NCBI GenBank assembly: GCA_903831305.1 | Contig: CAIKXE010000008.1 | Span: 25,105-89,104 of the forward strand | Length of the DNA stretch: 64,000 nt | DNA from: an uncultured bacterium | GTDB lineage: Bacteria; Patescibacteriota; Minisyncoccia; Phycocordibacterales; GWA1-40-21 | Reading direction: 5' to 3' | Shown: piece after piece, positions 1-64,000 of the stretch | How the letters are laid out: every line of letters starts with the position of its first letter | Numbering within the stretch: position 1 is the first letter of the stretch | Notes under the pieces: generated by a model | The model's input: only the letters and a program-made list of their open reading frames with translations | What the model was told of the DNA's origin: nothing | Databases searched by the model: none | Made by a program: the position numbers and the translations under genes

Positions 1-397
1 ACTTAGGAACAATAAAATCAATACCGACACTAAACTTAGTATTAAATAACTCATCCTCAAAATTTGGAGTAAGAGCTGTTGCCCAAGAGATAACTCTTTT
101 ACTAGCCTTATTTACCCCATACAATTTAAAATCAATGTTTATTTTGTTATCACCACATATCTTATATGTTGCCTTACGATCTGCAATAATACTATCCTCA
201 AAAAACCAAGATGCATTCTGGTATATTTTTCTATCAGTATCATTAAAAAGCTGAAAGTTGTTAAGGTCGTTTGGAGTATCAATCAAGAGATTAACCACAG
301 AAAGAATAACCCTCTGTGTTTGTTCAAAGCTTTTTTTAGTAGTGAGCTCATTAAGCTCATTTTGAATATTTTGGATTTTATCTGGTAGTTTATTCAT
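1..397 (-). CDS. Hypothetical protein, C-terminally truncated by window edge (N-terminal 132 aa visible: MNKLPDKIQNIQNELNELTTKK...). Its start ATG overlaps the stop of the upstream PLD-helicase gene (ATGAATAA), so the two are translationally coupled
   Basis: Open reading frame on the minus strand running off the left edge. ATG at 395-397 overlaps the TAA stop of the 390..3872 gene, an operon-style 8-nt overlap. Confidence 0.45.
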   Translation of the reverse strand, partial: MNKLPDKIQNIQNELNELTTKKSFEQTQRVILSVVNLLIDTPNDLNNFQLFNDTDRKIYQNASWFFEDSIIADRKATYKICGDNKINIDFKLYGVNKASKRVISWATALTPNFEDELFNTKFSVGIDFIVPK

Positions 398-3300
398 TAT
401 CTTTTACATAGAATAGAATGCTCTTTGTTGAAGACGGTAACTTAGTTGTTTCTGTTTGTTTATATTTATAAAGATCCTTTGATAAAGCAACTAACTTTTG
501 GAGTGTTTCTTGATAAGCATCACCTTTATTCTTTTGTGTCATTACTTTGCGTTTTAGCTGGCCAATATCACGTTTATAGAATACGTCTTTTGTCTTAAAA
601 GCATCACGGACAATATCAATCTCTTCCTCAAGATAACCGTTGGTGAAAAGTATTCTAAGAACCTCATTCTCTTGACCAATCAAAGCACCAGTCTCATCAT
701 CTCCAAAATATTGAATGACTTTTGATTCAATTTGCTTCTTAATAGAAACCTTATCTAGACTTATTTTATCTAAGAATCTCTTACTATCCTCTGGATTAGT
801 TCTAAGCCACTCTAAGGCTTGGAGTTGAGAGACAGCATATAGTTGAGAGGCTGACTTATCAGTTTTTGTAAATTGAAAGCCGGTTAGCTCACCTTGTTCA
901 GAAAATAGTTTTGTTAGTGAGAACACTTCTGGTCTAGCCTGACCACGATAAGGAATGTTTGGAGTTACTGCCCACTTACCGTCAGAAATATTATAAATAT
1001 TCTCTTTATATTCATCAGAGTATAGATCGCTTTCATTAAATCTTTTTAGATCAAGAACAAACTCATCTTCTGAAATTAGAAAATCTGATGCTTTTTCTGC
1101 ATCCTGAAGAGCTTGCATTCTCTTTTGAAAATCAGAGCTGTAAATATCACTTACTGAATCGGTGTACTCAATAGGATTTTCTGGTTCGTCTAATACCGGT
1201 GTATCAGTACCAATTGTATTCCTAATAATATCAATCTTACCTTGTAGTCTTTGAATTAGTTTTAGATATGAATCCAGTTTTGCTTCTGGTCTCATATTAT
1301 AAATATATACCTCACTAAATAATGATCCGAGACGATTAACACGACCGTTTCTCTGGATCATACGGACAGGATTCCAGTGAAGATCATAGTTTACAAGGAT
1401 ACCTGAATCTTGAAGATTTTGACCCTCGGATAGTACATCAGTAGAGAAAAGATACTGTAATTCTACTTCATTATCTTTTAATACATAATTTTTAGACTTA
1501 GGTGAAAATCTTGATGCAATGTTCTCGGCATCACTCCTGTTTTTTGAAGATACAAAAGCTGTATTTTCTTTGTTTACGCTTGAGGAATATTTTGAAATCT
1601 TTTCCTCTAAATAATTAACTGTATCTGCAAAGTATGAAAAGATAAGAACTTTTTTGTTAGGATTTTCTTTTTTAAGTGAGTCAATAAGAGCACCAAAACA
1701 TTTTATTTTTGAATCATCTTTAGCAAGAATCTCTAGTTGATTTCTTATTACATCAACAAGTTCTTTTTCTTTTTTAAGATCTGCCTTTATAACTTCAAGC
1801 TCGTAAGTTTTCTCATCAACTGTATCAAGAGTATTTTCTTCTAGAGCATCAGGATCAATTTCAAGATCTTCATCGCCCAAACTAGCTTCAAGTGCTTCAA
1901 GATCTTGTAAAGAAACGATCTTACCCTCATTGATTCCTTTTTCAAATAAATCTAGTTTATGGCTATAAGTTTCTAGAGATGATCTTAATGCGCTAACTGA
2001 TGATTCCATACGCTTTAGAAAAACAGTTCTTAAAATACCAAAAATACCAAGCTGTAGAAGTAGTCGCTTGCTGTTTTCAGAACTCAAACCAATTTCTTTT
2101 ATTTCATCACGTGTTTTACCATAATACTTTGTTTGATACATCATCCAGCGATAAGGAATAAATCCAAGCATTAAAATAAGCTGGAACACAAAGTACATTG
2201 GGTTCTCCTCTGATATAGTTTTCTCATCTAGTTTCTTTATTACTTTATCAGTCTGATTAAGGGGGTGTTTTAAATCCTTACATTTATCAATGATTTCATT
2301 TGGATCTAACTCATAGATAGAAGCTAGGGGTATAGTTGGAGTTTTAATTTTTCTAATAGCATCAACAAGTTTTTTATCAAGCTCATATTCAGTTACCTCT
2401 GGTATAACTTTAGGAAACTTAGTCTCAACTCCATTGATAGTCAGTGCACCATACTCTTTCTCAATACCTTGTCTGGTTCTTCTAACAACAAAAGTACGAA
2501 TGATCGGTGTCATTACCTGTTTTATATAATCATAATCAATTTTACCGTCTCGCTTTATATCTTGGTTTATTTTCTTTTTTAGGTTTTCAACCGCTTGGTA
2601 GAAACTAATTTGAACAGTTTGTTTCTGCTCATCAGCAATAGTTACTTTCAATACTTCTGCATTACCACCAGTACCTAAAAGAATCTGATTTGTAAGATCG
2701 CTTAGTTGATTGTTAATTGGAGTAGCAGTAAGAAGAAGTACCTGTGCTTTAGGGTTTGATCTAACCCAATCCAAAAGAAGTTTGAAACGTGAACCAGATG
2801 TTTGGCGTAAATTATGTGACTCATCAATTACAAACAAAGATACGCTGGCAATATTATCTAACTCTTTTCTTCTTTCTATTTCACCGCTATTTTGAAGAGT
2901 TATTGGTTTTAAACCATAGACACCCTCTGTTGTAAGTTCCTTTTCCCATTGCTGAACGAGAGATTTAGGACAAATTATTTCAACGCGTTTTTTACCCTCT
3001 GAATTATCTACATACTGTTTAAGTACGCTAATAGCTGTGGTTGTTTTACCAAGACCAACAGAGTCAGCGAGCATAGCAACCTTATATTTACGGAGTCGTC
3101 TTAATAGGGCGTGTACGTTCTTTTGTTGAAAATCAAATAACGTCTTTCCGTGACCATTTTTACTTAATTCTTCATCATCATCCTCAATTTCTTCCTTATA
3201 TAATTCATATAAAGTTTTGATATATGTCTCGTAAGGACTATAAAGTTCATCTCCAACAGGAGAGGTACCAAGAAGTGTGCAGAATTTCTCACTCCATATT

Positions 3301-3872
3301 TCTGTAGTTTCTTCATTCCAAAATTGATCAAACCAATACAAGTGTCCAACTTCTTGCTCCTCTGTCTTTGGTTGAAATACAACAACTCTTTGATCAGATT
3401 CAAGCGCATTTAGTTCCGCATTATATGCGAGACCATTTTTAGTAAAATTAGATGAACCAATAATACCAACCGCCTCATTTGATTCATAAGAACCAAATAT
3501 GTAACACTTAGCGTGTAAAAAAGTCTTTCTGTATACACGAACCTCAAGTTTTCCATTTGCAATACTTTCCTTAATTTCTGAAACGACTTCTTTAAGGCCG
3601 GATTCGGGGTCAATCATTGATAGATCAAACTTTATATCCTGATCTGGATAATCAAGCTCTGGTTCAATCATATTATGTCTTGGAATAAGTGGTTCTCTTC
3701 CGATAAGGAGTCTAACTTTTTTATAATTCTTAAGATGCGGAATTATTAGCTTCATTCCCTCAAGATCCCAGTACCCAGTGGCTATGGAAAGTTCATTGTG
3801 TTTTGGGGCTACATCAATAAGAACATCAATAAGTTTTTTTCTATTATTATCAATAATTTTTGGGAGTGTCAT
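390..3872 (-). CDS. PLD-family nuclease domain fused to an SNF2/DEAD-like superfamily-2 helicase (1160 aa); candidate defence/restriction-like helicase-nuclease
   Basis: N-terminus carries an HxK PLD motif (HAKCYIFGS...GSSNFT). The helicase has motif I DSVGLGKTTTAI, motif II VIDESHNLR, motif III LLLTATPINN, a C-terminal helicase domain (LSEGQNLQ) and motif VI QRNGRVNRLG, plus a ~250 aa C-terminal extension. Confidence 0.75.
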   Translation of the reverse strand: MTLPKIIDNNRKKLIDVLIDVAPKHNELSIATGYWDLEGMKLIIPHLKNYKKVRLLIGREPLIPRHNMIEPELDYPDQDIKFDLSMIDPESGLKEVVSEIKESIANGKLEVRVYRKTFLHAKCYIFGSYESNEAVGIIGSSNFTKNGLAYNAELNALESDQRVVVFQPKTEEQEVGHLYWFDQFWNEETTEIWSEKFCTLLGTSPVGDELYSPYETYIKTLYELYKEEIEDDDEELSKNGHGKTLFDFQQKNVHALLRRLRKYKVAMLADSVGLGKTTTAISVLKQYVDNSEGKKRVEIICPKSLVQQWEKELTTEGVYGLKPITLQNSGEIERRKELDNIASVSLFVIDESHNLRQTSGSRFKLLLDWVRSNPKAQVLLLTATPINNQLSDLTNQILLGTGGNAEVLKVTIADEQKQTVQISFYQAVENLKKKINQDIKRDGKIDYDYIKQVMTPIIRTFVVRRTRQGIEKEYGALTINGVETKFPKVIPEVTEYELDKKLVDAIRKIKTPTIPLASIYELDPNEIIDKCKDLKHPLNQTDKVIKKLDEKTISEENPMYFVFQLILMLGFIPYRWMMYQTKYYGKTRDEIKEIGLSSENSKRLLLQLGIFGILRTVFLKRMESSVSALRSSLETYSHKLDLFEKGINEGKIVSLQDLEALEASLGDEDLEIDPDALEENTLDTVDEKTYELEVIKADLKKEKELVDVIRNQLEILAKDDSKIKCFGALIDSLKKENPNKKVLIFSYFADTVNYLEEKISKYSSSVNKENTAFVSSKNRSDAENIASRFSPKSKNYVLKDNEVELQYLFSTDVLSEGQNLQDSGILVNYDLHWNPVRMIQRNGRVNRLGSLFSEVYIYNMRPEAKLDSYLKLIQRLQGKIDIIRNTIGTDTPVLDEPENPIEYTDSVSDIYSSDFQKRMQALQDAEKASDFLISEDEFVLDLKRFNESDLYSDEYKENIYNISDGKWAVTPNIPYRGQARPEVFSLTKLFSEQGELTGFQFTKTDKSASQLYAVSQLQALEWLRTNPEDSKRFLDKISLDKVSIKKQIESKVIQYFGDDETGALIGQENEVLRILFTNGYLEEEIDIVRDAFKTKDVFYKRDIGQLKRKVMTQKNKGDAYQETLQKLVALSKDLYKYKQTETTKLPSSTKSILFYVKDNE

Positions 3873-3949
3873 TTTTGTATTCTAGCACAAAATCAATACC
3901 TTTTAAAGGGTTTTGTAAATATGTATTTTATCCAAAAATCTGCTATTGT

Positions 3950-4618
3950 ATGAGTATGTCAACGCCAGACCAAAACTTATCATATTTAATTAAAAGAAAG
4001 AAAAAAGTTCTTAAAATTTTATCAAAAATTAAGAGATTGTCTTTGTCTCATTCAGATAACGTTATCTTTTATAAAGTAGAGCTAGTTTTGAATAAAAAAC
4101 ATAAGATTGACGAGAGGTACGTTTTAGATCTTGAAGAAGATCATATAATAAATATATTTCAAAAAAGTAATCTGTTTAAGGTATTAGACAGCTACCAAAA
4201 TGATCAGAATGATCAAGTATATGAAATCAAAATTGATCCTGTTCAGTTTAGGCAGTCGGAGGAATTTTTATTGCAGGAATTAGATCTATCTGACACTCTT
4301 AAAGAGTATAGCGGTGATTCAATAGCGAGTCTGAAATTTAATATAGCAAAAGACAACAAAAGAGATATGACGATCATTGTTAATAATAATGAGAATTTAT
4401 CTATTGAGGTTGATAGGACTGATACGTACTGGGGGTTATTACTTGAGATAGCCAAAAATAAATCAATAGACTACGATAGCTCCCATAAAAACTTTATAAA
4501 TTATATAAACAGTGGAGTGGATTGTGCATTTTATTCCAAGGATAAATATAAACCAACTAAAATCTTGGGGAGAAAAAATGGAATAATTAAATTTTTAATT
4601 CCTGTTAAGTTAAAATAG
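3950..4618 (+). CDS. Hypothetical protein, Lys-rich, divergent from the helicase gene; start chosen at the internal Met MSMSTPDQ (the ORF is open from 3860)
   Basis: ORF track 3860..4618. The AT-rich upstream is better explained as promoter. A hairpin terminator AGCCTTATAAAATAAGGCT lies at ~4652-4672. Confidence 0.45.
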   Translation: MSMSTPDQNLSYLIKRKKKVLKILSKIKRLSLSHSDNVIFYKVELVLNKKHKIDERYVLDLEEDHIINIFQKSNLFKVLDSYQNDQNDQVYEIKIDPVQFRQSEEFLLQELDLSDTLKEYSGDSIASLKFNIAKDNKRDMTIIVNNNENLSIEVDRTDTYWGLLLEIAKNKSIDYDSSHKNFINYINSGVDCAFYSKDKYKPTKILGRKNGIIKFLIPVKLK

Positions 4619-5252
4619 GGGTTGGGGAAAGTTGGGAATGTGAATAACTTTAATAGCCTTATAAAATAAGGCTATTTTGTATTACTTATTTTAATCCCAA
4701 CCTAGTACCAACCGACGCACTCTGTAAAAATAGTGCTATGGAACTAAGTAATAGCGACATAGCCAAACTTCGGGAAGTGCTCCAAAAATCAATTGGAGAT
4801 TATTCTGATCAGCTATCTGATCAAGAAGTTGGCGAACTCGGTATTACCTTACTCCAAACAACCGCAGTTATTCTTAAAGCTAAATGTGATTTAAGAAAAA
4901 TAGCTACAGTAAATTAACAACGGAATATTTGGGTGGCTATCAGCGCATCCACCAGAAGATAACTTGGGCTGAAAAATTAGGTACTTTCTTAAAAATCCAG
5001 GAGATTATGAGGTTTCGCCCCGAAATGGGACTTTTACTCCTCCTGGCTCTAGAAGAGAGCGCGTAATAACTGATGATGATACGGTCAGTGCAAACAACTC
5101 CGCACCAGTTGTTAAATCGGTTACCCTATAAGTCCGACTGACGCGCCCCTCAACATAAATATCCTACATAATAAAAAACATTGTTGTAGATATTATCTAG
5201 AGCAAAAAAGGGTGCATATTTAATAAAACAAACACTAATTAACACTAATAAT

Positions 5253-5666
5253 ATGAAGCAAACAAAAATAAGACACAATTTTGAGTATCATCAGTTTATC
5301 CTTTGGATTAGCCTACCAAAAGAACTTCGCGAGCCAAAAACTCAAGCGGAATTATCAAAACACTTTAGGGTTGGCCAAGATACTCTTTCAGAGTGGAAAA
5401 AGAAGACAGGATTCTGGGAGGAGGTTGCTAGTCAAAGAAAGAATTGGAGTAAGGAAAAGACATCAGAAGTTGTATATGCACTTTATAAAAAAGCGGTCGA
5501 TATAGGAGGTGCACCAGAAGTTAAGTTATGGTTTCAGATTATGGAGGGTTGGTCTGAAAGATTGATTTCATTTACTGAAAAAGAAAACCCTCTCGCGAAC
5601 TTAACAGATCAGGAGTTAGACGACCTAATTAAAAAACAAAAAGCACGTTTTTCTAAAACAGACTAA
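5253..5666 (+). CDS. Small HTH-domain protein, possibly phage terminase small-subunit-like or transposase-type HTH
   Basis: Helix-turn-helix-like segment TQAELSKHFRVGQDTLSEWKKK. It sits in the cargo next to the serine recombinase. Confidence 0.35.
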   Translation: MKQTKIRHNFEYHQFILWISLPKELREPKTQAELSKHFRVGQDTLSEWKKKTGFWEEVASQRKNWSKEKTSEVVYALYKKAVDIGGAPEVKLWFQIMEGWSERLISFTEKENPLANLTDQELDDLIKKQKARFSKTD

Positions 5667-5678
5667 GTAATAAAAAAA

Positions 5679-5963
5679 ATGAAAAGTATAGAAAAAGAGT
5701 TTGATAAAACTCAAAGTAAAAATCCAAACTGGTCATCATATACTGTCTTTGCAAGTACAGTTCGGGGTAAAAAATATAGCGAGGATAGACTTAAAAGAAT
5801 GTTTAAAAAACTTGTAAGTAAAGATGATTATGCAAACAAGGATAAAAAGGGGCTTATAAAAAACCTATGCGCTCTCAATATATGCCCGAAGCGTACAGAA
5901 AACAGGGGTAAATTTGCTCTAGACAACACGAAAGATGAAAAGACGATAAATGGTATTATTTAA
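5679..5963 (+). CDS. Hypothetical small basic protein (94 aa)
   Basis: ORF with AT-rich codon usage consistent with the backbone; no recognisable motif. Confidence 0.35.
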   Translation: MKSIEKEFDKTQSKNPNWSSYTVFASTVRGKKYSEDRLKRMFKKLVSKDDYANKDKKGLIKNLCALNICPKRTENRGKFALDNTKDEKTINGII

Positions 5964-6008
5964 ACAAAATTAAGTAACAAACAACAAAATTATTGCTATA
6001 ATGCATAT

Positions 6009-6077
6009 GCCAGACCATAAAGTTAAAATATTCAAATTTGTTTATAGAAGCGGAGTAATAACTCACTATGGTCTGGC
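6009..6077. repeat. Inverted repeat GCCAGACCATA / TATGGTCTGGC (11-bp arms, ~47-nt spacer) in the promoter region of the serine recombinase
   Basis: Arms read directly at 6009-6019 and 6067-6077. Confidence 0.5.
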
Positions 6078-6133
6078 GATCTTAGGTATAGTTATTGCTC
6101 CACTTTTGTATATAAAAATAATAAATTAAAACA

Positions 6134-7837
6134 ATGAAAAAAATACTGAATGATAAAATAATATACGGTGCTTATTTCCGTAAGTCATCTGAATCAGAGG
6201 ATAGGCAAGCTCAATCTATCCCAGATCAAATTAGGGAGGTTGAAACTATTGCGCAAAGAGAAAATATTCAAATTGGTATAAAGTTTCCCGGAGAGTCACA
6301 GTCTGCTTTTACAATTGGAAGACCTATTTTTGCGGATCTTGTAAATAAAATAATGGATCAGGAAATAAACGCAATTGTTGTTTGGCACCCAAACAGACTT
6401 GCGAGAAATCCTGTTGATGCCGGAATGATTCTTTATCTTTTGGATGAGGGTAAATTAAAAGTTATACAAACTCCTAGTAGAGCATATTATAATACTGCGA
6501 GTGATAAATTTATGCTTCAACTTGAGTTTAGTATGTCAAAGAAAGACAGTGACGATAAGAGTGAAGCAGTTATTAGAGGTTTAGAGGGAAGAGCAATTAG
6601 AGGTCTTCCAAGCGGAGTTTCAAAAGTTGGTTTTCTCAATGACACGACAGAAGAAAAAGGAAAAAGAAAATGGAACGTAGATAAAATTCGTTTTCCACTG
6701 GTACAACAACTTCTTAAGAAAATGCTTACTGGAAAATATTCTCCAGCACAAATATACAGATATGCAAAAGACGATTTAAAACTTACAACTACACCTAGAA
6801 AAAAAGTTGGAGGTAAAGCGATATCTTTTTCGTACATTTATTTATTATTAAGAGATCCTATTTATGCAGGTTTTTTCTTTTATGACGAGAAAAGATATGA
6901 ATTAGACGATAGACTTCCACGTGCTATAACCGAAGACGAATATTGGAAAATACAGACAATACTTGGATTAAAAGGAAGACCTCACCCCTCAAAACACGAG
7001 GGAACATATAATGATTTTCTTGTTTGTAAAAAGTGTAATGGACATATGTCACCTGATTTTAAGTTTCAACTTATATGTTCTGTTTGTAGACATAAATTTT
7101 CTTATAGAAACACGGTTGAGTGTCCTAAATGCAAAACAAAAATTGAACAAATGATTGACCCTGTATATTGTTCATATGTATATTATTACTGTATTAACAA
7201 CAAAAAACACCGGACTGTCTGTCAAAATGACGGTATTGAGGAAAAGAAACTTCAACAAGCTCTAGTTCTAAGTCTTAAAGAAAAAGTATCTATTTCTAAA
7301 GATTTATCTAAGTGGTGTATTGATAATATCTACAAACTTAAAGATATTGAACTTAACGAGAAACTATCAATTAAAAACAATCTTGATCAAGAAGAACTGT
7401 CTTTGAAAACGAAATTAAAAAAAATAACTCTAGCTCGTATTTCTCGCGAAGTCTCTTTAGAAGAAGAACAAACTTATATTGAACTTGAAAATGAGATAAG
7501 GGCTGAATTGGTTAGTTTGAATATTCAAAAAGGTAATATGAATGTTGAGTGGTTTTCTGAAGCCTCTAAAGATTTTGATCTTATGTCGGAAATAGTTAAT
7601 GTACTTGAAAATGGAACGACAGAGCAAAAAAAGGAAACTCTGTATGCTTTTGGTTCGAACCTGACAGTTAAAGACAAAATAGTTAGTGTTCACAACAAAA
7701 AATCAATAGAACTCTTTTCAGAGTTCCTAGAACGGGCACAGATAGAAAACAAAGCGTTCGAACCTAGAAATACCCTTGCTACAAAAGAAAAAACAGAGGT
7801 TTTTGCCTCTGTAATTCCTATCCTGCTCCGTGGGTAG
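6134..7837 (+). CDS. Large serine recombinase (serine integrase; resolvase-type catalytic domain, recombinase domain and Zn-ribbon)
   Basis: N-terminus YGAYFRKSSESEDRQAQSIPDQ carries the nucleophilic Ser context. Further support from VVWHPNRLARN and a Cys-rich ribbon CKKCNGH...CSVCRH...CPKCKTK. Size is 567 aa. The last 12 nt, including the TAG stop, overlap the 3' end of tRNA-Asn. Confidence 0.8.
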   Translation: MKKILNDKIIYGAYFRKSSESEDRQAQSIPDQIREVETIAQRENIQIGIKFPGESQSAFTIGRPIFADLVNKIMDQEINAIVVWHPNRLARNPVDAGMILYLLDEGKLKVIQTPSRAYYNTASDKFMLQLEFSMSKKDSDDKSEAVIRGLEGRAIRGLPSGVSKVGFLNDTTEEKGKRKWNVDKIRFPLVQQLLKKMLTGKYSPAQIYRYAKDDLKLTTTPRKKVGGKAISFSYIYLLLRDPIYAGFFFYDEKRYELDDRLPRAITEDEYWKIQTILGLKGRPHPSKHEGTYNDFLVCKKCNGHMSPDFKFQLICSVCRHKFSYRNTVECPKCKTKIEQMIDPVYCSYVYYYCINNKKHRTVCQNDGIEEKKLQQALVLSLKEKVSISKDLSKWCIDNIYKLKDIELNEKLSIKNNLDQEELSLKTKLKKITLARISREVSLEEEQTYIELENEIRAELVSLNIQKGNMNVEWFSEASKDFDLMSEIVNVLENGTTEQKKETLYAFGSNLTVKDKIVSVHNKKSIELFSEFLERAQIENKAFEPRNTLATKEKTEVFASVIPILLRG

Positions 7838-7897
7838 GGATCGAACCTACGACCAATCGCTTAACAGGCGACCGCTCTACCGCTGAGCTACCACGGA
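7826..7897 (-). tRNA. tRNA-Asn (anticodon GTT)
   Basis: Manual fold gives acceptor UCCGUGG/CCACGGA, D-arm GCUC-AGCGGUA-GAGC, anticodon arm GUCGC-CUGUUAA-GCGAU, T-loop UUCGAUC and discriminator G. Confidence 0.85.
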
Positions 7898-7979
7898 ATA
7901 TATTGGACCACTCTATCCTAGCAGGAATTTATGAAAAAATAAAGGGGTCTAAGATAGTCATTTGTGTTATACTTTCTAG

Positions 7980-8717
7980 ATGAAAAAAGAAAATATTAAA
8001 AAGATAGTCAAAGATAAATATAAAGAAATAGCTATCAGTGGTGCTTCATGCGGATGTTCATGCAATAGAGCAAAAAATATTTCAAAAAGTATTGGTTATT
8101 CTGAAGAGGAATTAAAAATAGTTGGTACGGCAAATCTTGGTCTTGGTTGTGGTAATCCGTTAGCTTATGGCAAGATTAAGGAGGGGGATGTGGTTCTGGA
8201 TTTAGGCTCTGGTGCTGGTATAGATTCTATTCTTGCGGCTGAAAAAGTTGGGAGTAAAGGCAAGGTGATCGGAGTGGATATGACTGAAGAAATGATAGAA
8301 AGGGCCAAAGAAAATGCTAAAAAATACAATGTAAAGAATGTAGAATTTCTCTTGGGAGAAATAGAGCATCTTCCTTTAGTGGATAATTCAGTTGATACTA
8401 TAATTACTAATTGTGTTATTAATTTAACGCCAGACAAAGCCAAGACATTTAGTGAAGCATACCGAGTGCTCAAACCAGGGGGAAAGATCTACCTTTCGGA
8501 TATTGTTTTGCTTGAAGACTTATCAAAGGAACAAAGAAATGACAAAGATTTATTATCTGGCTGTGTGGCTGGAGCTTTATTAAAGGAAGACTATCTTAAT
8601 AAAATAGAAAAAGCGGGTTTCGAAGTGAGGATTTTACATGAAAACAAGGAGATTAGTAAAAAGCAATATAATGGAATTGCTCTAGAAAGTATAATGGTTG
8701 AACTGTCTAAAAATTAA
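7980..8717 (+). CDS. SAM-dependent methyltransferase, ArsM-like (arsenite methyltransferase family)
   Basis: SAM-binding motif [11 protein letters not shown], the sequence [12 protein letters not shown], and N-terminal Cys cluster [10 protein letters not shown]. Confidence 0.6.
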
Positions 8718-8734
8718 ATAGACTATATTTTGGT

Positions 8735-8762
8735 TGACAAAATCACTGGATTAGCTAACATA
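8735..8762 (+). promoter_or_regulatory. Sigma70-like promoter TTGACA-16-TAACAT driving the GC-rich unit at 8770-9090
   Basis: Read directly from ttggTTGACAaaatcactggattagcTAACATatag. Confidence 0.4.
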
Positions 8763-8809
8763 TAGTCAGAACCTAGGTCCCTTACAAGAGTGGTGAGATG
8801 GAGGTGCGT

Positions 8810-9025
8810 ATGTCCAAGAAGCACAGAACGCGTAAACGGTGTGGGCGGATCGGCGGAATTGAGCGCCGGGTGTTCTCTTCCTACATGTGGTGCTTTACTA
8901 TGAACACGTGGGTGTTTGTACAGGTGGATGAGGAAAAGGGCAACTGTTGCACCTGCCCAAATTGCCCGTTCAGTCCGGCCTATGTAAGGCCGGAAGTTGA
9001 AACGGACGCCCGGCTTACCGCCTGA
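8810..9025 (+). CDS. Small basic Cys-rich ORF (71 aa, MSKKHRTRKRCGRIGG...CCTCPNCP) inside a GC-rich transcript; could instead be part of a structured ncRNA
   Basis: Strong SD GGAGGTG 4-5 nt before the ATG. The region is ~58% GC against an AT-rich backbone. Flanked by a promoter and a terminator. Confidence 0.3.
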   Translation: MSKKHRTRKRCGRIGGIERRVFSSYMWCFTMNTWVFVQVDEEKGNCCTCPNCPFSPAYVRPEVETDARLTA

Positions 9026-9048
9026 GTACCGCCCGGCCACCGCCGTAC

Positions 9049-9088
9049 AGCCCGCCTGGTTCCTATACCAGCGGGCTCTTTGTTTGTG
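9049..9088 (+). terminator. Intrinsic terminator (AGCCCGCCUGG...CCAGCGGGCU followed by CUUUGUUUGUG)
   Basis: GC-rich hairpin followed by a U-rich tract. Confidence 0.6.
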
Positions 9089-9119
9089 CAAATATTTGAT
9101 GCACGCTATACTTCATGGT

Positions 9120-10127
9120 ATGAGAAATGAAGATTTACTTTTGGATTTGATAAAAATAAACTCTGAATCTGGGAACGAAAAAGAGATAGGGGATTTTATT
9201 TTTAATTTATTAACGGAGAAGGGTTTCCAGGTGGAGAAGCAGATAGTGGATGAGAAGGCCGGAACCTTTAATATCTTTGCATCTGTGGGCAAGCCCAAGG
9301 TGGTATTTAGCAATCATATGGACACGGTGCCACCACAAATAGAAGTAAAAGAAGAAGATGGTAAAATATATGGTCGGGGGGCTTGTGATGCTAAGTCTCA
9401 ATTAGCGGCCGCTTTATGTGCGGCTTTTTTGGCCAGGGAAAAAGATCTGACGGATTTTGGTCTAGCTTACACCATACAAGAAGAATTGGATCTATTAGGG
9501 GCGGAAAAGATCCTGGACATATTGCCGGACGGAGTAGAACTGATTGTAGCGGGGGAACCAACGGAGCTTGAACTGGTTCGGGGTCACAATGGTATTATTT
9601 GTTTTGAACTTTTAGCTCATGGAAAAACAGCTCATGGGGCGCTACCAGAGAAGGGAATAAATGCAATTGAATTACTGATGGAGGATTTAACCGTGATTCG
9701 TAATACAGATTTTGGTGAGGACAAAATTTTGGGCAAAAATATTTTAAATATTGCTCAAATATCTGGTGGTATTGCAGATAATGTGGTGCCCGATGAAGCT
9801 AAAGCTATCATATCTTTTAGAACTGTTTCAGATTTTGAAAAGGTGATTGAAAAATTAAAGTCTGTTGTTAAAGGGGAAGTTAAAATTACTCTAAAATACA
9901 ATCCATTTTTTAATGATAAAGCTGAAGATTTGGCTAAGAAGATTGGAATAAAGACCAAGACCGTCAGATATTTTACCGAGGCGTCTATTTTACGCCAAAA
10001 GGGTAACCCGGTGATTCTTGGCGCGGGGAGCATTAAGGAGGCGCATAGTGCCACTGAATTTGTTTCTATTGCAGAGTATAATAAATTGATTGAGCTTTAT
10101 TTGGAAATTATCAAACAGTATAATTAG
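9120..10127 (+). CDS. M20 family metallopeptidase (ArgE/DapE-type deacylase)
   Basis: Contains FSNHMDTVPP and GRGACDAKSQLAAALCA. Start set at MRNEDLLLDLIK; the ORF track starts at 8997, inside the GC-rich upstream unit. Confidence 0.7.
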   Translation: MRNEDLLLDLIKINSESGNEKEIGDFIFNLLTEKGFQVEKQIVDEKAGTFNIFASVGKPKVVFSNHMDTVPPQIEVKEEDGKIYGRGACDAKSQLAAALCAAFLAREKDLTDFGLAYTIQEELDLLGAEKILDILPDGVELIVAGEPTELELVRGHNGIICFELLAHGKTAHGALPEKGINAIELLMEDLTVIRNTDFGEDKILGKNILNIAQISGGIADNVVPDEAKAIISFRTVSDFEKVIEKLKSVVKGEVKITLKYNPFFNDKAEDLAKKIGIKTKTVRYFTEASILRQKGNPVILGAGSIKEAHSATEFVSIAEYNKLIELYLEIIKQYN

Positions 10128-10141
10128 TTCATAAATTTACT

Positions 10142-10150
10142 TGTGGATAA
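10142..10150 (+). promoter_or_regulatory. Perfect DnaA-box 9-mer (TGTGGATAA = TTATCCACA) within the conserved 14-mer TTGTGGATAACTTT
   Basis: Exact match; the same 14-mer recurs at ~35955 and ~47791. Confidence 0.5.
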
Positions 10151-10262
10151 CTTTTTGCTTTTTCTCTATTAAGGCATTATGCTGATGAGCAGACTTGTTT
10201 AGGTGCGAGGTGGTTTTTTAAGCCACGGGTTCACCTTGTTTGAGGAAGAATCAGGAGGAAAG

Positions 10263-10610
10263 ATGATGAAGATTTGGATGCTCTGGAGTGTGGTTCTCGG
10301 GCTCGTCCTGGCCTCAGTATCTGTGGTGGGGGAAGGACCAGAGACAAATGAAAGGGACTTCTACCTCAGGCTCGTGGGCGGGCCGGTGGTGGAAACCGGA
10401 TCTGGCCTGGTGACAGAGCCGATCCTTGGGCTGTATGCCTTGCTTTTGGGTCAGAACCAAACGTCGGTTCGGCGCCAGCGCGAGCGGTCACGTGATGCTC
10501 TTGGCGGTCCGGACAAGAACCGTCGGCAATCACCGCCATCGCACGAGCTCTCACTCGGCGGGTACGGCCAGTGCCGGCAATCCCAGACCTATGGTCAGTT
10601 TGGTCGTTGA
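10263..10610 (+). CDS. Small secreted/membrane-anchored protein (signal peptide MMKIWMLWSVVLGLVLASVSVVG), GC-rich
   Basis: SD GGAGGA precedes the ATG. Hydrophobic N-terminus. Codons have high GC3, unlike the backbone. Confidence 0.5.
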   Translation: MMKIWMLWSVVLGLVLASVSVVGEGPETNERDFYLRLVGGPVVETGSGLVTEPILGLYALLLGQNQTSVRRQRERSRDALGGPDKNRRQSPPSHELSLGGYGQCRQSQTYGQFGR

Positions 10611-10640
10611 ACACGGTCAACTCTGACCAAGTCATAAACG

Positions 10641-10672
10641 CGCGGACCCCCCTCGGGTCCGGGCGTTTTTTC
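10641..10672 (+). terminator. Intrinsic terminator CGGACCC-CCCTC-GGGTCCG followed by T-run
   Basis: Hairpin followed by TTTTTT. Confidence 0.65.
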
Positions 10673-10787
10673 TTGTTAAATTTTTAGTATACAAAATAGT
10701 CGTTTGGTGCTAGGCTTTAGCCAGATGCTCTTCGTCACTATTTGTTAGTAAGTGTTGGTAGAAGGAACAAGAAACGGGAGAACGGTC

Positions 10788-11915
10788 ATGAAGATTCTGG
10801 TGATTGCAGACACGCACGACATCCCAGACTGGGTCGTCCGGTGCATCGTCGAACTCGGGCAGAAGTGGGGAGTGGAGCTGGTCATACACTGTGGGGATAT
10901 TATCCCCGAGCATGTCAGCAACGAACTCTTCAGCAATCTGCCGGTCATCTGTGCCATCGTGAAGAATCAGAAGGACGACCCAGTCTTCGGTGTGGACAAG
11001 CCCGTCGGCTGGACTCTGACCCGGTCTGAGGATCGTGTTCGTACACTCACGAATGACATGGTGGTCTACGTGGGGCATCAGCGCCCGCTGGACTACCTCC
11101 GGGCCACGGAGGAGAAGTTCAACGCTATCCTCATGGACCTGCGGCAGACCTTTGACGGCCTGCGCTACGTCTTCGGGGGTCACACCCATTTCCAGGCCTA
11201 CAAGCAAGGACAGTTGGTTACCCTCGTCAATCCCGGTGCCGTCAAGGACGCGATTGGCTGGGGCTACGAGTATGCGCTCGTGGACACGGAAACAGGGAAA
11301 GTCATCTTCAGTCGTGTCCTGCCGACCCCGGATAGCCGTGAGATCTTCACGGTCGGTGTGATCTCGGATACTCTGGATATCACCGAACGTGATGCCAAGT
11401 ATTGGTCCCTGCTTGCTCGTGAGTTGAAGGAGGGGGGAGTGAGCCACCTGATCATTTGTGGCAACATGCACCTTACGGACATCGGTCGGTCCGAGCTTGC
11501 TGGCCTCACCGTCCACTATGCTATCCGGAGTGATCAGTACAGCCGTCATCGGGCTATGCAAGAAGGTGGTGTCATCCCGGCGAACTGGCAGGTGATTGCG
11601 CTTGAGGACCTGGACAAAGGGGCGGTGGTGGACATCAACGGTTACCGCTTCTACGTCCAGCTGGATCTCGGCCTGGAGTACATGCAACTCAGCGAAGTGG
11701 GTATGGACTCCAAGGCTATGGAGATCCGGCGGTTGCACCCCGAGACGGAGTTCGTCCTCTGCGGTTTCACTCGAGATGCCCTTCTGATGGAAGGAGAGCA
11801 GGCCGTCACCATCAACCCTGGGGATACGAACACGGACCGGGCCTACGTGACCATCCAACTGCCGAAGCGCGAGATCACCTTTGATCACGTGCCGGTGGAA
11901 GCTTTGCCACAGTAA
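10788..11915 (+). CDS. Calcineurin-like metallophosphoesterase with tandem MPP domains (second copy degenerate), GC-rich
   Basis: MPP motifs ILVIADTHD, HCGDI and GHTHF. Second repeat is VGVISDTLD...ICGNMH. The long antisense ORF 10710..11888 is the usual high-GC artefact. Confidence 0.7.
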   Translation: MKILVIADTHDIPDWVVRCIVELGQKWGVELVIHCGDIIPEHVSNELFSNLPVICAIVKNQKDDPVFGVDKPVGWTLTRSEDRVRTLTNDMVVYVGHQRPLDYLRATEEKFNAILMDLRQTFDGLRYVFGGHTHFQAYKQGQLVTLVNPGAVKDAIGWGYEYALVDTETGKVIFSRVLPTPDSREIFTVGVISDTLDITERDAKYWSLLARELKEGGVSHLIICGNMHLTDIGRSELAGLTVHYAIRSDQYSRHRAMQEGGVIPANWQVIALEDLDKGAVVDINGYRFYVQLDLGLEYMQLSEVGMDSKAMEIRRLHPETEFVLCGFTRDALLMEGEQAVTINPGDTNTDRAYVTIQLPKREITFDHVPVEALPQ

Positions 11916-11948
11916 GCAAGTAGTAAAGAAAGGAGTTCTTGAATCAGT

Positions 11949-11992
11949 GAGGGTGGGTGTGCCATGTGGGCACCCACCCTCTTTTTGTTTTT
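11949..11992 (+). terminator. Intrinsic terminator (GAGGGUGGGUG...CACCCACCCUC followed by UUUUUGUUUUU)
   Basis: Long GC hairpin followed by a T-run. Confidence 0.7.
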
Positions 11993-12045
11993 AATTATTT
12001 TTATATTAAATAGCTTTTTTCTAAAAAAATGCTATAATATATTTC

Positions 12046-12534
12046 ATGATTAAGATGAAATATTACAAGCAAAATACTATCATTTCTTGTGGGCCAGTAG
12101 TCCTGCAGATGATTTTTCATTATTATGGTAAATATTTTAGTGAAGAGACTTTGACAAACAAGCTAAGGCCAAACAGTGATGTCGGTACACCACATTATCG
12201 GATGATTAACTTGGCTACTTCTGAAGGATTTTATGTTTATGCTAACGAAGGCTCGTCACTTTATGAGATTGCCTATTTTGTCAATGAAGGTATACCAGTC
12301 ATTGTTCATTTTATCGAGCCAGACACGGAGGATGGTCATTATGCGGTAGTGGTGGGGGTGCAGAAGAAAAATGTAGTATTAAATGATCCCTGGAATGGAG
12401 AAAAGTTTAAAATGGATAAAGCTGAGTTTGAAAAGAGATGGGTCAGTCTAGACGGTAAGCACAAAAGGTGGATTATGGCGGTTTCTGACACGGATGTGCA
12501 TTTTGGTAAGCAATATTTGCCTAATAAAGCCTAA
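12046..12534 (+). CDS. Peptidase C39-like (papain-fold cysteine peptidase) domain protein
   Basis: Catalytic Cys context SCGPVVLQMIFHYYG and a downstream HYAVVVG His. AT-rich codon usage like the backbone. Confidence 0.55.
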   Translation: MIKMKYYKQNTIISCGPVVLQMIFHYYGKYFSEETLTNKLRPNSDVGTPHYRMINLATSEGFYVYANEGSSLYEIAYFVNEGIPVIVHFIEPDTEDGHYAVVVGVQKKNVVLNDPWNGEKFKMDKAEFEKRWVSLDGKHKRWIMAVSDTDVHFGKQYLPNKA

Positions 12535-12578
12535 AAGTCAGTAAAATGGCTCAGAATAGGGGATTTGTCAAATTACTA

Positions 12579-12607
12579 TTGACTTTTACTGTATAATTTG
12601 CTATAGT
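12579..12607 (+). promoter_or_regulatory. Sigma70-like promoter TTGACT-17-TATAGT followed by a GC hairpin/U-tract leader upstream of the GC-rich gene at 12680
   Basis: Read from ttgacttttactgtataatttgctatagt; leader hairpin GGAGACCGGGUGGUUUCC followed by UUGUUUUUG. Confidence 0.4.
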
Positions 12608-12679
12608 AGTAAATAGATAGGAGACCGGGTGGTTTCCTTGTTTTTGTGTAAAGTTCGTTGTCAGAAAGGGTAGAAAGAG

Positions 12680-12943
12680 ATGAAGAAAAGTGATCTGTGG
12701 CTGTTGCTGGTGGTTGCACTCGTGGTGGCGGTGTCCTTTGTGGCACTGCACCGGATGCCGATCACACCCGTGGAGCCCAGGAAGTCGCCGATGGAGAAGG
12801 TCTCCCCGGCACCCGTGAAGGATCTGGGTCCGAAGGTCCCCAAGAAGGTCTTGGGTAACCCGAACGAGCCAAGTGTCAGTGTCGCCAACAAAGGGAAGGG
12901 GTATACGGAAGTGCGGACACGGTTGTCCGTCAGTATCGAGTGA
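12680..12943 (+). CDS. Small membrane/secreted protein (87 aa), GC-rich
   Basis: N-terminal TM/signal segment LWLLLVVALVVAVSFVAL; GC-rich codons. Confidence 0.5.
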   Translation: MKKSDLWLLLVVALVVAVSFVALHRMPITPVEPRKSPMEKVSPAPVKDLGPKVPKKVLGNPNEPSVSVANKGKGYTEVRTRLSVSIE

Positions 12944-13003
12944 ATCAAGAATGTCAGTTCGAAGCGTCCTGAAAGAAAAAGTGTAGAAAGAGGAGATGGT
13001 GAG

Positions 13004-14065
13004 ATGAAGACGAAGATTCTGTCTACGGTTCTCGTGATGTTCGGTCTCGCATCGGCCAACTGGGCGGCATCGGTGGTGGTACCCTCGACGACGGAGCCGG
13101 TGGTTGAGTCCTGGATTCGGCCACTCGTTTCCAAAGCGGTGATGAGGTCATACCTCGTCGAGCGGTCCGTACAAGTGTACGTGGACACATTCGGTGAGGG
13201 AGTGCTGGATCAGAGTGCTGATGGACTTCAGCTCATCGGCAAGGGTGCTGACGAACTCTGTGATTTGGTTGCTGACCAGGTCATCACCTTCAAGGTGGTG
13301 GATGGTCGGGAGGATCAGGTTGGTCAGACCGTCCAGATGTCTGACCAGCTTGGCAACGCGACTTTCCTAGGTTGGAGAGAAGTGCACCTTGACCGAGTCA
13401 ATGGAGGGCTCGTGGTGATGGGTTCTGATGCCATTTCCCTTCAAATGAGTGATAGGGTGATGGTGGAGGTACCGGCGGATATCATCTGGGTCAATGTCTT
13501 GACCCGTGATGAATCTGGCAATGTGGTCGGTGGGTTATATTGCTCCATTTCCAAAATGAATGAGCAGTATTACCTCGAGTTTCCGACCACTGCGTGCGGT
13601 GATTCCTTTGCCCCTGGTTACTACGGTGAACTTACGGCGCAGAGACGGACCAGTGGTGGCGGATATATGACTTCGGTCTATAATCTGTCCACTGGTGAGG
13701 AGTTGCCCAGCACAGACGTCAGCATGGTTATCTCACCGTCGATTGAGGGGGTTAAGGTGCTCGCCGTAGACTCGGATATCATCGAGATCCTACCGAGCAC
13801 TGGTGGAGTTGGTATGAACACCACGTTCATCCTGACTGTAACCAAAAAGATGGAAGTCATCACTAAAGCCAAAACCTCGGAAGGGGAATTGGCAGTCGGG
13901 TGCTTCATCAAGGCAGTGCTGGGCGAGGCGGGCTCCGCTTACGTCTCATCACCGTCAGTGACTCTTCTCCCTGGCAAGTATCATATCCAGTTCGCTTGGA
14001 GTAAGTTCCACGAACTGGGTGAGCGTGCCGAGGGGTGGGATTACTACGACAACGGCAAGGGCTGA
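13004..14065 (+). CDS. Secreted protein of unknown function (353 aa, signal peptide MKTKILSTVLVMFGLASANWAA), GC-rich
   Basis: SD AGAGGAG precedes the ATG. Signal peptide. High GC3. Confidence 0.55.
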   Translation: MKTKILSTVLVMFGLASANWAASVVVPSTTEPVVESWIRPLVSKAVMRSYLVERSVQVYVDTFGEGVLDQSADGLQLIGKGADELCDLVADQVITFKVVDGREDQVGQTVQMSDQLGNATFLGWREVHLDRVNGGLVVMGSDAISLQMSDRVMVEVPADIIWVNVLTRDESGNVVGGLYCSISKMNEQYYLEFPTTACGDSFAPGYYGELTAQRRTSGGGYMTSVYNLSTGEELPSTDVSMVISPSIEGVKVLAVDSDIIEILPSTGGVGMNTTFILTVTKKMEVITKAKTSEGELAVGCFIKAVLGEAGSAYVSSPSVTLLPGKYHIQFAWSKFHELGERAEGWDYYDNGKG

Positions 14066-14083
14066 CGCTCACGCCGAAGTCTC

Positions 14084-14124
14084 AGAGGCGGTCTTGGGGT
14101 TTACCCTGGGGCCGCCTCTTTTTG
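14084..14124 (+). terminator. Intrinsic terminator AGAGGCGG...CCGCCUCU followed by UUUUUG
   Basis: Hairpin followed by a T-run. Confidence 0.7.
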
Positions 14125-14193
14125 TATCTAAATTTTGGTATTGCATTTAATTAAAAAGTAAGCTATACTCTTTTTTGTTAATCAAATACATAT

Positions 14194-14352
14194 ATGTCAC
14201 AAGATCAATTAATCAAATTATCCTGTAAAACCTGCAAAAGGACTAATTATTGGTCCCGCAAGAACAAAAAGAAAGTTGAGCGCAAAATCGAGCTCAAGAA
14301 GTTTTGTAAATGGTGCAAGAAAAATACTATTCATAAAGAAAGCAAAAAATAG
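14194..14352 (+). CDS. rpmG: 50S ribosomal protein L33 (52 aa; not in ORF track because <60 aa)
   Basis: MSQDQLIKLSCKTCKRTNYWSRKNKKKVERKIELKKFCKWCKKNTIHKESKK matches the L33 Cys4 zinc-ribbon pattern. Confidence 0.8.
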   Translation: MSQDQLIKLSCKTCKRTNYWSRKNKKKVERKIELKKFCKWCKKNTIHKESKK

Positions 14353-14376
14353 TCCCAGACGGGGCTATTTTTGTTG

Positions 14377-14395
14377 GCGGGGGATGTAGGAATCG
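14377..14395. repeat. 19-bp direct repeat of the tRNA-Trp 3' end (GCGGGGGATGTAGGAATCG), 153 bp upstream of the intact copy at 14530-14548. The intervening segment also carries the inverted copy TTCGATTCCTACAT at 14491-14504
   Basis: Exact 19/19 identity read by eye. Confidence 0.65.
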
Positions 14396-14530
14396 CTTCG
14401 CATTCTCCCTCGACTAAATTTTCGCCGTCGCTCAAATTTGTCTGGGCACCGGCTCACGGCTTCGCCTGCTGGCTCGGCATCGTTCCGCCGTTCGATTCCT
14501 ACATTAAAAATCTAATAAATTATATTTTTG

Positions 14531-14601
14531 CGGGGGATGTAGGAATCGAACCTACACTAAAGCGTTTGGAGTGCCTTGTGATACCATTTCACTAATCCCC
14601 C
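14531..14601 (-). tRNA. tRNA-Trp (anticodon CCA)
   Basis: Fold gives acceptor GGGGGAU/AUCCCCC, D-arm GUGA-AAUGGUA-UCAC, anticodon loop CUCCAAA, T-arm GUAGG-UUCGAUU-CCUAC and discriminator G. Confidence 0.8.
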
Positions 14602-14641
14602 CTGCTTGCAAATACTAGCACAAAATAAGTTTTAAATAAAC

Positions 14642-15550
14642 CTATATCTTCTTTTTCATATCACCGAGGATTTTTTCAGTAGTCTTGGGGCCGATTAGAT
14701 ACCAGTGGATATTTTTATTTTTTTTGAACCAGGTTTTTTGACGGCGGGCATATTGCCAGATTTTGGAATTCAGTTCATTTATCATCTGCTCCTCATTAAT
14801 CTTCCCGGTTAAATATCTGGCTAAGTATCTGTATTCCAGACCCAAGCCTTCCATCCGCTTCCAGCTAAGGCCTTGCTTATGTAACTCCTCCGCCTCCTTT
14901 ACCATCCCACTCTCCATTCGCGCTTTAAGGCGAATAAGGATGCGGTCTTTGAGAACCTGGTCCGGGACCATGAGGCCAATCTGAAAAGCTTCATAAAGCG
15001 GATCAGATTTGACCGCTGGTACTGCACCAAGCGCGGTGGCTATTTCAATAGCGCGGATGATTTTTCTTTTATTCTTAACATCAATTGTTTTGACGATATT
15101 TTTATCAAGCTTTTGTAAGATAAGTAGTAGTTGTTCGCAATTTTTTGGCTCCAGTTTTTCTCTCAATTTTCCATTTGGTAATACTTCGGGCCAAGTAATA
15201 TTGTTTATCACGGCGTCAATATAAAAACCGGTACCACCGCAAATTATTGGAAGTTTACCTCGCCCTAAAATATCCGCAATTATTTTTTGGGCTTGGATTT
15301 TATATTTGGAGACATTGTAAATGGACTTGGGACTCACAATGTCCAACATATGGTGGGGAATACCACGCATCTCTTTTTTAGTGATTTTTCCGGTGCCTAA
15401 ATCTAAGCCCTTGTAGACCTGACGGGAATCAGCGGAAATCACTTCACCATCAAACTGCTGGGCAAGTGTAACCGCCAAGTCACTTTTCCCCGTGGCTGTG
15501 GGACCAAGAATAACCAAGACTTTTGGTTTAGATATCGTCATATTTTTCAT
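14642..15550 (-). CDS. miaA: tRNA dimethylallyltransferase MiaA
   Basis: P-loop ILGPTATGKSDLAVTLA and DSRQVYKGLDLGTGK. The ORF track 5' extension overlaps tRNA-Leu, so the start was moved to the Met adjacent to the tRNA (Met at 15550 or 15541). Confidence 0.8.
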   Translation of the reverse strand: MKNMTISKPKVLVILGPTATGKSDLAVTLAQQFDGEVISADSRQVYKGLDLGTGKITKKEMRGIPHHMLDIVSPKSIYNVSKYKIQAQKIIADILGRGKLPIICGGTGFYIDAVINNITWPEVLPNGKLREKLEPKNCEQLLLILQKLDKNIVKTIDVKNKRKIIRAIEIATALGAVPAVKSDPLYEAFQIGLMVPDQVLKDRILIRLKARMESGMVKEAEELHKQGLSWKRMEGLGLEYRYLARYLTGKINEEQMINELNSKIWQYARRQKTWFKKNKNIHWYLIGPKTTEKILGDMKKKI

Positions 15551-15552
15551 TG

Positions 15553-15633
15553 TGCCGGAGAAGAGACTTGAACTCTTACCCCTTACGAGACACGATTTTG
15601 AGTCGTGCGCGTCTACCATTCCGCCACTCCGGC
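15553..15633 (-). tRNA. tRNA-Leu (anticodon CAA), long variable arm
   Basis: Acceptor GCCGGAG/CUCCGGC, anticodon arm CACGA-CUCAAAA-UCGUG, long variable arm, T-arm AAGAG-UUCAAGU-CUCUU. Confidence 0.8.
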
Positions 15634-15686
15634 AATGTGCTGATTCTATACTATTTTGAGGAAAAAATAAAGTATGTTAGAATTAC

Positions 15687-16706
15687 ATGATGAGCAGTCA
15701 ATTTTTTAGTGATTCCATATTTTGGGTGGAGATCAGCAAGGTGCACCCAAACCCATTTCAGCCTCGCAAGGAGTTTGAAGAGTCCAAGTTAAAAGACTTG
15801 GCAGATTCTATCCGTCAGTATGGTATTTTACAACCCATGGTGGTGACGCGAAAGGAAGTGACCAAGGAAGATGGTGGTCTCACCACTGAGTATGAGTTGA
15901 TTTCTGGTGAACGCCGTTTACGCGCTTCTAAAATTGCCGGTTTATCTCAAGTGCCGGTTTTGATCCGGGATCAGGAAGAAAGTGATCAGTTGAAATTAGA
16001 ATTAGCGATTATTGAAAATTTACAAAGAGAAGATCTAAATCCCGTGGACCGTGCCAAAGCTTTTCAGCGCTTGGTGGAGGAGTTTCATTTCAAACATATT
16101 GATGTGGCTAGGCGGGTGGGTAAGAGCCGAGAGTATGTTTCTAATAGTTTGCGTATTTTAATGTTGCCGGAGCATATGCTAAATGCTTTGTCTGAAGGAA
16201 AGATTACCGAGGGTCATTCCCGACCACTCATGATGCTTGCAGACCGTAAGGAAGAACAGGAAGTTTTGTTTAAGGAAATGATGGTGAGAAAAATGTCCGT
16301 GCGGGAGGCGGAGCTCACCGCTAGAAAGATTGCCGTGGAGCGAGTACGCAAGATCGAGCGGATGCCAGATCCAGAGATTACGGAGCTTGAGGAAAAGCTG
16401 GCTAATACTTTTGGCTCACGAGTGCGAATAGAGCGTAGTAATACCGGCGGTAAAATCATGATTGATTTCTTTTCTAATGATGATCTGCGTTCTATCTTGG
16501 ATATGGTAAATAATAAGCCAGAGATTGGCACTAATACATTATTAAACAGGCATATTGCTAAAAGTGAAGCGGGGGAGGCGGTCACTAATCCAGCTGAGAC
16601 TGTTACTACTCCACGGGAGGAATCTGCTCTGCTCGATGATCGGTCCAAGGAGGAAAAAAAAGAAGATGAACAGGATCTCTATTCAGTAGATAATTTTACC
16701 GTCTAA
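15687..16706 (+). CDS. parB: ParB/Spo0J-family partition protein (no adjacent parA in this window)
   Basis: ParB box ISGERRLRASKIAGL and N-terminal HPNPFQPRKEF. Confidence 0.75.
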   Translation: MMSSQFFSDSIFWVEISKVHPNPFQPRKEFEESKLKDLADSIRQYGILQPMVVTRKEVTKEDGGLTTEYELISGERRLRASKIAGLSQVPVLIRDQEESDQLKLELAIIENLQREDLNPVDRAKAFQRLVEEFHFKHIDVARRVGKSREYVSNSLRILMLPEHMLNALSEGKITEGHSRPLMMLADRKEEQEVLFKEMMVRKMSVREAELTARKIAVERVRKIERMPDPEITELEEKLANTFGSRVRIERSNTGGKIMIDFFSNDDLRSILDMVNNKPEIGTNTLLNRHIAKSEAGEAVTNPAETVTTPREESALLDDRSKEEKKEDEQDLYSVDNFTV

Positions 16707-16707
16707 C

Positions 16708-18201
16708 TTACTCAGTTTTTATTCCTAGGGCTTGTTTGATAAATTTTCTTGCCATGCCTGTTTTGGTGTAGTCCAGCCATTTTCTGTTTGGCTTGGCAGT
16801 TTTTTTAGTTATAATCTCTACATGGTCGCCATTTTTTAATTCGGCATGAAGGGGAGATATTTTACCATTGACCATGGCGCTCGCAATATGATTACCGATA
16901 TCGGAGTGGATAGCATAAGCAAAGTCAATGACCGAGGAACCGATGGGTAAGTCCACTACATCACCTTTGGGCGTAAAGACAAATATTCGTTGAGAGAAAA
17001 AATCAGCCTTTAGATCGGTCAGCATATCCTCACCATTTGATGAGGCGTTTGTCTCAACTAAATCTTTCATCCAACCCGGAGTGTTTTGGTTTGTAACTGT
17101 TGATTTGAAAAAATAACCTAAGGATTTTGGCAAAAATTGGCTGAACCAACTCATTTCCCTGTTTTCGCTATTTTTAATATCTTTATATGAGAGGTGAGAA
17201 GCAATACCATATTCTGCTTCCTTATGCATTTCATAAGTACGGATTTGAATTTCCACAATTGCTCCATCACCAGTAAAAACAGTTGTGTGAATGCTTCTAT
17301 AACCGTTTAGCTTGGGGATGGCAATATAATCCTTGATTCTCCCCGGTAAAGGACGCCATTTACTGTGAATAATACCAAGTATTTTATAACAGTCTGCTAT
17401 GGAATCAGTAAAAATGCGGAGAGCTAAAATATCATAGACATTATCAATATCTCCACCCTTGGAGATTATTTTTTTACTCAAACTATAGAGTCCTTTTTGA
17501 CGATAATCAGTATGGATATTGGTCAGATTATTTTCCGCCAAAGCCTTTTTGACTGATTTCATAAACCTTTCTAGTTTTGGTAGGGTTTCCGCTTTCTTTT
17601 GTTTAATCAGTTCTTTAACTTTTTTGTATTCATCTGGATAGAGATATGGAAAGGACAAATCCTCTAACTCTTTAGATAGTTTTCTGATTCCCAGTCTGTA
17701 GGCTAGGGGAGAAAATATCTCGATGGTTTCCAGGGACATTCTTTTCTGTTTTTCTGGGGATAAAAACTCTAAGGTACGCATATTATGTAACCTATCGGCA
17801 AGCTTGATTATGAGGACACGAATATCTTGAGCGGAGGCGACAAATAATTTGCGCAAGCTTTCAATATGTCTTTCTACTCCATGGTATTTTATTCTATCAA
17901 GCTTGGTAACACCGTTTACTAAAAATAGGATCTCGTCTCCGAATTCCTTTTTTAAATTTTCTTCAGATATTTTATCAAACTTAAATGAACCGTGTAATAA
18001 ACCGGCAGCAATGGTCGGTGGGTCCATTTTAATTTCAGCTAAAATTAAAGCGGTTGAGAAAAAATGAACAAAATAAGGTTCACCAGAATTTCTCATTTGG
18101 CCGTGATGAATTTTTTCGGCTATATTATAGGCTTTTTCAATCAGGGCAATATCCTCGGGGGTCTGAGAATCTATAAGGTTGATTATTTCCTTAACGTCCA
18201 T
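16708..18201 (-). CDS. rel: Bifunctional (p)ppGpp synthetase/hydrolase Rel (HD + RelA/SpoT + TGS domains)
   Basis: HD domain HHGQMRNSGEPYFVH; synthetase region RSIHTTV; TGS FVFTPKGDVVDLPIGSSVIDFAYAIHSDIG. Confidence 0.8.
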   Translation of the reverse strand: MDVKEIINLIDSQTPEDIALIEKAYNIAEKIHHGQMRNSGEPYFVHFFSTALILAEIKMDPPTIAAGLLHGSFKFDKISEENLKKEFGDEILFLVNGVTKLDRIKYHGVERHIESLRKLFVASAQDIRVLIIKLADRLHNMRTLEFLSPEKQKRMSLETIEIFSPLAYRLGIRKLSKELEDLSFPYLYPDEYKKVKELIKQKKAETLPKLERFMKSVKKALAENNLTNIHTDYRQKGLYSLSKKIISKGGDIDNVYDILALRIFTDSIADCYKILGIIHSKWRPLPGRIKDYIAIPKLNGYRSIHTTVFTGDGAIVEIQIRTYEMHKEAEYGIASHLSYKDIKNSENREMSWFSQFLPKSLGYFFKSTVTNQNTPGWMKDLVETNASSNGEDMLTDLKADFFSQRIFVFTPKGDVVDLPIGSSVIDFAYAIHSDIGNHIASAMVNGKISPLHAELKNGDHVEIITKKTAKPNRKWLDYTKTGMARKFIKQALGIKTE

Positions 18202-18248
18202 ATATTAAGTATAGACCTAGATTTAAATTTAGCAAATGGAATAAGATA

Positions 18249-20540
18249 TTAGACTTTTGCTATTTTATCTGGTCGGTGGTTTGGGCAAGTTTTGACGGAA
18301 CATCGCTCGGGGATAGTTTTTGTACCTTCCATCATGAGGGCCCCGCAGATTTTACAGAGGCTACCCGTCGGCTTGGCTTTAATAGCATTCTTACACTTGG
18401 GATAATTGGAACAGCTGTAAAATACGCCAAAGCGTCCGCGCTTCTCCGTCATCACGCCGTCCTTGCAGGTCGGGCAAGTAACACCGGTACTGTTCTGTCT
18501 TTCGAGCTCAGCATCCTTTTTAATGTATTTACACTTGGGATAATTGGAACAAGAGATAAACCGGCCAAACTTACCATCGCGTTCTACCAAGACGCCAGTT
18601 TTACAGTCTGGGCATTTTTCACCAGTTTCTTTTGGCCCAGCCATCTCTTCGCCGGTGATCTTTCGGGCACCAGTACACTCAGGGTATTTAGCACAGCTCA
18701 AGAATTTACCATTCTTTGATAGCTTGATAATCATCGGTCCACCACAGATCGGGCAAGCGTGTTTGCTATCTGCTTCACCAAAATTGTTTACTTTGTCTAT
18801 TTTGTCTTTCAATTTAATTTCTTTTAAGAACGGTCCGTAAAAGTCTTTTAAAGTTTTTAAATACTCCGCCTTACCTTCGGCAATAAAGTCCAGCTTGTCT
18901 TCCATCTCGGCGGTAAAGGTGTCACTGATATAATGAGCAAAATTATTTTCTAGGAAGCTACTGACCACATCACCGGTATCCGTCGGTACCAGAGCTTTAT
19001 TTATTTTTTCTACATAACCGCGGTCCTCAATCGTCTTGATAATAGAAGCATAGGTGGATGGTCGGCCAATATCCCTTTTTTCTAATTCCTTGATCAAGCC
19101 GGCTTCGGAATATCGGCTCGGTGGCTCGGTCTGTTTACCAAGGGCCGAAATATCTATAAGTTTAAGTTCATCACCAATAGTGACTTTGGGTAATATCACA
19201 TCATCACCCACACCCTCCGGATCAGCGGAGAGCCAACCCGGGAAAAGTAAGCGGGAACCATTGGCCCAAAAATCAGGGATCGCTGTATTGGTAGGAGGAA
19301 CTTTTGGAGATTTCTCGGAGCGATTAGGTACTCCGTTAAGCGGAGAGAATTCTCCGAGAGTTCCGACGATGGAAACAAAAATCTTGGTACGCATTATTTT
19401 AGCGTCAGTCATTTGGGAGGCCAGTGTCCTCTGCCAGATCAAGCGGTACAGTCTTTTCTGTTCATCATTTATTCCAGCATTTAGATTAGAAATATCCGTC
19501 GGACGAATAGCCTCATGCGCTTCCTGTGCATTTTTACTCTTGGCGGTAAAAGTGTGGGGCTCTAAATATTCCTTACCATATTTATTTTCAATCGTGCTAT
19601 AGATTTGGTTTAAGGCCACTTGGCTCAAGTTTACACTGTCCGTACGCATATAAGTAATATAACCCGCTTCATAAAGCTTCTGAGCAATACCCATGGTGCG
19701 TGAGGGAGCAAAGCCCAGGCGGGAACTGGCAGTTTGTTGCATAGTGGAGGTGGTAAAAGGGGCGCGAGCGGAGCGCTTGGTCTCGGTCTCAGTCACATCT
19801 TTTACTAGCCACTTTGACTTTCTTCCAGCTTCCAAGATTTTATTTACTATCTTTTCATCTCGCGGTTCCTCGGAACAGGTCAAAACTAAATCTTCATGTT
19901 TGGGTGTTTTGGTATTAGCGGTAATCTCCCAATAATTTTCTGGAATAAAAGCGCGGATTTCACGTTCCCGTTCCATAATTATACGGAGGGCGGGGGACTG
20001 CACTCGGCCAGCCGAGAGACCATAACGGACTTTTTTCCAAATCAAACCGGAAAGGTCATAACCAACCAAGCGGTCAAGTACTCGTCTGGCCTCCTGGGCT
20101 TGCTTTAGATTGTCATCTATCTCGCGTGGGTGCTTCATGGCTTCTTGCACCGCATCCTTGGTGATTTCATAAAAGACAACTCGTTTAGGGTTTTTTAGTC
20201 CTACGGCTTCTTTGATATGCCAAGCAATCGCTTCACCTTCACGGTCGGGGTCGGTCGCAAGTAGCACCTCTTCGGCTTTCTTAGCTAAAGCTTTAATTTC
20301 ACTAACCACCTTTTCCTTACCCGGGGAGATTTCATAATGGGGGATAAAACCACCCGGAATGTCTATGGCCTTTTTATTACTTTTTGGCAGATCGCGAATA
20401 TGCCCCACGCTCGCGCGGACTTCATATTTGCCATCCAAATATTTGGAAATGGTCTTGGCTTTTGATGGTGATTCTACAATTAAAAGTTTCATATATTTGC
20501 TAGTATGCCATAAATTTTTATTTTTACCAAGTTTGTACAC
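18249..20540 (-). CDS. topA: DNA topoisomerase I with C-terminal Zn-ribbon repeats
   Basis: Toprim N-terminus LLIVESPSKAKTI; catalytic region; multiple C4 ribbons (CPICGG, CPDCKTG, CPTCKDG). Confidence 0.85.
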   Translation of the reverse strand: MYKLGKNKNLWHTSKYMKLLIVESPSKAKTISKYLDGKYEVRASVGHIRDLPKSNKKAIDIPGGFIPHYEISPGKEKVVSEIKALAKKAEEVLLATDPDREGEAIAWHIKEAVGLKNPKRVVFYEITKDAVQEAMKHPREIDDNLKQAQEARRVLDRLVGYDLSGLIWKKVRYGLSAGRVQSPALRIIMEREREIRAFIPENYWEITANTKTPKHEDLVLTCSEEPRDEKIVNKILEAGRKSKWLVKDVTETETKRSARAPFTTSTMQQTASSRLGFAPSRTMGIAQKLYEAGYITYMRTDSVNLSQVALNQIYSTIENKYGKEYLEPHTFTAKSKNAQEAHEAIRPTDISNLNAGINDEQKRLYRLIWQRTLASQMTDAKIMRTKIFVSIVGTLGEFSPLNGVPNRSEKSPKVPPTNTAIPDFWANGSRLLFPGWLSADPEGVGDDVILPKVTIGDELKLIDISALGKQTEPPSRYSEAGLIKELEKRDIGRPSTYASIIKTIEDRGYVEKINKALVPTDTGDVVSSFLENNFAHYISDTFTAEMEDKLDFIAEGKAEYLKTLKDFYGPFLKEIKLKDKIDKVNNFGEADSKHACPICGGPMIIKLSKNGKFLSCAKYPECTGARKITGEEMAGPKETGEKCPDCKTGVLVERDGKFGRFISCSNYPKCKYIKKDAELERQNSTGVTCPTCKDGVMTEKRGRFGVFYSCSNYPKCKNAIKAKPTGSLCKICGALMMEGTKTIPERCSVKTCPNHRPDKIAKV

Positions 20541-20576
20541 TTTTTTGCATCTGCCTTTTAAATATATTTATAATGT

Positions 20577-20596
20577 AAAGTAAGCCATGGCTTACT
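20577..20596. promoter_or_regulatory. 20-bp perfect palindrome AAGTAAGCCATGGCTTACTT (copy 1), overlapping the -35 region upstream of the 20712 gene
   Basis: Exact self-complementary 20-mer. Identical copies at 21035-21054 and 21487-21506. Confidence 0.7.
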
Positions 20597-20711
20597 TGAT
20601 AATTAGCAATATAGTGTAAAGTGAAGAGGCATTTCAAATATAAGTTGATTTAATCATAAAATCTGGTACTCTGTATTTTAGATAGAACTTAAACCAAGGA
20701 GGGTGTAAAGA

Positions 20712-20972
20712 ATGAAAATCAAGACCTGGGGAGAACCGTGGTATGAGGAGATGTCTCGTTCAAGAGACAATCGATGTCCTGAATGCCACGAGGGAACGCT
20801 TGGTAGACCAAGTATTGAGAATGTTGCGAAACTTCTCGTGGGTATTGATACGAGAGGTGGGTCTTTTAAGGTAACGGCTATCTTTAGATGCCCAAAGTGT
20901 GAGAATTTGTTCTGGTTTCACCTTGACCTCATATTTGCCGAATGGGTTCTAGAAGATATGGAGGATAGATAA
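20712..20972 (+). CDS. Small Zn-ribbon protein (CPECH...CPKCEN), 86 aa
   Basis: Two CxxC pairs; SD AAGGAGGG precedes the ATG; own terminator at 20973-21002. Confidence 0.55.
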   Translation: MKIKTWGEPWYEEMSRSRDNRCPECHEGTLGRPSIENVAKLLVGIDTRGGSFKVTAIFRCPKCENLFWFHLDLIFAEWVLEDMEDR

Positions 20973-21002
20973 AGTGGTTGGCCTGGAAACTAACCACTTT
21001 TA
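20973..21002 (+). terminator. Intrinsic terminator AGUGGUU...AACCACU followed by UUUU
   Basis: Hairpin followed by a T-run directly after the stop. Confidence 0.6.
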
Positions 21003-21034
21003 ACATTTATTTTTGAAAGTTAATATTGAATATA

Positions 21035-21054
21035 AAGTAAGCCATGGCTTACTT
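21035..21054. promoter_or_regulatory. 20-bp perfect palindrome AAGTAAGCCATGGCTTACTT (copy 2), overlapping the -35 of a promoter with extended -10 TGATATAAT
   Basis: Exact copy; followed by ...TTACAAAAACTGGATTTGTGATATAATG and the ATG at 21086. Confidence 0.7.
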
Positions 21055-21085
21055 ACAAAAACTGGATTTGTGATATAATGTAGAT

Positions 21086-21472
21086 ATGAAAAAACATTTA
21101 AAATATAAAGGGGTTACTGTTGGGGCTTTTGGTTTACCGGTATTGCTTTCTAATAAGAAAGATATTTCACGACGAGGAGAACCCGGAAGAAAATATTTTC
21201 AATACCAACGTTTTATCTATAATTTTAAAAATACCGCCCCAAGGGATTTGATTGTAATGTATGATATTCCGACTGAAAAGAAAAAGGAGAGGGAGTGGTT
21301 TAGACGGCATTTGCAGAAATTTGGTTATGTTATGATCCAGAAAAGTGTTTGGGTCGGTCCTTCACCTTTACCAAGAAATTTTCTGGACTATGTTAAAAAG
21401 CTAGGTCTTTTAAGTCAATTAAGGACATTAAAGCTCGCTAAACCATATTCGAGGTATGATCGAAATATGTAA
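21086..21472 (+). CDS. Cas2-fold-like (VapD/Cas2 superfamily) protein with N- and C-terminal extensions, 128 aa; orphan (no cas1 or array nearby)
   Basis: Core LIVMYDIPTEKKKEREWFRRHLQKFGYVMIQKSVWV follows the Cas2 pattern xxYDVxxxxRRxxLRKxLxxYGxRVQxSVF (beta1-alpha1-beta2 spacing). By-eye alignment only. Confidence 0.4.
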   Translation: MKKHLKYKGVTVGAFGLPVLLSNKKDISRRGEPGRKYFQYQRFIYNFKNTAPRDLIVMYDIPTEKKKEREWFRRHLQKFGYVMIQKSVWVGPSPLPRNFLDYVKKLGLLSQLRTLKLAKPYSRYDRNM

Positions 21473-21486
21473 TTCTATATTATCCC

Positions 21487-21506
21487 AAGTAAGCCATGGC
21501 TTACTT
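21487..21506. promoter_or_regulatory. 20-bp perfect palindrome AAGTAAGCCATGGCTTACTT (copy 3), upstream of the pilin-like gene
   Basis: Exact copy. Confidence 0.7.
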
Positions 21507-21602
21507 GTAATTATGACTAATTAGGTATTGAGTTGAGCCAAACGGTGTGTTGGTTTCCGATGTATATATGCTATTATATTAAGTACAAGTTTATTTAGTA
21601 TT

Positions 21603-22916
21603 ATGAAAAGAAAACACGGTTTTACACTTTTGGAAATATTATTAGTCATCGGTATCATCGCCATCCTTGCTGGTATCGTGATTTTAGCCATCAACCCCAC
21701 CAGACAATTTTCTAATATCCGCAATACTCAAAGAAAGATGAATCTAGCGGAAATCAACAAAGCTTTATACCAATATTATATAGATAATTCCGGTTATCCC
21801 TCCTCTATCACTACTACCCTTACGGAAATCTGTGATACTGGAGCTACCTCAACTGGACACAGCTTGACTTGCACGGGTTTTGTGGATCTTTCCGCTCTTG
21901 TCCCTACCTATTTAGTAGCTATCCCACTTGATCCGAGTGGTGCTATCATCACAGGGGGAGCTGGTTATAAAGTCGCTTTTAATTCTAGTGGAAAGGTGTA
22001 TTTAGCTGGTACCCAGGCTGAAAATGGCGATTCAATTATTTTTGGAAACAATGCTGGGGTTACTATTTTTATTTCGGCAACGGGTGGGGCTATTACTTAT
22101 ACTGATGCCGATGGACAAAATGCCCGTTCTTCACCGGCTTATGCTGGTGGTTATAAACTCCATACCTTTACTACTGATGATGCTTTGATCGTGACGGCGG
22201 GTAGTGATAATGCTCAAGTGTTGGTAGTGGCTGGGGGAGGTGGAGGTGGAGGACGGATGGGTGGTGGTGGTGGGGCGGGTGGTCTGGTTTATACTTCGGC
22301 CGTAGCTGTGACAACCGGCACATATTCTATTGTCATTGGGGCTGGCGGCGCAGGGGCCACTAATTCAAGTACTAGAGGGAGTTCGGGTTCAAATACTTCT
22401 TTTGCGGCGATAATAGCAACAGGCGGTGGAGGAGGTGGAAGCAGAAACTCATCTCCCGCCAATGGAATAAATGGTGGTTCAGGTGGCGGTGGAGGTGGGG
22501 GTGCTGGAACAACTGGCGGGACGGGGACATCTGGACAGGGAAATAATGGCGGAAATGGGAATGGCGATGGCACCAACGGTGGCGGTGGAGGTGGAGGTGG
22601 TGCTGGTGCTGCTGCCAGTAATGTTTCAACGTTTGCACCAACTAGTGGAGGTGTGGGATTAGATTATAGTGGAATTTTTGGAACGGGGGCTGGTGTAGCT
22701 GGTTGGTTTGCTGGTGGTGGTGGAGGAGGGTCGGGCTCTTGGATGAATGCAGCTGGAGCGGGAGGAGGAGGCGGTGGCGGAACGGGAGGAATTTCGAGTG
22801 GTGGTGGTGTAAATGGAACAATTAATACTGGTGGTGGCGGTGGTGGTGGTGGAAACACAGTAAATACAGGTGGCAGTGGCGGGTCGGGCATTGTTATTGT
22901 TAGATATCGGTCATGA
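21603..22916 (+). CDS. Type IV pilin-like protein (class III signal peptide, cleavage site G/FTLLE) with a long Gly-rich low-complexity C-terminal region
   Basis: N-terminus MKRKHGFTLLEILLVIGIIAILAGIVILAI. C-terminus ~200 aa of GGGGxGG tracts. The Pro-rich antisense ORFs are artefacts. Confidence 0.75.
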   Translation: MKRKHGFTLLEILLVIGIIAILAGIVILAINPTRQFSNIRNTQRKMNLAEINKALYQYYIDNSGYPSSITTTLTEICDTGATSTGHSLTCTGFVDLSALVPTYLVAIPLDPSGAIITGGAGYKVAFNSSGKVYLAGTQAENGDSIIFGNNAGVTIFISATGGAITYTDADGQNARSSPAYAGGYKLHTFTTDDALIVTAGSDNAQVLVVAGGGGGGGRMGGGGGAGGLVYTSAVAVTTGTYSIVIGAGGAGATNSSTRGSSGSNTSFAAIIATGGGGGGSRNSSPANGINGGSGGGGGGGAGTTGGTGTSGQGNNGGNGNGDGTNGGGGGGGGAGAAASNVSTFAPTSGGVGLDYSGIFGTGAGVAGWFAGGGGGGSGSWMNAAGAGGGGGGGTGGISSGGGVNGTINTGGGGGGGGNTVNTGGSGGSGIVIVRYRS

Positions 22917-22997
22917 TGCCGTCAACGTCGTATGTTGACAGCGGAGGTGATAGCAAGCCCTTTCATTTTTGGCTTAAATAGAGTATTCTCTAGACTT

Positions 22998-24458
22998 ATG
23001 GCCAATGATGAGTCCATCTTAAAATTTGAGAAAGTCACTTTTGGTTACAGTGAAAATATACCCTTGATGAGCGAGGTGGATTTTTCTATTCGCCGAGGAA
23101 CCAAGACTACTATTATGGGACAAAACGGTGCCGGAAAAAGCACTTTGTTTGGCTTGATTACCGGCAGTCTCACACCGGAGGAGGGGCGGGTCAATGTGGT
23201 GACTGGTGTCTCTATTGCTCTATCCCGGCAAGTGATCCCGCGCGCCGAGCTGGACTTGACTGTGCGGGAATTTTTCCAAAAATGTTTTTCGGAAAAAGTT
23301 TATGATATTGATCCGAGGATTGATGATATTTTGGAAGTCGTAAATTTAAAGGGACATGTCAAAGTACATGACCGTATCATCCGCTCTTTTTCTGGTGGTC
23401 AGCAAGCCAGATTGCTTTTGGCTTCCGCTCTGATTCAAAAGCCGGACCTGTTATTACTAGATGAGCCCACTAATAATTTGGATAAAGCAGGGATTGAGCA
23501 TTTGACTAAGTTTTTGATTAATTATGAAAAGACTTGCTTGGTAATTTCTCACGATGCGGATTTTTTGAATAGTTTTACGGATGGGGTGCTGTATCTAGAT
23601 GTCTATACCAGAAAGATTGAACAGTACGTGGGTAACTATTTTGATGTGCGCGAGCAGATAGTGGCGCGCCAGGAAAAAGAAAATCGTAAGAATGCTCAGC
23701 TGGCTAAAGAGATACAAGAAAAAAAAGATAAGGCAAACTTTTTTGCGAATAAGGGTGGGCAGATGCGCCTAGTAGCCAAGCGGATGCGGGAGAAGGCGGA
23801 TGAATTGGAAGAAGAAAAGGTGGATACACGAAAAGAGGATCGAACTATCCGGCCTTTTATTATTCCTGCACAAGCGGATTTGCTGGGCGAGCTCGTTTCT
23901 ATCACCTCATTTAAAATTATGAAGAATCACAAGTCCGTCACCAGGAAGACAGATATAAAACTGAAACGGGGGAATCATTTGCTCTTGCGTGGACCAAATG
24001 GTATTGGTAAAAGTACTTTACTGGAAGCCATTGCCAAGAACGAAGCCGAGGGGACGCGGATTTCACCGGACGTGGAGATCGGCTATTACCGGCAAGACTT
24101 TTCTACTTTGAATTTTGAGGATACCGTCTATCAGTCCCTCTCGGCGGTGTGTAAAAAGCAAAGTGAAGAGACGATGCGGAGTGTGGCGGCCGGTTTTCTG
24201 ATCACGGGGGATTTGATCCATAATAAAATCGGTAATTTGTCCGAGGGACAAAAAGGTCTGGTAGCTTTTGCCAGACTGGTTTTACAAAAACCAGGCCTTT
24301 TGATTTTAGATGAGCCGACGAATCATATAAACTTTCGGCATATTCCGGTGATTGCTGAAGCACTGGACAAATATGAGGGGGCGATGATTCTGGTCAGTCA
24401 CGTGCCAGACTTTGTGAGTAAAATCCGGATTGACTATACTTTGGACTTGGAAAAATAA
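22998..24458 (+). CDS. ABC-F family ATPase (two ABC cassettes, no TMD)
   Basis: Walker A GQNGAGKST and GPNGIGKST; signature LSGGQQARL and LSEGQKGLV; charged inter-domain linker. Start set at MANDESILKFEKVTFGY. Confidence 0.8.
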   Translation: MANDESILKFEKVTFGYSENIPLMSEVDFSIRRGTKTTIMGQNGAGKSTLFGLITGSLTPEEGRVNVVTGVSIALSRQVIPRAELDLTVREFFQKCFSEKVYDIDPRIDDILEVVNLKGHVKVHDRIIRSFSGGQQARLLLASALIQKPDLLLLDEPTNNLDKAGIEHLTKFLINYEKTCLVISHDADFLNSFTDGVLYLDVYTRKIEQYVGNYFDVREQIVARQEKENRKNAQLAKEIQEKKDKANFFANKGGQMRLVAKRMREKADELEEEKVDTRKEDRTIRPFIIPAQADLLGELVSITSFKIMKNHKSVTRKTDIKLKRGNHLLLRGPNGIGKSTLLEAIAKNEAEGTRISPDVEIGYYRQDFSTLNFEDTVYQSLSAVCKKQSEETMRSVAAGFLITGDLIHNKIGNLSEGQKGLVAFARLVLQKPGLLILDEPTNHINFRHIPVIAEALDKYEGAMILVSHVPDFVSKIRIDYTLDLEK

Positions 24459-24472
24459 GAATCATAAGGCTG

Positions 24473-24542
24473 AAAGTTCTCAGAACATACTTTCCGTTTA
24501 ACGGAGTACCTAATCACTCCAAGTATGTTCTGAAAACTTTCA
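24473..24542. repeat. Long inverted repeat (21-bp arms GAAAGTTCTCAGAACATACTT / AAGTATGTTCTGAAAACTTTC, 1 mismatch) enclosing an inner palindrome TCCGTTTAACGGA
   Basis: Read directly; lies between the ABC-F gene and the RGG/Zn-ribbon gene. Confidence 0.6.
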
Positions 24543-24611
24543 ACCCTTGCTATTTTATGAGAAATAGTACATAATGTACTTTCACTATTTTAATAACTAA
24601 TTAATAAAAAC

Positions 24612-25163
24612 ATGGGAGAATTCAGATCAGGTGGAACAAATAGATTTAGTGGCGGTCATGGTGGACATGGCGGTGGTTTTGCTGGCCGTGGTGGCCGACC
24701 GAGCTTTGGTGGGGGTAATAGGGGTGGTTTCCGTGGTAATGACCGTGGTCCGGTGACTATGCATAAAGTAGTTTGTGACGAATGTAAAAAGCCTTGCGAA
24801 GTGCCCTTTTTACCGACCGCTGGTAAGCCAGTTTATTGTAGTGCTTGTTTTGGTGGTAAAAGAGAAGGTGGTAATGACCGCGGTGGTGACAGATTCCCTA
24901 AAAAAAACTTTGGGGATTACAAGACCCCGCCTCGTACAGACTTTGGTAATGATGTAAACAAAGTGAGTGGTAGCGAGATCAAAAAGCAGATTGAAGTTTT
25001 AAATGTGAAGATCGATCGTTTGACCAAGGTGATAGAGGGTATGACTAATATCAAACCAGTAGTTGCCGAACAAAAGGTTAAAGAAGTGGTGAAAGAGAGC
25101 TTCAAAATGACCCCGGTCGTCAAAACCAAGAAAACCGTCAAAAAGGTTTCCAAAAAGAAATAA
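24612..25163 (+). CDS. Gly/Arg-rich protein with central CxxC-x17-CxxC Zn-ribbon and Lys-rich C-terminus (putative nucleic-acid binding)
   Basis: N-terminal RGG/GGF repeats, Zn-ribbon VVCDECKKPCEVPFLPTAGKPVYCSACF, then a K-rich tail. Confidence 0.55.
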   Translation: MGEFRSGGTNRFSGGHGGHGGGFAGRGGRPSFGGGNRGGFRGNDRGPVTMHKVVCDECKKPCEVPFLPTAGKPVYCSACFGGKREGGNDRGGDRFPKKNFGDYKTPPRTDFGNDVNKVSGSEIKKQIEVLNVKIDRLTKVIEGMTNIKPVVAEQKVKEVVKESFKMTPVVKTKKTVKKVSKKK

Positions 25164-25181
25164 ATAGTATATACTAATTCT

Positions 25182-25289
25182 ATGGCAAAAAGAGCAAGTC
25201 AAGATATTAAAAATAAGACCTCGCGTTCTCGCAAGACTAAGAAACGTCTGGCGATAAAGCACGCCCGCTTGGGCAAGGGTCAGAAATAG
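25182..25289 (+). CDS. Small very basic ORF (35 aa, MAKRASQDIKNKTSRSRKTKKRLAIKHARLGKGQK), ribosomal-protein-like composition; identity unknown
   Basis: Short ORF, too basic to be chance-like, located between genes; not in the track (<60 aa). Confidence 0.3.
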   Translation: MAKRASQDIKNKTSRSRKTKKRLAIKHARLGKGQK

Positions 25290-25299
25290 GAAATTTATC

Positions 25300-25974
25300 A
25301 TGATATTCCTGAATTCCAATAGTCCGGCCGAGTGTGCCAGAATACTAGCAGAAAGAATTGGAAGTTTCCTGGCTCAGGATAAAAAGGTACTGTGGCTACT
25401 TTCTGGTGGTTCTAATATTAACATTTCTGTTCTTACCTTAGATATTTTAAAAGAGCATTTTCCACTCAAGTTAAAAACTAATTTAGCGGTTAGCCTGGTA
25501 GATGAGCGATATGGGCCAGTCGGCCATCCGGATTCAAATTGGCAGCAGCTTTTGGAGGCTGATTTTTCATTAGATGAAATTATCTCCGAACCAGTTTTGA
25601 CTGGTTTATCATTAGAGGAGACTGTAAAAAATTTTAGTGAGAATTATAAAAGAATCTCTACTTGGGCGGATGTGGTGATCGGTCAGATGGGGATTGGGCT
25701 TGATGGTCATACCGCTGGTATCTTACCGGAGTCACCCGCTGTGACTGAGTCAGGCATTGCTTGTAGCTATGAAGCGTTGAAGTACACTCGCATTAGTTTA
25801 ACTTTGACGACTATTAAATCCATAAATGCCTCTTATGCTTTTCTAATCGGCAGTACAAAAAAGCTGGTTATCTATTATCTTCGAAGTCGGGATTTCCCTT
25901 ATGCTGAAATGCCGGCTCAAGTTCTGAAAGATATCCCGGAGTCATATGTGTATAGTGTGGAGGCTACTGATTAG
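25300..25974 (+). CDS. 6-phosphogluconolactonase / glucosamine-6-P deaminase family protein
   Basis: Motif LWLLSGGSNIN; DERYGP; fold-family length. Confidence 0.6.
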   Translation: MIFLNSNSPAECARILAERIGSFLAQDKKVLWLLSGGSNINISVLTLDILKEHFPLKLKTNLAVSLVDERYGPVGHPDSNWQQLLEADFSLDEIISEPVLTGLSLEETVKNFSENYKRISTWADVVIGQMGIGLDGHTAGILPESPAVTESGIACSYEALKYTRISLTLTTIKSINASYAFLIGSTKKLVIYYLRSRDFPYAEMPAQVLKDIPESYVYSVEATD

Positions 25975-26729
25975 TGGGTGGTACTGATTGCTCCAAGTCC
26001 TATCATTATGAGAATACCAGTGGCAAACCAGGTTAGGTGTTTTATAATGTGCATCTTGGTGGTAGAAGTTTTTATGGAGTGGGGGATGAGGTCTTGAATT
26101 ACGACGATTAAAAAGGAGCCAGCCGCCAAGCCTAAGAGCGGTATCTCAATAAATTTAAAATATTTTAGCAGAAAAAAGCCACCGACTGAACCAAAGAGGA
26201 TGGTTGCGGAGGCGCTAAAATTAACTAGCAAGGCTTTCTTGGTAGAATAGCCGGCTTGTTTTAATACAAAAAATTCTGATATCTCCTGGATTATCTCGTG
26301 AATAAAAATACTGATAGTCGCGGCCAGACCAAGAGTACTATTGATGGCAAAGGAGGTCACAAGTAATAAGCCATCACCCATATTGTGTATGGCATCACCA
26401 AATATTATCCGGCGAGCATCAAGCGGGGAGTGTTTAGGCTCCTCTGTTTCATTGTCATGGTGGTGATGAAAGGAAGGAAGGAATTTAAATATTAGCCAGA
26501 CCGAGAGAACACCAATCAAAATCCAGGTTAGGCCCATTTGTATACTCTCTGCTTCTCTTGTGATTTCAAGTATTAATTTATAGGTAATAAATAGAAATAC
26601 TCCAGCCGAAAAACTAACCAGAAAGTGTAGGTTCTGTTCTATCAGCCGACCCATATGCTTCCAGACGGATATGACACCGATTAGGGAAGCTAGCATTATT
26701 ACGAGTGATGAGAATATTATTTCAATCAT
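25971..26729 (-). CDS. ZIP family metal (zinc) transporter
   Basis: Multi-TM protein with His-rich loop HHHHDNETEEPKH and HEIIQEISEF (ZIP signature HExPxE-like). Confidence 0.7.
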   Translation of the reverse strand: MIEIIFSSLVIMLASLIGVISVWKHMGRLIEQNLHFLVSFSAGVFLFITYKLILEITREAESIQMGLTWILIGVLSVWLIFKFLPSFHHHHDNETEEPKHSPLDARRIIFGDAIHNMGDGLLLVTSFAINSTLGLAATISIFIHEIIQEISEFFVLKQAGYSTKKALLVNFSASATILFGSVGGFFLLKYFKFIEIPLLGLAAGSFLIVVIQDLIPHSIKTSTTKMHIIKHLTWFATGILIMIGLGAISTTH

Positions 26730-26847
26730 AATTTTATAATGTAATTACTCTAGCATAGTTTTATATTTTTATCACTAAATAAATGAATATAAATAAGGTT
26801 TAAAACCGGGCACTCTTTACAGTGTGTGCTATTAAGTATCCAAATAC

Positions 26848-26856
26848 TTATCCACA
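26848..26856 (+). promoter_or_regulatory. Perfect DnaA box TTATCCACA immediately upstream of the lexA-operon -35
   Basis: Exact 9-mer. Confidence 0.45.
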
Positions 26857-26857
26857 G

Positions 26858-26886
26858 TTGACGGTGAACGAACGTTCACCTATAAT
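26858..26886 (+). promoter_or_regulatory. Sigma70 promoter TTGACG-17-TATAAT
   Basis: -35 at 26858-26863, -10 at 26881-26886. Confidence 0.6.
26864..26879 (+). promoter_or_regulatory. LexA operator (Cheo-box type, GTGAACGAACGTTCAC, GAAC-N4-GTTC) exactly filling the promoter spacer
   Basis: Palindrome matching the Gram-positive-type SOS box consensus CGAACRNRYGTTCG; lies upstream of the lexA operon. Confidence 0.7.
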
Positions 26887-26937
26887 ACCTATATAACAAA
26901 AGTCGGGTAATTATTAGGTGGTTAATTTAATAAAAAT

Positions 26938-27153
26938 ATGAGCAAATATGTTTTAGAGAAAAATATTCGCGGTGAGCTAAAGAGGATCAATGATATTATT
27001 GATCTTAAAATTATCAGAGGGATGCCTTATAAGAGAGAGTCTCTAAGACATCGTTTTTTGCTGTATCGATTGGTGGATTTACACCGCTTGCCCAAGTTTC
27101 ATTCTAACTGGTTTGCGCGGTCAGTAAATGTCATTGCTACTTTTCTGCTATAA
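26938..27153 (+). CDS. Hypothetical small protein (71 aa), first gene of the SOS-box-controlled operon
   Basis: ORF between the LexA box/promoter and lexA. Confidence 0.4.
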   Translation: MSKYVLEKNIRGELKRINDIIDLKIIRGMPYKRESLRHRFLLYRLVDLHRLPKFHSNWFARSVNVIATFLL

Positions 27154-27161
27154 TACTATAT

Positions 27162-27752
27162 ATGTTAAATGATTATAAAAATAAAATAATTTCTTTTTAC
27201 AAGAAAAATAAACGGATGCCGGTTTACACGGAGATTATGAAGCTGGTCGGTTTCAAGTCTAAGAACGCTGTTTCTAAGCTGATCACCAGGCTTGTGGAGG
27301 AAGGAGTCTTAGATAAAGATTCAAGCGGTCATTTGATTCCAAATCAGCTGGTTGGTGAGGTGCCACTACTTGGGCTGGTGGAAGCTGGTTTTCCAACGAC
27401 CGCTGAAGAAAGTCTCCTAGACACTATGAATATTGATGACTATCTTATTCAGAATAAAGATTCCACCTATTTGCTTGAAGTAAAAGGTGAGTCCATGATT
27501 GATGCTGGTATTCATGAAGGGGATTTGGTTATTGCTGAAAAGCTGATCTCTGGTACTTATTCAGGCGGTAAGACGGTGAAGGATGGTGATATTGTCATTG
27601 CGATTGTAGATGGTGGTTCCACCATGAAATATTATCGTAATCGTAAGGGTAAAGTATATTTAGAACCAGCTAATAAGGATTTTAGCCTTATTTTCCCTGA
27701 AAATCAGCTGGAAGTCACCGCTGTGGTGAAAGGCGTGGTCAGAAAGTATTAG
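27162..27752 (+). CDS. lexA: LexA repressor (HTH + S24 peptidase domain)
   Basis: Cleavage-site region VPLLGLVEAGFPT; Ser/Lys dyad context VKGESMIDAGI...; C-terminal GDIVIAIVDGGSTMKYY. Confidence 0.85.
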   Translation: MLNDYKNKIISFYKKNKRMPVYTEIMKLVGFKSKNAVSKLITRLVEEGVLDKDSSGHLIPNQLVGEVPLLGLVEAGFPTTAEESLLDTMNIDDYLIQNKDSTYLLEVKGESMIDAGIHEGDLVIAEKLISGTYSGGKTVKDGDIVIAIVDGGSTMKYYRNRKGKVYLEPANKDFSLIFPENQLEVTAVVKGVVRKY

Positions 27753-27786
27753 TCATCTTGGTATAACACATATTATTTGTTATAGT

Positions 27787-28011
27787 ATGGGTATGATAAG
27801 TCCTGAAATGCCGACAGAGGGTTTTGATGAAGAAAATATTGAAGAACAAAAATGGCATTTTTTTTATTTCAATAATGAAATATCTGATCACCCTATTATT
27901 TTAGAGTGTATAGCTAGAAGTCAGGCCGAAGCTGATTCTATTTATACTGAAAAAATTGGTAAAAGGCCAAGTAAAGATGATCATATTGGTTGCACTACTA
28001 TTAAAATCTAA
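27787..28011 (+). CDS. Hypothetical acidic small protein (74 aa) immediately downstream of lexA
   Basis: ORF only. Confidence 0.35.
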   Translation: MGMISPEMPTEGFDEENIEEQKWHFFYFNNEISDHPIILECIARSQAEADSIYTEKIGKRPSKDDHIGCTTIKI

Positions 28012-28016
28012 TTAAA

Positions 28017-28568
28017 ATGAGTAATTTATCTATTTTGGTTTTTTGGGATACTAAAATAAGCGAGACAATAATTTATTTAAGAAGTGACTTTTTTAATCAT
28101 TTTTTCTTTTTTGTTACCGGTTTTGGAGAATGGAAGGTCATAACCGCCTTATTTATTATTATTTCTTTTGGTTTTTATTTATCACTGAAGAGGGACTTGA
28201 TTTTCCCTTTTTTTATTTCTGTTTTTGGCTCCGGTGTTACAGCACTTATTATTAAATATATTGTGGATCGAAGCCGGCCTGGGTCCGGTATTGCTCTGTA
28301 TCATGAAAAGTTATCATCCTTTCCTAGTGCTCACGCTGCTTTAGCTTGCGCTTTTTTTGGTTTTTTAATCTATTGCTTATGGAGGTTTGATATTAGTGTC
28401 AGACTTAAAATAGTTTTATCATCTATTTTTAGTCTCATGATAATCCTTGTCAGCTTTAGCCGATTATATTTGGGCGTGCATTATTTAAGTGATGTCTTGG
28501 CCGGTTTTCTTACTGGCCTTTTGTGGCTCATCATCACTATGTACGTATCCTATCGGCGGGCTAGCTAA
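28017..28568 (+). CDS. PAP2-family membrane phosphatase (undecaprenyl-diphosphatase-like)
   Basis: PAP2 motifs KYIVDRSRPG, FPSAHAA and SRLYLGVHYLSDV. Confidence 0.75.
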   Translation: MSNLSILVFWDTKISETIIYLRSDFFNHFFFFVTGFGEWKVITALFIIISFGFYLSLKRDLIFPFFISVFGSGVTALIIKYIVDRSRPGSGIALYHEKLSSFPSAHAALACAFFGFLIYCLWRFDISVRLKIVLSSIFSLMIILVSFSRLYLGVHYLSDVLAGFLTGLLWLIITMYVSYRRAS

Positions 28569-31057
28569 ACAACCACCGGCTCTAAGCTATCTTTTGTTTC
28601 TCCTTTTGCTAGGACTTTGAAGCTAACTGTTTGGCCAGCATTAAGCTGTCCACGAATTATGAGATCAGCTAGGTGTTGTTCTATGGTGTCCTGGATCAAG
28701 CGGTTCATTGGTCTAGCGCCGAAGGTAGGGTTGTAACCACCATTGACCACAAAGTCAATAAGCTCATTATCAATATTTAGGACCATTCCTTTATCGCTTA
28801 TTTTTTTGGCAACTTTTTTCAGCATTAACTTGGCAATTTCAGTTAGATTTTCCTTAGTTAGGGGATGAAACAAAATAGTGGCATCGAAGCGGTTTAAAAG
28901 CTCAGGCCTAAATATCCCTTGTTTGATGATGTCGGCCGTTATTTCGGTTTCAAAAGTCTTTAGGTCTTTACCGGCAGAAACAATTTCAAATATCTTTTCA
29001 GCGCCAGCGTTTGAGGTGGCAATAAATATAATATTTCTGGCTAATACTTTTTTCCCGGTAGCGTCAGAGAAGTAACCCTCGTCTATTATTTGTAGGAATA
29101 AATTAAGAACGTCTTTGTTTGTTTTTTCAAATTCATCAAGTAGGAGGACACCATAAGGGTGTTCACGAAGCATATTAGAAAGTATACCCTGTGTTTCGCT
29201 AGTTTGTGAGCCGATCAGACGGGCTAAGGCTTCACTGTTTTGATACTCAGACATATCTAGTCGGAGAAGGAGTTTTTCATCACCAAAGAAAACCTCAGCC
29301 AAAGCTTTAGCTGTTTCGGTTTTTCCTACACCTGTTGGTCCCAGAAAGAGGAAAGATCCGAGCGGTCTCTTTTCATTACGGATACCGGCCCGGCTTCGCC
29401 TCACAGCCGTGGAGATAGAAAATATTGCTTCCGTTTGGGCTATTACTCTCTGACCCAACAGCTTTTCAAGATTTAGTAATTTTTCTTTTTCATCAGTATT
29501 GATATTACCAGTAGGAATGTTTGTCTTTTGGCTAATATAATCTAAAACATCTTCTTTGCTAATCATCTGAATATTTTTACCTAGACACCAGGGTGATAGT
29601 TCTGCTAAAAGATCTCTGGCTTTGTCTGAAGAAACTCCATCAGGAAAATAATATTCTGCGCTTTTTGCAATCTCTAAGACCGCCGGGTAAGTATAAAAAA
29701 CGTCATAAGTATCTTCCGCTAAGAGGGCCTCGCGAGAAATAATCCCCGCTATTTCTTCCTGCATCAGGGCTTTGGTCTGCACTACCTCAAAGCGGGACAT
29801 GATAGCTTGGTCTGGCTCTATTAAGGTGTGAAAATAGTCAGTGTCAGCTAAAGCGATAATCTGATCTTCTGAACTAGTAATGTATGGTTCTATCAGTTCA
29901 TAGAGATTTAGACCAAATTGTTTGGCTTGGATAATGAGTTTGGGAAAACTATCTATAACCATGATTATATTTCCAGCCCGCATTGCTTCAGAAAAAATAG
30001 TGGTTAATTTTTGTTCAAAATCTTCTTTATTTTCAGTAGTAGCGGTAAAGTTGGTTGTTAAAAATAAAACCGGTCTTTTTCCAAGAAGCTTATTTTGAGC
30101 AGTTTTGCTTTTTATTTTTCGGCATAAATTCCAGATCACCTCTATCTTTTCTTGGCCTGGTTGGCCCACTAGTATGGCGTTGGCACCGTTTGATCTTGCC
30201 AGAATAGACTGTAACTGATCAAGCTCTCTTGTTCGTAAGGAAAATGAGATATTTTCCGAAATCACTTCCTCATCATTTAGGAGGTCTCGACTATATTTAC
30301 TGAGCAGATATGTCCGGCCAAATGACCAGTCTGAAGCTAAACCTTTTATTTGAGACAGTCTTTCTCTGGTCCACCACTGACGGTGATATTCTTTTTCTTC
30401 AATACTATAAATTATCCAATTAGTAGCGGCCTCTAGGTCTTTTTGGCCAAGGCCGTGCTTGGCTAAGAGGTTCCTAAAATCAGTATGATTTAAATAAATA
30501 AAATTTACAATATTGGAAACTTTTATCAAAGGGATGCCCTCGGTGTTAAAGACAGGGGGATTATTTATCTCGGTCTGTTTTAAAAGTAAATTATCGATCT
30601 CCTCATCACTTATTCCTAGGCGTCTGATAATCTTGCGGCCGATACTATATGAAGTGAGTAGGCCGGTAAGTATGTTGTCATTTTTCACTCGGCGTAGAAT
30701 TCGTCCAGCAGAAAAGGTACAGCCTTCATTTTCACGGTAGACGTTTTTAGCTATATGTTCAAAATAAAAAATTGAAGCAAAGTAAAATTCAAACATCTGC
30801 ATCGTGGCATATAGTACAGCTGATATTAAGGTAAGGCCAATTAACTTTTTGATGATGAAGTCTATTGTTATGCTATTTGTTACAGCAATATTATTATTTC
30901 CATAAATAACACTAATAACAATAACAACAGGAATAGAAAGCAGTAGATAGCCGGTTGTTTTGCTTAAGAAGCGTCTTTTTTTAACTGAAAAGAAACTTTC
31001 CAATATTAAGGCTGGGTAGATAGGACTTTTTTTTAATAGTAATTCAGTTTTAGTCAT
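28565..31057 (-). CDS. Clp/Hsp100-family AAA+ ATPase with N-terminal transmembrane anchor and degenerate first nucleotide-binding domain
   Basis: N-terminal ~130 aa hydrophobic helices. D1-like region has a non-canonical Walker A GQPGQEK. Intact D2 has FLFLGPTGVGKTETAKALA and LLLDEFEKT, with sensor ATSNAG. Confidence 0.65.
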   Translation of the reverse strand: MTKTELLLKKSPIYPALILESFFSVKKRRFLSKTTGYLLLSIPVVIVISVIYGNNNIAVTNSITIDFIIKKLIGLTLISAVLYATMQMFEFYFASIFYFEHIAKNVYRENEGCTFSAGRILRRVKNDNILTGLLTSYSIGRKIIRRLGISDEEIDNLLLKQTEINNPPVFNTEGIPLIKVSNIVNFIYLNHTDFRNLLAKHGLGQKDLEAATNWIIYSIEEKEYHRQWWTRERLSQIKGLASDWSFGRTYLLSKYSRDLLNDEEVISENISFSLRTRELDQLQSILARSNGANAILVGQPGQEKIEVIWNLCRKIKSKTAQNKLLGKRPVLFLTTNFTATTENKEDFEQKLTTIFSEAMRAGNIIMVIDSFPKLIIQAKQFGLNLYELIEPYITSSEDQIIALADTDYFHTLIEPDQAIMSRFEVVQTKALMQEEIAGIISREALLAEDTYDVFYTYPAVLEIAKSAEYYFPDGVSSDKARDLLAELSPWCLGKNIQMISKEDVLDYISQKTNIPTGNINTDEKEKLLNLEKLLGQRVIAQTEAIFSISTAVRRSRAGIRNEKRPLGSFLFLGPTGVGKTETAKALAEVFFGDEKLLLRLDMSEYQNSEALARLIGSQTSETQGILSNMLREHPYGVLLLDEFEKTNKDVLNLFLQIIDEGYFSDATGKKVLARNIIFIATSNAGAEKIFEIVSAGKDLKTFETEITADIIKQGIFRPELLNRFDATILFHPLTKENLTEIAKLMLKKVAKKISDKGMVLNIDNELIDFVVNGGYNPTFGARPMNRLIQDTIEQHLADLIIRGQLNAGQTVSFKVLAKGETKDSLEPVVV

Positions 31058-31067
31058 GTTTTTCCAT

Positions 31068-31487
31068 TTATTGGGAAATTAATAAAATTAGACTATAGTA
31101 AATGGCCATGATGAGTAACAATGGTAAGACTAACCAGAAAATAAGAACTATCGGATAAAGCAAAGTTAGAAACATATAGGTAAGTAAACCAAGAATTATC
31201 AAAAAGGTTCTCATAATCATCCCGACTATGCGGACAATACTGTTTGTGACAAAGGCCGTCAAATATAATTTTAAATCAAAAAATTTTGGGTATTGATCAG
31301 CCATCCTTTTCCAAGGATCAAAAAAGTTTTTAAATAATAGATCAAAAGAAAAAAAGATATTAATAAAGTAGAAAAGATTTCCCCAAATTTGACTGAAAGA
31401 GAGTAAGGCTTTGCCATAGTGCCATTTTAAATATCCTAACAGAATTAAAAATATCTTCATAACTCTTATTATACAATATATTTGCAA
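31068..31487 (-). CDS. Small polytopic membrane protein, co-oriented downstream partner of the AAA+ gene
   Basis: Hydrophobic throughout; gap of 10 nt. Confidence 0.5.
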   Translation of the reverse strand: MQIYCIIRVMKIFLILLGYLKWHYGKALLSFSQIWGNLFYFINIFFSFDLLFKNFFDPWKRMADQYPKFFDLKLYLTAFVTNSIVRIVGMIMRTFLIILGLLTYMFLTLLYPIVLIFWLVLPLLLIMAIYYSLILLISQ

Positions 31488-31504
31488 AATATGGTATAAT
31501 TTTA

Positions 31505-32401
31505 TTGTTTATGATGAAAGTATTTAAAAAGGCATTCGGACCATTTCTTATTATGGCTATTGTTATTTCCTTTTTTTGTAGTAAAACTGAAGTACTAGCC
31601 TATGATTTTAGTCCTCTTAATTTAATTCGGCGGACGGCGGGTGTGATGACCACCGGTGTGACAGATGTTTATTATTTTTTGACTAGGCAGCAAAAGCCTG
31701 GGACCGAATTTGCGAACTTCCTGGCTAACAATATGGTCAGTGGTTTGGATATATTAAATATAACCAACAATGAGCGTGTTGCCCTTTCTTTAAAACCCTA
31801 TACCTCAAATATGCTTTTGGACCGGATTGCTAGTTTGCGCGCTGATGATTTATTTGCTAACCAGTATTTTGAGCACGAATCACCAGATGGTAAATCTGCC
31901 CCCGAGCTTGCTCCCGTCGTTGGGTATAAGTATTTGTATATTGGTGAGAACCTGGCAATGGGTGACTTTTATACAGATGCGGAGATAGTCAATGCCTGGA
32001 TGGATAGTCCTGGCCATAAGGCTAATATTTTAAATGATAAATATACGGAACTTGGGGTGGCAATAAAAGAAGGGGAATATAAAGGGGGCACTACCGTGAT
32101 TGCCGTGCAGATCTTTGGCCGGCCTTTGGCTAGCTGTCCCGAACCGAGTGCGCAGATCAAAGCGTTGATTGATAGCTCTGTTGCTTCTGTAAAGAAGATG
32201 CAGACTGAGGCTTTAGCTAAATATAACGAGTTAAATATTATGAAGAGTAATCCCGCCACGGACAGGATTTTGTATAGTCAGAAGGCTGATGCTTATAATT
32301 ATTTTGCTAAGACTATAAATGATGCCACTGGGGCTCTGAAATCTATCATTGATTACTATAACGTTGAAGTTAATAAATATAATTCCTGTATAAATACCTA
32401 A
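31505..32401 (+). CDS. CAP/SCP/PR-1 domain secreted protein (YkwD-like)
   Basis: Signal/TM N-terminus; CAP motifs GENLAMGD, WMDSPGHKANIL and YTELGVA. Confidence 0.7.
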   Translation: MFMMKVFKKAFGPFLIMAIVISFFCSKTEVLAYDFSPLNLIRRTAGVMTTGVTDVYYFLTRQQKPGTEFANFLANNMVSGLDILNITNNERVALSLKPYTSNMLLDRIASLRADDLFANQYFEHESPDGKSAPELAPVVGYKYLYIGENLAMGDFYTDAEIVNAWMDSPGHKANILNDKYTELGVAIKEGEYKGGTTVIAVQIFGRPLASCPEPSAQIKALIDSSVASVKKMQTEALAKYNELNIMKSNPATDRILYSQKADAYNYFAKTINDATGALKSIIDYYNVEVNKYNSCINT

Positions 32402-32402
32402 T

Positions 32403-32921
32403 ATGATTTTATCTGTTCATGCAACATTTGGTGCGGCCGTAGCTTCCTTGGTACCTACCCATCCAGGACTAGCTTTTTGTTTGGGTTTTGTTAGTCATTT
32501 GGCATTGGATGCTATCCCGCACCAGGACTATGATCTCCTTTCGGTCTCGTCAGGTGAAAATAGAACAATGCAGAACATAGATAGCCAAGAAAAGAAGAAG
32601 AGACGTCTGCGCGATGTTCGTCTGGTTTCGTTTGATGCCTTGATTGGTTTTACTTTGGCTTCTATTTTTTTCTTTAACCCAGTTTACCCATGGATTTTCT
32701 TTTTAGGGGCCCTTGGGGCGGTATTACCTGATTTTTTTACTTTTCTATTTTTAATCCTCAGATATAAACCCTTAGTCATATTTTATAATTGGCATTCTAA
32801 CTTTTTTCATTCCAAAATTGATTTAAAAATTGGTCAGTTGACCGGAATTATTTTACAGTTCTGCACCTTAGTAATATTATTGGCGGTATTGTTTGAAGTA
32901 AAATATCTTGCTCTAATATAA
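32403..32921 (+). CDS. Membrane-bound metal-dependent hydrolase-like protein (DUF457/YdjM-like)
   Basis: HLALDAIPHQDY motif plus multiple TM segments. Confidence 0.45.
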   Translation: MILSVHATFGAAVASLVPTHPGLAFCLGFVSHLALDAIPHQDYDLLSVSSGENRTMQNIDSQEKKKRRLRDVRLVSFDALIGFTLASIFFFNPVYPWIFFLGALGAVLPDFFTFLFLILRYKPLVIFYNWHSNFFHSKIDLKIGQLTGIILQFCTLVILLAVLFEVKYLALI

Positions 32922-33009
32922 AAAGTTAGCTTTATCTCGTTTGATATGGTGTTATTTAAGCTCACCAATTCCCTTGCATTTTTTACTGTTTTTGTGTAGT
33001 ATAGCGTCT

Positions 33010-33327
33010 ATGGAATTTGCAGTCATAAAAACAGGTGGCAAGCAATATAAAGTCTCCGTGGGAGATTCTGTTAAGATTGAGAAGATAATCGGTGAATATA
33101 AGGAAGGTGATAAAGTCACTTTTGATAAAGTTTTACTCGTGGATAACGGCAAGGATACTACCATTGGCACTCCTACTATCAAAGGCGCCGAGGTCAAGGC
33201 TACTATTGCTGAGATCGGCCGAGCACAAAAGGTCACCGTCATTCACTACAAGCAAAAGAGCCGATACTTCAAGAAAAACGGACACCGCCAGCCATACTTT
33301 AAAGTCACCATTGATTCAATCAAGTAA
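33010..33327 (+). CDS. rplU: 50S ribosomal protein L21
   Basis: MEFAVIKTGGKQYKVSVGD...HYKQKSRYFKKNGHRQPYFKVTI. Start moved from 32941 to the MEFAV Met. Confidence 0.85.
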   Translation: MEFAVIKTGGKQYKVSVGDSVKIEKIIGEYKEGDKVTFDKVLLVDNGKDTTIGTPTIKGAEVKATIAEIGRAQKVTVIHYKQKSRYFKKNGHRQPYFKVTIDSIK

Positions 33328-33328
33328 A

Positions 33329-33358
33329 ACCGCCCCCGAAAGGCGGTTTTATCTTTAT
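33329..33358 (+). terminator. Intrinsic terminator AAACCGCCCCCGAAAGGCGGTTTT
   Basis: Hairpin followed by a T-run after rplU. Confidence 0.7.
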
Positions 33359-33379
33359 AAGAATGTTTAATTTTTTAGA

Positions 33380-35035
33380 ATGAAAAAAAGAGCACATAAA
33401 TTTATTTTTGTTACCGGTGGGGTGATGTCTGGGGTGGGTAAGGGAATTGCCACCTCATCCATCGGTGCCTTGTTACAAGCTAAAGGTTTTGTGGTGAATT
33501 TGCTAAAGGTGGATCCATATTTAAACGTAGACGCTGGCACTATGAACCCCACGGAACACGGCGAGACTTATGTTTTGGACTCCGGTTTAGAGACTGATCA
33601 GGATATGGGTAATTATGAGCGATTTTTAAATCGTAGCTTAAGCCAGGATGACTATATTACTTCCGGCATGGTCTACAAGCATGTGATAGAAGCTGAGCGC
33701 GCGCTCAAATACGGTGGGCATTGTGTGGAGGCAATACCACATATTCGCGATGAAATAATTCGTCGTTTTGAAAATTCGGCAAAAGTCAATAAAAGCGATA
33801 TTACAGTGGTGGAGATTGGTGGAACAGTGGGTGATTATCAAAATATTATGTTCATAGAAGCGGCTCGAACTATGAAGGTTTATCATCCCAAGGATGTGGC
33901 TTTTGTGATGGTGAGCTATATGCCAGTGCCGAGGAAGCTTGGGGAGATGAAGTCCAAGCCGACGCAAAACGCTATCCGTCAGCTAAACTCATACGGTGTA
34001 AATACGGACATTATTATTGCCAGAAGTGAGGTACCCATGGACCATAAACGCAAAGAAAAAATTGCCATTTCTTGCAGTGTACCGGTAGAGCAAGTGATTT
34101 CTGCACCAGATATTGAGAGCGTATTTGATGTGCCATTAAATTTTGAAAAAGATAACTTGGGAAATATTTTATTAAAGCTTTTGAATTTAAGACATAAAAG
34201 GGAGACGGTCGGGATGAAGGATTGGGAGACTTTTGCAGCGCGAGTAAAAAGTGTGAAGAAGCCTGTTCATATTGCGATCGTTGGTAAATACTTTAATACC
34301 GGCGATTTTGTCTTGACGGATGCTTATGTCTCCGTACTGGAAGCGATAAAATATTCCGCTTATAAGCTGGGTTATAAACCAGTGATTCACACGGTAAATG
34401 CCCGGGATTATGAAGGTTTAAAAGTCAGTAAAAGTAAATTTCAAGAGCTTAAAAAGTTTGACGGCATTATTGTGCCGGGGGGCTTTGGGGAAAGTGGAAT
34501 AGAGGGAAAGCTTGCGGTGATTTGTTTTGCACGGGAAAATAAAATTCCGTATTTCGGATTGTGTTACGGGATGCAACTCATGGTGATAGAATATGCCAGA
34601 AATGTTTTAAAATTAAAAGATGCCAATACGGCAGAGATTAATCCAAAATCTAGTGCTTTGGTGATTGATATTATGCCTGATCAGAAGAAAAAGATTGCGG
34701 CGGGGAATTATGGTGGCAGTATGCGTTTGGGTTCATATTCAGCAAATATATTAAAAGGCAGTATGGCATATGAGGCCTATGGAAAAATTTTGATTCAGGA
34801 AAGACATAGGCATCGTTACGAGGTGAATCCGGACTATATTAAAATACTGAAAGAAGCAGGCTTGGTTTTCTCTGGTCAGTCACCAGATGGAGTTTTGATG
34901 GAAATTGCCGAATTACCAAAAAAGATCCATCCTTTTTTTCTTGGTACCCAGTTTCACCCAGAATTTATTGCACGTCCGCTTTCTCCTCATCCGTTGTTTA
35001 CCGCGTTTATAAAAGCAGCGGTTAGGAGAAAATAA
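33380..35035 (+). CDS. pyrG: CTP synthase
   Basis: N-terminus KFIFVTGGVMSGVGKGI; glutaminase domain GGFGESG...LCYGMQ. Confidence 0.9.
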   Translation: MKKRAHKFIFVTGGVMSGVGKGIATSSIGALLQAKGFVVNLLKVDPYLNVDAGTMNPTEHGETYVLDSGLETDQDMGNYERFLNRSLSQDDYITSGMVYKHVIEAERALKYGGHCVEAIPHIRDEIIRRFENSAKVNKSDITVVEIGGTVGDYQNIMFIEAARTMKVYHPKDVAFVMVSYMPVPRKLGEMKSKPTQNAIRQLNSYGVNTDIIIARSEVPMDHKRKEKIAISCSVPVEQVISAPDIESVFDVPLNFEKDNLGNILLKLLNLRHKRETVGMKDWETFAARVKSVKKPVHIAIVGKYFNTGDFVLTDAYVSVLEAIKYSAYKLGYKPVIHTVNARDYEGLKVSKSKFQELKKFDGIIVPGGFGESGIEGKLAVICFARENKIPYFGLCYGMQLMVIEYARNVLKLKDANTAEINPKSSALVIDIMPDQKKKIAAGNYGGSMRLGSYSANILKGSMAYEAYGKILIQERHRHRYEVNPDYIKILKEAGLVFSGQSPDGVLMEIAELPKKIHPFFLGTQFHPEFIARPLSPHPLFTAFIKAAVRRK

Positions 35036-35038
35036 TAT

Positions 35039-35932
35039 TTAAGTTAGTTTTATTTCACCGAGGACCTCTTTGATCAAACCCTTGAGCTCCATCACAGAGA
35101 GGACGGCGTTAGCTTGACCTGTGGGCATATTGAGCGAGCGGAGGAGAACATCTTTTTCCATCGGCTCGCGGAGAAGGGTAATCACCTTTTTTTCTTCCGC
35201 AGAACACTCGGCATATTCTAATTCTAAATTTCGAGGGGCGGAATCACGGTCCTTAAAGCCTAGAGCCAGCAGTAACTCCTTGGAACTAGTAATCGGCGTG
35301 GCGCCCAACCGTATCAGCATATGTGGACCCTCAGAGGTTTTAGAAAAAATGGATCCAGGGACAGTCAGCACATCTTTATTATAATCAGTAGCTAACCTAG
35401 AAGTAATTAAGGTTCCAGACTTAATCTCTGCTTCAATAATTAAAACAGCAGAAGATAGTCCAGCCATAATGCGGTTACGCTGGGGGAAACTATACTGAGT
35501 GGCTTTAAAGTCGGCGTCATATTCGGAAAGCATACAGCCACCACTTTCTAATATTTTTCTGGCTAAGCCAATATGGGCTTGGGGGTGGAGAGAAGTCACG
35601 CCTAATCCAGAGCCGGGAACAGAAATGGTTTTTAGTCCGGTATTGATAGCCGCCTCGTGAGCGATACCATCAATACCAATGGCTAGTCCAGAGACAATAG
35701 CCACATCATAACCACGAAGGCCGGCAATTAATTTTTCACAGGCTTCCTTGCCATAGTTCGTATACCGCCGGCTACCGACGACGCAAAGTAGTTTGGTATT
35801 GGGGCCGGGTAGGTCACCGCGTAAATAGAGTTTTTCCGGTGGCTCCGGAATCTCTAAAAGAGCTTCGGGAAAATTCTTCTTTTTAAGTTCATGGATGGGG
35901 AAGTCTCTGTCAATAATATGTTCAATTTTCAT
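35039..35932 (-). CDS. dprA: DNA processing protein DprA (Smf)
   Basis: GSRRYTNYG and GLAIGIDGIAHEAA Rossmann DprA motifs. Confidence 0.8.
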   Translation of the reverse strand: MKIEHIIDRDFPIHELKKKNFPEALLEIPEPPEKLYLRGDLPGPNTKLLCVVGSRRYTNYGKEACEKLIAGLRGYDVAIVSGLAIGIDGIAHEAAINTGLKTISVPGSGLGVTSLHPQAHIGLARKILESGGCMLSEYDADFKATQYSFPQRNRIMAGLSSAVLIIEAEIKSGTLITSRLATDYNKDVLTVPGSIFSKTSEGPHMLIRLGATPITSSKELLLALGFKDRDSAPRNLELEYAECSAEEKKVITLLREPMEKDVLLRSLNMPTGQANAVLSVMELKGLIKEVLGEIKLT

Positions 35933-35955
35933 CCCCTGATTTTAACACAGCCTCC

Positions 35956-35964
35956 AGATTATTC
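35956..35964 (+). promoter_or_regulatory. Perfect DnaA-box 9-mer within TTGTGGATAACTTT upstream of serS
   Basis: Exact match. Confidence 0.5.
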
Positions 35965-36046
35965 TTTGTGGATAACTTTTTCTAAAAATGCTAGTATTAT
36001 TAGTATAAATTATTCGGTTATTTATTAGTTTTATAAACATAAATAT

Positions 36047-37321
36047 ATGTTAGATATAAAATTCATCAGGGAAAATAAAGATTTGATTGAGGCCGGGGCT
36101 AAGAAAAAGCACTTAAAGTTTGATGTTTCCGAGCTTATCTTGGTGGATGATAAAAGACGAGCTTTATTGACCCTGACGGAAGATAAAAAAGCAGAGCAAA
36201 ACAAATTTAATGAGCAGATTATAAAGGTCACGGATACGGCCAAGCGTGGCCAGCTCATCATGGAGATGAAGATGGTTAAAGATGATTTAGCTAAGGGAGA
36301 AGAGGAGCTGAAGGAAGTGATGAAGCAATGGCAACTACTCATGCTTCAAGTACCTAATATTCCAGATATGTCCGTGCCGGATGGTGATGATGATACTGCT
36401 AATCGTGAGCATACTGTTTGGGGTGATATTCCTAAATTTGATTTCCCGGTTAAGGATCATATTGAACTCATGGAGAAGCTGGATATGGTGGATTTGGAGG
36501 CTGGCACCAGAATTGCTGGTTTTCGTGGCTATATTTTGAAAAATGACGGGGCATTATTAAACTATGCTCTGTGGCAGTTTGTGATGGAGTATTTCCGTGA
36601 GCATAAAAAAGATTATTCCCCCATGCTCGTACCTTCACTTGTCCGTCGAGAGACTCTTTTAGGAACTGGGTATTTACCGCAAGGGGAAGATGATTTGTAT
36701 AAGACCCAGGATGGTGAGTATCTGGCGGGAACAGCCGAGGTGTCTACCATGAGTTATTTCTCTGGCAAATTATTAAATGAGTCAGAGTTACCGCAAAAGG
36801 TGATTGCCTTCTCACCAGCATTTAGACGTGAGGCCGGTAGCCATAGCAAAGATGTGAAAGGTATTTTACGTGTGCATGAGTTTATGAAATTTGAGCAGGT
36901 GATTATCTGTGAAGCTAATCATGAGACTTCCGTCAAACACCATGAGGAGCTCCGTGAGAATGCTGAGGAGATACTGCGCGCCTTGAAATTACCTTACCAT
37001 GTAGTGGTTAACTGCGGTGGGGATCTGGGACTCGGTCAGGTGAAAAAATATGACATTGAGACTTGGGTGCCGTCACAGAATAAATACCGCGAGACTCATT
37101 CTTGTTCTTATTTCCATGATTTTCAGACTAGACGTTTGAATATCAAATATAAAGATGCTGAGGGTAAGGCCAAGTTTACCCACTCTCTGAATAACACTGC
37201 TCTGGCTACCCCGCGGATCCTGATTCAGATTGTAGAAAACTATCAGCAAGCTGACGGCTCAATCAAGGTGCCAGAAGTACTCCAAAAGTATATGGGTAAA
37301 GCAGTGATAACAAGAAAATAG
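36047..37321 (+). CDS. serS: Seryl-tRNA synthetase
   Basis: N-terminal coiled-coil MLDIKFIRENKDLIE; class II motifs FRREAGSHSKD and GLGQVKKYD. Confidence 0.9.
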   Translation: MLDIKFIRENKDLIEAGAKKKHLKFDVSELILVDDKRRALLTLTEDKKAEQNKFNEQIIKVTDTAKRGQLIMEMKMVKDDLAKGEEELKEVMKQWQLLMLQVPNIPDMSVPDGDDDTANREHTVWGDIPKFDFPVKDHIELMEKLDMVDLEAGTRIAGFRGYILKNDGALLNYALWQFVMEYFREHKKDYSPMLVPSLVRRETLLGTGYLPQGEDDLYKTQDGEYLAGTAEVSTMSYFSGKLLNESELPQKVIAFSPAFRREAGSHSKDVKGILRVHEFMKFEQVIICEANHETSVKHHEELRENAEEILRALKLPYHVVVNCGGDLGLGQVKKYDIETWVPSQNKYRETHSCSYFHDFQTRRLNIKYKDAEGKAKFTHSLNNTALATPRILIQIVENYQQADGSIKVPEVLQKYMGKAVITRK

Positions 37322-37432
37322 GTTTGTATCGGTCGGCCAGGATATTTAATTTTAAAAGTCCTCGGATCTCCTCGTCAGAACTTCGGCCAGACATTTTAAA
37401 ATCAAATATCCTGGCCTCCCTAAATAAGAACG

Positions 37433-38269
37433 ATGTCAGCCACTAGAAATCCAAATCTTGGTCCGTCTGTCATACGCGCAAAGAGGCGGAGGTTATTTTT
37501 AATTCGACTTTTGATAGTGGCATTCATTCTTTTAGTTATTGTTTTTGGCTCAGCTATTTTATCTGGTCATGAGAAAGTTCAGATCCAGACTATCACGGTC
37601 AGTGGTAACGCGGCTGTTCCCACTGATGATATTTTAGCTATAGCAAATCAAGCTTTAACTGGCCGGTATTGGCAGTTATTTGCCCGAAGCAATTCTTTAA
37701 TATTTCCTCGTTTTGAAATTAAAAATAGTCTATTACAAGCAATCAGGACTATAAAAGAAGTGGATATTTCTTGGACCAGCTGGCAGGAGATAAATATTTC
37801 TATTACAGAGAGGAAACCTCACTCGGTGTGGTGTGGGGATAGTCCGGCGCATACCGAGGAATGTTTTTTTGTGGACAAAGCTGGTTATGTTTATGCTCCT
37901 GCCCCGACTGCTTTTGGAAATCTCTTTGTCAGGGATTATGGCTTTCTCACGCCTGGTGACCCCTTGGGGCAGTATTATCTTGCCTTGGGGACATATGTCA
38001 GGGTTTTTAATCTGATATATTCTTTAGACCAAAATAATCTCAAGGTCATTGCGGTGACTTATGATGGCTTTGATTATCGGTTTGTTTTAGATAATAAGGT
38101 AGAGATTATCTTTAATAATAAAAATGATTTTGATTCTTCCTTTACTAATCTGTTTTCTGCTCTGGCTAATAAAAGCTTGGATTTAGTAAAGGACGGTGCT
38201 AGCATCAGTTATATTGATTTGCGTTTTGATAATAAAATCGTGATTGGTAAGAAAAACCCTATAAAATAA
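37433..38269 (+). CDS. ftsQ: Cell-division protein FtsQ/DivIB-like (single TM + POTRA)
   Basis: RRRLFLIRLLIVAFILLVIVFGS TM; POTRA-like IQTITVSGN. Confidence 0.6.
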   Translation: MSATRNPNLGPSVIRAKRRRLFLIRLLIVAFILLVIVFGSAILSGHEKVQIQTITVSGNAAVPTDDILAIANQALTGRYWQLFARSNSLIFPRFEIKNSLLQAIRTIKEVDISWTSWQEINISITERKPHSVWCGDSPAHTEECFFVDKAGYVYAPAPTAFGNLFVRDYGFLTPGDPLGQYYLALGTYVRVFNLIYSLDQNNLKVIAVTYDGFDYRFVLDNKVEIIFNNKNDFDSSFTNLFSALANKSLDLVKDGASISYIDLRFDNKIVIGKKNPIK

Positions 38270-38273
38270 TGAT

Positions 38274-39266
38274 ATGAAAAAAAACTTTTGGGAAAAATTA
38301 GATAAGCCGTTTTTTTGTTTAGCACCCATGGCGGATGTGACGGATATCGCTTTTCGAAAAATGCTTGCTAAATATGGTAAAAATCCAGCCAATAAAAATC
38401 AGGTGGTGTTTTGGACGGAGTTTGTTTCTGCGGACGGTTTGTGTCACCCTAAAGGCCGGCCACATTTACTGCCGACCTTAAAATTTTCTAAAATCGAGAA
38501 GCCGATCGTTGCTCAAGTGTTTGGTGCTAATCCGGCCAATATGGAAAAAGCCTGCCGACTGATTTCAAAGCTGGGTTTTGACGGTATTGATATTAATATG
38601 GGTTGTCCAGATAAAAGTGTGATCAAACAAGGGGCAGGTTCCGCTTTGATTAAAAATCCTAAACTCGCTCGGGAGATAATCCAGAGCGCGATTTTAGGCG
38701 CAGGTGGATTACCGGTATCAGTGAAAACTAGAGCCGGTTTTAATAAAGAAGAGATTGATACCTGGATTCCGGAATTGTTAAAGGAAGATATCAAGGCCCT
38801 CACTATCCACGCGCGAACAAAAAAGGAGATGTCTAAAGTGCCAGCGCACTGGGATTATGTGAAGCGGGTGGTAGAGCTCGTGAAGAAAAGTGGTAAGGCT
38901 ATCCCGGTGATTGGTAATGGTGATGTAGTAGATATTGCTGATGGTCAAAAAAAAAGTATTGAAACTGGTTGTGCTGGGGTGATGGTGGGGCGGGGAGTGT
39001 TTGGCAATCCGTGGTTTTTTTCTGGCCGAAAAATAGAAACAGTGAGCATAACAGAAAAAATAAAAGCATTGGTTGAACATATTAAAATTTTTGATAAAGA
39101 ATTACTTAAGACCAAGATAAAAAACTATGCGGTGATGAAAAAGCATTTTAAGGCGTATATAAATGGTTTTGCCGGAGCCAAGGAATTAAGAGAGAAGCTG
39201 ATGGCAACGGAGACCCCTAAAGAAAGCGTCCATATTTTGTCTTCCTTCCTAAAAACCATTAAATAA
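38274..39266 (+). CDS. dus: tRNA-dihydrouridine synthase
   Basis: LAPMADVTDIAFR; catalytic INMGCP; TIM-barrel length. Confidence 0.8.
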   Translation: MKKNFWEKLDKPFFCLAPMADVTDIAFRKMLAKYGKNPANKNQVVFWTEFVSADGLCHPKGRPHLLPTLKFSKIEKPIVAQVFGANPANMEKACRLISKLGFDGIDINMGCPDKSVIKQGAGSALIKNPKLAREIIQSAILGAGGLPVSVKTRAGFNKEEIDTWIPELLKEDIKALTIHARTKKEMSKVPAHWDYVKRVVELVKKSGKAIPVIGNGDVVDIADGQKKSIETGCAGVMVGRGVFGNPWFFSGRKIETVSITEKIKALVEHIKIFDKELLKTKIKNYAVMKKHFKAYINGFAGAKELREKLMATETPKESVHILSSFLKTIK

Positions 39267-39297
39267 AGGTTGTTTTGGCGGCCTTTATGGTAAATGC

Positions 39298-39326
39298 TTG
39301 ACTTTACCATAATATTATGCTAGTAT
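39298..39326 (+). promoter_or_regulatory. Sigma70 promoter TTGACT-17-TAGTAT for the GC-rich secreted-protein cassette
   Basis: Read from ttgactttaccataatattatgctagtat. Confidence 0.5.
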
Positions 39327-39423
39327 ATTAGATAGATAGTCCTGATAAACCAACCATATTTATTGCTTGCCCTATCGGGTGGCGTATGGCTGGAATCAGG
39401 AAGGATTGAAAGGGAAGAGTCCG

Positions 39424-39915
39424 ATGAGTAAGTTCATTGCAATGCTGACCGTCTTGGTTGCCTTGGTGGCGACCGTGTCGGCACAGGATCTGGAGATCGC
39501 TAAGTTCCAGATCCAGAACCATGACATTACTGTAGAGGTCATGAAACCCAGACTTGCCGCAATCTCACAGCACTGGGGACGGCCAGTTGTGACCGGTGTT
39601 GTGACGATCGTCATTCATAACCAGATGGAGATCGTCAGTGTCCAGAGTAACTGGAACGGAGAGGAAGGTGACGGAAGTCGCTTCTCGTACACCTTGGTCT
39701 ATCGGTTGAAGGGTGTGACGGTCGGTGAGGCACACCTTACATCATACTCATTGAGTCTCTTCAAGTTCTCGTCAACAAGTAAAGACTGTGTTGACGACTT
39801 GTGGATCACCCCGATGGGAGTGGTGCCGGAGGACGATATTGTCCGATTCCGGTCTGCCGAAGTTGGGGAGGATATCCATAACGGTACTAATCCTCGCAAG
39901 TTTCTGAAGAAGTAA
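39424..39915 (+). CDS. Small secreted protein (signal peptide MSKFIAMLTVLVALVATVSAQD), GC-rich
   Basis: SD GGGAAG precedes the ATG. GC-rich codons; ~95-nt GC-rich leader. Confidence 0.55.
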   Translation: MSKFIAMLTVLVALVATVSAQDLEIAKFQIQNHDITVEVMKPRLAAISQHWGRPVVTGVVTIVIHNQMEIVSVQSNWNGEEGDGSRFSYTLVYRLKGVTVGEAHLTSYSLSLFKFSSTSKDCVDDLWITPMGVVPEDDIVRFRSAEVGEDIHNGTNPRKFLKK

Positions 39916-39943
39916 CAAACAAGCACAAAGAGGAAAGGAGGTG

Positions 39944-39975
39944 GCCCCGACATTCGTGTCGGGGCTATTCGTTTG
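39944..39975 (+). terminator. Intrinsic terminator GCCCCGAC-AUUCGU-GUCGGGGC followed by U-tract
   Basis: Hairpin followed by a T-rich tract. Confidence 0.65.
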
Positions 39976-40016
39976 TCCATTTTTGTAAATCAGCTAAATT
40001 CTGTTATACTAGACCC

Positions 40017-41054
40017 ATGTCTGAAACCGCATTGTATCGCAAATACCGCCCGCAAAAGTTTTCTGAAGTCTTGGGGCAAGATCATATTGTAAAGGTGCTG
40101 GAATCATCCATTGATCTGGATCGTCTTTCTCATGCTTATATTTTTTCTGGGAGCCGGGGAACGGGCAAGACCTCTGTGGCCCGTATTTTTGCCCGCGAGA
40201 TCGGCACCAGTGTGAATGACATTACCGAGATTGACGCCGCTTCTAATAACGGTGTGGACGAGATCCGCGCCTTGACTGAAGCTGTCAGTACCTTACCTTT
40301 TGAATCAAAATACAAAGTGTATATTTTAGATGAAGCGCACATGCTCTCTAAAGGTGCTTGGAATGCCTTGCTGAAAACCTTGGAAGAGCCACCAAAGCAT
40401 GTGATTTTTATCCTAGCTACGACTGAGTTTGAAAAGATACCGGAGACCGTGATTTCCCGTTGTCAGAATTTTTCTTTTAAAAGACCGACGCAAAAAGTCC
40501 TAAAGGAAGTGGTTATAGCGATTGCTAAGAAGGAGGGCTTTGGGCTGGAGCCTGCCTCAGCTGATTTGGTGGCTCTGCTTGGTGACGGTTCCTTCCGTGA
40601 TGCGCAGAGTATTTTACAAAAGGTAATGGGCTCATCAAAGGATAAAATGATATCATTGGCTGAAGTAGTATTAGTGACGGGGGCACCACGGGGGGAGATG
40701 ATCAATGATTTTATCCGGGCGATAGATGAGAATAATCTGGGGCTTGGCTTGGCCTCGGTTTCCTTAGCCCTGGAGGCAAATATGGATATGCTACTGTATT
40801 TTAAATTAGTGTTGCACAAAATGCGCACTATTTTACTCTTGCGTAATTTAAAATCCGCCGAGGAAAAATTAAGAGAAGAGTTGACCGATACGGATTTTAC
40901 TTTCCTTAAAGCGTTGGCTGAAAAAAGGGATGGTAAAATCAACTCTGACACCTTGCTTACCTTGCTTACTCATTATGATCTGGTCTCTCACGCCTATCTC
41001 CCTGAGATGGTCTTGGAACTGCTATTGAATAAGTTAATCACTACTAAGGAATAA
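40017..41054 (+). CDS. dnaX: DNA polymerase III subunit gamma/tau (short form)
   Basis: YRPQKFSEVLGQ, Walker A GSRGTGKTS and DEAHML. Confidence 0.85.
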   Translation: MSETALYRKYRPQKFSEVLGQDHIVKVLESSIDLDRLSHAYIFSGSRGTGKTSVARIFAREIGTSVNDITEIDAASNNGVDEIRALTEAVSTLPFESKYKVYILDEAHMLSKGAWNALLKTLEEPPKHVIFILATTEFEKIPETVISRCQNFSFKRPTQKVLKEVVIAIAKKEGFGLEPASADLVALLGDGSFRDAQSILQKVMGSSKDKMISLAEVVLVTGAPRGEMINDFIRAIDENNLGLGLASVSLALEANMDMLLYFKLVLHKMRTILLLRNLKSAEEKLREELTDTDFTFLKALAEKRDGKINSDTLLTLLTHYDLVSHAYLPEMVLELLLNKLITTKE

Positions 41055-41102
41055 GGGTCTATCTATCCGAACATTAATAGTATATACTAAGGCTTAGTAT
41101 TA

Positions 41103-41798
41103 ATGTTCATGAAAGTAGAGTTAAAAAATAAAGCGATAGCTCTAAGAAAGGAGGGAAACACATATTCAGAAATTATGAAGGTTATTCCGGTGGCTAAGTC
41201 TACTTTGTCTGATTGGTTGAAACAGGTTGGTATGGTAAAGGAAGTAAAACAAATTTTTACTGAAAAGAGAAGGTTGGCCTCTCTTAAAGGTGGGCAGGCT
41301 AAACGAAAACAGAGAGTAGATCTTTATAATTTGATTACTGGAAAGGCTGAGAAAGAAATTGGTAGGATGACGAGAAGAGAATTATGGCTAGTGGGCACTG
41401 CCTTGTATTGGGCGGAGGGATCAAAAGAGAAAGAAGGGCGTCCGGGCACGGGAATTAGCTTTTCAAACTCTGATTATCAGATGGTTAATTTATTTTTGAA
41501 ATGGTTGATGTTTGTTATCAATATTCCTAGGGAGGAAATCAGCTGTGAGATATATATTCATGATAGTTATCGTGATGAAATTCCTCGTTTTCAAAAGTAT
41601 TGGTCAACTAAAACCGGTTTACCTTTGAGTTATTTTAATACGGTCTATTTTAAGAGGATTAAGATTAATACCAAAAGAAAGAATGTGGGGGACTTGTATA
41701 ATGGACAATTAAGAGTTAAAGTATACAGGAGCTCGTCCTTGAACCGTCAAGTGGCGGGTTGGGTCCGAGGTATAAATAAATATTGGGGGATCGTCTAA
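41103..41798 (+). CDS. HTH + LAGLIDADG-like endonuclease-fold protein; 3' end overlaps the 5' end of tRNA-Gln by 15 nt
   Basis: N-terminal HTH NTYSEIMKVIPVAKSTLSDWLKQ; LAGLIDADG-like LVGTALYWAEGS. Confidence 0.45.
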   Translation: MFMKVELKNKAIALRKEGNTYSEIMKVIPVAKSTLSDWLKQVGMVKEVKQIFTEKRRLASLKGGQAKRKQRVDLYNLITGKAEKEIGRMTRRELWLVGTALYWAEGSKEKEGRPGTGISFSNSDYQMVNLFLKWLMFVINIPREEISCEIYIHDSYRDEIPRFQKYWSTKTGLPLSYFNTVYFKRIKINTKRKNVGDLYNGQLRVKVYRSSSLNRQVAGWVRGINKYWGIV

Positions 41799-41854
41799 TG
41801 GTAGGACAACGGATTTTGGATCCGTTTATTTTGGTTCGACTCCAAGTCCCCCAG
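41784..41854 (+). tRNA. tRNA-Gln (anticodon TTG)
   Basis: U1:A72 acceptor UGGGGGA/UCCCCCA with G73 (bacterial Gln identity); D-arm GUCU-AAUGGUA-GGAC; anticodon loop UUUUGGA; T-loop UUCGACU. Confidence 0.8.
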
Positions 41855-41884
41855 CTTTGTTCAGGATTTTAATAAGATAAATTT

Positions 41885-42187
41885 ATGTTACCAGCAACAG
41901 ATTTAATATATTTCTATATAATTCTATCAGGCTTTATGACCGTTTGGGCTTTTAGAAAGACTGTCGGTAGAAAGGAAAAACTTGGTGAATTTGAATATAT
42001 TGGGTTCAGTGCCTTTTGGGGTATTGCTTTAATTATTTTCTATAATTTTGCAAAGGCTAGTAATCTAAAAATAAGTAGTGGTTTACTTTTTAATCCAATT
42101 GATATTGGGTTTGTCCTAGCTCTTGCAGGTATGTTTTTTGCTTGGTTAGTTGGGTTGATCTGTAATTTATTTGGTTGGGGAAGATAA
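41885..42187 (+). CDS. Small membrane protein (100 aa, 3 TM)
   Basis: Hydrophobic segments. Confidence 0.45.
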   Translation: MLPATDLIYFYIILSGFMTVWAFRKTVGRKEKLGEFEYIGFSAFWGIALIIFYNFAKASNLKISSGLLFNPIDIGFVLALAGMFFAWLVGLICNLFGWGR

Positions 42188-42247
42188 ATTCATCTACGGT
42201 TATGTGTCTTCGATATACTACACACAGCATAATATATATAAAATAAT

Positions 42248-42724
42248 ATGGCAAATATATACGAAACAGAAAATTTTGTTGTCGAGTCACAAAGTGAACC
42301 ATTTGTGTCGCGCACTGATGGCGGGCATATTCGGATTAGAATTAAAGATAAAAGCATTACAGATAGGACAAAGCTTGAGTCAAAAGTGGCAATAGAGCTT
42401 ATGCGTTTGACCATGATCGTCGGCGAGGCGTTTGAGATAGCGATGAATAACAGAGGTATACCAGTGGTGAAAATAAATTATCAGGATATGGGGAATTGGG
42501 CTTACAAAAGAAATGAAAAACCATTTCTTCATGTGCACATTTTTGGGCGAGCAACTAATGCGGTCAAACAGATTTGGCCAGAGAGTGTGTCTTTGCCTGC
42601 TAGAGAAAGTGGTTTTTATGAAGGATTTGAACCACTAAATACTGAGGATATTGAAGAAGTTAAAAAGCAGATTTTCCAGGCAGAAGCAAAAGAAAAATAC
42701 CAACTTAAGAACTGGGGTATTTAA
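42248..42724 (+). CDS. HIT-like (histidine triad) hydrolase-fold protein
   Basis: HxHxH-like PFLHVHIFGR. Confidence 0.45.
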   Translation: MANIYETENFVVESQSEPFVSRTDGGHIRIRIKDKSITDRTKLESKVAIELMRLTMIVGEAFEIAMNNRGIPVVKINYQDMGNWAYKRNEKPFLHVHIFGRATNAVKQIWPESVSLPARESGFYEGFEPLNTEDIEEVKKQIFQAEAKEKYQLKNWGI

Positions 42725-42726
42725 TA

Positions 42727-43584
42727 TTGTCCGCTATGAAAAACAATAAAATTTGGTTTGTTAATAAAACTTATGGCTATGGGTGGACGCCGGCCACTTG
42801 GGAAGGCTGGCTGGTTATATTTTTGTGGCTTATTCTTTTTGTCCCCCTAACTCTGGCGGTAGAGCACAATTTACCTTTTAGCTTGATCGGGATATTCTTT
42901 GTTACTGGTTTACTAATATATATTTGTTATAAAAAAGGGGAGAAACCACACTGGCAGTGGGGTAAAAAGAATCAAAACCTAAAATTACTTCTGACATCCG
43001 CGGGATTAGCCAATCAAAAAATTAAGGAAGTGTTTTTGGCTGAAGTGGGGGAACCACTAAAAGAAAAAATGGTTTTGCTGATTGCTTATGCGCAAAATAA
43101 TGATGAGCAGTTTTATGTGGATAAGTCAGTAGAGGAACTCCAGACTTTAGGAATGCAAAAAATTACTATCTTTAACCTGCATAAGCCGACAGTGGTCACA
43201 AACCTGCCAAAATTTGATGTCATATATATGTGTGGGGGAAACACTTTTTCTATTTTAAAAAAGTTGCGTGAGACGGGGATAGATAAGTTGGTTATTTCTC
43301 AGGTAAACTCTGGTGCCCTTTATGTGGGTGTCTCGGCTGGTAGTATTATCGCGGGACCGGATATTAAAATAGCGGGACATGGGAGTGAAGGTGACCCTAA
43401 TGATGTTAAATTGGTGGACCTTTCTGGATTTAAATTCACGGACACTATTATCTTTCCGCATTATAGGGAGCTATTAAAATCTGAAGTGGAATCTTTCCAA
43501 CGTCTGGTAAAAAACCCGGTCATCGCCCTCACGGATAATCAAGCCTTGCTTATTAGCGGCGGAAAATCAATAATAATAGAGTGA
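42727..43584 (+). CDS. Membrane-anchored S51 peptidase (PepE/cyanophycinase-like)
   Basis: N-terminal 2 TM; catalytic Ser context VGVSAGSIIAG; YMCGGNTFSILKKL. Confidence 0.6.
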   Translation: MSAMKNNKIWFVNKTYGYGWTPATWEGWLVIFLWLILFVPLTLAVEHNLPFSLIGIFFVTGLLIYICYKKGEKPHWQWGKKNQNLKLLLTSAGLANQKIKEVFLAEVGEPLKEKMVLLIAYAQNNDEQFYVDKSVEELQTLGMQKITIFNLHKPTVVTNLPKFDVIYMCGGNTFSILKKLRETGIDKLVISQVNSGALYVGVSAGSIIAGPDIKIAGHGSEGDPNDVKLVDLSGFKFTDTIIFPHYRELLKSEVESFQRLVKNPVIALTDNQALLISGGKSIIIE

Positions 43585-44237
43585 TGAATCAAGAAACACA
43601 GGAATTTATAGCTGAGTTAAAGACTAGACCCGATGTTTTGGGAATCATTCTTTTTGGCTCTTGGGCGCGGGGGAATAATCGTCCTGATAGTGATGTTGAC
43701 TTGGTTGTGATTATACAGACAGGCTTCAAGCGGACGGTGGAATACAGAAATAAGCAGGCTTTCGAGATAATATATAATACTGTAGATGGAGCTATTAATT
43801 TTTGGATGACGCATGGTGATGACTGTGCTGGTCTTTGGGAGATAGCAAAAATTCTTTATGATAAAGATGGTTCTGTTAAACTCTTACAGTCCGAAGCACA
43901 AAAAATAATTCAGAACGGCAAAAAGGAGATTGATTTATTTCAGGTGGAACAATATAAGTTTAGTGCGGAGGATGAAATCGTCGCGATTCGGGCACTTAAA
44001 CAAACTGATGTGGCCACCGCAAATCTAGTGTTAAGTAAAATGGTACTTTTTCTCACCGAATTATTCTTTAATTTAAGACAGTTGTGGACACCGGCGCCAA
44101 AACAAAGATTAACAAAAATACAGGAAATAATGCCTGAGCTGCATAAGCTTTTGGTGGCTTTTTACGCTGATGATAAAACTCTAGATGAAAGAATTGATTT
44201 AGCCGAAGAAATAGTCGTCAGTGTTTTTAAAAAATAA
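43581..44237 (+). CDS. Nucleotidyltransferase (Pol-beta superfamily; KNTase/ANT-like N-terminal NTase + helical C-domain); overlaps upstream gene by 4 nt
   Basis: GIILFGSWARGNNRPDSDVDLVVI (GS...D.D). Confidence 0.65.
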   Translation: MMNQETQEFIAELKTRPDVLGIILFGSWARGNNRPDSDVDLVVIIQTGFKRTVEYRNKQAFEIIYNTVDGAINFWMTHGDDCAGLWEIAKILYDKDGSVKLLQSEAQKIIQNGKKEIDLFQVEQYKFSAEDEIVAIRALKQTDVATANLVLSKMVLFLTELFFNLRQLWTPAPKQRLTKIQEIMPELHKLLVAFYADDKTLDERIDLAEEIVVSVFKK

Positions 44238-44280
44238 AATGGTCACGGCCCGCAGGAGTGCATCCTAGCGGGCCGGGTTA

Positions 44281-44769
44281 TTAGCTACCGTGTGGTAGCC
44301 AGATGGGGACTCGAGAAAGGTCAGGAATTGAGACATATGGGTCGTCATAACGTAGCACCCTTATTGCTCTAAAATTGGAGTCGTTATAGTGTGTTATTGA
44401 CCTCAATCTGAAGTCGTGAAAGCCATCAAAGCGTTCAAACGTTCCAAAGTTGAGCCCTTCTTCATATGCCTGGATGTAGGCCAAGCCAAAAGTGGTAATG
44501 TAGACCATGGCCTTCCCTTGAAGGCACTTAAGGTAATTCAGTACCTCTTGCTCGGTAGGGTTGCCCCTAAACCTAATCCTGTCATGATAGACATTAATGT
44601 CATTACCCCAGACGTAGGTAACAGAATCGATCTGTTCCCTAGATAGGTCATGACTGGTGTTAATGACTACAGACGGCTTGCCAGAGCTATCATTCAGAAT
44701 TCGAGATCTGGCATCGTTCGTACAGATCAGTTGATACATGGTTGCGTTCCTTTTTGTTGTTGGATTCAT
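44281..44769 (-). CDS. Hypothetical protein (162 aa), moderately GC-rich
   Basis: ORF only; no confident motif. Confidence 0.35.
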   Translation of the reverse strand: MNPTTKRNATMYQLICTNDARSRILNDSSGKPSVVINTSHDLSREQIDSVTYVWGNDINVYHDRIRFRGNPTEQEVLNYLKCLQGKAMVYITTFGLAYIQAYEEGLNFGTFERFDGFHDFRLRSITHYNDSNFRAIRVLRYDDPYVSIPDLSRVPIWLPHGS

Positions 44770-45032
44770 TCAATACACGAAACGGAAGCTAAACACACAG
44801 GCGGGCAATTTCACGCTTTTGAGGGACACCTCCTTTCTTGAGTTGTGAGAGAACTTGTGGTCTGGTATAAGTATAGCATGATAAATATAGCCAGACAATA
44901 GGGGATTGTGGGTAACTTGTTTTTGACAGTAATATGTTTGATTGTTTGCCGTCTAATTAGGTGTATAATGATAGTGTAATTTAATAGGTAAAAAATTTAG
45001 GTAAAATAAATAATACTTAAATATTTAGGAAT

Positions 45033-45941
45033 ATGAAGAATATAATTATTGGAATTATTGTCGTCCTTGCTCTCGGTCTCGGTATTTATTATTTTACAGG
45101 CACCAAGTCAAACAAGGTGGTGCTAGATGTTGATAAAAATGTGGCTACGACCACCAAAGATGTCGTGAAAGTGGCTACTAGCACTGTGCCTACTAGTGGT
45201 TCACAGAGTATCCTCGGGACTTCTGTCTCAGGTAAAAATATTTTAGCTTATCACTATGGTACCGGTAGTACAGAAATATTATTGGTGGGTGGTATTCACG
45301 GTGGTTATGCTTGGAACACCCCTTTGCTTGCCTTCCAAGTGATGGATTATCTAAAGGCTAACCCCACAGTCATACCCGCTGGTTTGCGCGTGACAGTTAT
45401 CCCGGTTTTAAATCCTGATGGTTTGGTCAAGGTGACTGGAACGGATGGACGCTTTACCGTTGGTGATGTTTCTGAGAGTCAGGCTACAGTGGTGGCTGGG
45501 CGTTTCAATGCAAATAAAGTGGATTTAAACCGTAACTTTGATTGTGATTGGAAAGCAAATAGTGTCTGGCAGAATACGGATGTGAGTGGTGGTAGTGCCG
45601 CATTCTCTGAGCCAGAGGCCAAGGCTTTGAAAACTTATGTAGAGACTAGTCAGCCTAAGGCGGTGGTAGCTTGGTATAGTGCAGCCGGTGGAGTGTATTC
45701 TTCAAATTGTCATAACGGCGTTTTGCCTGAGACTAAGGATCTGACTAGTACCTATGCCAAGGCTTCTGGCTATAGTGCCAATGAAGAATTTGACTTCTAT
45801 GAGACAACTGGTGACCTGACAAATTGGCTAGCTAAGAAGGGTATTCCGGCTATTGGTGTCCTCTTGACTAACCATACCGATACGGAATTAGCCAAGAATA
45901 AGGCTGGCTTGCTCGCTATCTTTAAGTATTATACTAAGTAA
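45033..45941 (+). CDS. M14 zinc carboxypeptidase-like protein (gamma-D-glutamyl-diamino acid peptidase-like), N-terminal TM anchor; paralog A
   Basis: HGGYAWN, NPDG and NRNFDCDW motifs. Confidence 0.7.
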   Translation: MKNIIIGIIVVLALGLGIYYFTGTKSNKVVLDVDKNVATTTKDVVKVATSTVPTSGSQSILGTSVSGKNILAYHYGTGSTEILLVGGIHGGYAWNTPLLAFQVMDYLKANPTVIPAGLRVTVIPVLNPDGLVKVTGTDGRFTVGDVSESQATVVAGRFNANKVDLNRNFDCDWKANSVWQNTDVSGGSAAFSEPEAKALKTYVETSQPKAVVAWYSAAGGVYSSNCHNGVLPETKDLTSTYAKASGYSANEEFDFYETTGDLTNWLAKKGIPAIGVLLTNHTDTELAKNKAGLLAIFKYYTK

Positions 45942-46810
45942 TGAGTTCTATTTTTTCTCGACGGACTATTACGGTAATAGTCATCCTGGCTCTTTTGGGC
46001 TGGGGTGGCTATGTGCTGTATGGTCAGTTTAAGCGAGCACCTGTGGTGGAGACTGTGCAAACACCGGTGGAAACTATAATCGGTAAGTCAGTGGAAGGTA
46101 GGGAGATCAAGGCTTATACTTATGGGACCGGTAAAACCCATCTACTCTTTGTAGGTGGTGTTCATGGTGGCTATGAATGGAACAGTGTTCTTTTGGCCTA
46201 TAATTTTATTGATTACCTTAATACCAATATTTCTTATTTTCCAGAATTTTTGACGGTGACGGTGATACCAGCAGTAAATCCAGATGGCGTGTATAAGGTA
46301 ATCGGTAAGGAAGGGCGGTTTGCTTTTGCTGATGTAGCTACCAGCACTTCTGTCACTGGTATTGGGCGATTTAATTCTAATAATGTGGATTTAAACCGAA
46401 ACTTTGATTGTAAATGGAAGTCACAAAGTACTTGGAAGAATAATATTGTCAGTGCCGGAACAAAAGCTTTTTCGGAACCGGAAGCAGCCGCCTTGCAAGG
46501 TTTTGTTTTAAAAAACAAACCAACAGCGGTGATCTTTTGGCATAGTATGTCTAACGCAGTCTATGCCTCCGAATGTAAGAATGGTATTTTACCGGAGACC
46601 AGAAATATTATGAACACTTATGCTAAGGCGGCGGGCTATCCGGCGGTGGACACCTTTGATAGCTATGAAATAACTGGTGATGCCGAGGGGTGGCTGGCAT
46701 CTATAAATATCCCGGCAATTACCGTGGAGCTTAAAACCCATGAAAGTGTAGAGTGGGAGAAAAACCTAGCTGGTATCAAAGCTTTGTTTAAGTATTATCA
46801 AAGGCCCTAG
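45941..46810 (+). CDS. M14 zinc carboxypeptidase-like protein, paralog B (tandem duplicate; start overlaps the stop of paralog A)
   Basis: HGGYEWN, NPDG and NRNFDCKW; colinear similarity to 45033..45941. Confidence 0.7.
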   Translation: MSSIFSRRTITVIVILALLGWGGYVLYGQFKRAPVVETVQTPVETIIGKSVEGREIKAYTYGTGKTHLLFVGGVHGGYEWNSVLLAYNFIDYLNTNISYFPEFLTVTVIPAVNPDGVYKVIGKEGRFAFADVATSTSVTGIGRFNSNNVDLNRNFDCKWKSQSTWKNNIVSAGTKAFSEPEAAALQGFVLKNKPTAVIFWHSMSNAVYASECKNGILPETRNIMNTYAKAAGYPAVDTFDSYEITGDAEGWLASINIPAITVELKTHESVEWEKNLAGIKALFKYYQRP

Positions 46811-46817
46811 TCTATAG

Positions 46818-47570
46818 CTAGTTTTTGGAACGCTTCCAATTATCTAGTAGTACGGCGGTGGCGATGGAGACATTTAAAGATTCAGTTTTGCCATAAGCAG
46901 GAATATTAATTTTATTTGTCACTAAACTTTCTATTTCCTTATCAATGCCGTTTGATTCATTACCCATCACTAATATTCCACCATTGGGGAATTTAAAATT
47001 ATGAGCATTTTCTCCGGTCATAAAAGCTCCGAGGATAGGGGTATTCACATTACTTAAAAAAGACTTAAGATCTGCATAAAAGACCTGGACACGGGTAAAA
47101 GAGCCCTTGGTAGCGGAGATGACCTTAGGATTATATAGATCCACAGTACCGATAGAGGCAATGATTTTTTTAATACCATACCAGTCCGCGATACGGATTA
47201 TAGTGCCTAAATTCCCCGGATCACGCACATTATCCAAAGCTAGGATGATCTCATCACCGGTAATTTTAAAATCTAGGACAGGCATATCTTTTTGTTTGAC
47301 GACCGCAAGCACAGAATCATTACTGTCTAAACTGCTGACCTTTTCAATCTCACCGGCCTCTACGAGCTCGCAATTAACATTTTTGGTGTTAATAATTTTT
47401 TGGTATTTTGAATAAAAAGACTTGGTGGTAATCAGGGTTTTGATTTCAAAATTTGACTGCAGAGTCTCAACGACACTTTTTTCACCTTCTACAAGGAATA
47501 GACCGGTTTTCTGGCGGTTTTTTTTATCAGCTAGGGATTTTATGATATTAGCTTGGCTTTTGGTAAACAT
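46818..47570 (-). CDS. SpoU/TrmH-family RNA 2'-O-methyltransferase
   Basis: DNVRDPGNLGTIIRIADWYG and MGNESNGI SPOUT motifs. Confidence 0.75.
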   Translation of the reverse strand: MFTKSQANIIKSLADKKNRQKTGLFLVEGEKSVVETLQSNFEIKTLITTKSFYSKYQKIINTKNVNCELVEAGEIEKVSSLDSNDSVLAVVKQKDMPVLDFKITGDEIILALDNVRDPGNLGTIIRIADWYGIKKIIASIGTVDLYNPKVISATKGSFTRVQVFYADLKSFLSNVNTPILGAFMTGENAHNFKFPNGGILVMGNESNGIDKEIESLVTNKINIPAYGKTESLNVSIATAVLLDNWKRSKN

Positions 47571-47602
47571 TTGTCAACTATAGCATATTTGCTCTAAATA
47601 AA

Positions 47603-47756
47603 AAAAGGTGAACCGACCACTGCAAGCAGCGTCGGTTCAGGTGGGGTGAGGACAGCGATGTCGTTACCGGGTTGTGTTGCAAGCCACGGCCTGCGTTTTG
47701 TCCCTAAGGGGACACCTTGTAACGAGAGCATCGGGTCTCTCTCCACTCCCAAGATA
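47603..47756 (-). ncRNA. Putative structured small RNA (~150 nt, GC-rich), unknown family; promoter TTGCAA-17-TATTAT on the minus strand and intrinsic terminator GAACCGAC...GUCGGUUC followed by ACCUUUUUUU
   Basis: GC-rich island without a credible ORF (the 62-aa track ORF begins in the promoter). Promoter and terminator read on the minus strand. Lies directly upstream of the TrmH-family gene. Confidence 0.4.
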
Positions 47757-47791
47757 ATATAAAATATATTATATTTTTGCAAGTTAGCTCT

Positions 47792-47800
47792 TGTGGATAA
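47792..47800 (+). promoter_or_regulatory. Perfect DnaA-box 9-mer within TTGTGGATAACTTT upstream of the SIMPL-domain gene
   Basis: Exact match. Confidence 0.5.
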
Positions 47801-47859
47801 CTTTCATATCTATGCTATTATAGTAAGTACAATTGTTTTATAAGCATTAATCTAAAAAA

Positions 47860-48600
47860 ATGAAAGCAAGTGAAGAAAAAAGTTTTTATAGTTCCATTCA
47901 GTTTATTATTGGTCTTTGTCTCATTATTAGTTCTGTTATTTTTTCCTTAGCATTTTATAGCTCAAGAATTTCTACGGATTCTATTTCCGTGACGGGTTCT
48001 GCTTCTCAGGAGGTGGTGTCTGATAATGCTAAGTTTTCTGGTGATTTCTCCAGAATTGTAAAACTCAGTGCTTTGAAGACAGGCTATGATCAGATGGCAA
48101 AAGACTTAGTTGTGGTTAAGGATTTTTTGAAAGCCCAAAAGATTGAGGATAAGGATATAACTATTTCTACTGTTTCCATGCAACAAAATTATGATTATAA
48201 TCAAAACGTCAGTCAGGCGGAGAAAGACTATACTTTACGCCAGACGGTAGAAATATCTTCTTCAGGTGTGGCTAAAATCACCGCCTTAGCTCAGGCCACA
48301 CAATCAATCATAAATAAAGGGGTTATCTTTAGCGTCTATCCGGTAGAATATTATTATAGAAATTTACCGGAAGTTAGAGTTTCTCTTCTGTCTTCTGCCG
48401 TGGCTGATGCCAAGAAGCGAGCTGAGGAGATTGTCTCTGGTACTGGCCAAAAGATTGGGGCCTTGAAGTCTGCGGCGAGTGGGGTGGTCCAGGTCCTTCC
48501 GGCCAATTCTTTAGAAATTTCTGATTACGGTACTTATGATACTACCAAGGTAAATAAGAACATTATGGTGACAGTAAAGGCGGCTTTTACAATAAAATAG
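47860..48600 (+). CDS. SIMPL/DUF541 domain protein (periplasmic immunogenic protein family)
   Basis: N-terminal TM; length and composition typical of DUF541. By-eye call. Confidence 0.45.
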   Translation: MKASEEKSFYSSIQFIIGLCLIISSVIFSLAFYSSRISTDSISVTGSASQEVVSDNAKFSGDFSRIVKLSALKTGYDQMAKDLVVVKDFLKAQKIEDKDITISTVSMQQNYDYNQNVSQAEKDYTLRQTVEISSSGVAKITALAQATQSIINKGVIFSVYPVEYYYRNLPEVRVSLLSSAVADAKKRAEEIVSGTGQKIGALKSAASGVVQVLPANSLEISDYGTYDTTKVNKNIMVTVKAAFTIK

Positions 48601-48682
48601 CAACAGCAAAAAAGCAGAAAATTCTCTCCACTTAACAAGGACTAATCATTACGAGAAATTTCTGCCTTTTTTGTTATTAGGT

Positions 48683-49387
48683 TTACTCTTGTCTAAAAGG
48701 GGCGTTTTTGATGATCTGGATTATCTCATCTTCAGAATCTACTATTTTATAGATATTTTCATCTTCTAGGTTTATGGTGTGTTCATCATGATAGAGTTTA
48801 TCATCAATCAACTTTAGCAGCGGGGTCCAAAATTCTCGACCCACTAATATCACTGGCACCTTGGGGATTTCACTAGTTTGAATCAAGGTAACTATTTCAA
48901 ATAGTTCATCCATGGTACCAAAACCACCGGGGTAATAGATATAGGTTTCGGCGGAGAAAAAAAGTAGGGTTTTACGACTGAAAAAGTATTCAAATTCTAC
49001 GTGCTCGGTGAGATAGATATTTGTTGCTTGTTCTTTAGGTAATTTAATTGCAAAACCAATAGAGACGCCGCCGGCTTCATAAGCTCCCTTATTGGCGGCC
49101 TCCATAATACCAGGACCACCACCGGTAACCACCGCATATTTTAGTTCCTGGACGATTCTCCGCCCCAGCGACTCTGCTTGCTGATAATAAATATTGTCTG
49201 ATTTAAACCGAGCAGAACCTAAAATGCTGACCGAACGCGGATATTTTTTTATTAAATTATAACCGTTGGTAAATTCTTTGTCAGTAATTACCATTCGATT
49301 TTTTATTAAGCGGTCAATTTCTTTTATTGTTAAAAGGTCACCGCTACGGTGTACTTTTTTTGCAAATAAGTTTTTTATGTTTAGCAT
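48683..49387 (-). CDS. LOG-family (Rossmann TIGR00730-type) nucleotide phosphoribohydrolase
   Basis: VTGGGPGIMEAANKGA and GGFGTMDELFE motifs. Confidence 0.7.
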   Translation of the reverse strand: MLNIKNLFAKKVHRSGDLLTIKEIDRLIKNRMVITDKEFTNGYNLIKKYPRSVSILGSARFKSDNIYYQQAESLGRRIVQELKYAVVTGGGPGIMEAANKGAYEAGGVSIGFAIKLPKEQATNIYLTEHVEFEYFFSRKTLLFFSAETYIYYPGGFGTMDELFEIVTLIQTSEIPKVPVILVGREFWTPLLKLIDDKLYHDEHTINLEDENIYKIVDSEDEIIQIIKNAPFRQE

Positions 49388-49434
49388 CGCACTATTATAG
49401 CATTTATCTTAAAATTTGCTATATTAGTGAGGTA

Positions 49435-50667
49435 ATGACTATGGATTTTAGGATTGAAAAAAGACTTACAGGTAAGCTCGGTCGGGCTGGTACTTTGACC
49501 GTGCCTCATGGGGTGATAGAAACGCCAGCATATGTTGTGGTGGGGACAAAAGGCACGGTCAAATCTGTGGATTCCGCTCAGGTGAAGGAGGCCGGGGCGC
49601 AGGTGGTACTTTCTAATACTTATCACTTATATTTACAGCCGGGGGATGAGGCGGTGAAGAAAATGGGAGGGTTGAATAAAATGATGAATTGGTCCGGGCC
49701 CTCTATGACGGATTCAGGTGGTTTCCAAGTTTTCTCTTTGGGGGCTGCTTATAAAAAAGGAATTTCTAAAGTCTTGCAGGTGACGGATCCCTCGCTTTTA
49801 ATTCCGGAGCGGTTTGATGATTCTGATGCGCCCCGGCTGGCTAAAATCGGTCAGGATGGTGTGTCCTTTACTTCACATATTGATGGTTCAGTGCATTATA
49901 TTACGCCAGAAAAGTCTATTCAGATTCAGCACAATATTGGTGCCGATATTATTTTTGCTTTTGACGAATGTACTTCGCCAAACGAAGATTTGAAGTATCA
50001 AGGAGAGGCACTAGAGCGAACACATAATTGGGCTCGGCGGTCCTTGGAGGAGCATATCAAGCTCGAGAACCAGAAAAGTTTTTCTGACACTTCTCAGTCC
50101 ATATTCGGTATTGTTCAAGGTGGACGAGATGAAGAATTGCGGAAAAAGTCCGCTAAATTTATTTCTGAGGTAGAAGTGGAAGGTAAGAAATTTGATGGTT
50201 TTGGTATTGGTGGTTCTTTTGCCAAAGAGGATATGCAAACCGCTGTAAAATGGGTGAATGAAATTTTACCGGAAGATAAACCAAGGCATTTGCTCGGGAT
50301 AGGTGAACCAGAAGATTTGTTTATGGGGGTTGAGAGTGGGGTGGATTTGTTTGATTGTGTTTTACCGACTAGGTTGGGAAGAAACGGCACACTTTATACT
50401 AAGGAAGGAAAAATCCATATTACTAATACTGAATATCGTCTGGATACAAAACCAGTAGAAGAGGATTGCCCGTGTTATACCTGTACGCATTATTCTCGCT
50501 CTTATATTTGTCACCTCTTTCATGGTAAAGAAATGCTCGCTGGTACTCTGTCATCTATCCACAATATTCATTTCTTAGTTAATCTGGTTAAAAAAATCCG
50601 TCAGTCTATCTTAGATGAGAATTTTGCGGAGTTTAAAGAAAGCTTTTTGAATAAATATAAGCAGTAA
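49435..50667 (+). CDS. tgt: Queuine tRNA-ribosyltransferase
   Basis: TPAYVVVGTKG; QGGRDEELR; Zn site CPCYTCTHYSRSYICHL. Start moved to MTMDFRIEKRL. Confidence 0.85.
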   Translation: MTMDFRIEKRLTGKLGRAGTLTVPHGVIETPAYVVVGTKGTVKSVDSAQVKEAGAQVVLSNTYHLYLQPGDEAVKKMGGLNKMMNWSGPSMTDSGGFQVFSLGAAYKKGISKVLQVTDPSLLIPERFDDSDAPRLAKIGQDGVSFTSHIDGSVHYITPEKSIQIQHNIGADIIFAFDECTSPNEDLKYQGEALERTHNWARRSLEEHIKLENQKSFSDTSQSIFGIVQGGRDEELRKKSAKFISEVEVEGKKFDGFGIGGSFAKEDMQTAVKWVNEILPEDKPRHLLGIGEPEDLFMGVESGVDLFDCVLPTRLGRNGTLYTKEGKIHITNTEYRLDTKPVEEDCPCYTCTHYSRSYICHLFHGKEMLAGTLSSIHNIHFLVNLVKKIRQSILDENFAEFKESFLNKYKQ

Positions 50668-50748
50668 AGTGGTTTGTTTTTATTTTCTATTTGGTGTACT
50701 GTTTCGATAGAGTTGTTGTTTTGAAACCAAAAGTTAAGGAGATAGATC

Positions 50749-51225
50749 ATGTTGGACAATGTGAAGGTCGGTCAGCACGTGATTATTTATGGTCTGGAGC
50801 AAAAGTACTACGGGGTCGGAGCAGAGGTCGTTTCTGAGGCATACAGTTGTGTTGTACATGAGGTACCAACACAAGTTGTGGCGGTCAAAGTCTTTTATCA
50901 AGAGTGGGGTCTCTTCTCTAATAATGGGGAGTGGCATGAAACGATTTTGATTATTAGTATCCATCAAATGAAGCCGGATACTTACCATGCCTTTGAAAAG
51001 AAAAGGCTAAAGATGAAGTTCGGTGGGTATTGGTCCACTGAATTACTGGCTCAACCTTTGAATCGGGAAGCAGAATGCGCCTTTTGCGGTAACCGGGTTC
51101 ATGTCAGGATTGAGATGAATCACTCGGGCTGTATTCGACAGTACGATGTCTGCCGTCCATGTGCCAAGCGCTGGGATGGCGTTTGGTCTGACTGCCCACC
51201 GGAGAAAAAGGTCAAGGCTGTCTGA
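50749..51225 (+). CDS. Hypothetical Cys-rich protein (C-terminal CAFCGN...CRPCAKRW), GC-enriched
   Basis: SD AAGGAG precedes the ATG. Composition differs from the backbone. Confidence 0.45.
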   Translation: MLDNVKVGQHVIIYGLEQKYYGVGAEVVSEAYSCVVHEVPTQVVAVKVFYQEWGLFSNNGEWHETILIISIHQMKPDTYHAFEKKRLKMKFGGYWSTELLAQPLNREAECAFCGNRVHVRIEMNHSGCIRQYDVCRPCAKRWDGVWSDCPPEKKVKAV

Positions 51226-51243
51226 ATTTGTCTCGGTTTTTCT

Positions 51244-51289
51244 GGGGCCCGCGAGTCGCATCGCGGGCCCTTTCTAATACTTGCATTTT
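51244..51289 (+). repeat. Direct-repeat copy 1 of a terminator+promoter module (GGGGCCCGCGAG-loop-CGCGGGCCC-TTTCTAATACTTGCATTT). The hairpin terminates the 50749 gene; TTGCAT-17-CATAAT drives the DUF559 gene
   Basis: Near-identical copy at 52400-52446. Confidence 0.6.
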
Positions 51290-51339
51290 AAATATTGATT
51301 TCGCATAATATAGTTTGCTATGTTTAATTTATTTAAAAT

Positions 51340-51789
51340 ATGAACAGAAACCCCTCCCAACCTCCCCTTGTCAGGGGAGGGGAAAATCCTAAAAGACTTG
51401 ATCTTAAGTTTATTCCTTATAATAAGGAATTAGTTTCTCGAGCTAGAGAATTAAGGCTAAATCAGACCCCGGCCGAAAGAGTATTTTGGGAAACTCTGCT
51501 CAATAAAAAAACTATTGAATATAAATTTACCAGACAGAAGCCAATCGATAATTTTATTGCAGATTTTTATTGTTCAAAACTCTTATTGGCTGTAGAAATA
51601 GATGGTCAAATCCATTTGGCTACAGAAAAAAGAGATCAAGAGAGAACCGATATATTGTGTTTGAAGTACGGTATTTTGGTGGTTAGATATTCTAATGATG
51701 AAGTTTTAAGAGACCCAAATGGTGTTATAAACAACCTAGAAAAAATAATACACGCGCGAGAATCTTTTCCCCCTGACAAGGGGGATTAA
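51340..51789 (+). CDS. DUF559 (Vsr-like PD-(D/E)xK endonuclease fold) protein, bounded by 14-bp inverted hairpins (CCCCTTGTCAGGGG at 51365-51378 and CCCCTGACAAGGGG at 51767-51780) inside its own coding ends
   Basis: Core LLAVEIDGQIHLATEKRDQERTDILCLKYGILVVRYSNDEV is typical of DUF559; the terminal inverted repeats were read by eye. Confidence 0.65.
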   Translation: MNRNPSQPPLVRGGENPKRLDLKFIPYNKELVSRARELRLNQTPAERVFWETLLNKKTIEYKFTRQKPIDNFIADFYCSKLLLAVEIDGQIHLATEKRDQERTDILCLKYGILVVRYSNDEVLRDPNGVINNLEKIIHARESFPPDKGD

Positions 51790-51955
51790 GGGGGTTGATT
51801 TTATTAATTTATATGGTAGGTTATATGTAGGTTGTACTTTGTATTGTGGATTGTAATGCCAATCGTATGATTGGTGCTTCCACCCTGGTGGTGGAGGAAC
51901 GGCGTTTGATGCGTTCGCCAATAATGCATCAGGTTTGTTTCAGAAAGGGGTTCGT

Positions 51956-52375
51956 ATGAACTCTCCAGTCGTGGTAGGTGCAAGGCGGGTGCTGTACCGG
52001 GGTAAGATCACCAAAGGTCCCTCGTTGCACTCTCTGATCGTGTCACTAACATTCGTTCAGACCCTCAATGGTTGGATGGAGATTCCGGTAACGTTCGGTA
52101 TTGACCCTATCGTCACCGGGAGTGCTGGGGACTTTTCCTGGAACATCTCGGCCTTCTGGATGGTCGTCCATTCATTGGGTCGCGAGGATGGTGATTACGT
52201 CAACTGGAAGATCGTGGGAGAACCAGAAAGGCGTGAGTCAGCTCAAACCATACTTCGGGCTTTCGGTGTCTCTTACGAGGGGCAACGGATACCACGAATT
52301 CGGTTTGAGATTGAGTATTCTACCTCAGGCCAGGCAGGCCGGTCTGGAGAAGTGGAGGTCTGTATTTACGACTGA
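51956..52375 (+). CDS. Hypothetical GC-rich protein (139 aa) with a ~100-nt GC-rich structured leader
   Basis: SD AAAGGGG precedes the ATG. High GC3. Confidence 0.45.
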   Translation: MNSPVVVGARRVLYRGKITKGPSLHSLIVSLTFVQTLNGWMEIPVTFGIDPIVTGSAGDFSWNISAFWMVVHSLGREDGDYVNWKIVGEPERRESAQTILRAFGVSYEGQRIPRIRFEIEYSTSGQAGRSGEVEVCIYD

Positions 52376-52399
52376 GTCTACTGTGTTCTAAACATTATT

Positions 52400-52446
52400 G
52401 GGGCCCGCGAGGTGATATCCGCGGGCCCCTTTTAATACTTGCAATT
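52400..52446 (+). repeat. Direct-repeat copy 2 of the terminator+promoter module; its TTGCAA-17-CATAAT is the uvrB promoter
   Basis: GGGGCCCGCGAGgtgatatcCGCGGGCCCCTTTTAATACTTGCAATT. Confidence 0.6.
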
Positions 52447-52477
52447 CTCCAAAATGCTATGCATAATAACCTTTCAT

Positions 52478-54487
52478 ATGTCAAACCAGAAATTTAAATT
52501 ACAAGCCCAATATAAGCCCGCGGGGGACCAGCCCAAAGCCATAGAACAGCTCGTGGCGGGATTAAAAAAAGGTTATGAGAACCAGACGCTTTTGGGCGTG
52601 ACCGGATCCGGCAAGACTTTTACCATGGCCAATGTGATTGAACAGATTCAGAAGCCCACCTTGGTGATTGCCCATAATAAAACCTTGGCGGCCCAGCTGG
52701 CTCAAGAGTATAAGGAATTTTTCCCGGATAATGCCGTACATTATTTTGTCTCGTACTATGATTATTATCAGCCAGAGGCCTATATTCCAGTGACGGATAC
52801 TTATATTGAAAAGGAAGCAATGATCAACGAAGAGATTGACCGTTTACGCCATGCTTCCACTCAGGCATTACTCACGAGAAAAGATGTGATTATAGTGGCC
52901 TCGGTTTCCTGTATTTATGGCTTGGGTTCACCGGCGGAATATGAAAAAGTAAATTTAAAAATAGCAGTAGGGATGGAGATCAGCCGAGCGGAGATGATTC
53001 GCAAATTTATCAATATTCATTTTGAAAGAAATAATACAGATTTAAAGCCTGGGGAGTTCCGCGCGGTGGGAAACTCCTTAGAAATAATGCCGGTAAACGA
53101 AAAGTTGATTTACCGGATTACTTTTGCGGAGAATAAGATAGGTGATATTGTAAAGATGGATGGTGTGACCCGGCGGATAGTGAGTGATGAGAAAACTTTC
53201 TTTTTATTTCCGGCCAAACATTTTATTACTAACGAGGAGGAAAAAAAGCTGGCAATAAAAAGTATCAAATCAGAACTTGAAGCCCAGCTTAAATTATTAA
53301 AAAAGGAGGGCAAGCTTTTGGAAGCTGAGAGATTGAAGAGACGAACGACTTATGATTTATCTTTAATAAAGGAGGTGGGTTATTGTAATGGGATTGAAAA
53401 TTATTCTAGACATTTTTCTGGTAAAGGTGCAGGCGAGCCACCAGATAGCTTACTCTCATATTTTGGTCCAGATTTTCTGACCATTATTGACGAATCGCAC
53501 GTCACCATCCCACAGCTGAACGGAATGTATGCCGGGGACGCCTCTCGTAAGAAAAATCTAATTGATCACGGTTTTCGTTTGCCATCTTCTCGGGACAATA
53601 GACCATTGAAATTTCCCGAGTTTGTGGAGCGGGTGAATCAAGTTATTTATACTTCTGCCACCCCAAGTGACTATGAACTGGAGAAAAGTGCTCAGGTGGT
53701 GGAGCAGGTAATCAGGCCGACTGGTTTGATTGATCCTGAGGTTGAGATCCGTGGAATAATAGAGCAAGGTTCATATAAAGGCCAGGTTTTTGATTTTATA
53801 GCAGAGACGGAAAAGGTAATCAAAGGTGGCGGGCGAGTGATTGCTACCACTTTGACCAAGAAGATGGCGGAGGATTTAAGCGAATATTTGAAGGCTAAAA
53901 GTATTAAAGCGGAATATTTGCACAGTGATATTAAAACGATTGACCGGATTCAGATTTTGACGGATTTTAGAAAGGGCAAATTTGATTGTATTGTGGGGGT
54001 GAACCTCTTGCGTGAGGGTTTGGACCTACCAGAAGTGGAGTTTATCGGAATTTTAGATGCCGATAAAGAAGGTTTTTTGCGCTCTGATACTTCTTTGATT
54101 CAGATCATTGGCCGAGCCGCTAGAAATGTGAAGGGCAAGGTAGTTCTATATGCTGATCATATTACTGGTTCAATCACCAGGGCTATCAATGAGACAAATA
54201 GAAGGCGTGAAGTCCAGGTGACCTATAACAAAAAGCACAATATTACTCCTAAGACAATTATAAAAAATATTCGGGATATTATGGAAGATTTGAAATCGCC
54301 ACATGATAAGGCGGTGATGGAGGTGCTAAAGATTGATCAGGAGATTATGGGTAAGAACCCTAAAAAACTGATTAAGCAGAAAGAAATTCAGCTTAATGCC
54401 GCGGTCAAAATACTGGACTTTGAAACGGCAGCTATTATCCGTGATGAACTGATTGCCATCAAAAAGGCTCTTAGTAAAAAAAGTTAG
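52478..54487 (+). CDS. uvrB: Excinuclease ABC subunit B
   Basis: FKLQAQYKPAGDQP; Walker A GVTGSGKT; helicase motifs; C-terminal UVR domain AAIIRDELIAIKK. Confidence 0.9.
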   Translation: MSNQKFKLQAQYKPAGDQPKAIEQLVAGLKKGYENQTLLGVTGSGKTFTMANVIEQIQKPTLVIAHNKTLAAQLAQEYKEFFPDNAVHYFVSYYDYYQPEAYIPVTDTYIEKEAMINEEIDRLRHASTQALLTRKDVIIVASVSCIYGLGSPAEYEKVNLKIAVGMEISRAEMIRKFINIHFERNNTDLKPGEFRAVGNSLEIMPVNEKLIYRITFAENKIGDIVKMDGVTRRIVSDEKTFFLFPAKHFITNEEEKKLAIKSIKSELEAQLKLLKKEGKLLEAERLKRRTTYDLSLIKEVGYCNGIENYSRHFSGKGAGEPPDSLLSYFGPDFLTIIDESHVTIPQLNGMYAGDASRKKNLIDHGFRLPSSRDNRPLKFPEFVERVNQVIYTSATPSDYELEKSAQVVEQVIRPTGLIDPEVEIRGIIEQGSYKGQVFDFIAETEKVIKGGGRVIATTLTKKMAEDLSEYLKAKSIKAEYLHSDIKTIDRIQILTDFRKGKFDCIVGVNLLREGLDLPEVEFIGILDADKEGFLRSDTSLIQIIGRAARNVKGKVVLYADHITGSITRAINETNRRREVQVTYNKKHNITPKTIIKNIRDIMEDLKSPHDKAVMEVLKIDQEIMGKNPKKLIKQKEIQLNAAVKILDFETAAIIRDELIAIKKALSKKS

Positions 54488-54509
54488 GAATTTATGCTAG
54501 AATCACTCT

Positions 54510-56225
54510 ATGTTTAAATGGCCATGGCAGAGGAGTCATATTCGTTATGAAAAAAGAGAGAAGGATATTGATCCAGACGAGATTTTTATTGATTCAGAAA
54601 ATTTGCCAAACTTTGATGTTTATCAGTTTGAGGGTCGGTTGGAAAAACCGATTTCTCGCCGTAGCTTGTTTAGCCTTGGGGTAGTAGTTTTAATAATTAT
54701 TTTAGTTTTTATTTTCAGAATTGGAAATTTACAAATCAGTAATGGTGAATATTATTTTACAAAAAGTGAAAATAATCGTTTACGAAACTCATTGATTTTT
54801 GCCAAAAGAGGCGTGGTTTATGACCGCGTAGGTACCAAACTTGTCTGGAATGCTGAAAATCTACAGGATAAGGCTTTTGACTTAAGAAAATACATTCCGC
54901 TTGACGGTCTCTCTCATCTTTTGGGTTATTTAAAGTATCCCTCTAAAGATAAATATGGTTTTTATTTTACTGAGGTTTTTGATGGTAAAGATGGTGTAGA
55001 GAAAGTATATAATGATATTTTATCGGGGGAAAACGGCAAGAGGATTGTGGAGGTGGACGCCCTTGGAGCGGTGCAGTCAGAAAATATTATTCACAATGCT
55101 CAGGATGGAGAAAATATTACCTTGACGGTGGATGCTGACGTTCAGAATAAAATTTACCAAGAAATTAAAAGCTTAGCACAAAAAGTCGGTTTTTCTGGCG
55201 GAGCGGGGATAATCATGGATGTGAATACTGGGGCGGTGCTTGCGATGACTAGTTATCCGGAATACAGTTCACAGATATTAACTGATGGGCAAAATAAAAG
55301 TGTAATAAATAAATATCTGACTGACAAAAATACACCTTTTCTCAATCGGGTGATTGATGGTCTCTATACCCCAGGGTCTACCGTCAAACCCTACATGGCC
55401 TTTGCCGCCTTGAGTGAAAATATCATTGATCCATATCAGAATATTTTTGGTGCTGCTTATATTTCTATTCCCAATCCCTATGACTCCACCAAGCCCACTA
55501 TTTTTAAAGACTGGAAGGCGCATGGCTATGTGGATATGAAGAAGGCGTTGGCCGTATCATCAGACATCTATTTTTATGAGATTGGTGGTGGTTATGAGAA
55601 TCAAAAGGGTTTGGGTATTTTAGCTATTGATAAGTATATGAAAATGTTTGGCTTTGGTGAAGCCCTAAGCACCCCTTTCTTTTCTGGCGAAGCGGGAGTG
55701 ATACCAACTCCTGAGTGGAAGAAAGCTAATTTTGACGGTGATGAGTGGCGGGTAGGAAATACTTATCATACTTCTATTGGTCAGTATGGTTTTCAGGTGA
55801 GTCCCGTCCAGATGGTGCGGGCGGTCTCGGCTCTGGCCAATGGTGGTAGACTGATAGAGCCAGAAATATTGTTAGACCAAGCTGATCATTTGGATGATAG
55901 AGTAACTGATTTAAACTTGAATCAAGCGGATTTAAAAATTGTGCGGGAGGGTATGCACGATGGTGTGATAAAAGATTATGGTGTGGCCAAGGGACTAAAT
56001 AGTAGTGATTATACCGTGGCCGCCAAGACCGGTACAGCCGAGCTTGGGGTTTATAAGCAGTATGTAAATTCTTGGGTGACCGGTTTTTTCCCGTATGAAA
56101 ATCCTAAATATGCTTTTGTGATTATCATGGAAAAAGGTCCCGTGGCTAATACCACCGGTGCCACCTCTGTCATGCGCCAGGTGCTCGACTATATGGCGGT
56201 CTATAAAAGTGAGTATTTGAAGTAG
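54510..56225 (+). CDS. Penicillin-binding protein 2-type peptidoglycan D,D-transpeptidase
   Basis: TM anchor; SxxK GSTVKP, SxN-like SSD, KTGT. Confidence 0.8.
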   Translation: MFKWPWQRSHIRYEKREKDIDPDEIFIDSENLPNFDVYQFEGRLEKPISRRSLFSLGVVVLIIILVFIFRIGNLQISNGEYYFTKSENNRLRNSLIFAKRGVVYDRVGTKLVWNAENLQDKAFDLRKYIPLDGLSHLLGYLKYPSKDKYGFYFTEVFDGKDGVEKVYNDILSGENGKRIVEVDALGAVQSENIIHNAQDGENITLTVDADVQNKIYQEIKSLAQKVGFSGGAGIIMDVNTGAVLAMTSYPEYSSQILTDGQNKSVINKYLTDKNTPFLNRVIDGLYTPGSTVKPYMAFAALSENIIDPYQNIFGAAYISIPNPYDSTKPTIFKDWKAHGYVDMKKALAVSSDIYFYEIGGGYENQKGLGILAIDKYMKMFGFGEALSTPFFSGEAGVIPTPEWKKANFDGDEWRVGNTYHTSIGQYGFQVSPVQMVRAVSALANGGRLIEPEILLDQADHLDDRVTDLNLNQADLKIVREGMHDGVIKDYGVAKGLNSSDYTVAAKTGTAELGVYKQYVNSWVTGFFPYENPKYAFVIIMEKGPVANTTGATSVMRQVLDYMAVYKSEYLK

Positions 56226-56253
56226 TTGTGGTTTTTTATGCTAGAATAGGGGG

Positions 56254-57951
56254 ATGACACAAGCGGAGGCGTTGGACATTTTGAAATTAGGGCACAATGT
56301 TTTTTTGACTGGTCCGGCTGGAAGCGGTAAAACGCATTTGCTGAATAAATATATTAATTTTCTAAAGGATAATTATGTGGATGTGGGGATTACCGCTTCC
56401 ACCGGTATTGCCGCTACGCATATGGGTGGTACCACTATCCACTCCTGGACCGGGATGGGAATTAAGGATGCTTTGAATAAAGGAGACTTGGAAGAATTAA
56501 AATCTCGGAAATATCTGCGGGACCGTTTTGACCGGACCCAAGTCCTAGTGATTGACGAGGTGTCCATGCTCCACCACTTTCGTTTAGACTTGATTGATCA
56601 GATTTGCCGGCATATGAAAAATAGTAATGATCCGTTTGGTGGGATGCAAATTATCCTCTGCGGAGACTTTTTTCAGCTACCACCAGTGGCCCGCTCTGGT
56701 GAACCATTAGCGCAGTTTGCCTATGAAGCGGAGATCTGGAAGGAAGCGAATTTCAAAATATGTTATCTGGAGGAACAACACCGCCAGACTGACTCCGCTT
56801 TTCTAAAGGTTTTAAACGAAATCCGTGGAAACAGATTATCGGAAGAAGGGATGAAACACTTGCTGTCTCGTTCCAAAAACTCTGCCCATTCGCCTGTTTT
56901 GGCGAATGATTTTAAAGAGCCGACAAGACTGCATACGCATAATATTGACGTTGACGAAATTAATCAAAGAGAACTCCTAAAATTGCATGGCCAGCAACGA
57001 GAATATCAGATGGAGAGTAAGGGGAGAAAGCCCTTAGTAGATTCTTTGATTAAGAGTTGCTTGGCGCCAGAAGTATTAAAGCTGAAAGTGGGAGCCAAGG
57101 TGATGTTTGTTAAAAATAATTTTGAGGAGGGTTATGTCAATGGGACTTTGGGTAAAATTGTGGGCTTTGACTATGACGGACCGATTGTGCAGATTACAAA
57201 CGGTAAAAACATCCACGCTAAAACAGCCAACTGGATGATCGAGGAAGATGGCAAGGCAAAGGCAAGTATTGGTCAGTACCCTCTGCGGTTAGCCTGGGCG
57301 ATCACGGTGCATAAGAGCCAGGGGATGAGCTTGGATGCCATAGAGGTGGATTTATCAAAATCATTTGAAAAAGGTATGGGCTATGTGGCTCTTTCCCGCG
57401 TACGTTCCCTTGAGGGTCTTACCTTGCTTGGGCTAAATGAGATAGCCGTGCAAGTGCGCGGAGAGGTATTAGACTTTGATGAAGAATTAAAAAAGATTTC
57501 TAATAAGCATTTGGCGGAGATGGTCAGTTTGTCTGATGCGGATAGATTAGAAAAGCAGAAAAAGTTTTTGAAAAAGATTTCACCGGAGCGCACTTCTACT
57601 GGCCGAATTAAAAAAGTAAAAATTTCTACTTTTGATGAGACAAGGAAGTATTTGGAGGCGGGGCTGAACTTGAATGAGATCGCTTCGGCTAAGGGGACCA
57701 GGGTTGGCACGGTTTTGGACCATTTGGAAAAATTGCTAGCGGAGGATTCTCGACTTGATATCAGACATTTGGAGGGTGAGATTCCGGTTTCAAAATTTAA
57801 GAAAATATATAAAGCCTTCAATGATATTTATGGTGATAATCGGGAGCTACGCCTCTCTCCAGTGATGAAAATCCTCGGTGGTGAAAACGCCGGTTTCCAG
57901 TTTGAGGATTTGCGCTTGGTCCGTCTGTTTTTGAAAAAGAAGGGGATGTAG
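56254..57951 (+). CDS. Pif1/RecD-like SF1B DNA helicase with C-terminal HTH-like extension
   Basis: Walker A TGPAGSGKTHLL; VIDEVSML; ITVHKSQG; C-terminal NLNEIASAKGTRVGTVLDHLEKL. Confidence 0.75.
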   Translation: MTQAEALDILKLGHNVFLTGPAGSGKTHLLNKYINFLKDNYVDVGITASTGIAATHMGGTTIHSWTGMGIKDALNKGDLEELKSRKYLRDRFDRTQVLVIDEVSMLHHFRLDLIDQICRHMKNSNDPFGGMQIILCGDFFQLPPVARSGEPLAQFAYEAEIWKEANFKICYLEEQHRQTDSAFLKVLNEIRGNRLSEEGMKHLLSRSKNSAHSPVLANDFKEPTRLHTHNIDVDEINQRELLKLHGQQREYQMESKGRKPLVDSLIKSCLAPEVLKLKVGAKVMFVKNNFEEGYVNGTLGKIVGFDYDGPIVQITNGKNIHAKTANWMIEEDGKAKASIGQYPLRLAWAITVHKSQGMSLDAIEVDLSKSFEKGMGYVALSRVRSLEGLTLLGLNEIAVQVRGEVLDFDEELKKISNKHLAEMVSLSDADRLEKQKKFLKKISPERTSTGRIKKVKISTFDETRKYLEAGLNLNEIASAKGTRVGTVLDHLEKLLAEDSRLDIRHLEGEIPVSKFKKIYKAFNDIYGDNRELRLSPVMKILGGENAGFQFEDLRLVRLFLKKKGM

Positions 57952-58083
57952 AGTTTAGGACTTTTTTATGCTAGTCTTTTTACAGATGATCTTTCTGTCT
58001 TATAGTCAAGAAAGGTAGTGACTAGTGATAAACAAGGAAGACCGGGCAAGATTAGCCATTGTCCTCATGATCATTGGTGTCAT

Positions 58084-58146
58084 TGTTCTTACTGTGGTGT
58101 TACATTTTGTGATGAATCCTTCAAACTAGTCCACAGTACGGTGAAC
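58084..58146 (+). CDS. Candidate 20-aa hydrophobic micropeptide (MIIGVIVLTVVLHFVMNPSN) followed by the strong terminator GGGCAGG...CCUGCCC+UUUUU at ~58153-58190
   Basis: Tiny ORF plus terminator forming an isolated unit upstream of the 58219 membrane-protein gene; speculative. Confidence 0.2.
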
Positions 58147-58218
58147 GCAAGCGGGCAGGTGTAGTGATGCGCCTGCCCATTTTTAATTGTCAGATTTTAA
58201 TGCTATTATTTACCTGTT

Positions 58219-59313
58219 ATGATTTTAAATAAATTCTCAGATTTTTATAAAAAGTTTGAAAAGTATATTTCACCCATTGGGTTGATTTATGGTTTTATTT
58301 TTACCTTCCTTACCCTGACTCGGGTGGATATGTTTCTAGAAAACTTTTGGATTGTCGTTCACTTACTGATAGCTGGTTTTGGTATTTTAGCCGTTACTTT
58401 ATTTGAGAATCGCGCTGATAAAAAGCAGTTACCGGAGGCGGACCGGGAGAAATTCCATTTCTATTTGACTTTAATTATCCAGTTTGCCTTTGGTGGTTTA
58501 TTTTCTACTTTTTTTGTTTTTTACATGCGCAGTTCTTCCTTGGCGGATAGCTGGTTTTTCTTATTATTACTTCTGGTTTTACTAGTGGGTAATGAATTAT
58601 GGAAGAAACATTATCAAAGACTAGCTTTTCAAGTCAGTGTGCTCTTTATTTCTCTATATTTGTTTTTAGTTTTTCTTTTGCCGGTTATTTTCCACCGTAT
58701 AGGGACAGACTTATTTTTAGCAAGTGGCATTGTCAGTTTACTTCTCATATTCCTTTTTACTTTATTATTACGTCGTTTTTCTCATGAAAATTTTAAACGA
58801 CACCACAATGTTCTTAAGGTAAGTATTATTTCTATTTTTGTTTTGATGAATGTTTTGTATTTTACTAACGTTATTCCACCTATTCCTCTATCACTCAAGG
58901 AAGCCGGTGTCTATCATACTCTAGTGAAGGATGGATCTAATTATCAGGTCACTACTGAGACTAAGTCTTGGCTAGACTTTTTTACCCGCTATCCGGTTAT
59001 TCATCTGAAAACTGGTGATCGAGCATATGTTTTTAGTGCTATCTTTTCACCGGTTAGATTTAATACCGAGATTGTTCACTTGTGGCAACATTATGATGAG
59101 GTGACTAAAGAGTGGGTGAACTCTGGAGTAGTGAATCTAGCAATCACCGGTGGCCGTGAGGGAGGCTTCCGGACTTATTCTTGGCAAAAGGGGGTAAAGA
59201 CTGGTTTGTGGCGAGTAAAGGTGATGACCGCCTCAGGAAAGACTCTGGGTAATGTTAAATTTCGGGTAGAGCAATCCACCTCCACTCCGGCTTTAATCAC
59301 TAAAACATTATAA
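58219..59313 (+). CDS. Polytopic membrane protein with C-terminal soluble domain, unknown function
   Basis: ~8 hydrophobic helices. Confidence 0.5.
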   Translation: MILNKFSDFYKKFEKYISPIGLIYGFIFTFLTLTRVDMFLENFWIVVHLLIAGFGILAVTLFENRADKKQLPEADREKFHFYLTLIIQFAFGGLFSTFFVFYMRSSSLADSWFFLLLLLVLLVGNELWKKHYQRLAFQVSVLFISLYLFLVFLLPVIFHRIGTDLFLASGIVSLLLIFLFTLLLRRFSHENFKRHHNVLKVSIISIFVLMNVLYFTNVIPPIPLSLKEAGVYHTLVKDGSNYQVTTETKSWLDFFTRYPVIHLKTGDRAYVFSAIFSPVRFNTEIVHLWQHYDEVTKEWVNSGVVNLAITGGREGGFRTYSWQKGVKTGLWRVKVMTASGKTLGNVKFRVEQSTSTPALITKTL

Positions 59314-59368
59314 TACAAAAAGCTTTATTTTTTTCTATTTTTAGCTATAATGACCCTACCCATAAAGT

Positions 59369-59442
59369 GGGCGATTAGCTCAGCTGGTTAGAGCGTACGA
59401 TTCACATTCGTAAGGTCACAGGTTCGATTCCTGTATCGCCCA
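59369..59442 (+). tRNA. tRNA-Val (anticodon CAC)
   Basis: Acceptor GGGCGAU/AUCGCCC; anticodon arm UACGA-UUCACAU-UCGUA; T-loop UUCGAUU. Confidence 0.8.
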
Positions 59443-59449
59443 CTAGTAA

Positions 59450-59520
59450 GGGCCTATAGTTCAATGGTAGAACGCATCCATGGCATGGATGAGGTAGGAG
59501 TCCGATTCTCCTTAGGTCCA
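59450..59520 (+). tRNA. tRNA-Ala (anticodon GGC), G3:U70 identity pair present
   Basis: Acceptor GGGCCUA/UAGGUCC with G3:U70; anticodon arm CAUCC-AUGGCAU-GGAUG. Confidence 0.75.
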
Positions 59521-59533
59521 CAATAAAATAAAT

Positions 59534-60514
59534 ATGATAAATAATAAAAAAATTCTCGTGGTTGGGGGAGCCGGATACATTGGCAGTCATGTGGTCAAAG
59601 CCTTGAAGGAGGTGGGCTACAGTCCGGTAGTGTTTGATAATTTGAGCACCGGTTTAAAGCAGAATCTTTTTCCCGATTGTGAATTTATCCTTGGTGATAT
59701 TTTAAATTATGCGGAGATAAAGGGAGCCATGGCGGGAGTGGGAGCGGTGATCCATCTGGCCGCGCTTAAGGCCGCTGGGGATTCTATGCTGGTACCAGAA
59801 AAGTATGCGGTGAATAATGTGAGTGGTACTATTAATCTCTTGAATGCGGTGTCTGAAGCGGGGATTAAGAAGATAATTTTCTCTTCTAGTGCCGCGGTGT
59901 ATGGTAGTCCTAAATATTTACCCCTGGATGAGAAGCACCCCACAAACCCAGAAAACTTTTATGGTTATACTAAACTTGCAGTGGAGGAGCTCTTGTCCTG
60001 GTATTCAAAATTAAAGGGGATTAAGTTTGTGGCCTTGCGGTATTTTAATGCCGTGGGTTATGATGCTAGTCTGGCTATTACCGGGGAGGAGAAAAATCCT
60101 GGTAACCTCTTGCCGATTATTATGGAAGCCGTAGTGGGCCGGAGACCAAAGGTAACTGTCTTTGGTACGGACTATGAGACGGCTGATGGGAGCGGGGTGC
60201 GGGATTATATTCATGTGACAGATCTGGCGCAGGCACATTTACAGTCTTTAGAATATCTGGAGACGCATGACAGTCTGACCGTTAATCTGGGAACCACTAA
60301 AGGCATAAGTGTCCTCGAAATGATAAAAGCGGCCAAGGAAATGTCTGGCGTGGATTTCCCGGTGGAGCTTGGGGCCAGGCGTCCTGGTGACCCCGGTACC
60401 GTTTTGGCGGATGCCAGCTTGGCCAAGCAAGTTTTAAATTGGGAACCAAAATACAGTGATTTGGAAAATATAATTAAAACGACATTATCAGTTTATAAGA
60501 AAAATAATAAATAA
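59534..60514 (+). CDS. galE: UDP-glucose 4-epimerase
   Basis: VVGGAGYIGSHVV Rossmann N-terminus; YGSPKYLPLDE; YxxxK region. Confidence 0.85.
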   Translation: MINNKKILVVGGAGYIGSHVVKALKEVGYSPVVFDNLSTGLKQNLFPDCEFILGDILNYAEIKGAMAGVGAVIHLAALKAAGDSMLVPEKYAVNNVSGTINLLNAVSEAGIKKIIFSSSAAVYGSPKYLPLDEKHPTNPENFYGYTKLAVEELLSWYSKLKGIKFVALRYFNAVGYDASLAITGEEKNPGNLLPIIMEAVVGRRPKVTVFGTDYETADGSGVRDYIHVTDLAQAHLQSLEYLETHDSLTVNLGTTKGISVLEMIKAAKEMSGVDFPVELGARRPGDPGTVLADASLAKQVLNWEPKYSDLENIIKTTLSVYKKNNK

Positions 60515-60520
60515 AATAAA

Positions 60521-60751
60521 ATGGGATTTTTTAAAGATTTGCTTTTGAAGAAGATGCTTAAGAATCAGTTAAAGGGCGTGCCAGAGGATCAACAGAATAA
60601 AATAATTGAGGCGGTAGAAAAGAACCCCAAGTTGTTTCAGGATATTGCCACCGAGGTGCAGGAAAAAATCAAAGGGGGTATGGACCAACAGTCCGCCACT
60701 ATGCAGGTGATGATGAGTCATCAAAAAGAATTGCAGGATTTGATGAGATAA
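60521..60751 (+). CDS. Small helical hypothetical protein (76 aa)
   Basis: ORF only. Confidence 0.4.
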   Translation: MGFFKDLLLKKMLKNQLKGVPEDQQNKIIEAVEKNPKLFQDIATEVQEKIKGGMDQQSATMQVMMSHQKELQDLMR

Positions 60752-60792
60752 TGGGATACAAAAGCCCCAAGATTAGCTTAAAACTTTTAATA

Positions 60793-60874
60793 GTAAAACC
60801 CCGAAAATAGTTTGATTTTTTTGAGTCTGGTTGGGTCCGGACCAAAAAAATTAAAGCTATTTTCGGGGTTTTAC
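60793..60874. terminator. Bidirectional terminator formed by nested inverted repeats (TAAAACCCCGAAAATAG ... CTATTTTCGGGGTTTTA; inner GGTCCGGACC)
   Basis: Lies between convergent genes 60521..60751 (+) and rpsA (-). Confidence 0.65.
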
Positions 60875-60883
60875 TTTGCTATA

Positions 60884-62059
60884 TTATTTCTTCACGGAAT
60901 CTACAAATGATAGACCCATCTTCTGATTCTTAACTTCAAATAAGAGGATTTTGAAAGTATAGCTTTTACCAAGCTCTAATTTCTCCTTCATCTTGATTTC
61001 AGAACCAAATTCAGATATATGAACCAAACCGGAGATCCCTTCCTCAATGGAGGCCAAGGCACCATGCTTGTTAAACTTGATGACCACGCCCTTCACTTCA
61101 TCACCCTTCTTGTATTTCTTCTCGGCTTCAATCCAAGGGTTTTCTTTCAAGGCTTTGATAGAGAGGGAAATCTTGCCATCCTTCACCTCAATGATTTTAG
61201 CATCCACTTTCTCACCCACCTTATAGAAGGCGCGAGGATTTTCTACCAAGGTCCAATCCACTTCAGAGATGTGGACTAGCCCCTCTAGGCCATCCTCAAT
61301 TTTCATAAAGATACCAAAGTCCACAATTCCCGTAATCTCACCATTACAGATATCGCCCACCTTGTACTTGTCTACAATCTTTTGTTTACCTTTCTTCTCA
61401 ATATTTTTCTCAGAGAAGATCAGCTTACCTTCCTTAGGGAGGGCGGTAATGATAGCCACGGATATTTTATGGCCAACCAATTTCTTCAATTCGTCCAAGA
61501 TCTTATCCTTATCACCATCATTGATTCTAGGATAATGCTCAGTTTTGAGTTGGGAAGCGGGAAGGAAACCTTTGATTCCTTGCCAGTTGATGATCAAACC
61601 ACCCTTGTTAGCTTCTTCCACTGGTAATTCCAAAACAGTTTTATTCTTGATAGCCGCCTCTGCTTCATCCCAGATTAGAGCTTGTCTAGCTTCCTTGAGA
61701 GATAATTCAATGTAGCCGTCTTTGTTACCAGCATCTACTACCTTGGCGGAGACTTTATCACCAATATTTATTTTCTTGATAATATCTCGAGCGCTGATGA
61801 ATTCCTTACCAAAGATAATACCTGTTCCATAAGGGTGTAGATTAATATATACACAAGACTTTTCTACCCCGAGTACATCACCCTCCACCACGTCACCAAT
61901 GCTTGGTGGGGTAACACTCTTGTCTACAATCTTGGTCATTAAACTATCCTTTTTCAACTTGAGGGCTTTTTCCTCAGCGGTTGACTCATCGATCACTACT
62001 TTTGCTTTTTTTGCCATATTCTTTAAAAAAAATCGCGCTTTTGGCGCGAACATCGCCAA
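60884..62059 (-). CDS. rpsA: 30S ribosomal protein S1 (four S1 domains)
   Basis: Repeated S1 OB-fold motifs (GxV...G.FV, GLVHISE). Confidence 0.8.
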   Translation of the reverse strand: MAMFAPKARFFLKNMAKKAKVVIDESTAEEKALKLKKDSLMTKIVDKSVTPPSIGDVVEGDVLGVEKSCVYINLHPYGTGIIFGKEFISARDIIKKINIGDKVSAKVVDAGNKDGYIELSLKEARQALIWDEAEAAIKNKTVLELPVEEANKGGLIINWQGIKGFLPASQLKTEHYPRINDGDKDKILDELKKLVGHKISVAIITALPKEGKLIFSEKNIEKKGKQKIVDKYKVGDICNGEITGIVDFGIFMKIEDGLEGLVHISEVDWTLVENPRAFYKVGEKVDAKIIEVKDGKISLSIKALKENPWIEAEKKYKKGDEVKGVVIKFNKHGALASIEEGISGLVHISEFGSEIKMKEKLELGKSYTFKILLFEVKNQKMGLSFVDSVKK

Positions 62060-62264
62060 AAAGGTCCGTTGGTAAACTGTCCCAAGGGTGTTACTTTTTG
62101 TGAACTAATAACTCCGCTAGTATACCTGAAATTTATAGAAAGGCAAGGGGATTTGGTTTTTTGGGGAAAATATGGTAGTATAGCCGTCAATAGTAGTTTA
62201 ATAATCAGCTTACAAATTATTTTATTTTAAAGTTAATTAATTTGTTCGCTTTAACAGAAATAAA

Positions 62265-62738
62265 ATGAAAGGAGAAAGAGAATATTTAACTAAAGACAAA
62301 TTTGATGAGTTGATGAAAGAGCTCAATGAATTAAAAACCGTCAAGCGTAAGGAGGTGGCCGAGAGTTTGGATTATGCTCGTGGTTTGGGTGATTTGTCTG
62401 AAAATGCCGAGTACCATGAAGCCCGTGAGCTCCAAGCTAATATTGAAGATAGAATCGCCAAGTTGGAGTCCATTATGAAGAATACCACTATTATGTCTGG
62501 CGAGGCTTCACATGGGGAATATGTCCATATTGGTTCTACGGTAACGGTGGCAAAGCAGGGTGAGAAGAATCATAAGAAATATAAAATTGTCGGTTCTGAA
62601 GAAGCGGATATGGCGGCCGGCAAGCTCTCAAACAGGAGTCCGCTTGGCTCTGTGGTCCTGGGTAAAAAGGTGGGGGAATCATTTACCTTTAATACACCCG
62701 CCGGGGCGATGACTTATAAGGTCATTGCAATAGAGTAG
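62265..62738 (+). CDS. greA: Transcription elongation factor GreA
   Basis: N-terminal coiled-coil LTKDKFDELMKELNELK...LSENAEYHEARE; C-terminal FKBP-like domain. Confidence 0.85.
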   Translation: MKGEREYLTKDKFDELMKELNELKTVKRKEVAESLDYARGLGDLSENAEYHEARELQANIEDRIAKLESIMKNTTIMSGEASHGEYVHIGSTVTVAKQGEKNHKKYKIVGSEEADMAAGKLSNRSPLGSVVLGKKVGESFTFNTPAGAMTYKVIAIE

Positions 62739-62760
62739 GAACTCAGATATTATATTACTA

Positions 62761-64000
62761 ATGGCTTCATTTTTCGAAATCAGAAATACGCGGATTGAAA
62801 AGTTGAAACTGCTACAGGCAAAAGGTCTTAATCCTTACCCGGCTAAAACCGCTCGGGAGTATTCCTTACAGACGGTGATAGAAAAGTTTGACGAGCTGTC
62901 TCAGCTTCCCCAGCTAGTTTTAGCCGGCCGGGTGATGGCTATCCGTGGACAGGGAGCTTTGGTTTTTTTTAATTTGAATGATGGCACGGCTACTTTTCAG
63001 GGTCTCTTGAAGAAGGATGAGATGGATGCCGAGAGCTTTGACCTATTTGTAAACACCGTGGATATGGGGGACTTTGTAGAGATTAATGGCTTCCTATTTG
63101 TGACGAAGAAAGGTCAGCCGACTCTCCAAGTGAAAGCGTGGAAAATGCTCACCAAGAGCTTGAGTCCTTTGCCGGACAAATGGGATGGACTGCAGGATGA
63201 AGAAGGGCGCCTCCGTAAGCGTTATTTGGATGTCATTTTTAATCCGGAAGCTAAAGAGATTATTATCAAGCGCACCAAATTTTGGCGGGCATTCCGGGAA
63301 TTTTTAAATACTCGAGATTTTATGGAAGTGGAAACCCCGATTTTAGAAAACACCACTGGTGGGGCTGAGGCCAAGCCGTTTAGCACTCATCATAATGCTT
63401 TGAATATGGATGTTTTCTTGCGCATCTCTCCGGAGCTCTGGCTCAAGCGCTTGATGGTGGCTGGTTTTTCCAAGGTGTATGAGATCGGGCGGGTTTTTAG
63501 AAATGAAGGTATGGATGCCGAGCATTTGCAGGACTATACGCAGATGGAGTGCTACCAGGCCTACTCAGATTATGAGCAAGGGATGAAATTTGTGACGGAG
63601 ATGTACCGCTATGTGGCAGAGAAAACTTTTAATACTTTGAAATTTAAGATCAAGGATTTTGAGGTGGACTTGGGTGCCGAGTGGGAGACCTATGACTTTG
63701 TGGCGACGATTAAAAAGATGACCGGAGTGGATGTGCTGACGGCAGATTTGAAATTGATTGAAAAGAAGCTGCGTGAATTGAAGGTGGAGTATGATAGTAA
63801 GAATGGTTTTAATTTGACTCGTGGGGTGGATAATCTCTGGAAATATTGCCGTAAGCAGATAGCAGGCCCAGGCTTTTTGATCAATGTGCCGGTGATGATG
63901 GAGCCGTTGGCCAAGCGGATGGAGAGTAACCCAAATCTAGTGGAGCGTTTCCAGATTATTTTAGCCGGCTCGGAGATGGGCAAGGGCTTCTCTGAGCTCA
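62761..64000 (+). CDS. lysS: Lysyl-tRNA synthetase (class II), 3' end beyond window
   Basis: OB anticodon-binding domain, then class II motifs FMEVETPIL and YEIGRVFRNEG; no stop before the window end. Confidence 0.85.
   Translation, partial: MASFFEIRNTRIEKLKLLQAKGLNPYPAKTAREYSLQTVIEKFDELSQLPQLVLAGRVMAIRGQGALVFFNLNDGTATFQGLLKKDEMDAESFDLFVNTVDMGDFVEINGFLFVTKKGQPTLQVKAWKMLTKSLSPLPDKWDGLQDEEGRLRKRYLDVIFNPEAKEIIIKRTKFWRAFREFLNTRDFMEVETPILENTTGGAEAKPFSTHHNALNMDVFLRISPELWLKRLMVAGFSKVYEIGRVFRNEGMDAEHLQDYTQMECYQAYSDYEQGMKFVTEMYRYVAEKTFNTLKFKIKDFEVDLGAEWETYDFVATIKKMTGVDVLTADLKLIEKKLRELKVEYDSKNGFNLTRGVDNLWKYCRKQIAGPGFLINVPVMMEPLAKRMESNPNLVERFQIILAGSEMGKGFSEL

Follow-up and report, generated by a model that had tools for sequence, protein, structure and literature searches.

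Old GC-rich, SD-led transcription units interleaved with AT-rich peptidase genes on a Patescibacteria chromosome

Introduction

How do short, sharply GC-rich transcription units come to lie among AT-rich genes of a bacterial chromosome, and what keeps them different from their neighbours? The question arises in the window, that is, the whole 64 kb stretch of DNA analysed here (40.5% GC), for which the sequence-only reading had proposed that secreted-effector-like cargo was recently gained by horizontal transfer from a high-GC donor, perhaps a host or episymbiotic partner. Our analysis shows that the GC-rich segments constitute four transcription units with five genes, forming a lineage-specific accessory cluster on an AT-rich CPR/Patescibacteria chromosome. 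AT-rich genes for M20 and C39 peptidases alternate with the units, and L33, tRNA-Trp, MiaA and ParB lie next to the cluster. Genes and signals given with coordinates below lie on the + strand.

Composition of the GC-rich segments

Windowed GC and per-gene GC3 bear out the claimed GC-rich, high-GC3 character of the segments. GC is 0.51 in island 1 (8731-9150; about 0.55-0.57 in its core), 0.56 in island 2 (10181-11990) and 0.53 in island 3 (12621-14170). The five island ORFs have GC3 values of 0.63-0.76, including 0.655 in the 115-aa ORF (10263-10610), 0.739 in the metallophosphoesterase (10788-11915), 0.761 in the 87-aa ORF (12680-12943) and 0.633 in the 353-aa ORF (13004-14065), against a backbone mean of 0.388 (sd 0.081; 54 other genes of the window). 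The composition-normalised dinucleotide signature, delta*, reaches 190-209 x10^-3 in the 1.5-1.8 kb islands versus 56-59 x10^-3 in backbone windows of the same size, 0 of 300 of which score as high; the expected deviation holds for these larger islands but not for the short island taken alone (8765-9090), whose 181 vs 121 x10^-3 is reached by 9% of windows and is not significant.

Amino-acid usage also differs between units and backbone, and the GC excess is global, extending to every codon class, the amino acids and the UTRs, while the islands of different lineages have a signature in common. The boundaries are sharp and match the transcription units: the C39 and M20 genes lie ~70-145 bp from GC-rich units, C39 having one ~130 bp away on both sides, yet both genes are AT-rich. 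The AT-rich, host-like C39 gene previously described as interrupting the islands is indeed such (GC 0.38), and the M20 gene interrupts them too; long antisense ORFs are likewise present (392, 175 and 122 aa). In GC, dinucleotides, amino acids and SD-led starts, these data support the view of the segments as self-contained expression units foreign in composition to the backbone.

Genes and signals of the cluster

The first unit starts with a sigma70-like promoter at 8734..8761 (TTGACA-16-TAACAT; 10/12 matches in the promoter scan), whose TTGACA and -10 region the relative L017 retains. It precedes a GC-rich gene for a small 4-Cys, zinc-ribbon-like protein of 71 aa (8810..9025), with the SD GGAGGTG 3 nt upstream of 8810 and an alternative start at 8798 that would yield 75 aa. 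BLASTP retrieves two copies in L017 (E=7e-12 and 4e-8) and one in L020 (9e-6), and the four Cys and an FS motif are invariant; no Rfam family matches the segment. Far from being mere GC-rich filler, 8770-9090 is a protein-coding unit for this 4-Cys protein. Its terminator (9049..9077), a GC hairpin running into a T-rich tract, was read from the sequence, is present in the MFE fold and is kept in L017, and a small-Cys paralog of ordinary composition occurs in both L017 and L020. The cluster is immediately preceded by a serine recombinase and tRNA-Asn.

The M20 peptidase that follows (9120..10127; Pfam Peptidase_M20, 1.5e-20) is an AT-rich, leaderless backbone gene with TATACT 7 nt before its ATG. 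Beyond it, the ORF listing gives a 115-aa ORF (10263..10610) that has AGGAGG as its SD and an N-terminus resembling a signal peptide; an intrinsic terminator from the scan closes the unit (10643..10661; 7-bp stem with six GC pairs, then a T-run). This slot between M20 and phosphoesterase is variable: L017 holds an unrelated 190-aa secreted ORF and its second small-Cys gene, and no DNA homology spans the slot. The next unit encodes a two-domain metallophosphoesterase of 375 aa (10788..11915), with a YfcE/MJ0936-like N-domain (Pfam Metallophos_2, 7.6e-20, residues 1-169; PDB 2ahd, E=8e-5) and a C-domain that is a degenerate duplicate with degenerate metal-binding motifs. The earlier description of a tandem enzyme holds insofar as the C-half weakly resembles the N-half (E=0.033), but Pfam matches the N-terminal half only. 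The unit ends in a terminator at 11949..11981, a GC hairpin (GAGGGTGGGTG...CACCCACCCTC) plus T-run read from the sequence.

The C39-type cysteine peptidase gene (12046..12534; Pfam Peptidase_C39, 8.6e-18) is stand-alone, AT-rich and leaderless, with TATAAT 7 nt before the ATG; its product aligns with the ComA peptidase domain (3k8u, E=2.5e-7), including the conserved CGP, HY and DP motifs. Both in the window and in L016, L017 and L019 the gene sits beside the downstream 87-aa/353-aa pair, of which it is a conserved partner. The operon of the pair has a sigma70-like promoter at 12579..12607 (TTGACT-17-TATAGT with TG; 10/12 matches in the scan), whose -10 region is kept in L016, L017 and L019, followed by a conserved 5'-proximal leader hairpin and U-tract (12619..12638) found as a terminator-like scan hit and in the centroid fold. 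Across four lineages, 90.6% of the cells of this hairpin are paired and four of its eight pairs are changed on both sides, and it may serve as a putative mRNA stabiliser or attenuator. The 87-aa protein (12680..12943; GC3 0.76) is membrane-anchored and, in an alignment of five lineages, combines an N-terminal TM segment, a Pro-rich linker and a conserved C-terminal G(Y)TEVR..LSVSIE motif. The 353-aa protein (13004..14065; GC3 0.63) is secreted, mostly β-sandwich and fast-evolving, and its family of 121 representatives was met in CPR-like contexts only. A strong intrinsic terminator from the scan, with a 16-bp stem, closes the operon (14084..14119).

A distinct expression class

Each unit possesses a 60-100-nt leader with an SD and a strong terminator at its end. 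Of the architecture initially proposed, the strong SD sequences are confirmed, as are the GC hairpin terminators (two from the scan and two read from the sequence), and the 115-aa, 87-aa and 353-aa ORFs can be seen to begin with signal-peptide-like or TM segments; a sigma70-like promoter, claimed for every unit, is clear at 8734-8761 and 12579-12607 but not in the other two of the four transcription units. An SD-like motif precedes 8/8 GC-rich units of the window vs 5/51 backbone genes, and the GGAG/GAGG core 5/8 vs 1/51 (p=6e-5). Conversely, a -10 box ending exactly 6 nt before the ATG is found in 15/51 backbone genes (Poisson 2e-8) and 0/8 units. The GC-rich units are thus a distinct expression class within a mostly leaderless backbone, a dichotomy kept in L016, L017 and L019.

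Three further units of the same class lie elsewhere in the window: a 163-aa ORF that has a leader, an SD-like motif and an N-terminus resembling a signal peptide (39424..39915; terminator near 39940-39975; GC3 0.634 on the longer 39367-39915 ORF; mRNA folding z=-4.4), a 158-aa Cys-rich ORF with an AAGGAG SD (50749..51225; GC3 0.516; terminator near 51235-51270) and a 139-aa ORF with leader and SD-like motif (51956..52375; GC3 0.57-0.58; terminator near 52400-52435). Relative to synonymous-codon permutations, CDS folding has a mean z of -2.86 in the units (n=8) and -0.49 in backbone genes (n=9; p=0.013), part of which excess local GC heterogeneity could account for, since the permutation destroys it. 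The folding excess of the units and the leader hairpin with its compensatory changes form a hint at the level of the mRNA.

Conservation in relatives and age

In L017, the alternation recurs at syntenic positions, with a GC of 0.54-0.62 in the units vs 0.33-0.39 in M20, C39 and L33. GC-rich units are also present in L016, L019, L020 and L024, and in L016, L019 and L020 the alternation holds wherever neighbouring genes are included. The five phosphoesterase orthologs range from 0.68 to 0.74 in GC3. Between window and L017, amino-acid identity is 0.78 for the phosphoesterase, 0.81 for M20 and 0.89 for C39, third-position identity is similar for the three, and the phosphoesterase identity ranking across relatives matches that of C39. 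The cluster is thus old and common to these relatives, not a recent import: their orthologous units agree in composition and position, and the divergence of the phosphoesterase has kept pace with that of its neighbours.

The more distant L026 carries a homologous pair that is still GC-enriched (GC 0.52-0.54 and GC3 0.62-0.65; flanks 0.35-0.48) even though core four-fold sites have reached saturation there (mismatch 0.50, the saturation value). This pair has tRNA-Trp and MiaA in its neighbourhood, but its slot with respect to L33 and tRNA-Trp is another one and its identity is no more than 30%; it could reflect independent acquisition instead of vertical descent. As for the wider family, the phosphoesterase has 90 homologs, which belong to CPR wherever a taxon is named (Paceibacterota, Minisyncoccia, Taylorbacteria, Staskawiczbacteria), and those in four other CPR genomes (L012-L015) have host-like composition and GC3; the family is a native one in CPR bacteria.

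Origin and maintenance of the GC-rich state

The explanation we favour, with somewhat better than even confidence, is that these are old transferred units whose GC is held per transcription unit, likeliest by selection on mRNA. An ancestor probably acquired the units by transfer, an event that would account for their foreign signature and their use of SDs; a xenologous origin, whatever its date, is plausible. Since then, the GC-rich state would have been held by a force acting per transcription unit and would be no transient remnant of recent transfer. The likeliest force is selection for stable, highly structured, SD-translated transcripts of envelope and secreted proteins. Selection on mRNA is our leading guess as to what keeps the units GC-rich; the global GC excess would suit a mutational or fixation bias, or a foreign origin, no less than targeted selection.

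Alternatively, slots near tRNA genes may be refilled recurrently from a GC-rich pool circulating among CPR lineages, a scenario we consider unlikely though worth weighing. Exchange does occur in the region, as a recombination breakpoint at tRNA-Trp indicates: in L002, a block of at least 9.3 kb with all units has been exchanged between lineages, with MiaA only 73% identical. The unrelated cassettes in the M20-phosphoesterase slot of window and L017, the other slot of the L026 pair and the island signature common across lineages are also in keeping with replacement. Against it, the phosphoesterase ranks and diverges like its neighbours, no phage, plasmid or IMG/VR relatives that could be a vehicle were found, neither flanking repeats nor integrase sites or mobility genes were found at unit borders, and the GC-rich pool would itself need explaining.

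Rather improbable is a scenario in which the common ancestor received the units once, long ago, from a very GC-rich donor and their composition has since done no more than ameliorate slowly and passively; it would share the foreign signature and SD usage as evidence. On the host clock (M20 and C39 four-fold sites; t=1.42, 95% 0.92-2.54), passive decay to 0.42 would work only if ancestral GC4 was 0.90 to >1.0 when the window and L017 lineages parted. A non-stationary likelihood analysis of 109 four-fold sites, however, fits a decay from a root of 0.93 to pi=0.40 (lnL -315.22) about as well as a stationary 0.71 (-314.85), and in parsimony counts GC-to-AT changes outnumber the reverse (73:21 in the phosphoesterase; also 90:55), although the method is biased that way; unit GC may really be decaying slowly. 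The GC-enriched L026 pair despite saturated core sites, the CPR-native families and the sampled CPR loci, which reach only about 49% GC, argue against passive decay.

GC-biased gene conversion at a recombination hotspot, raising GC locally, would fit the tRNA-Trp breakpoint and the rise in all site classes and UTRs, but conversion tracts would not respect borders that coincide sharply with transcription units and leave C39 and M20 AT-rich, and units of this kind also occur farther off, at 39, 51 and 52 kb; we judge it very improbable. The recent import originally proposed, for which the atypical GC, GC3 and dinucleotide signature, SD-led starts inside a leaderless genome and the serine recombinase and tRNA-Asn upstream might speak, is hardly credible given units that match in composition and position in L016, L017, L019 and L020, a phosphoesterase about as diverged as its AT-rich neighbours (78% vs 81-89% amino-acid identity), the GC-enriched L026 pair, the absence of repeats and mobility genes at unit borders, the CPR taxa of those phosphoesterase homologs that have a taxon name and the CPR-like contexts of the 353-aa family; nor was a high-GC donor identified. 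An assembly chimera joining in reads of a high-GC organism, suggested by the compositional jump alone, is excluded for practical purposes by 10 loci of separate assemblies (ENA, JGI and Logan) that are 100% identical across the span compared, and by the alternation in diverged relatives.

Comparison with known systems

The morons of lambdoid phages are autonomous promoter-ORF-terminator units of deviating composition inserted between conserved genes. The present units resemble them in being self-contained, each with its own terminator and two with a clear promoter of their own, and in lying between conserved genes with a sharply different base composition. However, the locus is outside any prophage, with chromosomal flanks (L33, tRNA-Trp, MiaA, ParB, TopA), no viral relatives were found, and the units, far from being recent additions, also occur in relatives and diverge there together with their surroundings. 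In the Lawrence-Ochman framework, compositionally atypical genomic islands are ameliorating xenologs. The units match these in atypical GC, GC3, codon usage and dinucleotide signature, but their state outlasts divergences over which neutral amelioration should erase most or all of it, and they are single 0.3-1.8 kb transcription units among native genes, not a contiguous block with mobility genes.

Mixed translation initiation is known from leaderless-rich lineages and from SD-poor lineages where a gene subset keeps the SD. The -10 box 6 nt before many backbone ATGs and the leaders and SDs of the units recall such genomes; here, however, the genes with SD-led starts are also those set apart by their GC-rich composition, a coupling for which the literature searched gave no description. 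The C39 locus, in which no bacteriocin-like core peptide was identified, recalls double-glycine processing loci with ComA-type ABC exporters through its ComA-aligned motifs and the small proteins encoded beside it. In contrast to those loci, C39 stands alone at 162 aa without a fused or adjacent ABC transporter, and the small protein encoded next to it begins with a TM anchor instead of a GG leader.

Composition and integrity of the GC-rich units

The window has a mean GC content of 40.5%, above which, in sliding windows, three islands with sharp borders rise at 8731-9150 (GC 0.51, core about 0.55-0.57), 10181-11990 (0.56) and 12621-14170 (0.53). The ORFs at 10263-10610, 10788-11915, 12680-12943 and 13004-14065 have GC3 values of 0.655, 0.739, 0.761 and 0.633, respectively, compared with 0.388 ± 0.081 in the 54 other genes of the window, which bears out the GC-rich, high-GC3 segments described by the sequence-only reading. 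The long antisense ORFs of these segments (including one of 392 aa) and the GC hairpin terminators (9049-9077, 10643-10661, 11949-11981 and 14084-14119) were likewise found; the sigma70-like promoter proposed for each unit is clear in two of the four transcription units (8734-8761 and 12579-12607), which bears out the proposal in part.

The compositional shift is global, extending over codon classes, encoded residues and UTRs. C ends 0.60 of the NNY codons in the units versus 0.23 in the AT-rich backbone genes, G ends 0.70 versus 0.43 of the NNR codons, the CGG share of arginine codons is 0.44 versus 0.17, and FYMINK residues make up 22% versus 32% of the proteins; unit UTRs have 0.40-0.63 GC versus 0.36 in other intergenic DNA. 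The dinucleotide distance delta* (×10^-3, normalised for base composition) is 190-209 for the two main islands versus 56-59 for equally sized backbone windows, a value reached by 0 of 300 such windows, with dinucleotide ratios of 0.71 versus 1.09 for GC and 0.63 versus 0.85 for TA. The dinucleotide signature of the short island at 8765-9090, taken alone, is not significant against the backbone. The window contains three further units of this class (39424-39915, 50749-51225 and 51956-52375), and four other CPR loci contained no comparable GC3 outliers. An AT-rich ORF of 149 aa (51340-51789) lies between two of the GC-rich units and has a G/C-rich near-palindrome on either side (5′, ccctccccttgtcaggggagggg; 3′, ccccctgacaaggggg).

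An assembly chimera with reads of a high-GC organism is refuted: exact-protein look-ups recovered the locus in many ENA, JGI, NCBI and Logan assemblies, and positions 8000-15000 showed 100% DNA identity over the compared span in 10 of the loci retrieved.

Conservation of the units among relatives

One comparison is provided by L017, a MAG contig labelled Candidatus Saccharibacteria, in which a gene for a small four-cysteine protein (GC 0.55) is followed by genes for an M20 peptidase (0.36), a secreted ORF (about 0.6), a second small-Cys paralog (about 0.42), a phosphoesterase (0.56), a C39 peptidase (0.39), proteins of 83 aa (0.54) and 352 aa (0.56), and L33 (0.33). GC-rich units also occur in four other loci (L016, L019, L020 and L024), their positions match those in the window wherever the flanks are present, and GC3 is 0.68-0.74 in 5/5 phosphoesterase orthologs. 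Amino-acid identities between the window and L017 are 0.81 for M20, 0.78 for the phosphoesterase, 0.89 for C39 and 0.98 for L33, and third-position identities of the phosphoesterase and its neighbors are comparable; the phosphoesterase has diverged like its AT-rich neighbors and was therefore inherited together with them. Identities of 0.44 for the small TM protein and 0.56 for the 353-aa protein indicate faster evolution. A genome scan for relatives returned the L017 contig alone, which was already known, a C39-anchored metagenome scan gave no matches, and a word-index protein search returned 4 proteins.

The phosphoesterase family is CPR-native: among its 90 homologs, every source name that carries a taxon is CPR (Paceibacterota, Minisyncoccia, Taylorbacteria, Staskawiczbacteria). 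In four long CPR contigs (L012-L015) the composition of the gene tracks its own genome, with GC3 of 0.30, 0.38 and 0.30 where genome GC is 36-37% and of 0.61 where it is 49%, and its gene neighborhoods differ among the four. The composition is thus a property of the unit and not of the protein family, since the small-Cys paralogs of L017 differ and the phosphoesterase is host-like elsewhere.

These results overturn the recent horizontal acquisition from a high-GC donor that the sequence-only reading had proposed: because same-composition orthologs exist in five relatives, a kind of finding that this reading had itself named as refuting, and the phosphoesterase has co-diverged with its neighbors, recent transfer is refuted, and no high-GC donor was found for the units. 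Recently acquired islands share with the units an atypical composition and signature (GC3, and delta* for the two main islands), but such islands are absent from or different in close relatives, have compositionally matching homologs in a donor, and carry mobility genes or direct repeats at their borders, whereas the window units are present with the same composition in relatives, their phosphoesterase has CPR homologs with host-like GC3 in the four long contigs, and they have neither border feature. No repeats flank the units, and the serine recombinase at 6134-7837 is not at any unit border.

Phage morons are autonomous units of deviating composition, as is the window cluster with its two promoters and four terminators, but they sit in phage or prophage genomes between genes that adjoin each other in related phages, whereas the window units are flanked by chromosomal genes and shared with relatives; a phage or plasmid origin was dismissed, as IMG/VR, INPHARED and PLSDB contained no relatives. 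Integron cassettes combine an attC site at the 3′ end, a promoterless ORF and IntI, whereas the window units have leaders and two clear promoters; their ends share no imperfect inverted repeats, and the only recombinase found in this comparison was the serine recombinase. Diversity-generating retroelements depend on a reverse transcriptase and on paired template and variable repeats, and no TR/VR-like direct repeats were found within the 64-kb window; lacking repeats, DGR, integron and transposon architectures were all set aside.

Gene products of the cluster

The phosphoesterase (10788-11915) consists of two domains. Its N-terminal half matches Pfam Metallophos_2 over residues 1-169 (7.6e-20; 71.9 bits, above the gathering cutoff of 27) and the MJ0936 phosphodiesterase (PDB 2ahd, E=8e-5), to which its DTHD, GD and GHTH motifs can be aligned. 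The C-terminal half resembles the first one weakly (E=0.033) and is a degenerate copy of it, with DTL in place of DTH and GN in place of GD. The protein is distinguished from YfcE/MJ0936 metallophosphoesterases by twice the usual length and a degenerate second domain, and it misses the cutoff of NCBIfam TIGR00040 for the YfcE subfamily (50.2 vs 56.25 bits).

The gene at 12046-12534 encodes a stand-alone C39 cysteine peptidase of 162 aa (Pfam C39, 8.6e-18), in which the CGP, HY and DP motifs, which supply the catalytic residues of this family, line up with those of the ComA peptidase domain (3k8u). It shares the domain and its conserved Cys/His/Asp motifs with C39 double-glycine processing systems, but lacks their fused or adjacent ABC exporter and GG-leader peptide; it lies between the phosphoesterase gene and that of the TM-anchored 87-aa protein, and it scores far under the cutoffs of the NCBIfam ABC-peptidase models. 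The 87-aa product (12680-12943) is membrane-anchored and contains a proline-rich linker and, C-terminally, the conserved motif G(Y)TEVR..LSVSIE, and the 353-aa protein (13004-14065) belongs to a secreted β-sandwich family with 121 representatives. For AF2, an alignment of 4 sequences gave a pLDDT of 46 and one of 30 sequences worked; the latter was too divergent for pattern scanning. The ORF at 10263-10610 has a signal-peptide-like N-terminus, and no relatives beyond strain variants were detected for it. The conserved trio of C39 peptidase, small TM protein and β-sandwich protein suggests a cell-envelope module; none of these results shows the proteins to be effectors, as had been supposed for the cargo.

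The segment 8770-9090 codes for a small protein (71 aa, 8810-9025) with four invariant cysteines and an invariant FS motif, whose likely start at 8810 is preceded by GGAGGTG. In BLASTP it matches both paralogs of L017 and a copy in L020 (E 7e-12 to 9e-6). A structured non-coding RNA was rejected here: chance-level matches aside, no Rfam family matched at gathering or at E<=10, and the four cysteines are kept across paralogs whose DNA has diverged. The folding z is -3.3 on the plus strand, unremarkable for GC-rich coding DNA, and -4.1 on the minus strand. The two paralogs occur in one genome (L017, 1318-1521 and 3537-3719; L020 copy, 187-369), the copy before M20 being GC-rich (0.55) and the one before the phosphoesterase ordinary (about 0.40-0.42); this second copy is missing from the window.

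The units also pose an annotation problem, as they are handled wrongly by gene callers whose training set is the AT-rich backbone. In L009, a public assembly of the locus, a 392-aa antisense ORF (7707-8885, corresponding to window 10710-11888, minus strand) is annotated where the phosphoesterase belongs, and the 115-aa and 87-aa genes are omitted, an artefact that gene calling produces at GC-rich units of an otherwise AT-rich genome.

Expression architecture

Backbone genes and units also differ in their start regions. TANNNT boxes that end exactly 6 nt upstream of the start codon precede 15/51 backbone genes (expected 2.3, Poisson P=2e-8), and boxes that end 5-8 nt upstream precede 23/51, many of these being extended -10 elements of the form TGnTAnAAT. 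Backbone examples include 12030-12045, 40002-40016, 54495-54509 and 56239-56253. With -10 boxes directly before their starts, backbone genes appear predominantly leaderless, as judged from the motif positions. No such box precedes the start in any of the eight GC-rich units (0/8), all of which carry an SD-like motif (8/8 vs 5/51 backbone genes), with a GGAG/GAGG core in 5/8 versus 1/51 (p=6e-5). L016, L017 and L019 keep this dichotomy, which is less marked in L026, a distant relative.

The operon of the 87-aa and 353-aa genes has a 5′-proximal leader hairpin followed by a U-tract (12619-12638), kept in four lineages. In it 90.6% of cells are paired, compared with 50-78% for slid controls, and both sides have changed in 4/8 pairs, so that the four sequences offer modest evidence of a conserved structure. 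Leaders other than 12612-12679 showed no structure beyond shuffles. Relative to synonymous-codon permutations, coding sequences of the units fold more stably, with a mean z of -2.86 (n=8) versus -0.49 in the backbone (n=9; MWU p=0.013), reaching -4.4 in the phosphoesterase and -6.7 in the 353-aa gene. No published description of this GC-rich, SD-led pattern was found in the literature searched.

Probable origin and proposed maintenance of the GC-rich state

The units are real, old and common to relatives, and distinct from the backbone in composition and architecture. They are probably xenologous, having entered an ancestor of the clade. Atypical GC is routinely taken as a sign of recent horizontal transfer, an inference that fails here, where the state is common to diverged relatives and follows transcription-unit borders, and where translation changes along with it from leaderless to Shine-Dalgarno-led. 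The GC-rich state would be held by a force that acts on each transcription unit separately; we consider selection on the mRNA properties of transcripts with a leader and SD-dependent translation to be the likeliest such force.

Recurrent replacement of units from a GC-rich gene pool is a serious rival. The slot between M20 and the phosphoesterase contains a 115-aa cassette in the window versus an unrelated 190-aa gene and the second small-Cys gene in L017. The strain contig L002 is 100% identical to the window over 5256-14601, but identity is about 65% from the first base past tRNA-Trp on into MiaA (breakpoint at window 14601/14602, L002 9346/9347), with MiaA 73% identical in amino acids and a tail of 32% GC versus 41% in the window. 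As identity drops just past tRNA-Trp, the whole block was exchanged recently between diverged lineages, a case of inter-lineage recombination with its breakpoint at the tRNA.

Pure passive amelioration, in which the units simply decay from a higher GC content, is disfavored. Parsimony-polarised changes show a GC-to-AT excess of 73:21, but these counts cannot be relied on: where composition is skewed and sites are near saturation, parsimony scores too many changes from common to rare states. A two-state non-stationary likelihood model on 109 four-fold sites, too small a sample for the purpose, did not separate a stationary state at 0.71 from decay from 0.93 to 0.40. A clock from host genes (M20 and C39 four-fold sites, n=149) gives t=1.42 (95% 0.92-2.54) between the window and L017, under which passive decay toward 0.42 that leaves 0.72 today needs an ancestral GC4 of 0.90 to above 1.0; this would be borderline at most, and for families native to CPR it is implausible. 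In the more distant L026 (amino-acid identity to the window 0.74 for TopA, 0.62 for ParB and 0.54 for MiaA), core four-fold sites are fully saturated, the S/W mismatch of 0.50 being the saturation value. A homologous pair of small-TM and 334-aa genes adjoins tRNA-Trp and MiaA there, with GC of 0.52-0.54 and GC3 of 0.62-0.65, compared with GC3 of 0.35-0.48 in the flanking genes except L33 (0.62). The L026 pair lies on the opposite side of L33 and tRNA-Trp and is 30% identical to that of the window, and may represent an independent acquisition. gBGC at the units does not fit, given their sharp borders.

Returning to selection on mRNA properties, it is possible, though doubtful, that one chromosome contains two gene "dialects", the second actively maintained in its composition over the long term by RNA-level selection. 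The first would be an AT-rich leaderless core, and the second a set of dispersed GC-rich units, SD-translated from highly structured mRNAs, whose products would be envelope or secreted proteins and the phosphoesterase. Such selection might act, for example, on mRNA stability or through an SD-dependent translation channel with regulation of its own, in which case the units would amount to a regulon marked by its composition and not to foreign DNA in decay. To our knowledge, the expression biology of ultra-small CPR bacteria is almost unknown; if the state is actively maintained, a gene-class-specific compositional constraint exists in them, and the cluster would be a marked set of probable surface proteins (C39 peptidase, membrane-anchored small protein, β-sandwich family) that are candidates for the study of episymbiotic contact.

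Other features of the window

The region 390-7897 (about 33% GC) has a dinucleotide signature of its own (delta* 120) and looks like an integrated element; it codes for a 1160-aa SNF2/PLD-nuclease-like helicase, an HTH_Tnp protein and a 567-aa large serine recombinase, the 3′ end of which overlaps tRNA-Asn (7825-7897, minus strand). At 21603-22916 lies a gene for a type IV pilin-like protein (N_methyl and Gly_rich_2) with GGT-rich repeats, which gives a GC peak with a GC skew of 0.4 and GC2 of 0.62, yet a low GC3 (0.31); this island has a different cause from that of the GC-rich units. A 30-nt repeat containing the palindrome AAGTAAGCCATGGCTTACTT occurs three times, about 455 nt apart (20569-20598, 21026-21055 and 21478-21507); an 86-aa ORF and a Cas2/PaaX-like gene (21086-21472) lie between the copies, which could be operators or terminators. 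A 46-nt inverted repeat (19314-19359 and 24478-24523, 83% complementary) flanks a 5.1-kb stretch that includes the Cas2-like, pilin-like and ABC ATPase genes.

Follow-up and report, generated by a model that had tools for sequence, protein, structure and literature searches.

We wanted to know what is made from the GC-rich unit at 8734-9087 of the window (the whole 64,000-nucleotide stretch of DNA analysed here), a small protein or a structured RNA. A sequence-only reading had described a promoter and a strong terminator bracketing either a small basic Cys-rich protein, possibly metal-binding or RiPP-like, or a novel structured ncRNA. The comparisons presented below point with high confidence to a protein-coding gene, and the segment is very probably a monocistronic protein-coding cassette in which a promoter and a 42-nt leader with a strong SD precede an ORF of 71 codons and an intrinsic terminator. 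Its features, and the first one of the downstream gene, are as follows.

8734-8761, + strand: sigma-70-type promoter, with TTGACA at 8734-8739, a 16-nt spacer and TAACAT at 8756-8761
8768-8809, + strand: 5' UTR of about 42 nt, with a putative transcription start near 8768 and the SD GGAGGT at 8800-8805
8810-9025, + strand: predicted CDS of a 71-aa basic Cys-rich protein (MSKKHRTRKRCGR...TDARLTA), with the stop TGA at 9023-9025, called from orthologue selection, frame test and profile
9050-9087, + strand: intrinsic terminator, with a hairpin at 9050-9076 (one bulged C) and the T-tract UCUUUGUUUGU at 9077-9087
9107-9112, + strand: -10 box TATACT of the M20 peptidase gene, 7 nt before its ATG at 9120 and outside the small unit (entry 9107-9122)

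Layout of the unit and selection on its ORF

The promoter described earlier, TTGACA-16-TAACAT, is present and matches the consensus at 10 of 12 bases. Promoter-like sites overall were no commoner than in shuffled sequences (6 found, 5.9 expected), and the call carries weight only because the TTGACA box and a -10 are kept in the orthologous units of three related loci, L012, L007 and L010. A TTGACA promoter also precedes the paralogues presented below. The GGAGGT ends 4 nt upstream of the ATG at 8810, and the ORF behind it encodes the 71-aa peptide that had been quoted. Sequestration of the SD by the 5' UTR was considered and rejected, because the predicted fold of this region is no better than that of shuffles (z +0.7). 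The terminator is as strong as had been claimed: hairpin and T-tract together reach -21.3 kcal/mol (z = -4.4 against shuffles), and the helix is shared with L012, L007, L010 and a gene remnant in L014. A simple scanner had overlooked it because of the one-base bulge. The segment was also rightly called GC-rich, although the figure of about 58% was too high, measurement giving 54.5% for 8735-9088 and 56.7% for the presumed transcript at 8768-9088. The upstream methyltransferase gene is at 34% and the downstream M20 peptidase gene at 39%, in a window that is AT-rich with GC-rich patches (40.5% overall).

Codon alignments were made from the four intact ORFs (window, L012, L007 and L010). Between the window and L012, differences at the three codon positions numbered 21, 18 and 37 (dN/dS 0.22), and between L007 and L010 they numbered 10, 14 and 32 (dN/dS 0.11). 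The indels that separate the orthologous ORFs are multiples of three, and the frame is kept. When all six frames were tested, +0 was the only one to be both stop-free and low in pN/pS (0.42 and 0.26). The Ka/Ks comparison, proposed beforehand as a way to decide between coding and RNA, thus came out as coding. These patterns show that the ORF behaves as a translated sequence under purifying selection. A 122-aa ORF on the opposite strand (8723-9091) was discarded as an artefact; its pN/pS values are 1.13 and 1.97, and its frame is interrupted in L007.

A family of Cys4 small proteins and its predicted structure

A word-index protein search with the 71-aa peptide alone returned nothing but the peptide itself, because few assemblies call such ORFs. 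The same kind of search with a two-sequence alignment added the L007 and L010 proteins. A profile built from three database proteins (P0001-P0003) was then run exhaustively against 1.84 billion cluster representatives, and 30 proteins were obtained at E <= 1e-3, with 5 at E <= 1e-10. Beyond the window protein and two orthologues, 28 of the retrieved proteins had E-values from 1.6e-14 to 4e-4. Members are 53-77 aa long, except for one over-call of 113 aa, and follow the consensus M.KKKCG..GRIERR...G.I.CH...R.V.I.V...GN.C.D..CP.S with a Cys spacing of C-x16-C-x18-C-x4-C. Five positions (C11, C28, C47, I17 and V35 in window numbering) are present in 30/30 members, and three others in nearly as many or fewer (C52 in 29/30, N45 in 26/30 and G44 in 23/30), all of them found in the window protein. 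A His directly follows C28 in 19 of the 30. The family has a poly-Lys/Arg N-terminus, a median pI of 9.6 and a median net charge of +6.7, and the sequence of its C-terminal tails past CP[FY]S differs widely between members. Against the HMM of the family alignment (A7), in which it is itself included, the window protein reaches 82.9 bits. The small basic Cys-rich protein of the sequence-only reading is thus borne out, by a conserved ORF, by purifying selection in the orthologues and by membership of a family of about 30 Cys4 proteins.

In their source databases, the members are unnamed or labelled 'hypothetical protein'. Pfam, NCBIfam, PHROGs and PADLOC gave nothing but stray sub-threshold matches for the four orthologues and all 30 members; single members had stray matches to zinc-finger models at E 0.01-0.2. 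No match was obtained at E <= 10 in a sequence profile search of the PDB, nor when a typical member was compared by tblastn with 50,697 phage records. A metagenome scan with over-specific patterns found nothing, and a degenerate DNA pattern (GN.C....C..[S]PAY..P) hit 8 metagenome and 2 viral loci, all by chance, with stops or unrelated frames. The literature on small, cysteine-rich or zinc-ribbon proteins of CPR and Saccharibacteria yielded nothing relevant. For one member, the NCBI label of a neighbouring protein on the contig is Candidatus Paceibacterota, which places the family in at least two CPR lineages (Saccharibacteria-like and Paceibacterota contigs). As far as sampled, the family is restricted to CPR. 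Judged by its profile, the predicted 71-residue protein belongs to an undescribed, uncurated small-protein family of CPR/Patescibacteria.

An AF2 model made from three sequences was poor (pLDDT 49). With 30 sequences, pLDDT rose to 74 overall and to 82-90 over residues 11-50, and the model has a helix at 14-19 and strands at 24-28, 33-40 and 44-47. Since the four Cys are invariant and the protein is a cytoplasmic one of about 55 aa without a signal peptide, a structural metal site, probably of zinc, is the simplest interpretation. The metal binding suggested in the sequence-only reading is therefore plausible. We find it reasonably likely that a single metal ion, most probably Zn2+, is coordinated by the four Cys, and that this site would staple the short helix to the three-stranded sheet. 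Counting against a zinc-ribbon type, there is a single C-x4-C pair, the other two Cys being isolated, and CxxC knuckles are absent; Pfam zinc-ribbon models gave no significant match, and no significant fold match was obtained. With its Lys/Arg-rich N-terminus and a net charge near +7, the protein looks suited to nucleic-acid binding. We tentatively propose that the basic N-terminal arm and surface might bind nucleic acid (RNA, ribosome or DNA) and that the protein might act as a small regulatory or structural factor. Neither fold nor sequence comparison gave a match to a characterised nucleic-acid-binding protein.

Relatives of the locus and rival explanations

A look-up with the methyltransferase found the identical sequence in several metagenome assemblies, in which the intergenic region is 100% identical, so these assemblies are uninformative on conservation. 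Among the public assemblies of this same sequence that were examined, the small gene is called in one only (L003, protein P0001), and the L001 assembly, which was inspected most closely, leaves the interval unannotated. A genome scan with the M20 peptidase led to L007, a Candidatus Saccharibacteria MAG with an M20 81% identical and, upstream of it, a homologous cassette whose 67-codon ORF ends in FSPAYVKP..TDARLTA*. Intact cassettes are also found in L012 (M20 89% identical) and L010 (78%); in all three loci the cassette comprises promoter, SD, ORF and terminator and lies upstream of M20. The L010 orthologue ends in an unrelated acidic C-terminal tail. In L014 (M20 75%), the 3' third of the ORF and the terminator are all that is left: this 5'-deleted remnant at 895-990 (..CADTECQFSPAYMKP..) lacks promoter and start codon and keeps its terminator, which is direct evidence of gene loss in a close relative. 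No cassette was found upstream of M20 in L013 (M20 78%) or in L015 and L016 (62%).

A six-frame HMM search of the fetched loci detected paralogues at 3537-3719 of L007, 932-1129 of L013 and 2743-2919 of L014; the window holds a single copy of the family. Each paralogue has its own TTGACA promoter and a leader of 50-70 nt, in some cases with hairpins. Downstream, a hairpin with a T-tract follows the L013 copy, and weak hairpins only follow those of L007 and L014. In L013, the gene caller had placed an 87-aa ORF on the strand opposite the paralogue. Distant members sit in unrelated neighbourhoods (e.g., PBP-MurF-SWEET, TspO with Peptidase_U32, a two-component system, SWIB) behind what is typically an upstream spacer of 100-400 nt and an SD, with a hairpin and T-tract terminator at most loci; the family gene is usually stand-alone with its own terminator. 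At equal dS, the dN of the small protein is 5.6x that of M20 between the window and L012 and 3x between L007 and L010. The unrelated tail in L010 and the loss of the 5' part in L014 imply that the protein is dispensable. Altogether, these results show that the family is multi-copy in this Saccharibacteria-like clade, that its copies come and go from one close relative to another, and that the gene is an independent, dispensable, fast-evolving cassette.

Such turnover also bears on a different function, in which the Cys4 mini-proteins would be CPR-specific, fast-evolving, multi-copy conflict or host-interaction factors and not housekeeping nucleic-acid binders. Each copy would then sit in its own strongly expressed cassette within an accessory cluster of mosaic GC3 that holds M20, a putatively secreted 115-aa protein, Metallophos_2, C39 and unknowns of 87 and 353 aa. 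The proteins could be, for example, effectors directed at an actinobacterial host, since cultivated Saccharibacteria live on Actinobacteria, or else anti-defence proteins, or peptide precursors that the C39 protease nearby would mature. The data compatible with this role are a dN 3-5.6x that of the neighbour, copies that are present, absent or reduced to remnants among relatives whose M20 is 75-89% identical, the paralogues, and the lack of a match to any known family. We consider this role unlikely.

The surroundings of the gene have several features of their own. By Pfam, the neighbours in the window are a methyltransferase, M20, Metallophos_2, a stand-alone C39 and unknowns. The last two categories meet in an accessory cluster, kept in L002, L003 and L014, in which a stand-alone 162-aa Peptidase_C39-family protein (12046-12534) is flanked by three GC-rich ORFs without Pfam match (10263-10610, 12680-12943 and 13004-14065). 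One of these ORFs has a signal-peptide-like N-terminus. The Metallophos_2 gene at 10788-11915 (+) (E = 7.6e-20) is called in L002 and L003; L001 has instead a 392-aa antisense ORF at 10710-11888 (-), which overlaps it fully and has no Pfam match, and this call is probably a mis-annotation. On the other side of the unit, a large serine recombinase ORF at 6134-7837 (+) runs 13 nt into the 3' end of a tRNA-Asn(GTT) at 7825-7897 (-), and farther upstream, toward position 1, L001 calls an MmeI-type restriction-modification enzyme and an SNF2/PLD protein; the region looks like an element integrated at tRNA-Asn. In L012 and L010 the small-gene cassette directly adjoins the same tRNA-Asn, so the methyltransferase gene at 7980-8717 looks inserted in the window lineage. 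In L010, a GC-rich stretch of about 200 nt (100-290) between tRNA-Asn and the cassette promoter repeats tRNA 5'-end strings ('ccgctgagc...ccacggaat') around a hairpin-like insert. ARAGORN and Rfam returned nothing on it; possible origins are a degenerate copy of the tRNA or the scar of an attachment site.

The presence of a C39 peptidase 3 kb downstream raises the possibility of a RiPP or bacteriocin precursor, with a conserved N-terminal leader of about 50 residues and a variable C-terminal core, that would be cleaved by this enzyme. The family is multi-copy in the clade and has variable tails past CP[FY]S, the C39 gene belongs to the same cluster in the window, L002, L003 and L014, and the window peptide has RIGG at residues 13-16. 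However, this GG is unconserved, being aligned with VWAI in L012 and ETRI in L007, and RIGG is not conserved across the family either. The tail SPAYV.P...DARLTA is conserved within the orthologues, and the conserved part resembles in the AF2 model a folded Cys4 domain, not an amphipathic leader. No radical SAM, YcaO or LanB/C/M-type enzyme and no ABC exporter lies within about 5 kb, RiPP enzymes and an ABC transporter were likewise found neither near the window gene nor in six distant contexts, and no C39 gene was seen within 4 kb of any distant member examined. The RiPP-like character suggested at first is therefore not retained, there being no modifying enzymes nearby, no conserved cleavage motif and a 50-residue core that is conserved as a whole; we hold such a precursor to be quite improbable.

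The composition of the gene is also unusual. The small ORF has a GC3 of 0.60-0.67 in all four orthologues, and M20, C39 and methyltransferase genes are at 0.26-0.38 (0.26-0.35 for the flanking methyltransferase and M20). Other GC3-rich cluster genes recur in several lineages (Metallophos_2 0.74, 115-aa 0.66, 87-aa 0.76 and 353-aa 0.63). Along the window, high-GC3 genes (0.63-0.76 range) at 8810-9025, 10263-10610, 10788-11915, 12680-12943 and 13004-14065 are interleaved with low-GC3 genes (0.26-0.38) at 7980-8717, 9120-10127 and 12046-12534. The mosaic is the same in the L007, L013 and L014 orthologues despite saturated inter-lineage dS, and its persistence indicates that it is maintained gene by gene and is not a decaying signature of horizontal transfer. 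The high GC3 of the small ORF could reflect a constraint at the nucleic-acid level.

This last point touches on a structured ncRNA, or a dual-function RNA with an incidental ORF. The segment stands at 55-57% GC between flanks of 34-39%, its + strand folds with a z-score of -2.5, its high GC3 is kept across lineages, and a local CCGGC...GCCGG hairpin recurs in each of the four orthologues as well as in the L014 remnant. The arms of that hairpin are, however, Pro-Ala and x-Pro codons, in a gene that mostly encodes Pro by CCG, and distant members of the family have an ordinary AT-rich composition (GC3 0.29-0.36). Rfam cmscan was run, as had been advised. At gathering scores it detected six tRNAs only in the whole window, and at E <= 10 the 8600-9250 interval had no RNase P, tmRNA, SRP, T-box or riboswitch match, the best being purD at 16.5 bits (gathering score 41, E = 2.1). 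Over the unit in the orthologous loci, nothing was obtained at E <= 0.01. The statement that the unit does not fit RNase P, tmRNA or SRP RNA was therefore correct. As for the RNase-P-like snippets noticed in it, the strings do exist, but they lie within the coding region, as codons for FSPAYVRP and TDARLTA. We also ran RNAalifold on the homologues: for four units, a number of sequences that limits statistical power, the covariation term was -2.4 of -53.9 kcal/mol, and helices other than the terminator were weak or invariant, leaving the terminator helix as the only robust one. Finally, the dS of the small ORF is 1.5-1.8, against 0.9-1.5 for the adjacent M20 gene, so that its synonymous divergence is saturated, equal to that of its neighbour. 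Since it is not below that of M20, silent sites appear free of the added constraint that an embedded RNA structure would impose. Together with the codon-periodic substitutions and dN/dS of 0.11-0.22, these data make an RNA product highly improbable.

Returning to the protein-coding cassette, its position relative to M20 also had to be considered. The window, L012, L007 and L010 share one layout, in which the promoter is followed by the small ORF, the terminator and, 35-60 nt later, M20, whose gene has no SD. This would suit a leader peptide or attenuator, with read-through past the terminator into M20 set by translation of the small ORF. Yet a TATACT/TATAAT box lies 6-10 nt before the M20 ATG in L012 (~634-648), L007 (~1592-1616), L010 (~716-734), L014 and the cassette-less L013 (~2489-2503). 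The M20 mRNA is probably leaderless or nearly so, as judged from this -10 box just before the ATG and from the missing SD. The box is thus kept both next to a cassette or remnant and in L013 without the unit, which argues against attenuation. In addition, M20 orthologues of 62% identity lack the unit, and the genes that follow family members and paralogues are unrelated or lie on the opposite strand. The terminator stem begins 25 nt after the ORF ends, neither an antiterminator alternative nor a run of regulatory codons is present, and selection acts on the whole 50-residue core. Attenuation is extremely improbable, and the link between the small gene and M20 is synteny within one narrow clade, not functional coupling.

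That the ORF arose by chance in a GC-rich remnant of foreign DNA, without any gene product, would agree with the long frames that such DNA has on both strands (e.g., the 122-aa antisense ORF), with the call in one public assembly only and with an initial protein search that returned the query alone, but it is already contradicted by a frame that four lineages have kept, with purifying selection, at a dS of more than 1.5, the family of 30 representatives and the conserved promoter, SD and terminator, and its probability is practically nil.

Significance and comparison with known systems

CPR/Patescibacteria genomes are small, with a large share of genes without assigned function, and small ORFs are systematically under-called. 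With the evidence for a selected protein, annotation gains a concrete new model, and for work on cultivable Saccharibacteria the gene offers a small, tractable candidate regulatory or host-interaction factor. The family is useful for annotation and moderately interesting; it is not surprising and opens no long-standing question.

Among known systems, the trpL and hisL attenuators resemble the unit in having a promoter, a short ORF, an intrinsic terminator and a downstream enzyme gene. In contrast to these, the ORF here has 3-5 times their length, is kept as a protein family across unrelated contexts and lacks both regulatory codon runs and alternative hairpins, and the downstream M20 gene has its own -10 box. 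The RiPP precursors of the NHLP/Nif11 type share with the family multi-copy small genes, a conserved N-terminal part, a variable tail and a C39 in the cluster. Unlike them, the family is devoid of a double-glycine site, modifying enzymes and transporter, the distant members examined have no C39 nearby, and the Cys4 signature in its conserved part is that of a folded domain.

WhiB-like (Wbl) proteins are alike in their small size, four invariant Cys, basic region and several paralogues per genome. Found in Actinobacteria and actinophages, they are helical, bind a [4Fe-4S] cluster through C-x(14-22)-C-x2-C-x5-C and have a G[VI]WGG turn. Neither this Cys pattern nor this turn is seen in the family, which has no Pfam Whib match and a core predicted to be beta-rich. 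The remaining comparison is with the small Cys4 zinc-ribbon and zinc-finger mini-proteins, such as RNA polymerase subunit P/Rpb12-like proteins, bL36 and the haloarchaeal CPxCG proteins. The family differs from these by its C-x16-C-x18-C-x4-C spacing without CxxC knuckles and without Pfam, NCBIfam or PDB match. It is like them in its 50-75 aa, four Cys, basic character and beta-rich core, and like them it consists of stand-alone, presumably highly expressed genes, with a structural metal site presumed to serve nucleic-acid binding.

What the first reader, a model, noticed from the sequence alone, without database searches (positions are those of the whole stretch)
20577..21600. Three identical 20-bp perfect palindromes over consecutive promoters, flanking a Zn-ribbon protein and an orphan Cas2-fold-like protein
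AAGTAAGCCATGGCTTACTT occurs three times, exactly, at 20577, 21035 and 21487, each overlapping the -35 region of the next gene's promoter. The third copy sits ahead of the pilin-like gene. That is far too long and exact for chance and looks like an operator set for one dimeric regulator. The two enclosed genes are small. One is a Zn-ribbon protein. The other has a core that follows the Cas2/VapD beta-alpha-beta pattern (YDI...RR..L.KFGY..QKSVW) but carries extra N- and C-terminal segments, with no cas1 or CRISPR array nearby. It could be a toxin-antitoxin-like or autoregulated module of unknown function.
Basis: partly seen in the sequence, partly recalled or inferred. Interest (0 to 1): 0.65.

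Follow-up and report, generated by a model that had tools for sequence, protein, structure and literature searches.

The report
Cas2-fold regulator flanked by private operators
The three identical 20-bp palindromes are real. They are most likely binding sites of the small Cas2-fold protein encoded between them, which belongs to a large, unstudied family in ultra-small (CPR) bacteria where each gene copy carries its own matching palindromes and appears to have lost the usual helix-turn-helix DNA-reading part.

Summary
AAGTAAGCCATGGCTTACTT occurs exactly three times (20578, 21035, 21487), none is expected by chance, and these are the only perfect palindromes with arms of 8 nt or more in the 64 kb.

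It belongs to a family with more than 1000 homologues in Paceibacteria-type CPR genomes, with several paralogues per genome. In 68 of 80 related loci a palindrome of the form A-W-N-T-N-M-G-C-Y-A|T-R-G-C-K-N-A-N-W-T lies upstream of the gene. In 60 of those 68 its centre lies 22-23 nt before a -10 box, and the start codon usually follows 6-9 nt later, so the mRNA is leaderless. In 47 loci a second copy follows the stop codon and matches the first at 9.2 of 10 variable positions.

The residue after the YDIP motif co-varies with base 2 from the palindrome centre: D/E goes with CTA|TAG, and other residues go with CCA|TGG (12 of 12 independent contrasts).

Longer relatives (~160 aa) carry a winged-helix segment that this clade has lost.

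Best reading: a dimeric, self-regulating DNA-binding protein with private operators. The toxin-antitoxin, REP-like and CRISPR readings are not supported. No binding or regulation has been shown experimentally.

The parts
20578..20597 (.). Palindrome copy 1 (operator), in the divergent region between topA and the Zn-ribbon gene
   Evidence: Exact match. A -10-like TATAGT sits at the family-standard 22 nt from its centre on the + strand.
20610..20615 (+). -10-like hexamer TATAGT of a duplicated family promoter
   Evidence: Read from the sequence. It aligns with the TATAAT of copy 2's promoter in alignment A2.
20621..20653 (+). Vestigial 10-codon ORF (M)KRHFKYKLI*, the remnant of the 5' end of a family gene
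   Evidence: Translation. It matches the family N-terminus M-K/R-K-Y/H-L/F-K-Y-K-G. The related locus L097 has no palindrome between topA and the Zn-ribbon gene.
20712..20972 (+). Zn-ribbon protein gene (86 aa, two CxxC pairs), probably transcribed from the duplicated family promoter
   Evidence: ORF. Only sub-threshold Zn-ribbon hits. It has 7 homologues, and the two looked up lie next to topA.
20972..21002 (+). Terminator-like hairpin with a U run after the Zn-ribbon gene
   Evidence: RNA fold -13.7 kcal/mol, z -3.9, followed by UUUU.
21035..21054 (.). Palindrome copy 2 (O1), the operator over the -35 region of the 128-aa gene's own promoter
   Evidence: Exact match. Promoter scan CTTACA-16-TATAAT with TG. 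A family-wide upstream palindrome occurs in 68 of 80 loci.
21071..21079 (+). Extended -10 TGaTATAAT. The ATG lies 6 nt downstream, so the mRNA would be leaderless.
   Evidence: In the family the start codon lies 6-9 nt after the -10 in 59 of 68 loci.
21086..21472 (+). 128-aa Cas2-fold / PaaX_M protein, the inferred palindrome-binding dimer
21486..21507 (.). Palindrome copy 3 (O2), the copy that follows the stop codon; 22-nt perfect palindrome here
   Evidence: A family-type copy lies -14 to +61 nt from the stop in 47 loci and matches O1 at 9.17 of 10 variable positions.
21570..21578 (+). Probable own promoter (TGcTATTAT) of the pilin-like gene, separate from copy 3
   Evidence: Read from the sequence. 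The 33-nt block 21563-21595 recurs at 85% identity upstream of another gene at 47807-47839.
21603..22916 (+). Pilin-like gene (N-methylation motif plus Gly-rich domain). It is a neighbour and possibly influenced by copy 3.
   Evidence: Pfam N_methyl 6e-7, Gly_rich_2 2.5e-16.
18249..20492 (-). topA, divergent neighbour. Synteny with the family gene recurs in L008, L017, L019 and L097.
   Evidence: ORF. Toprim/Topoisom_bac annotation in same-species loci. Synteny.

Best explanation
The 128-aa protein is a homodimeric sequence-specific DNA-binding protein built on a Cas2/PaaX-core fold. The 20-bp palindromes are its own private operators.

The dimer's two-fold axis sits on the palindrome centre. 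The loop after strand beta1 (Y59-D60-I61-P62-T63) reads the central base pairs. The conserved N-terminal YKG hairpin and the basic, variable loop (residues ~19-40) probably read the outer half-site.

Binding at copy 2 covers the -35 region of the gene's own leaderless promoter. This most likely represses it, giving negative autoregulation as PaaX does at its Px promoter. Copy 3, just past the stop codon, is a second cognate site of the same unit; its role (auxiliary operator, roadblock or insulator) is not resolved. Copy 1 is a partial duplication of the unit's 5' end (operator, -10 box and 8 codons). It has put the Zn-ribbon gene, and possibly topA, under the same control.

Shown here: the repeats, the fold, the family-wide layout, the fixed operator-to-promoter spacing, and the residue-base covariation. 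Inferred: dimer binding to duplex DNA. Inferred by analogy: the sign of regulation (repression). Unknown: the signal sensed, since there is no ligand-binding domain.
For: (1) The 20-mer occurs exactly 3 times with 0 expected, and these are the only long perfect palindromes in the 64 kb.

(3) There are more than 1000 homologues, nearly all ~128 aa. Of 80 genome loci, 68 have a clear upstream palindrome. The -10 box starts 22-23 nt after the centre in 60 of 68, and the start codon lies 6-9 nt after the -10 in 59 of 68.

(4) Paralogues in one genome have different palindromes, yet the two copies flanking each gene agree: 9.17 of 10 variable positions against 4.66 for non-cognate pairs.

(5) The residue after YDIP is D/E in 22 loci, and all 22 have T (or G/T) at base 2. 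It is non-acidic in 46 loci, of which 41 have C on both arms. Fisher p = 2e-13, and 12 of 12 phylogenetically independent contrasts are concordant, p = 0.0005. The change is symmetric on both arms in 19 of 22, as expected for a dimer on duplex DNA.

(6) Operator positions 1, 3, 7 and 10 are invariant or nearly so, position 4 is mostly G, and positions 2, 5, 6, 8 and 9 vary.

(7) The Zn-ribbon gene is absent from all other loci.

(8) Relatives of ~160 aa have the same layout. PaaX, the characterised relative, represses its own promoter by steric hindrance (PMC9493321).
Against: No experiment exists, so binding, dimerisation and regulation are all inferred.

The protein lacks the recognition helix and wing that ~160-aa relatives and PaaX use for DNA binding. 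Binding must therefore use an undescribed surface.

The N-terminal 50 residues are poorly modelled, with pLDDT below 50 for residues 22-33.

The downstream copy has no promoter at the standard offset: 4 and 6 of 62 against a background of 3.6%. It is also unphased with O1, so its function is unexplained by simple repression.

In the window the O1-to-(-10) spacing is 29 nt rather than 22-23 nt.

Perfect palindromes of up to 44-46 nt in some loci are longer than a 2 x 128-aa dimer would need.

The Cas2 'catalytic' Asp (D60) is conserved, which leaves a nuclease role open.
Confidence: 0.65

Rival explanations
1. Same protein-operator pair, but the protein activates rather than represses. It would substitute for a missing -35 contact at the leaderless promoter.
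For: The family promoters have no -35-like hexamer where the palindrome centre sits. Only 22 of 68 have TG at -15/-14. In the window the centre is at -41.5, the classical class II activator position.
Against: In 60 of 68 loci the centre is at about -34.5, directly where sigma region 4 would sit. Small self-flanked regulators and PaaX itself are autorepressors (PMC9493321). Positive autoregulation without a sensing domain would be hard to control.
Confidence: 0.2
2. The protein is a site-specific nuclease or recombination factor that acts at the palindromes. The palindromes would be the boundaries of exchangeable or mobile gene units, and the regulatory geometry would be secondary.
For: The Cas2 'catalytic' Asp is conserved next to the specificity residue.

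Palindromes bracket single neighbouring genes: the window's Zn-ribbon gene, a pilin-like gene in L016 and a 280-aa gene in L008.

L061 has a 655-bp gene-sized indel bracketed by two palindrome copies where L062 and L055 have one.

A copy lies inside the coding sequence in L007, L011 and L012. Solo copies exist. Some palindromes are perfect over 44-46 nt.
Against: The fixed 22-23-nt spacing to the -10 box is a transcriptional signature.

The gene sits in conserved housekeeping synteny across genera, next to topA or after a recurring pair of ~141-aa and 156-aa ORFs. That argues against frequent mobility.

Copies are rare: 3 in 64 kb, and one in each stretch fetched from two large related contigs. 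No integrase, transposase or Cas1 was noticed among the neighbours examined. No homologue was found in phages. Deletion between 24-bp direct repeats can explain the indel passively.
Confidence: 0.1
3. The palindromes act as RNA hairpins (3'-end, stability or termination elements). These would be bound or cut by the protein acting as a Cas2/VapD-type RNA-binding protein or RNase.
For: Cas2 and VapD are described as ribonucleases in the PDB entries matched. Copy 3 lies in the gene's own 3' UTR, and several solo copies lie 4-16 nt after stop codons. The hairpins fold at -8.8 to -11.9 kcal/mol.
Against: The upstream copy lies upstream of the -10 box and is not part of the gene's own transcript, yet it is the most precisely positioned copy.

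The co-varying base 2 would lie in the hairpin loop, where symmetric change on both arms (19 of 22) has no structural reason.

No U tract follows. There is no Rfam match.
Confidence: 0.08
4. The Zn-ribbon protein is the palindrome-binding regulator, as the first reader suggested for the EMSA.
For: It is encoded between two copies, and Zn-ribbons can bind nucleic acids.
Against: It is absent from all other loci that have the palindromes. It has only 7 homologues, against more than 1000 for the 128-aa protein. In L097 it lies next to topA without any palindrome upstream. The covariation points to the 128-aa protein.
Confidence: 0.03
5. A VapD-like toxin with the Zn-ribbon protein or another neighbour as antitoxin.
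For: Fold similarity to VapD. Both genes are small and adjacent.
Against: There is no conserved neighbour in 80 loci. Several paralogues per tiny genome sit in housekeeping contexts. Each of the two genes has its own promoter, and the first has a terminator-like hairpin. In PADLOC the protein matches only Cas2 models.
Confidence: 0.02

Closest known systems
PaaX (phenylacetyl-CoA-responsive repressor; Pfam PaaX / PaaX_M / PaaX_C; PDB 8a39, 3l09)
   Different: This protein is 128 aa against ~300 aa. It has no C-terminal ligand-binding domain and no intact winged helix-turn-helix, and its TIGR02277 score is 18.9 against a cut-off of 264.55.

Its operator is one compact 20-bp palindrome. PaaX binds TGATTC-N27-GAATCA. 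Specificity maps to the Cas2-like domain itself.

There are several paralogues with private operators per genome. The gene is leaderless and has a second operator after its stop codon.
Cas2 (CRISPR adaptation subunit; PF09827, TIGR01573)
   Different: No CRISPR array in the 64 kb. The neighbours are housekeeping genes. It has a 50-residue N-terminal extension. It shows sequence-specific co-evolution with a palindrome, which is not known for Cas2.
~160-aa wHTH + PaaX_M proteins of CPR bacteria (e.g. P0130, P0133), apparently uncharacterised
   Same: They are the closest relatives in sequence (E 1e-40 to 1e-13). They share the YKG motif, the DIPE/SVWVGPSPLP core, the GCTA|TAGC or GCTA|TCGC palindrome, the leaderless promoter and a second copy after the stop.
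   Different: They keep an N-terminal helix and a ~27-residue segment (SVxNxLxxLKKxGYL...LT). That segment gives weak winged-helix hits (HTH_45, Mrr_N, WH_AprA, CggR_N). The 128-aa clade lacks it.
REP sequences with RAYT transposases; integron attC cassettes
   Same: A gene is flanked by its own cognate palindromes, paralogues have different palindromes, and some palindromes bracket single neighbouring genes.
   Different: There is no HUH transposase or integrase. Copies are few rather than hundreds. The upstream copy is locked to a promoter, and the gene sits in stable synteny.

Membership tests
PaaX family repressor (TIGR02277 / Pfam PaaX + PaaX_M + PaaX_C) | Central Cas2-like dimerisation domain (PaaX_M) | tested here: met
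PaaX family repressor (TIGR02277 / Pfam PaaX + PaaX_M + PaaX_C) | [quoted passage not shown] | tested here: not met
   No wHTH hit at E <= 1. Alignment A3 shows the recognition-helix and wing segment present in ~160-aa relatives is missing. AF2 gives only a short hairpin and a disordered loop there.
PaaX family repressor (TIGR02277 / Pfam PaaX + PaaX_M + PaaX_C) | C-terminal helical ligand (phenylacetyl-CoA) binding domain, and full-length equivalog score | tested here: not met
   The protein ends at residue 128, right after the Cas2-like fold. TIGR02277 gives 18.9 bits against a cut-off of 264.55.
PaaX family repressor (TIGR02277 / Pfam PaaX + PaaX_M + PaaX_C) | Binds an inverted repeat overlapping its own promoter and represses it | tested here: inconclusive
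   Sequence evidence only: palindrome over the -35 region, fixed spacing and residue-base covariation. No binding or expression data.
Cas2 of CRISPR-Cas adaptation modules | Cas2 fold and profile match | tested here: met
Cas2 of CRISPR-Cas adaptation modules | Encoded next to cas1 and a CRISPR array | tested here: not met
   No array-like direct repeats in the 64 kb. Flanking genes are relA/spoT, topA, Zn-ribbon, pilin-like and ABC-F. Neighbours vary across 80 loci. cas1 was not searched for with a profile across the whole window.
VapD-type toxin-antitoxin pair | Conserved adjacent antitoxin gene | tested here: not met
   No conserved neighbour in 80 loci. The Zn-ribbon gene is absent elsewhere.
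REP / MITE-like dispersed palindromic repeat | Many copies dispersed through the intergenic regions of the genome | tested here: not met
   Three copies in 64 kb, all at this locus, and none with up to 3 mismatches elsewhere. Single copies in the stretches fetched from a 120-kb and a 229-kb related contig. The whole genome could not be scanned.
Intrinsic (Rho-independent) terminator | G+C-rich hairpin immediately followed by a U tract | tested here: not met
   Hairpins fold at -8.8 to -11.9 kcal/mol, but GAUAAU, ACAAAA and GUAAUU follow them. The terminator scan did not report them.
Palindromic operator of a dimeric transcription factor | Two-fold symmetric site at a fixed position relative to core promoter elements, co-evolving with the factor | tested here: met
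   Spacing of 22-23 nt in 60 of 68 loci. Cognate O1/O2 agreement. 12 of 12 independent residue-base contrasts.

The most novel reading that the evidence does not exclude
The Cas2-fold domain is more than a passive dimerisation core. It would itself recognise, and possibly cut or recombine, the palindrome centre through the conserved Asp60 loop. On this reading the gene-bracketing palindromes mark a Cas1-less, Cas2-based system of site-specific DNA transactions (cassette gain and loss, or self-excision) in CPR genomes, with autoregulation layered on top.
Probability: 0.1. Interest if true: 0.9.

Novelty: new variant of a known kind. Interest (0 to 1): 0.7.

Why it matters
CPR/Patescibacteria have tiny genomes, and almost nothing is known about how they regulate genes. 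This locus exposes a large family: more than 1000 close homologues, and 313 clusters at 50% identity with E < 1e-10. Databases label these proteins 'Cas2' or 'PaaX'. They behave instead as self-contained regulator-operator units with several mutually distinct specificities per genome.

The 128-aa clade appears to read a 20-bp palindrome without a helix-turn-helix. A single loop residue of the Cas2 fold tracks a single base pair. If confirmed, this would be a new way for a ferredoxin-like/Cas2 fold to recognise DNA sequence. It would also supply naturally orthogonal small repressor-operator pairs and a directly testable specificity rule (T/H/S for C:G, D/E for T:A).

It also means that 'orphan Cas2' annotations in CPR genomes should not be counted as CRISPR remnants.

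Tried and rejected
- **Zn-ribbon protein as regulator:** rejected. It is absent from all other loci and has 7 homologues.
- **CRISPR remnant:** no array found.
- **Defence system:** PADLOC gives only Cas2 model hits for the 128-aa protein and nothing for the Zn-ribbon protein.
- **Known RNA element:** the only hit was a chance-level Rfam match.
- **Phage origin:** no tblastn hit in 50,697 phage records.
- **Downstream copy as an operator of the same promoter type for the next gene, or as an antisense promoter:** a -10-like hexamer at the standard offset occurs in only 4 and 6 of 62 loci against a background of 3.6%.
- **Symmetric divergent promoter towards the upstream gene:** found in only 3 of 11 divergent loci. 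Regulation of topA therefore stays speculative.
- **DNA looping inferred from helical phasing of O1 and O2:** no periodicity, Rayleigh p >= 0.69.
- **Purifying selection on the palindromes from same-species contigs:** uninformative. The whole region from topA to the start of the pilin gene is identical in all five sequences.
- **Other residue-base covariations:** for example Q39 with base 9. These follow the main clade split and were not treated as evidence.
- **Literature:** six full-text searches, none pairing PaaX with Cas2-like or CPR terms, found no description of this family.
- **Exact 20-mer in GC-rich contigs (L083, L084, L086, L090):** unrelated, either satellite-like or chance.
Full report
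**1. Observation**

The 20-mer AAGTAAGCCATGGCTTACTT occurs exactly three times, at 20578-20597, 21035-21054 and 21487-21506. No other site lies within 3 mismatches, and none appeared in 100 shuffles. The first coordinate is off by one from the finding. A scan for perfect palindromes with arms of 8 nt or more in the whole 64-kb window returns only these three; the third is perfect over 22 nt.

- relA/spoT-like (16708-18201, minus strand)
- topA (minus strand; probable start 20492)
- an 86-aa protein with two CxxC pairs (20712-20972)
- a 128-aa protein (21086-21472)
- a pilin-like protein (21603-22916; N-methylation motif plus Gly-rich domain)
- an ABC-F ATPase

No CRISPR-like array is present in the window, and no Rfam family matches the region.

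**2. The 128-aa protein**

It matches Pfam PaaX_M, 'PaaX central Cas2-like domain' (E 3.8e-13). It also matches Cas2 above the curated cut-offs of Pfam and NCBIfam.

**3. The family and its layout**

The protein has more than 1000 homologues, nearly all ~128 aa and 60-89% identical among the best 120. Sources name them variously 'PaaX' or 'Cas2'.

A scan of one genome per species returned 335 confirmed loci. The 80 kept are all from CPR bacteria (Paceibacteria, Nomurabacteria, Taylorbacteria, Zambryskibacteria and similar). Up to three loci from a single assembly are among these 80.

In these loci the gene is flanked by palindromes. An analysis anchored on the conserved YKG motif found a clear upstream palindrome in 68 loci. 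Its centre lies 22-23 nt before a TATAAT-like -10 box in 60 of the 68. The start codon lies 6-9 nt after the -10 box in 59 of the 68. This is a conserved promoter for a leaderless mRNA, with the palindrome centred at about -34.5, where a -35 element would sit.

In the window the -10 box is TGaTATAAT (21071-21079) and the ATG follows 6 nt later. The palindrome lies 7 nt further upstream than the family standard, with its centre at -41.5.

A second family-type palindrome lies -14 to +61 nt from the stop codon in 47 loci. It is present whether the next gene is co-directional or convergent.

**4. Consensus operator**

Reading outward from the centre, the half-site is A1, Y2, C3, G4, M5, N6, T7, N8, W9, A10. 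Positions 1, 3, 7 and 10 are invariant or nearly so, and position 4 is mostly G. Positions 2, 5, 6, 8 and 9 vary. The window's site fits this pattern.

**5. Who binds?**

Three lines of evidence point to the 128-aa protein itself.

(a) Paralogues within one genome have different palindromes. In assembly CAYVWL01 the three half-sites are AAGTAAGCGA, AAGTTGACCA and AACTTTCGCTA. Yet the two copies flanking each gene agree at 9.17 of the 10 variable positions, against 4.66 for pairs from different loci.

(b) The residue after the YDIP motif (T63 in the window) sits at the end of strand beta1, next to the Asp equivalent to the Cas2 catalytic residue. It co-varies with base 2 from the centre.
- It is D or E in 22 loci. 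All 22 have T on both arms (19 loci) or G/T (3 loci), giving CTA|TAG or CGA|TAG.
- It is H, S, T, Y, F, A, N or G in 46 loci. Of these, 41 have CCA|TGG.
- Fisher's test gives p = 2e-13. On a neighbour-joining tree, 12 of 12 independent contrasts are concordant, sign test p = 0.0005.
- One contrast is the window itself (T63, GCCA|TGGC) against L001 (E, GCGA|TAGC). The two proteins are 71% identical and share the outer half-site.
- A symmetric change on both arms fits a dimer whose dyad coincides with that of duplex DNA.

(c) The Zn-ribbon protein is absent from all other loci. It has only seven homologues, and the two that could be looked up lie next to topA.

**6. Loss of the winged helix**

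An exhaustive profile search found 1645 clusters at 50% identity with E < 1e-3, of which 313 have E < 1e-10. Only a handful are of the 128-aa type. The next relatives are ~160-170 aa.

These relatives share the YKGxxVNxFGxP motif and the whole Cas2-like core. In addition they have an N-terminal helix and a ~27-residue segment (SVxNxLxxLKKxGYL...LT). That segment gives weak hits to several winged-helix families. Two such relatives, L093 and L094, show the same palindrome, leaderless promoter and post-stop copy.

The 128-aa clade is therefore a derivative that has lost the recognition helix and wing. It still keeps, and co-evolves with, its palindrome. It also lacks the C-terminal ligand domain of PaaX. 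It shares with PaaX only the central domain and, by inference, the logic of autoregulation. PaaX represses its own Px promoter by steric hindrance (PMC9493321).

**7. The three copies in the window**

Copy 2 is the standard upstream operator and copy 3 is the standard post-stop copy.

Copy 1 is followed by TATAGT at the family-standard 22 nt. Five nt later comes GTG AAG AGG CAT TTC AAA TAT AAG TTG ATT TAA, which encodes (M)KRHFKYKLI*. This is a vestige of the family's N-terminus MKKYLKYKG. The related locus L097 has topA, the Zn-ribbon gene and the family gene in the same order but no palindrome before the Zn-ribbon gene. Copy 1 is therefore a lineage-specific partial duplication of the unit's 5' end that now precedes the Zn-ribbon gene.

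The Zn-ribbon gene has its own terminator-like hairpin. The pilin-like gene has its own promoter-like element (TGcTATTAT, 21570-21578), which is shared with another gene at 47807-47839. Copy 3 is therefore not a -35 operator for it.

**8. Is it a dispersed repeat?**

No. Apart from the three copies, none occurs in the 64 kb.

An exact-match scan of JGI metagenomes found 12 stretches:
- L081 and L089 each have two copies flanking a 74-76% identical homologue.
- L085 has one copy next to a homologue cut by the contig end.
- L087 has a solo copy after dprA, near topA.
- L092 has a solo copy 4 nt after a murC-like stop codon.
- L082 and L091 have a solo copy after a RelE/YafQ-like toxin gene, beside a second, different family palindrome.
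- L088 has a copy inside an rsmI-like coding sequence.
- L083, L084, L086 and L090 are GC-rich contigs. L084 and L090 look like satellite repeats, and all four appear unrelated.

A small set of further sites exists, so there is some regulon or set of relics beyond the gene itself.

**9. What remains unexplained**

The role of the post-stop copy is not settled. It carries no promoter at the standard offset and is not helically phased with O1. It is not a canonical terminator.

Some palindromes are perfect over 44-46 nt. That is longer than the 20-bp conserved core.

Palindromes sometimes bracket single neighbouring genes. One gene-sized (655-bp) indel is bounded by two copies in L061 where L062 and L055 have one. 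Three loci carry a copy inside the gene, translated as EVRHGEL.

Together with the conserved Asp60, these facts keep a nuclease or recombination reading alive at low probability. They can also be explained by passive repeat-mediated rearrangement and by auxiliary operators.

**10. Verdict**

The best explanation is a self-regulating, dimeric, Cas2-fold (PaaX-core) DNA-binding protein with private 20-bp palindromic operators. My confidence is about 0.65 for the whole statement, and higher (about 0.85) for the narrower claim that the protein and the palindrome are cognate partners.

It is not a member of the PaaX equivalog family, nor a CRISPR Cas2, nor a VapD toxin. It is a new variant of the PaaX kind. 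The full-text searches I ran found no description of it.

Noticed in passing
window 20610-20653: After palindrome copy 1 there is a family-type -10 box (TATAGT). It is followed by a 10-codon ORF (M)KRHFKYKLI*, which is a decayed copy of the 5' end of the 128-aa gene family. The Zn-ribbon gene therefore sits behind a captured promoter and operator.
   Followed up: yes
window 21761-21871 and 22114-22172 (pilin-like gene): Four same-species contigs from other samples (L099-L102) are identical to the window from topA through codon ~53 of the pilin-like gene. All 71 variable alignment columns fall in these two blocks of that gene, and two of the contigs end inside the gene. This looks like a strain-variable surface protein.
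   Followed up: partly
L061 4389-5043 compared with L062 and L055: A 655-bp segment encoding a uridine-kinase/PRK-like protein is bracketed by two copies of the palindrome in L061. L062 and L055 have one palindrome directly before gatC. This is a gene-sized indel bounded by the repeats.
   Followed up: partly
L007, L011, L012, at about +77 to +100 within the family gene: A copy of the locus's own palindrome (GAAGTTCGCCATGGCGAACTTC) lies inside the coding sequence, in the variable loop. It is translated as EVRHGEL. It may be a third, internal operator.
   Followed up: no
L082 287-330 and L091 1650-1694: Two different family-type palindromes sit side by side just after a RelE/YafQ-like toxin gene: AAGTAAGCCATGGCTTACTT and GATACGCCATGGCGTATC. 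No family gene lies within the fetched stretch.
   Followed up: no
window 19314-19359 and 24478-24523: A 46-nt inverted repeat (83% complementary) links the inside of the topA coding sequence with the hairpin after the ABC-F gene. It spans the whole 5.1-kb block that holds the unit. Unexplained; it may be a trace of an old rearrangement.
   Followed up: no
window 21563-21595 and 47807-47839: A 33-nt block (TATATATGCTATTATATTAAGTACAAG...) recurs at 85% identity upstream of the pilin-like gene and of the ORF at 47860-48600. The ORF's translation looks SIMPL/DUF541-like by eye and was not scanned. It looks like a shared promoter or leader.
   Followed up: no
L090 1-270 and L084 180-260: GC-rich contigs (55-59% G+C) carry a satellite-like array built from GTAAGCCATGGCTTACTT units. 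It matches the 20-mer exactly but appears unrelated to the CPR element.
   Followed up: partly
window 16708-20972; L097; the locus of P0122: The Zn-ribbon gene lies divergent from topA in the window and in both homologue loci looked up (P0122, P0127/L097). relA/spoT lies beyond topA in the window and in L097. dprA lies nearby in the P0122 locus and in L087, but 15 kb away in the window (35039-35932).
   Followed up: partly
window 24612-25163: A 183-aa ORF after the ABC-F gene matches a treble-clef zinc-finger family (PF23477, 3e-14). This is a second small zinc protein in the neighbourhood.
   Followed up: no
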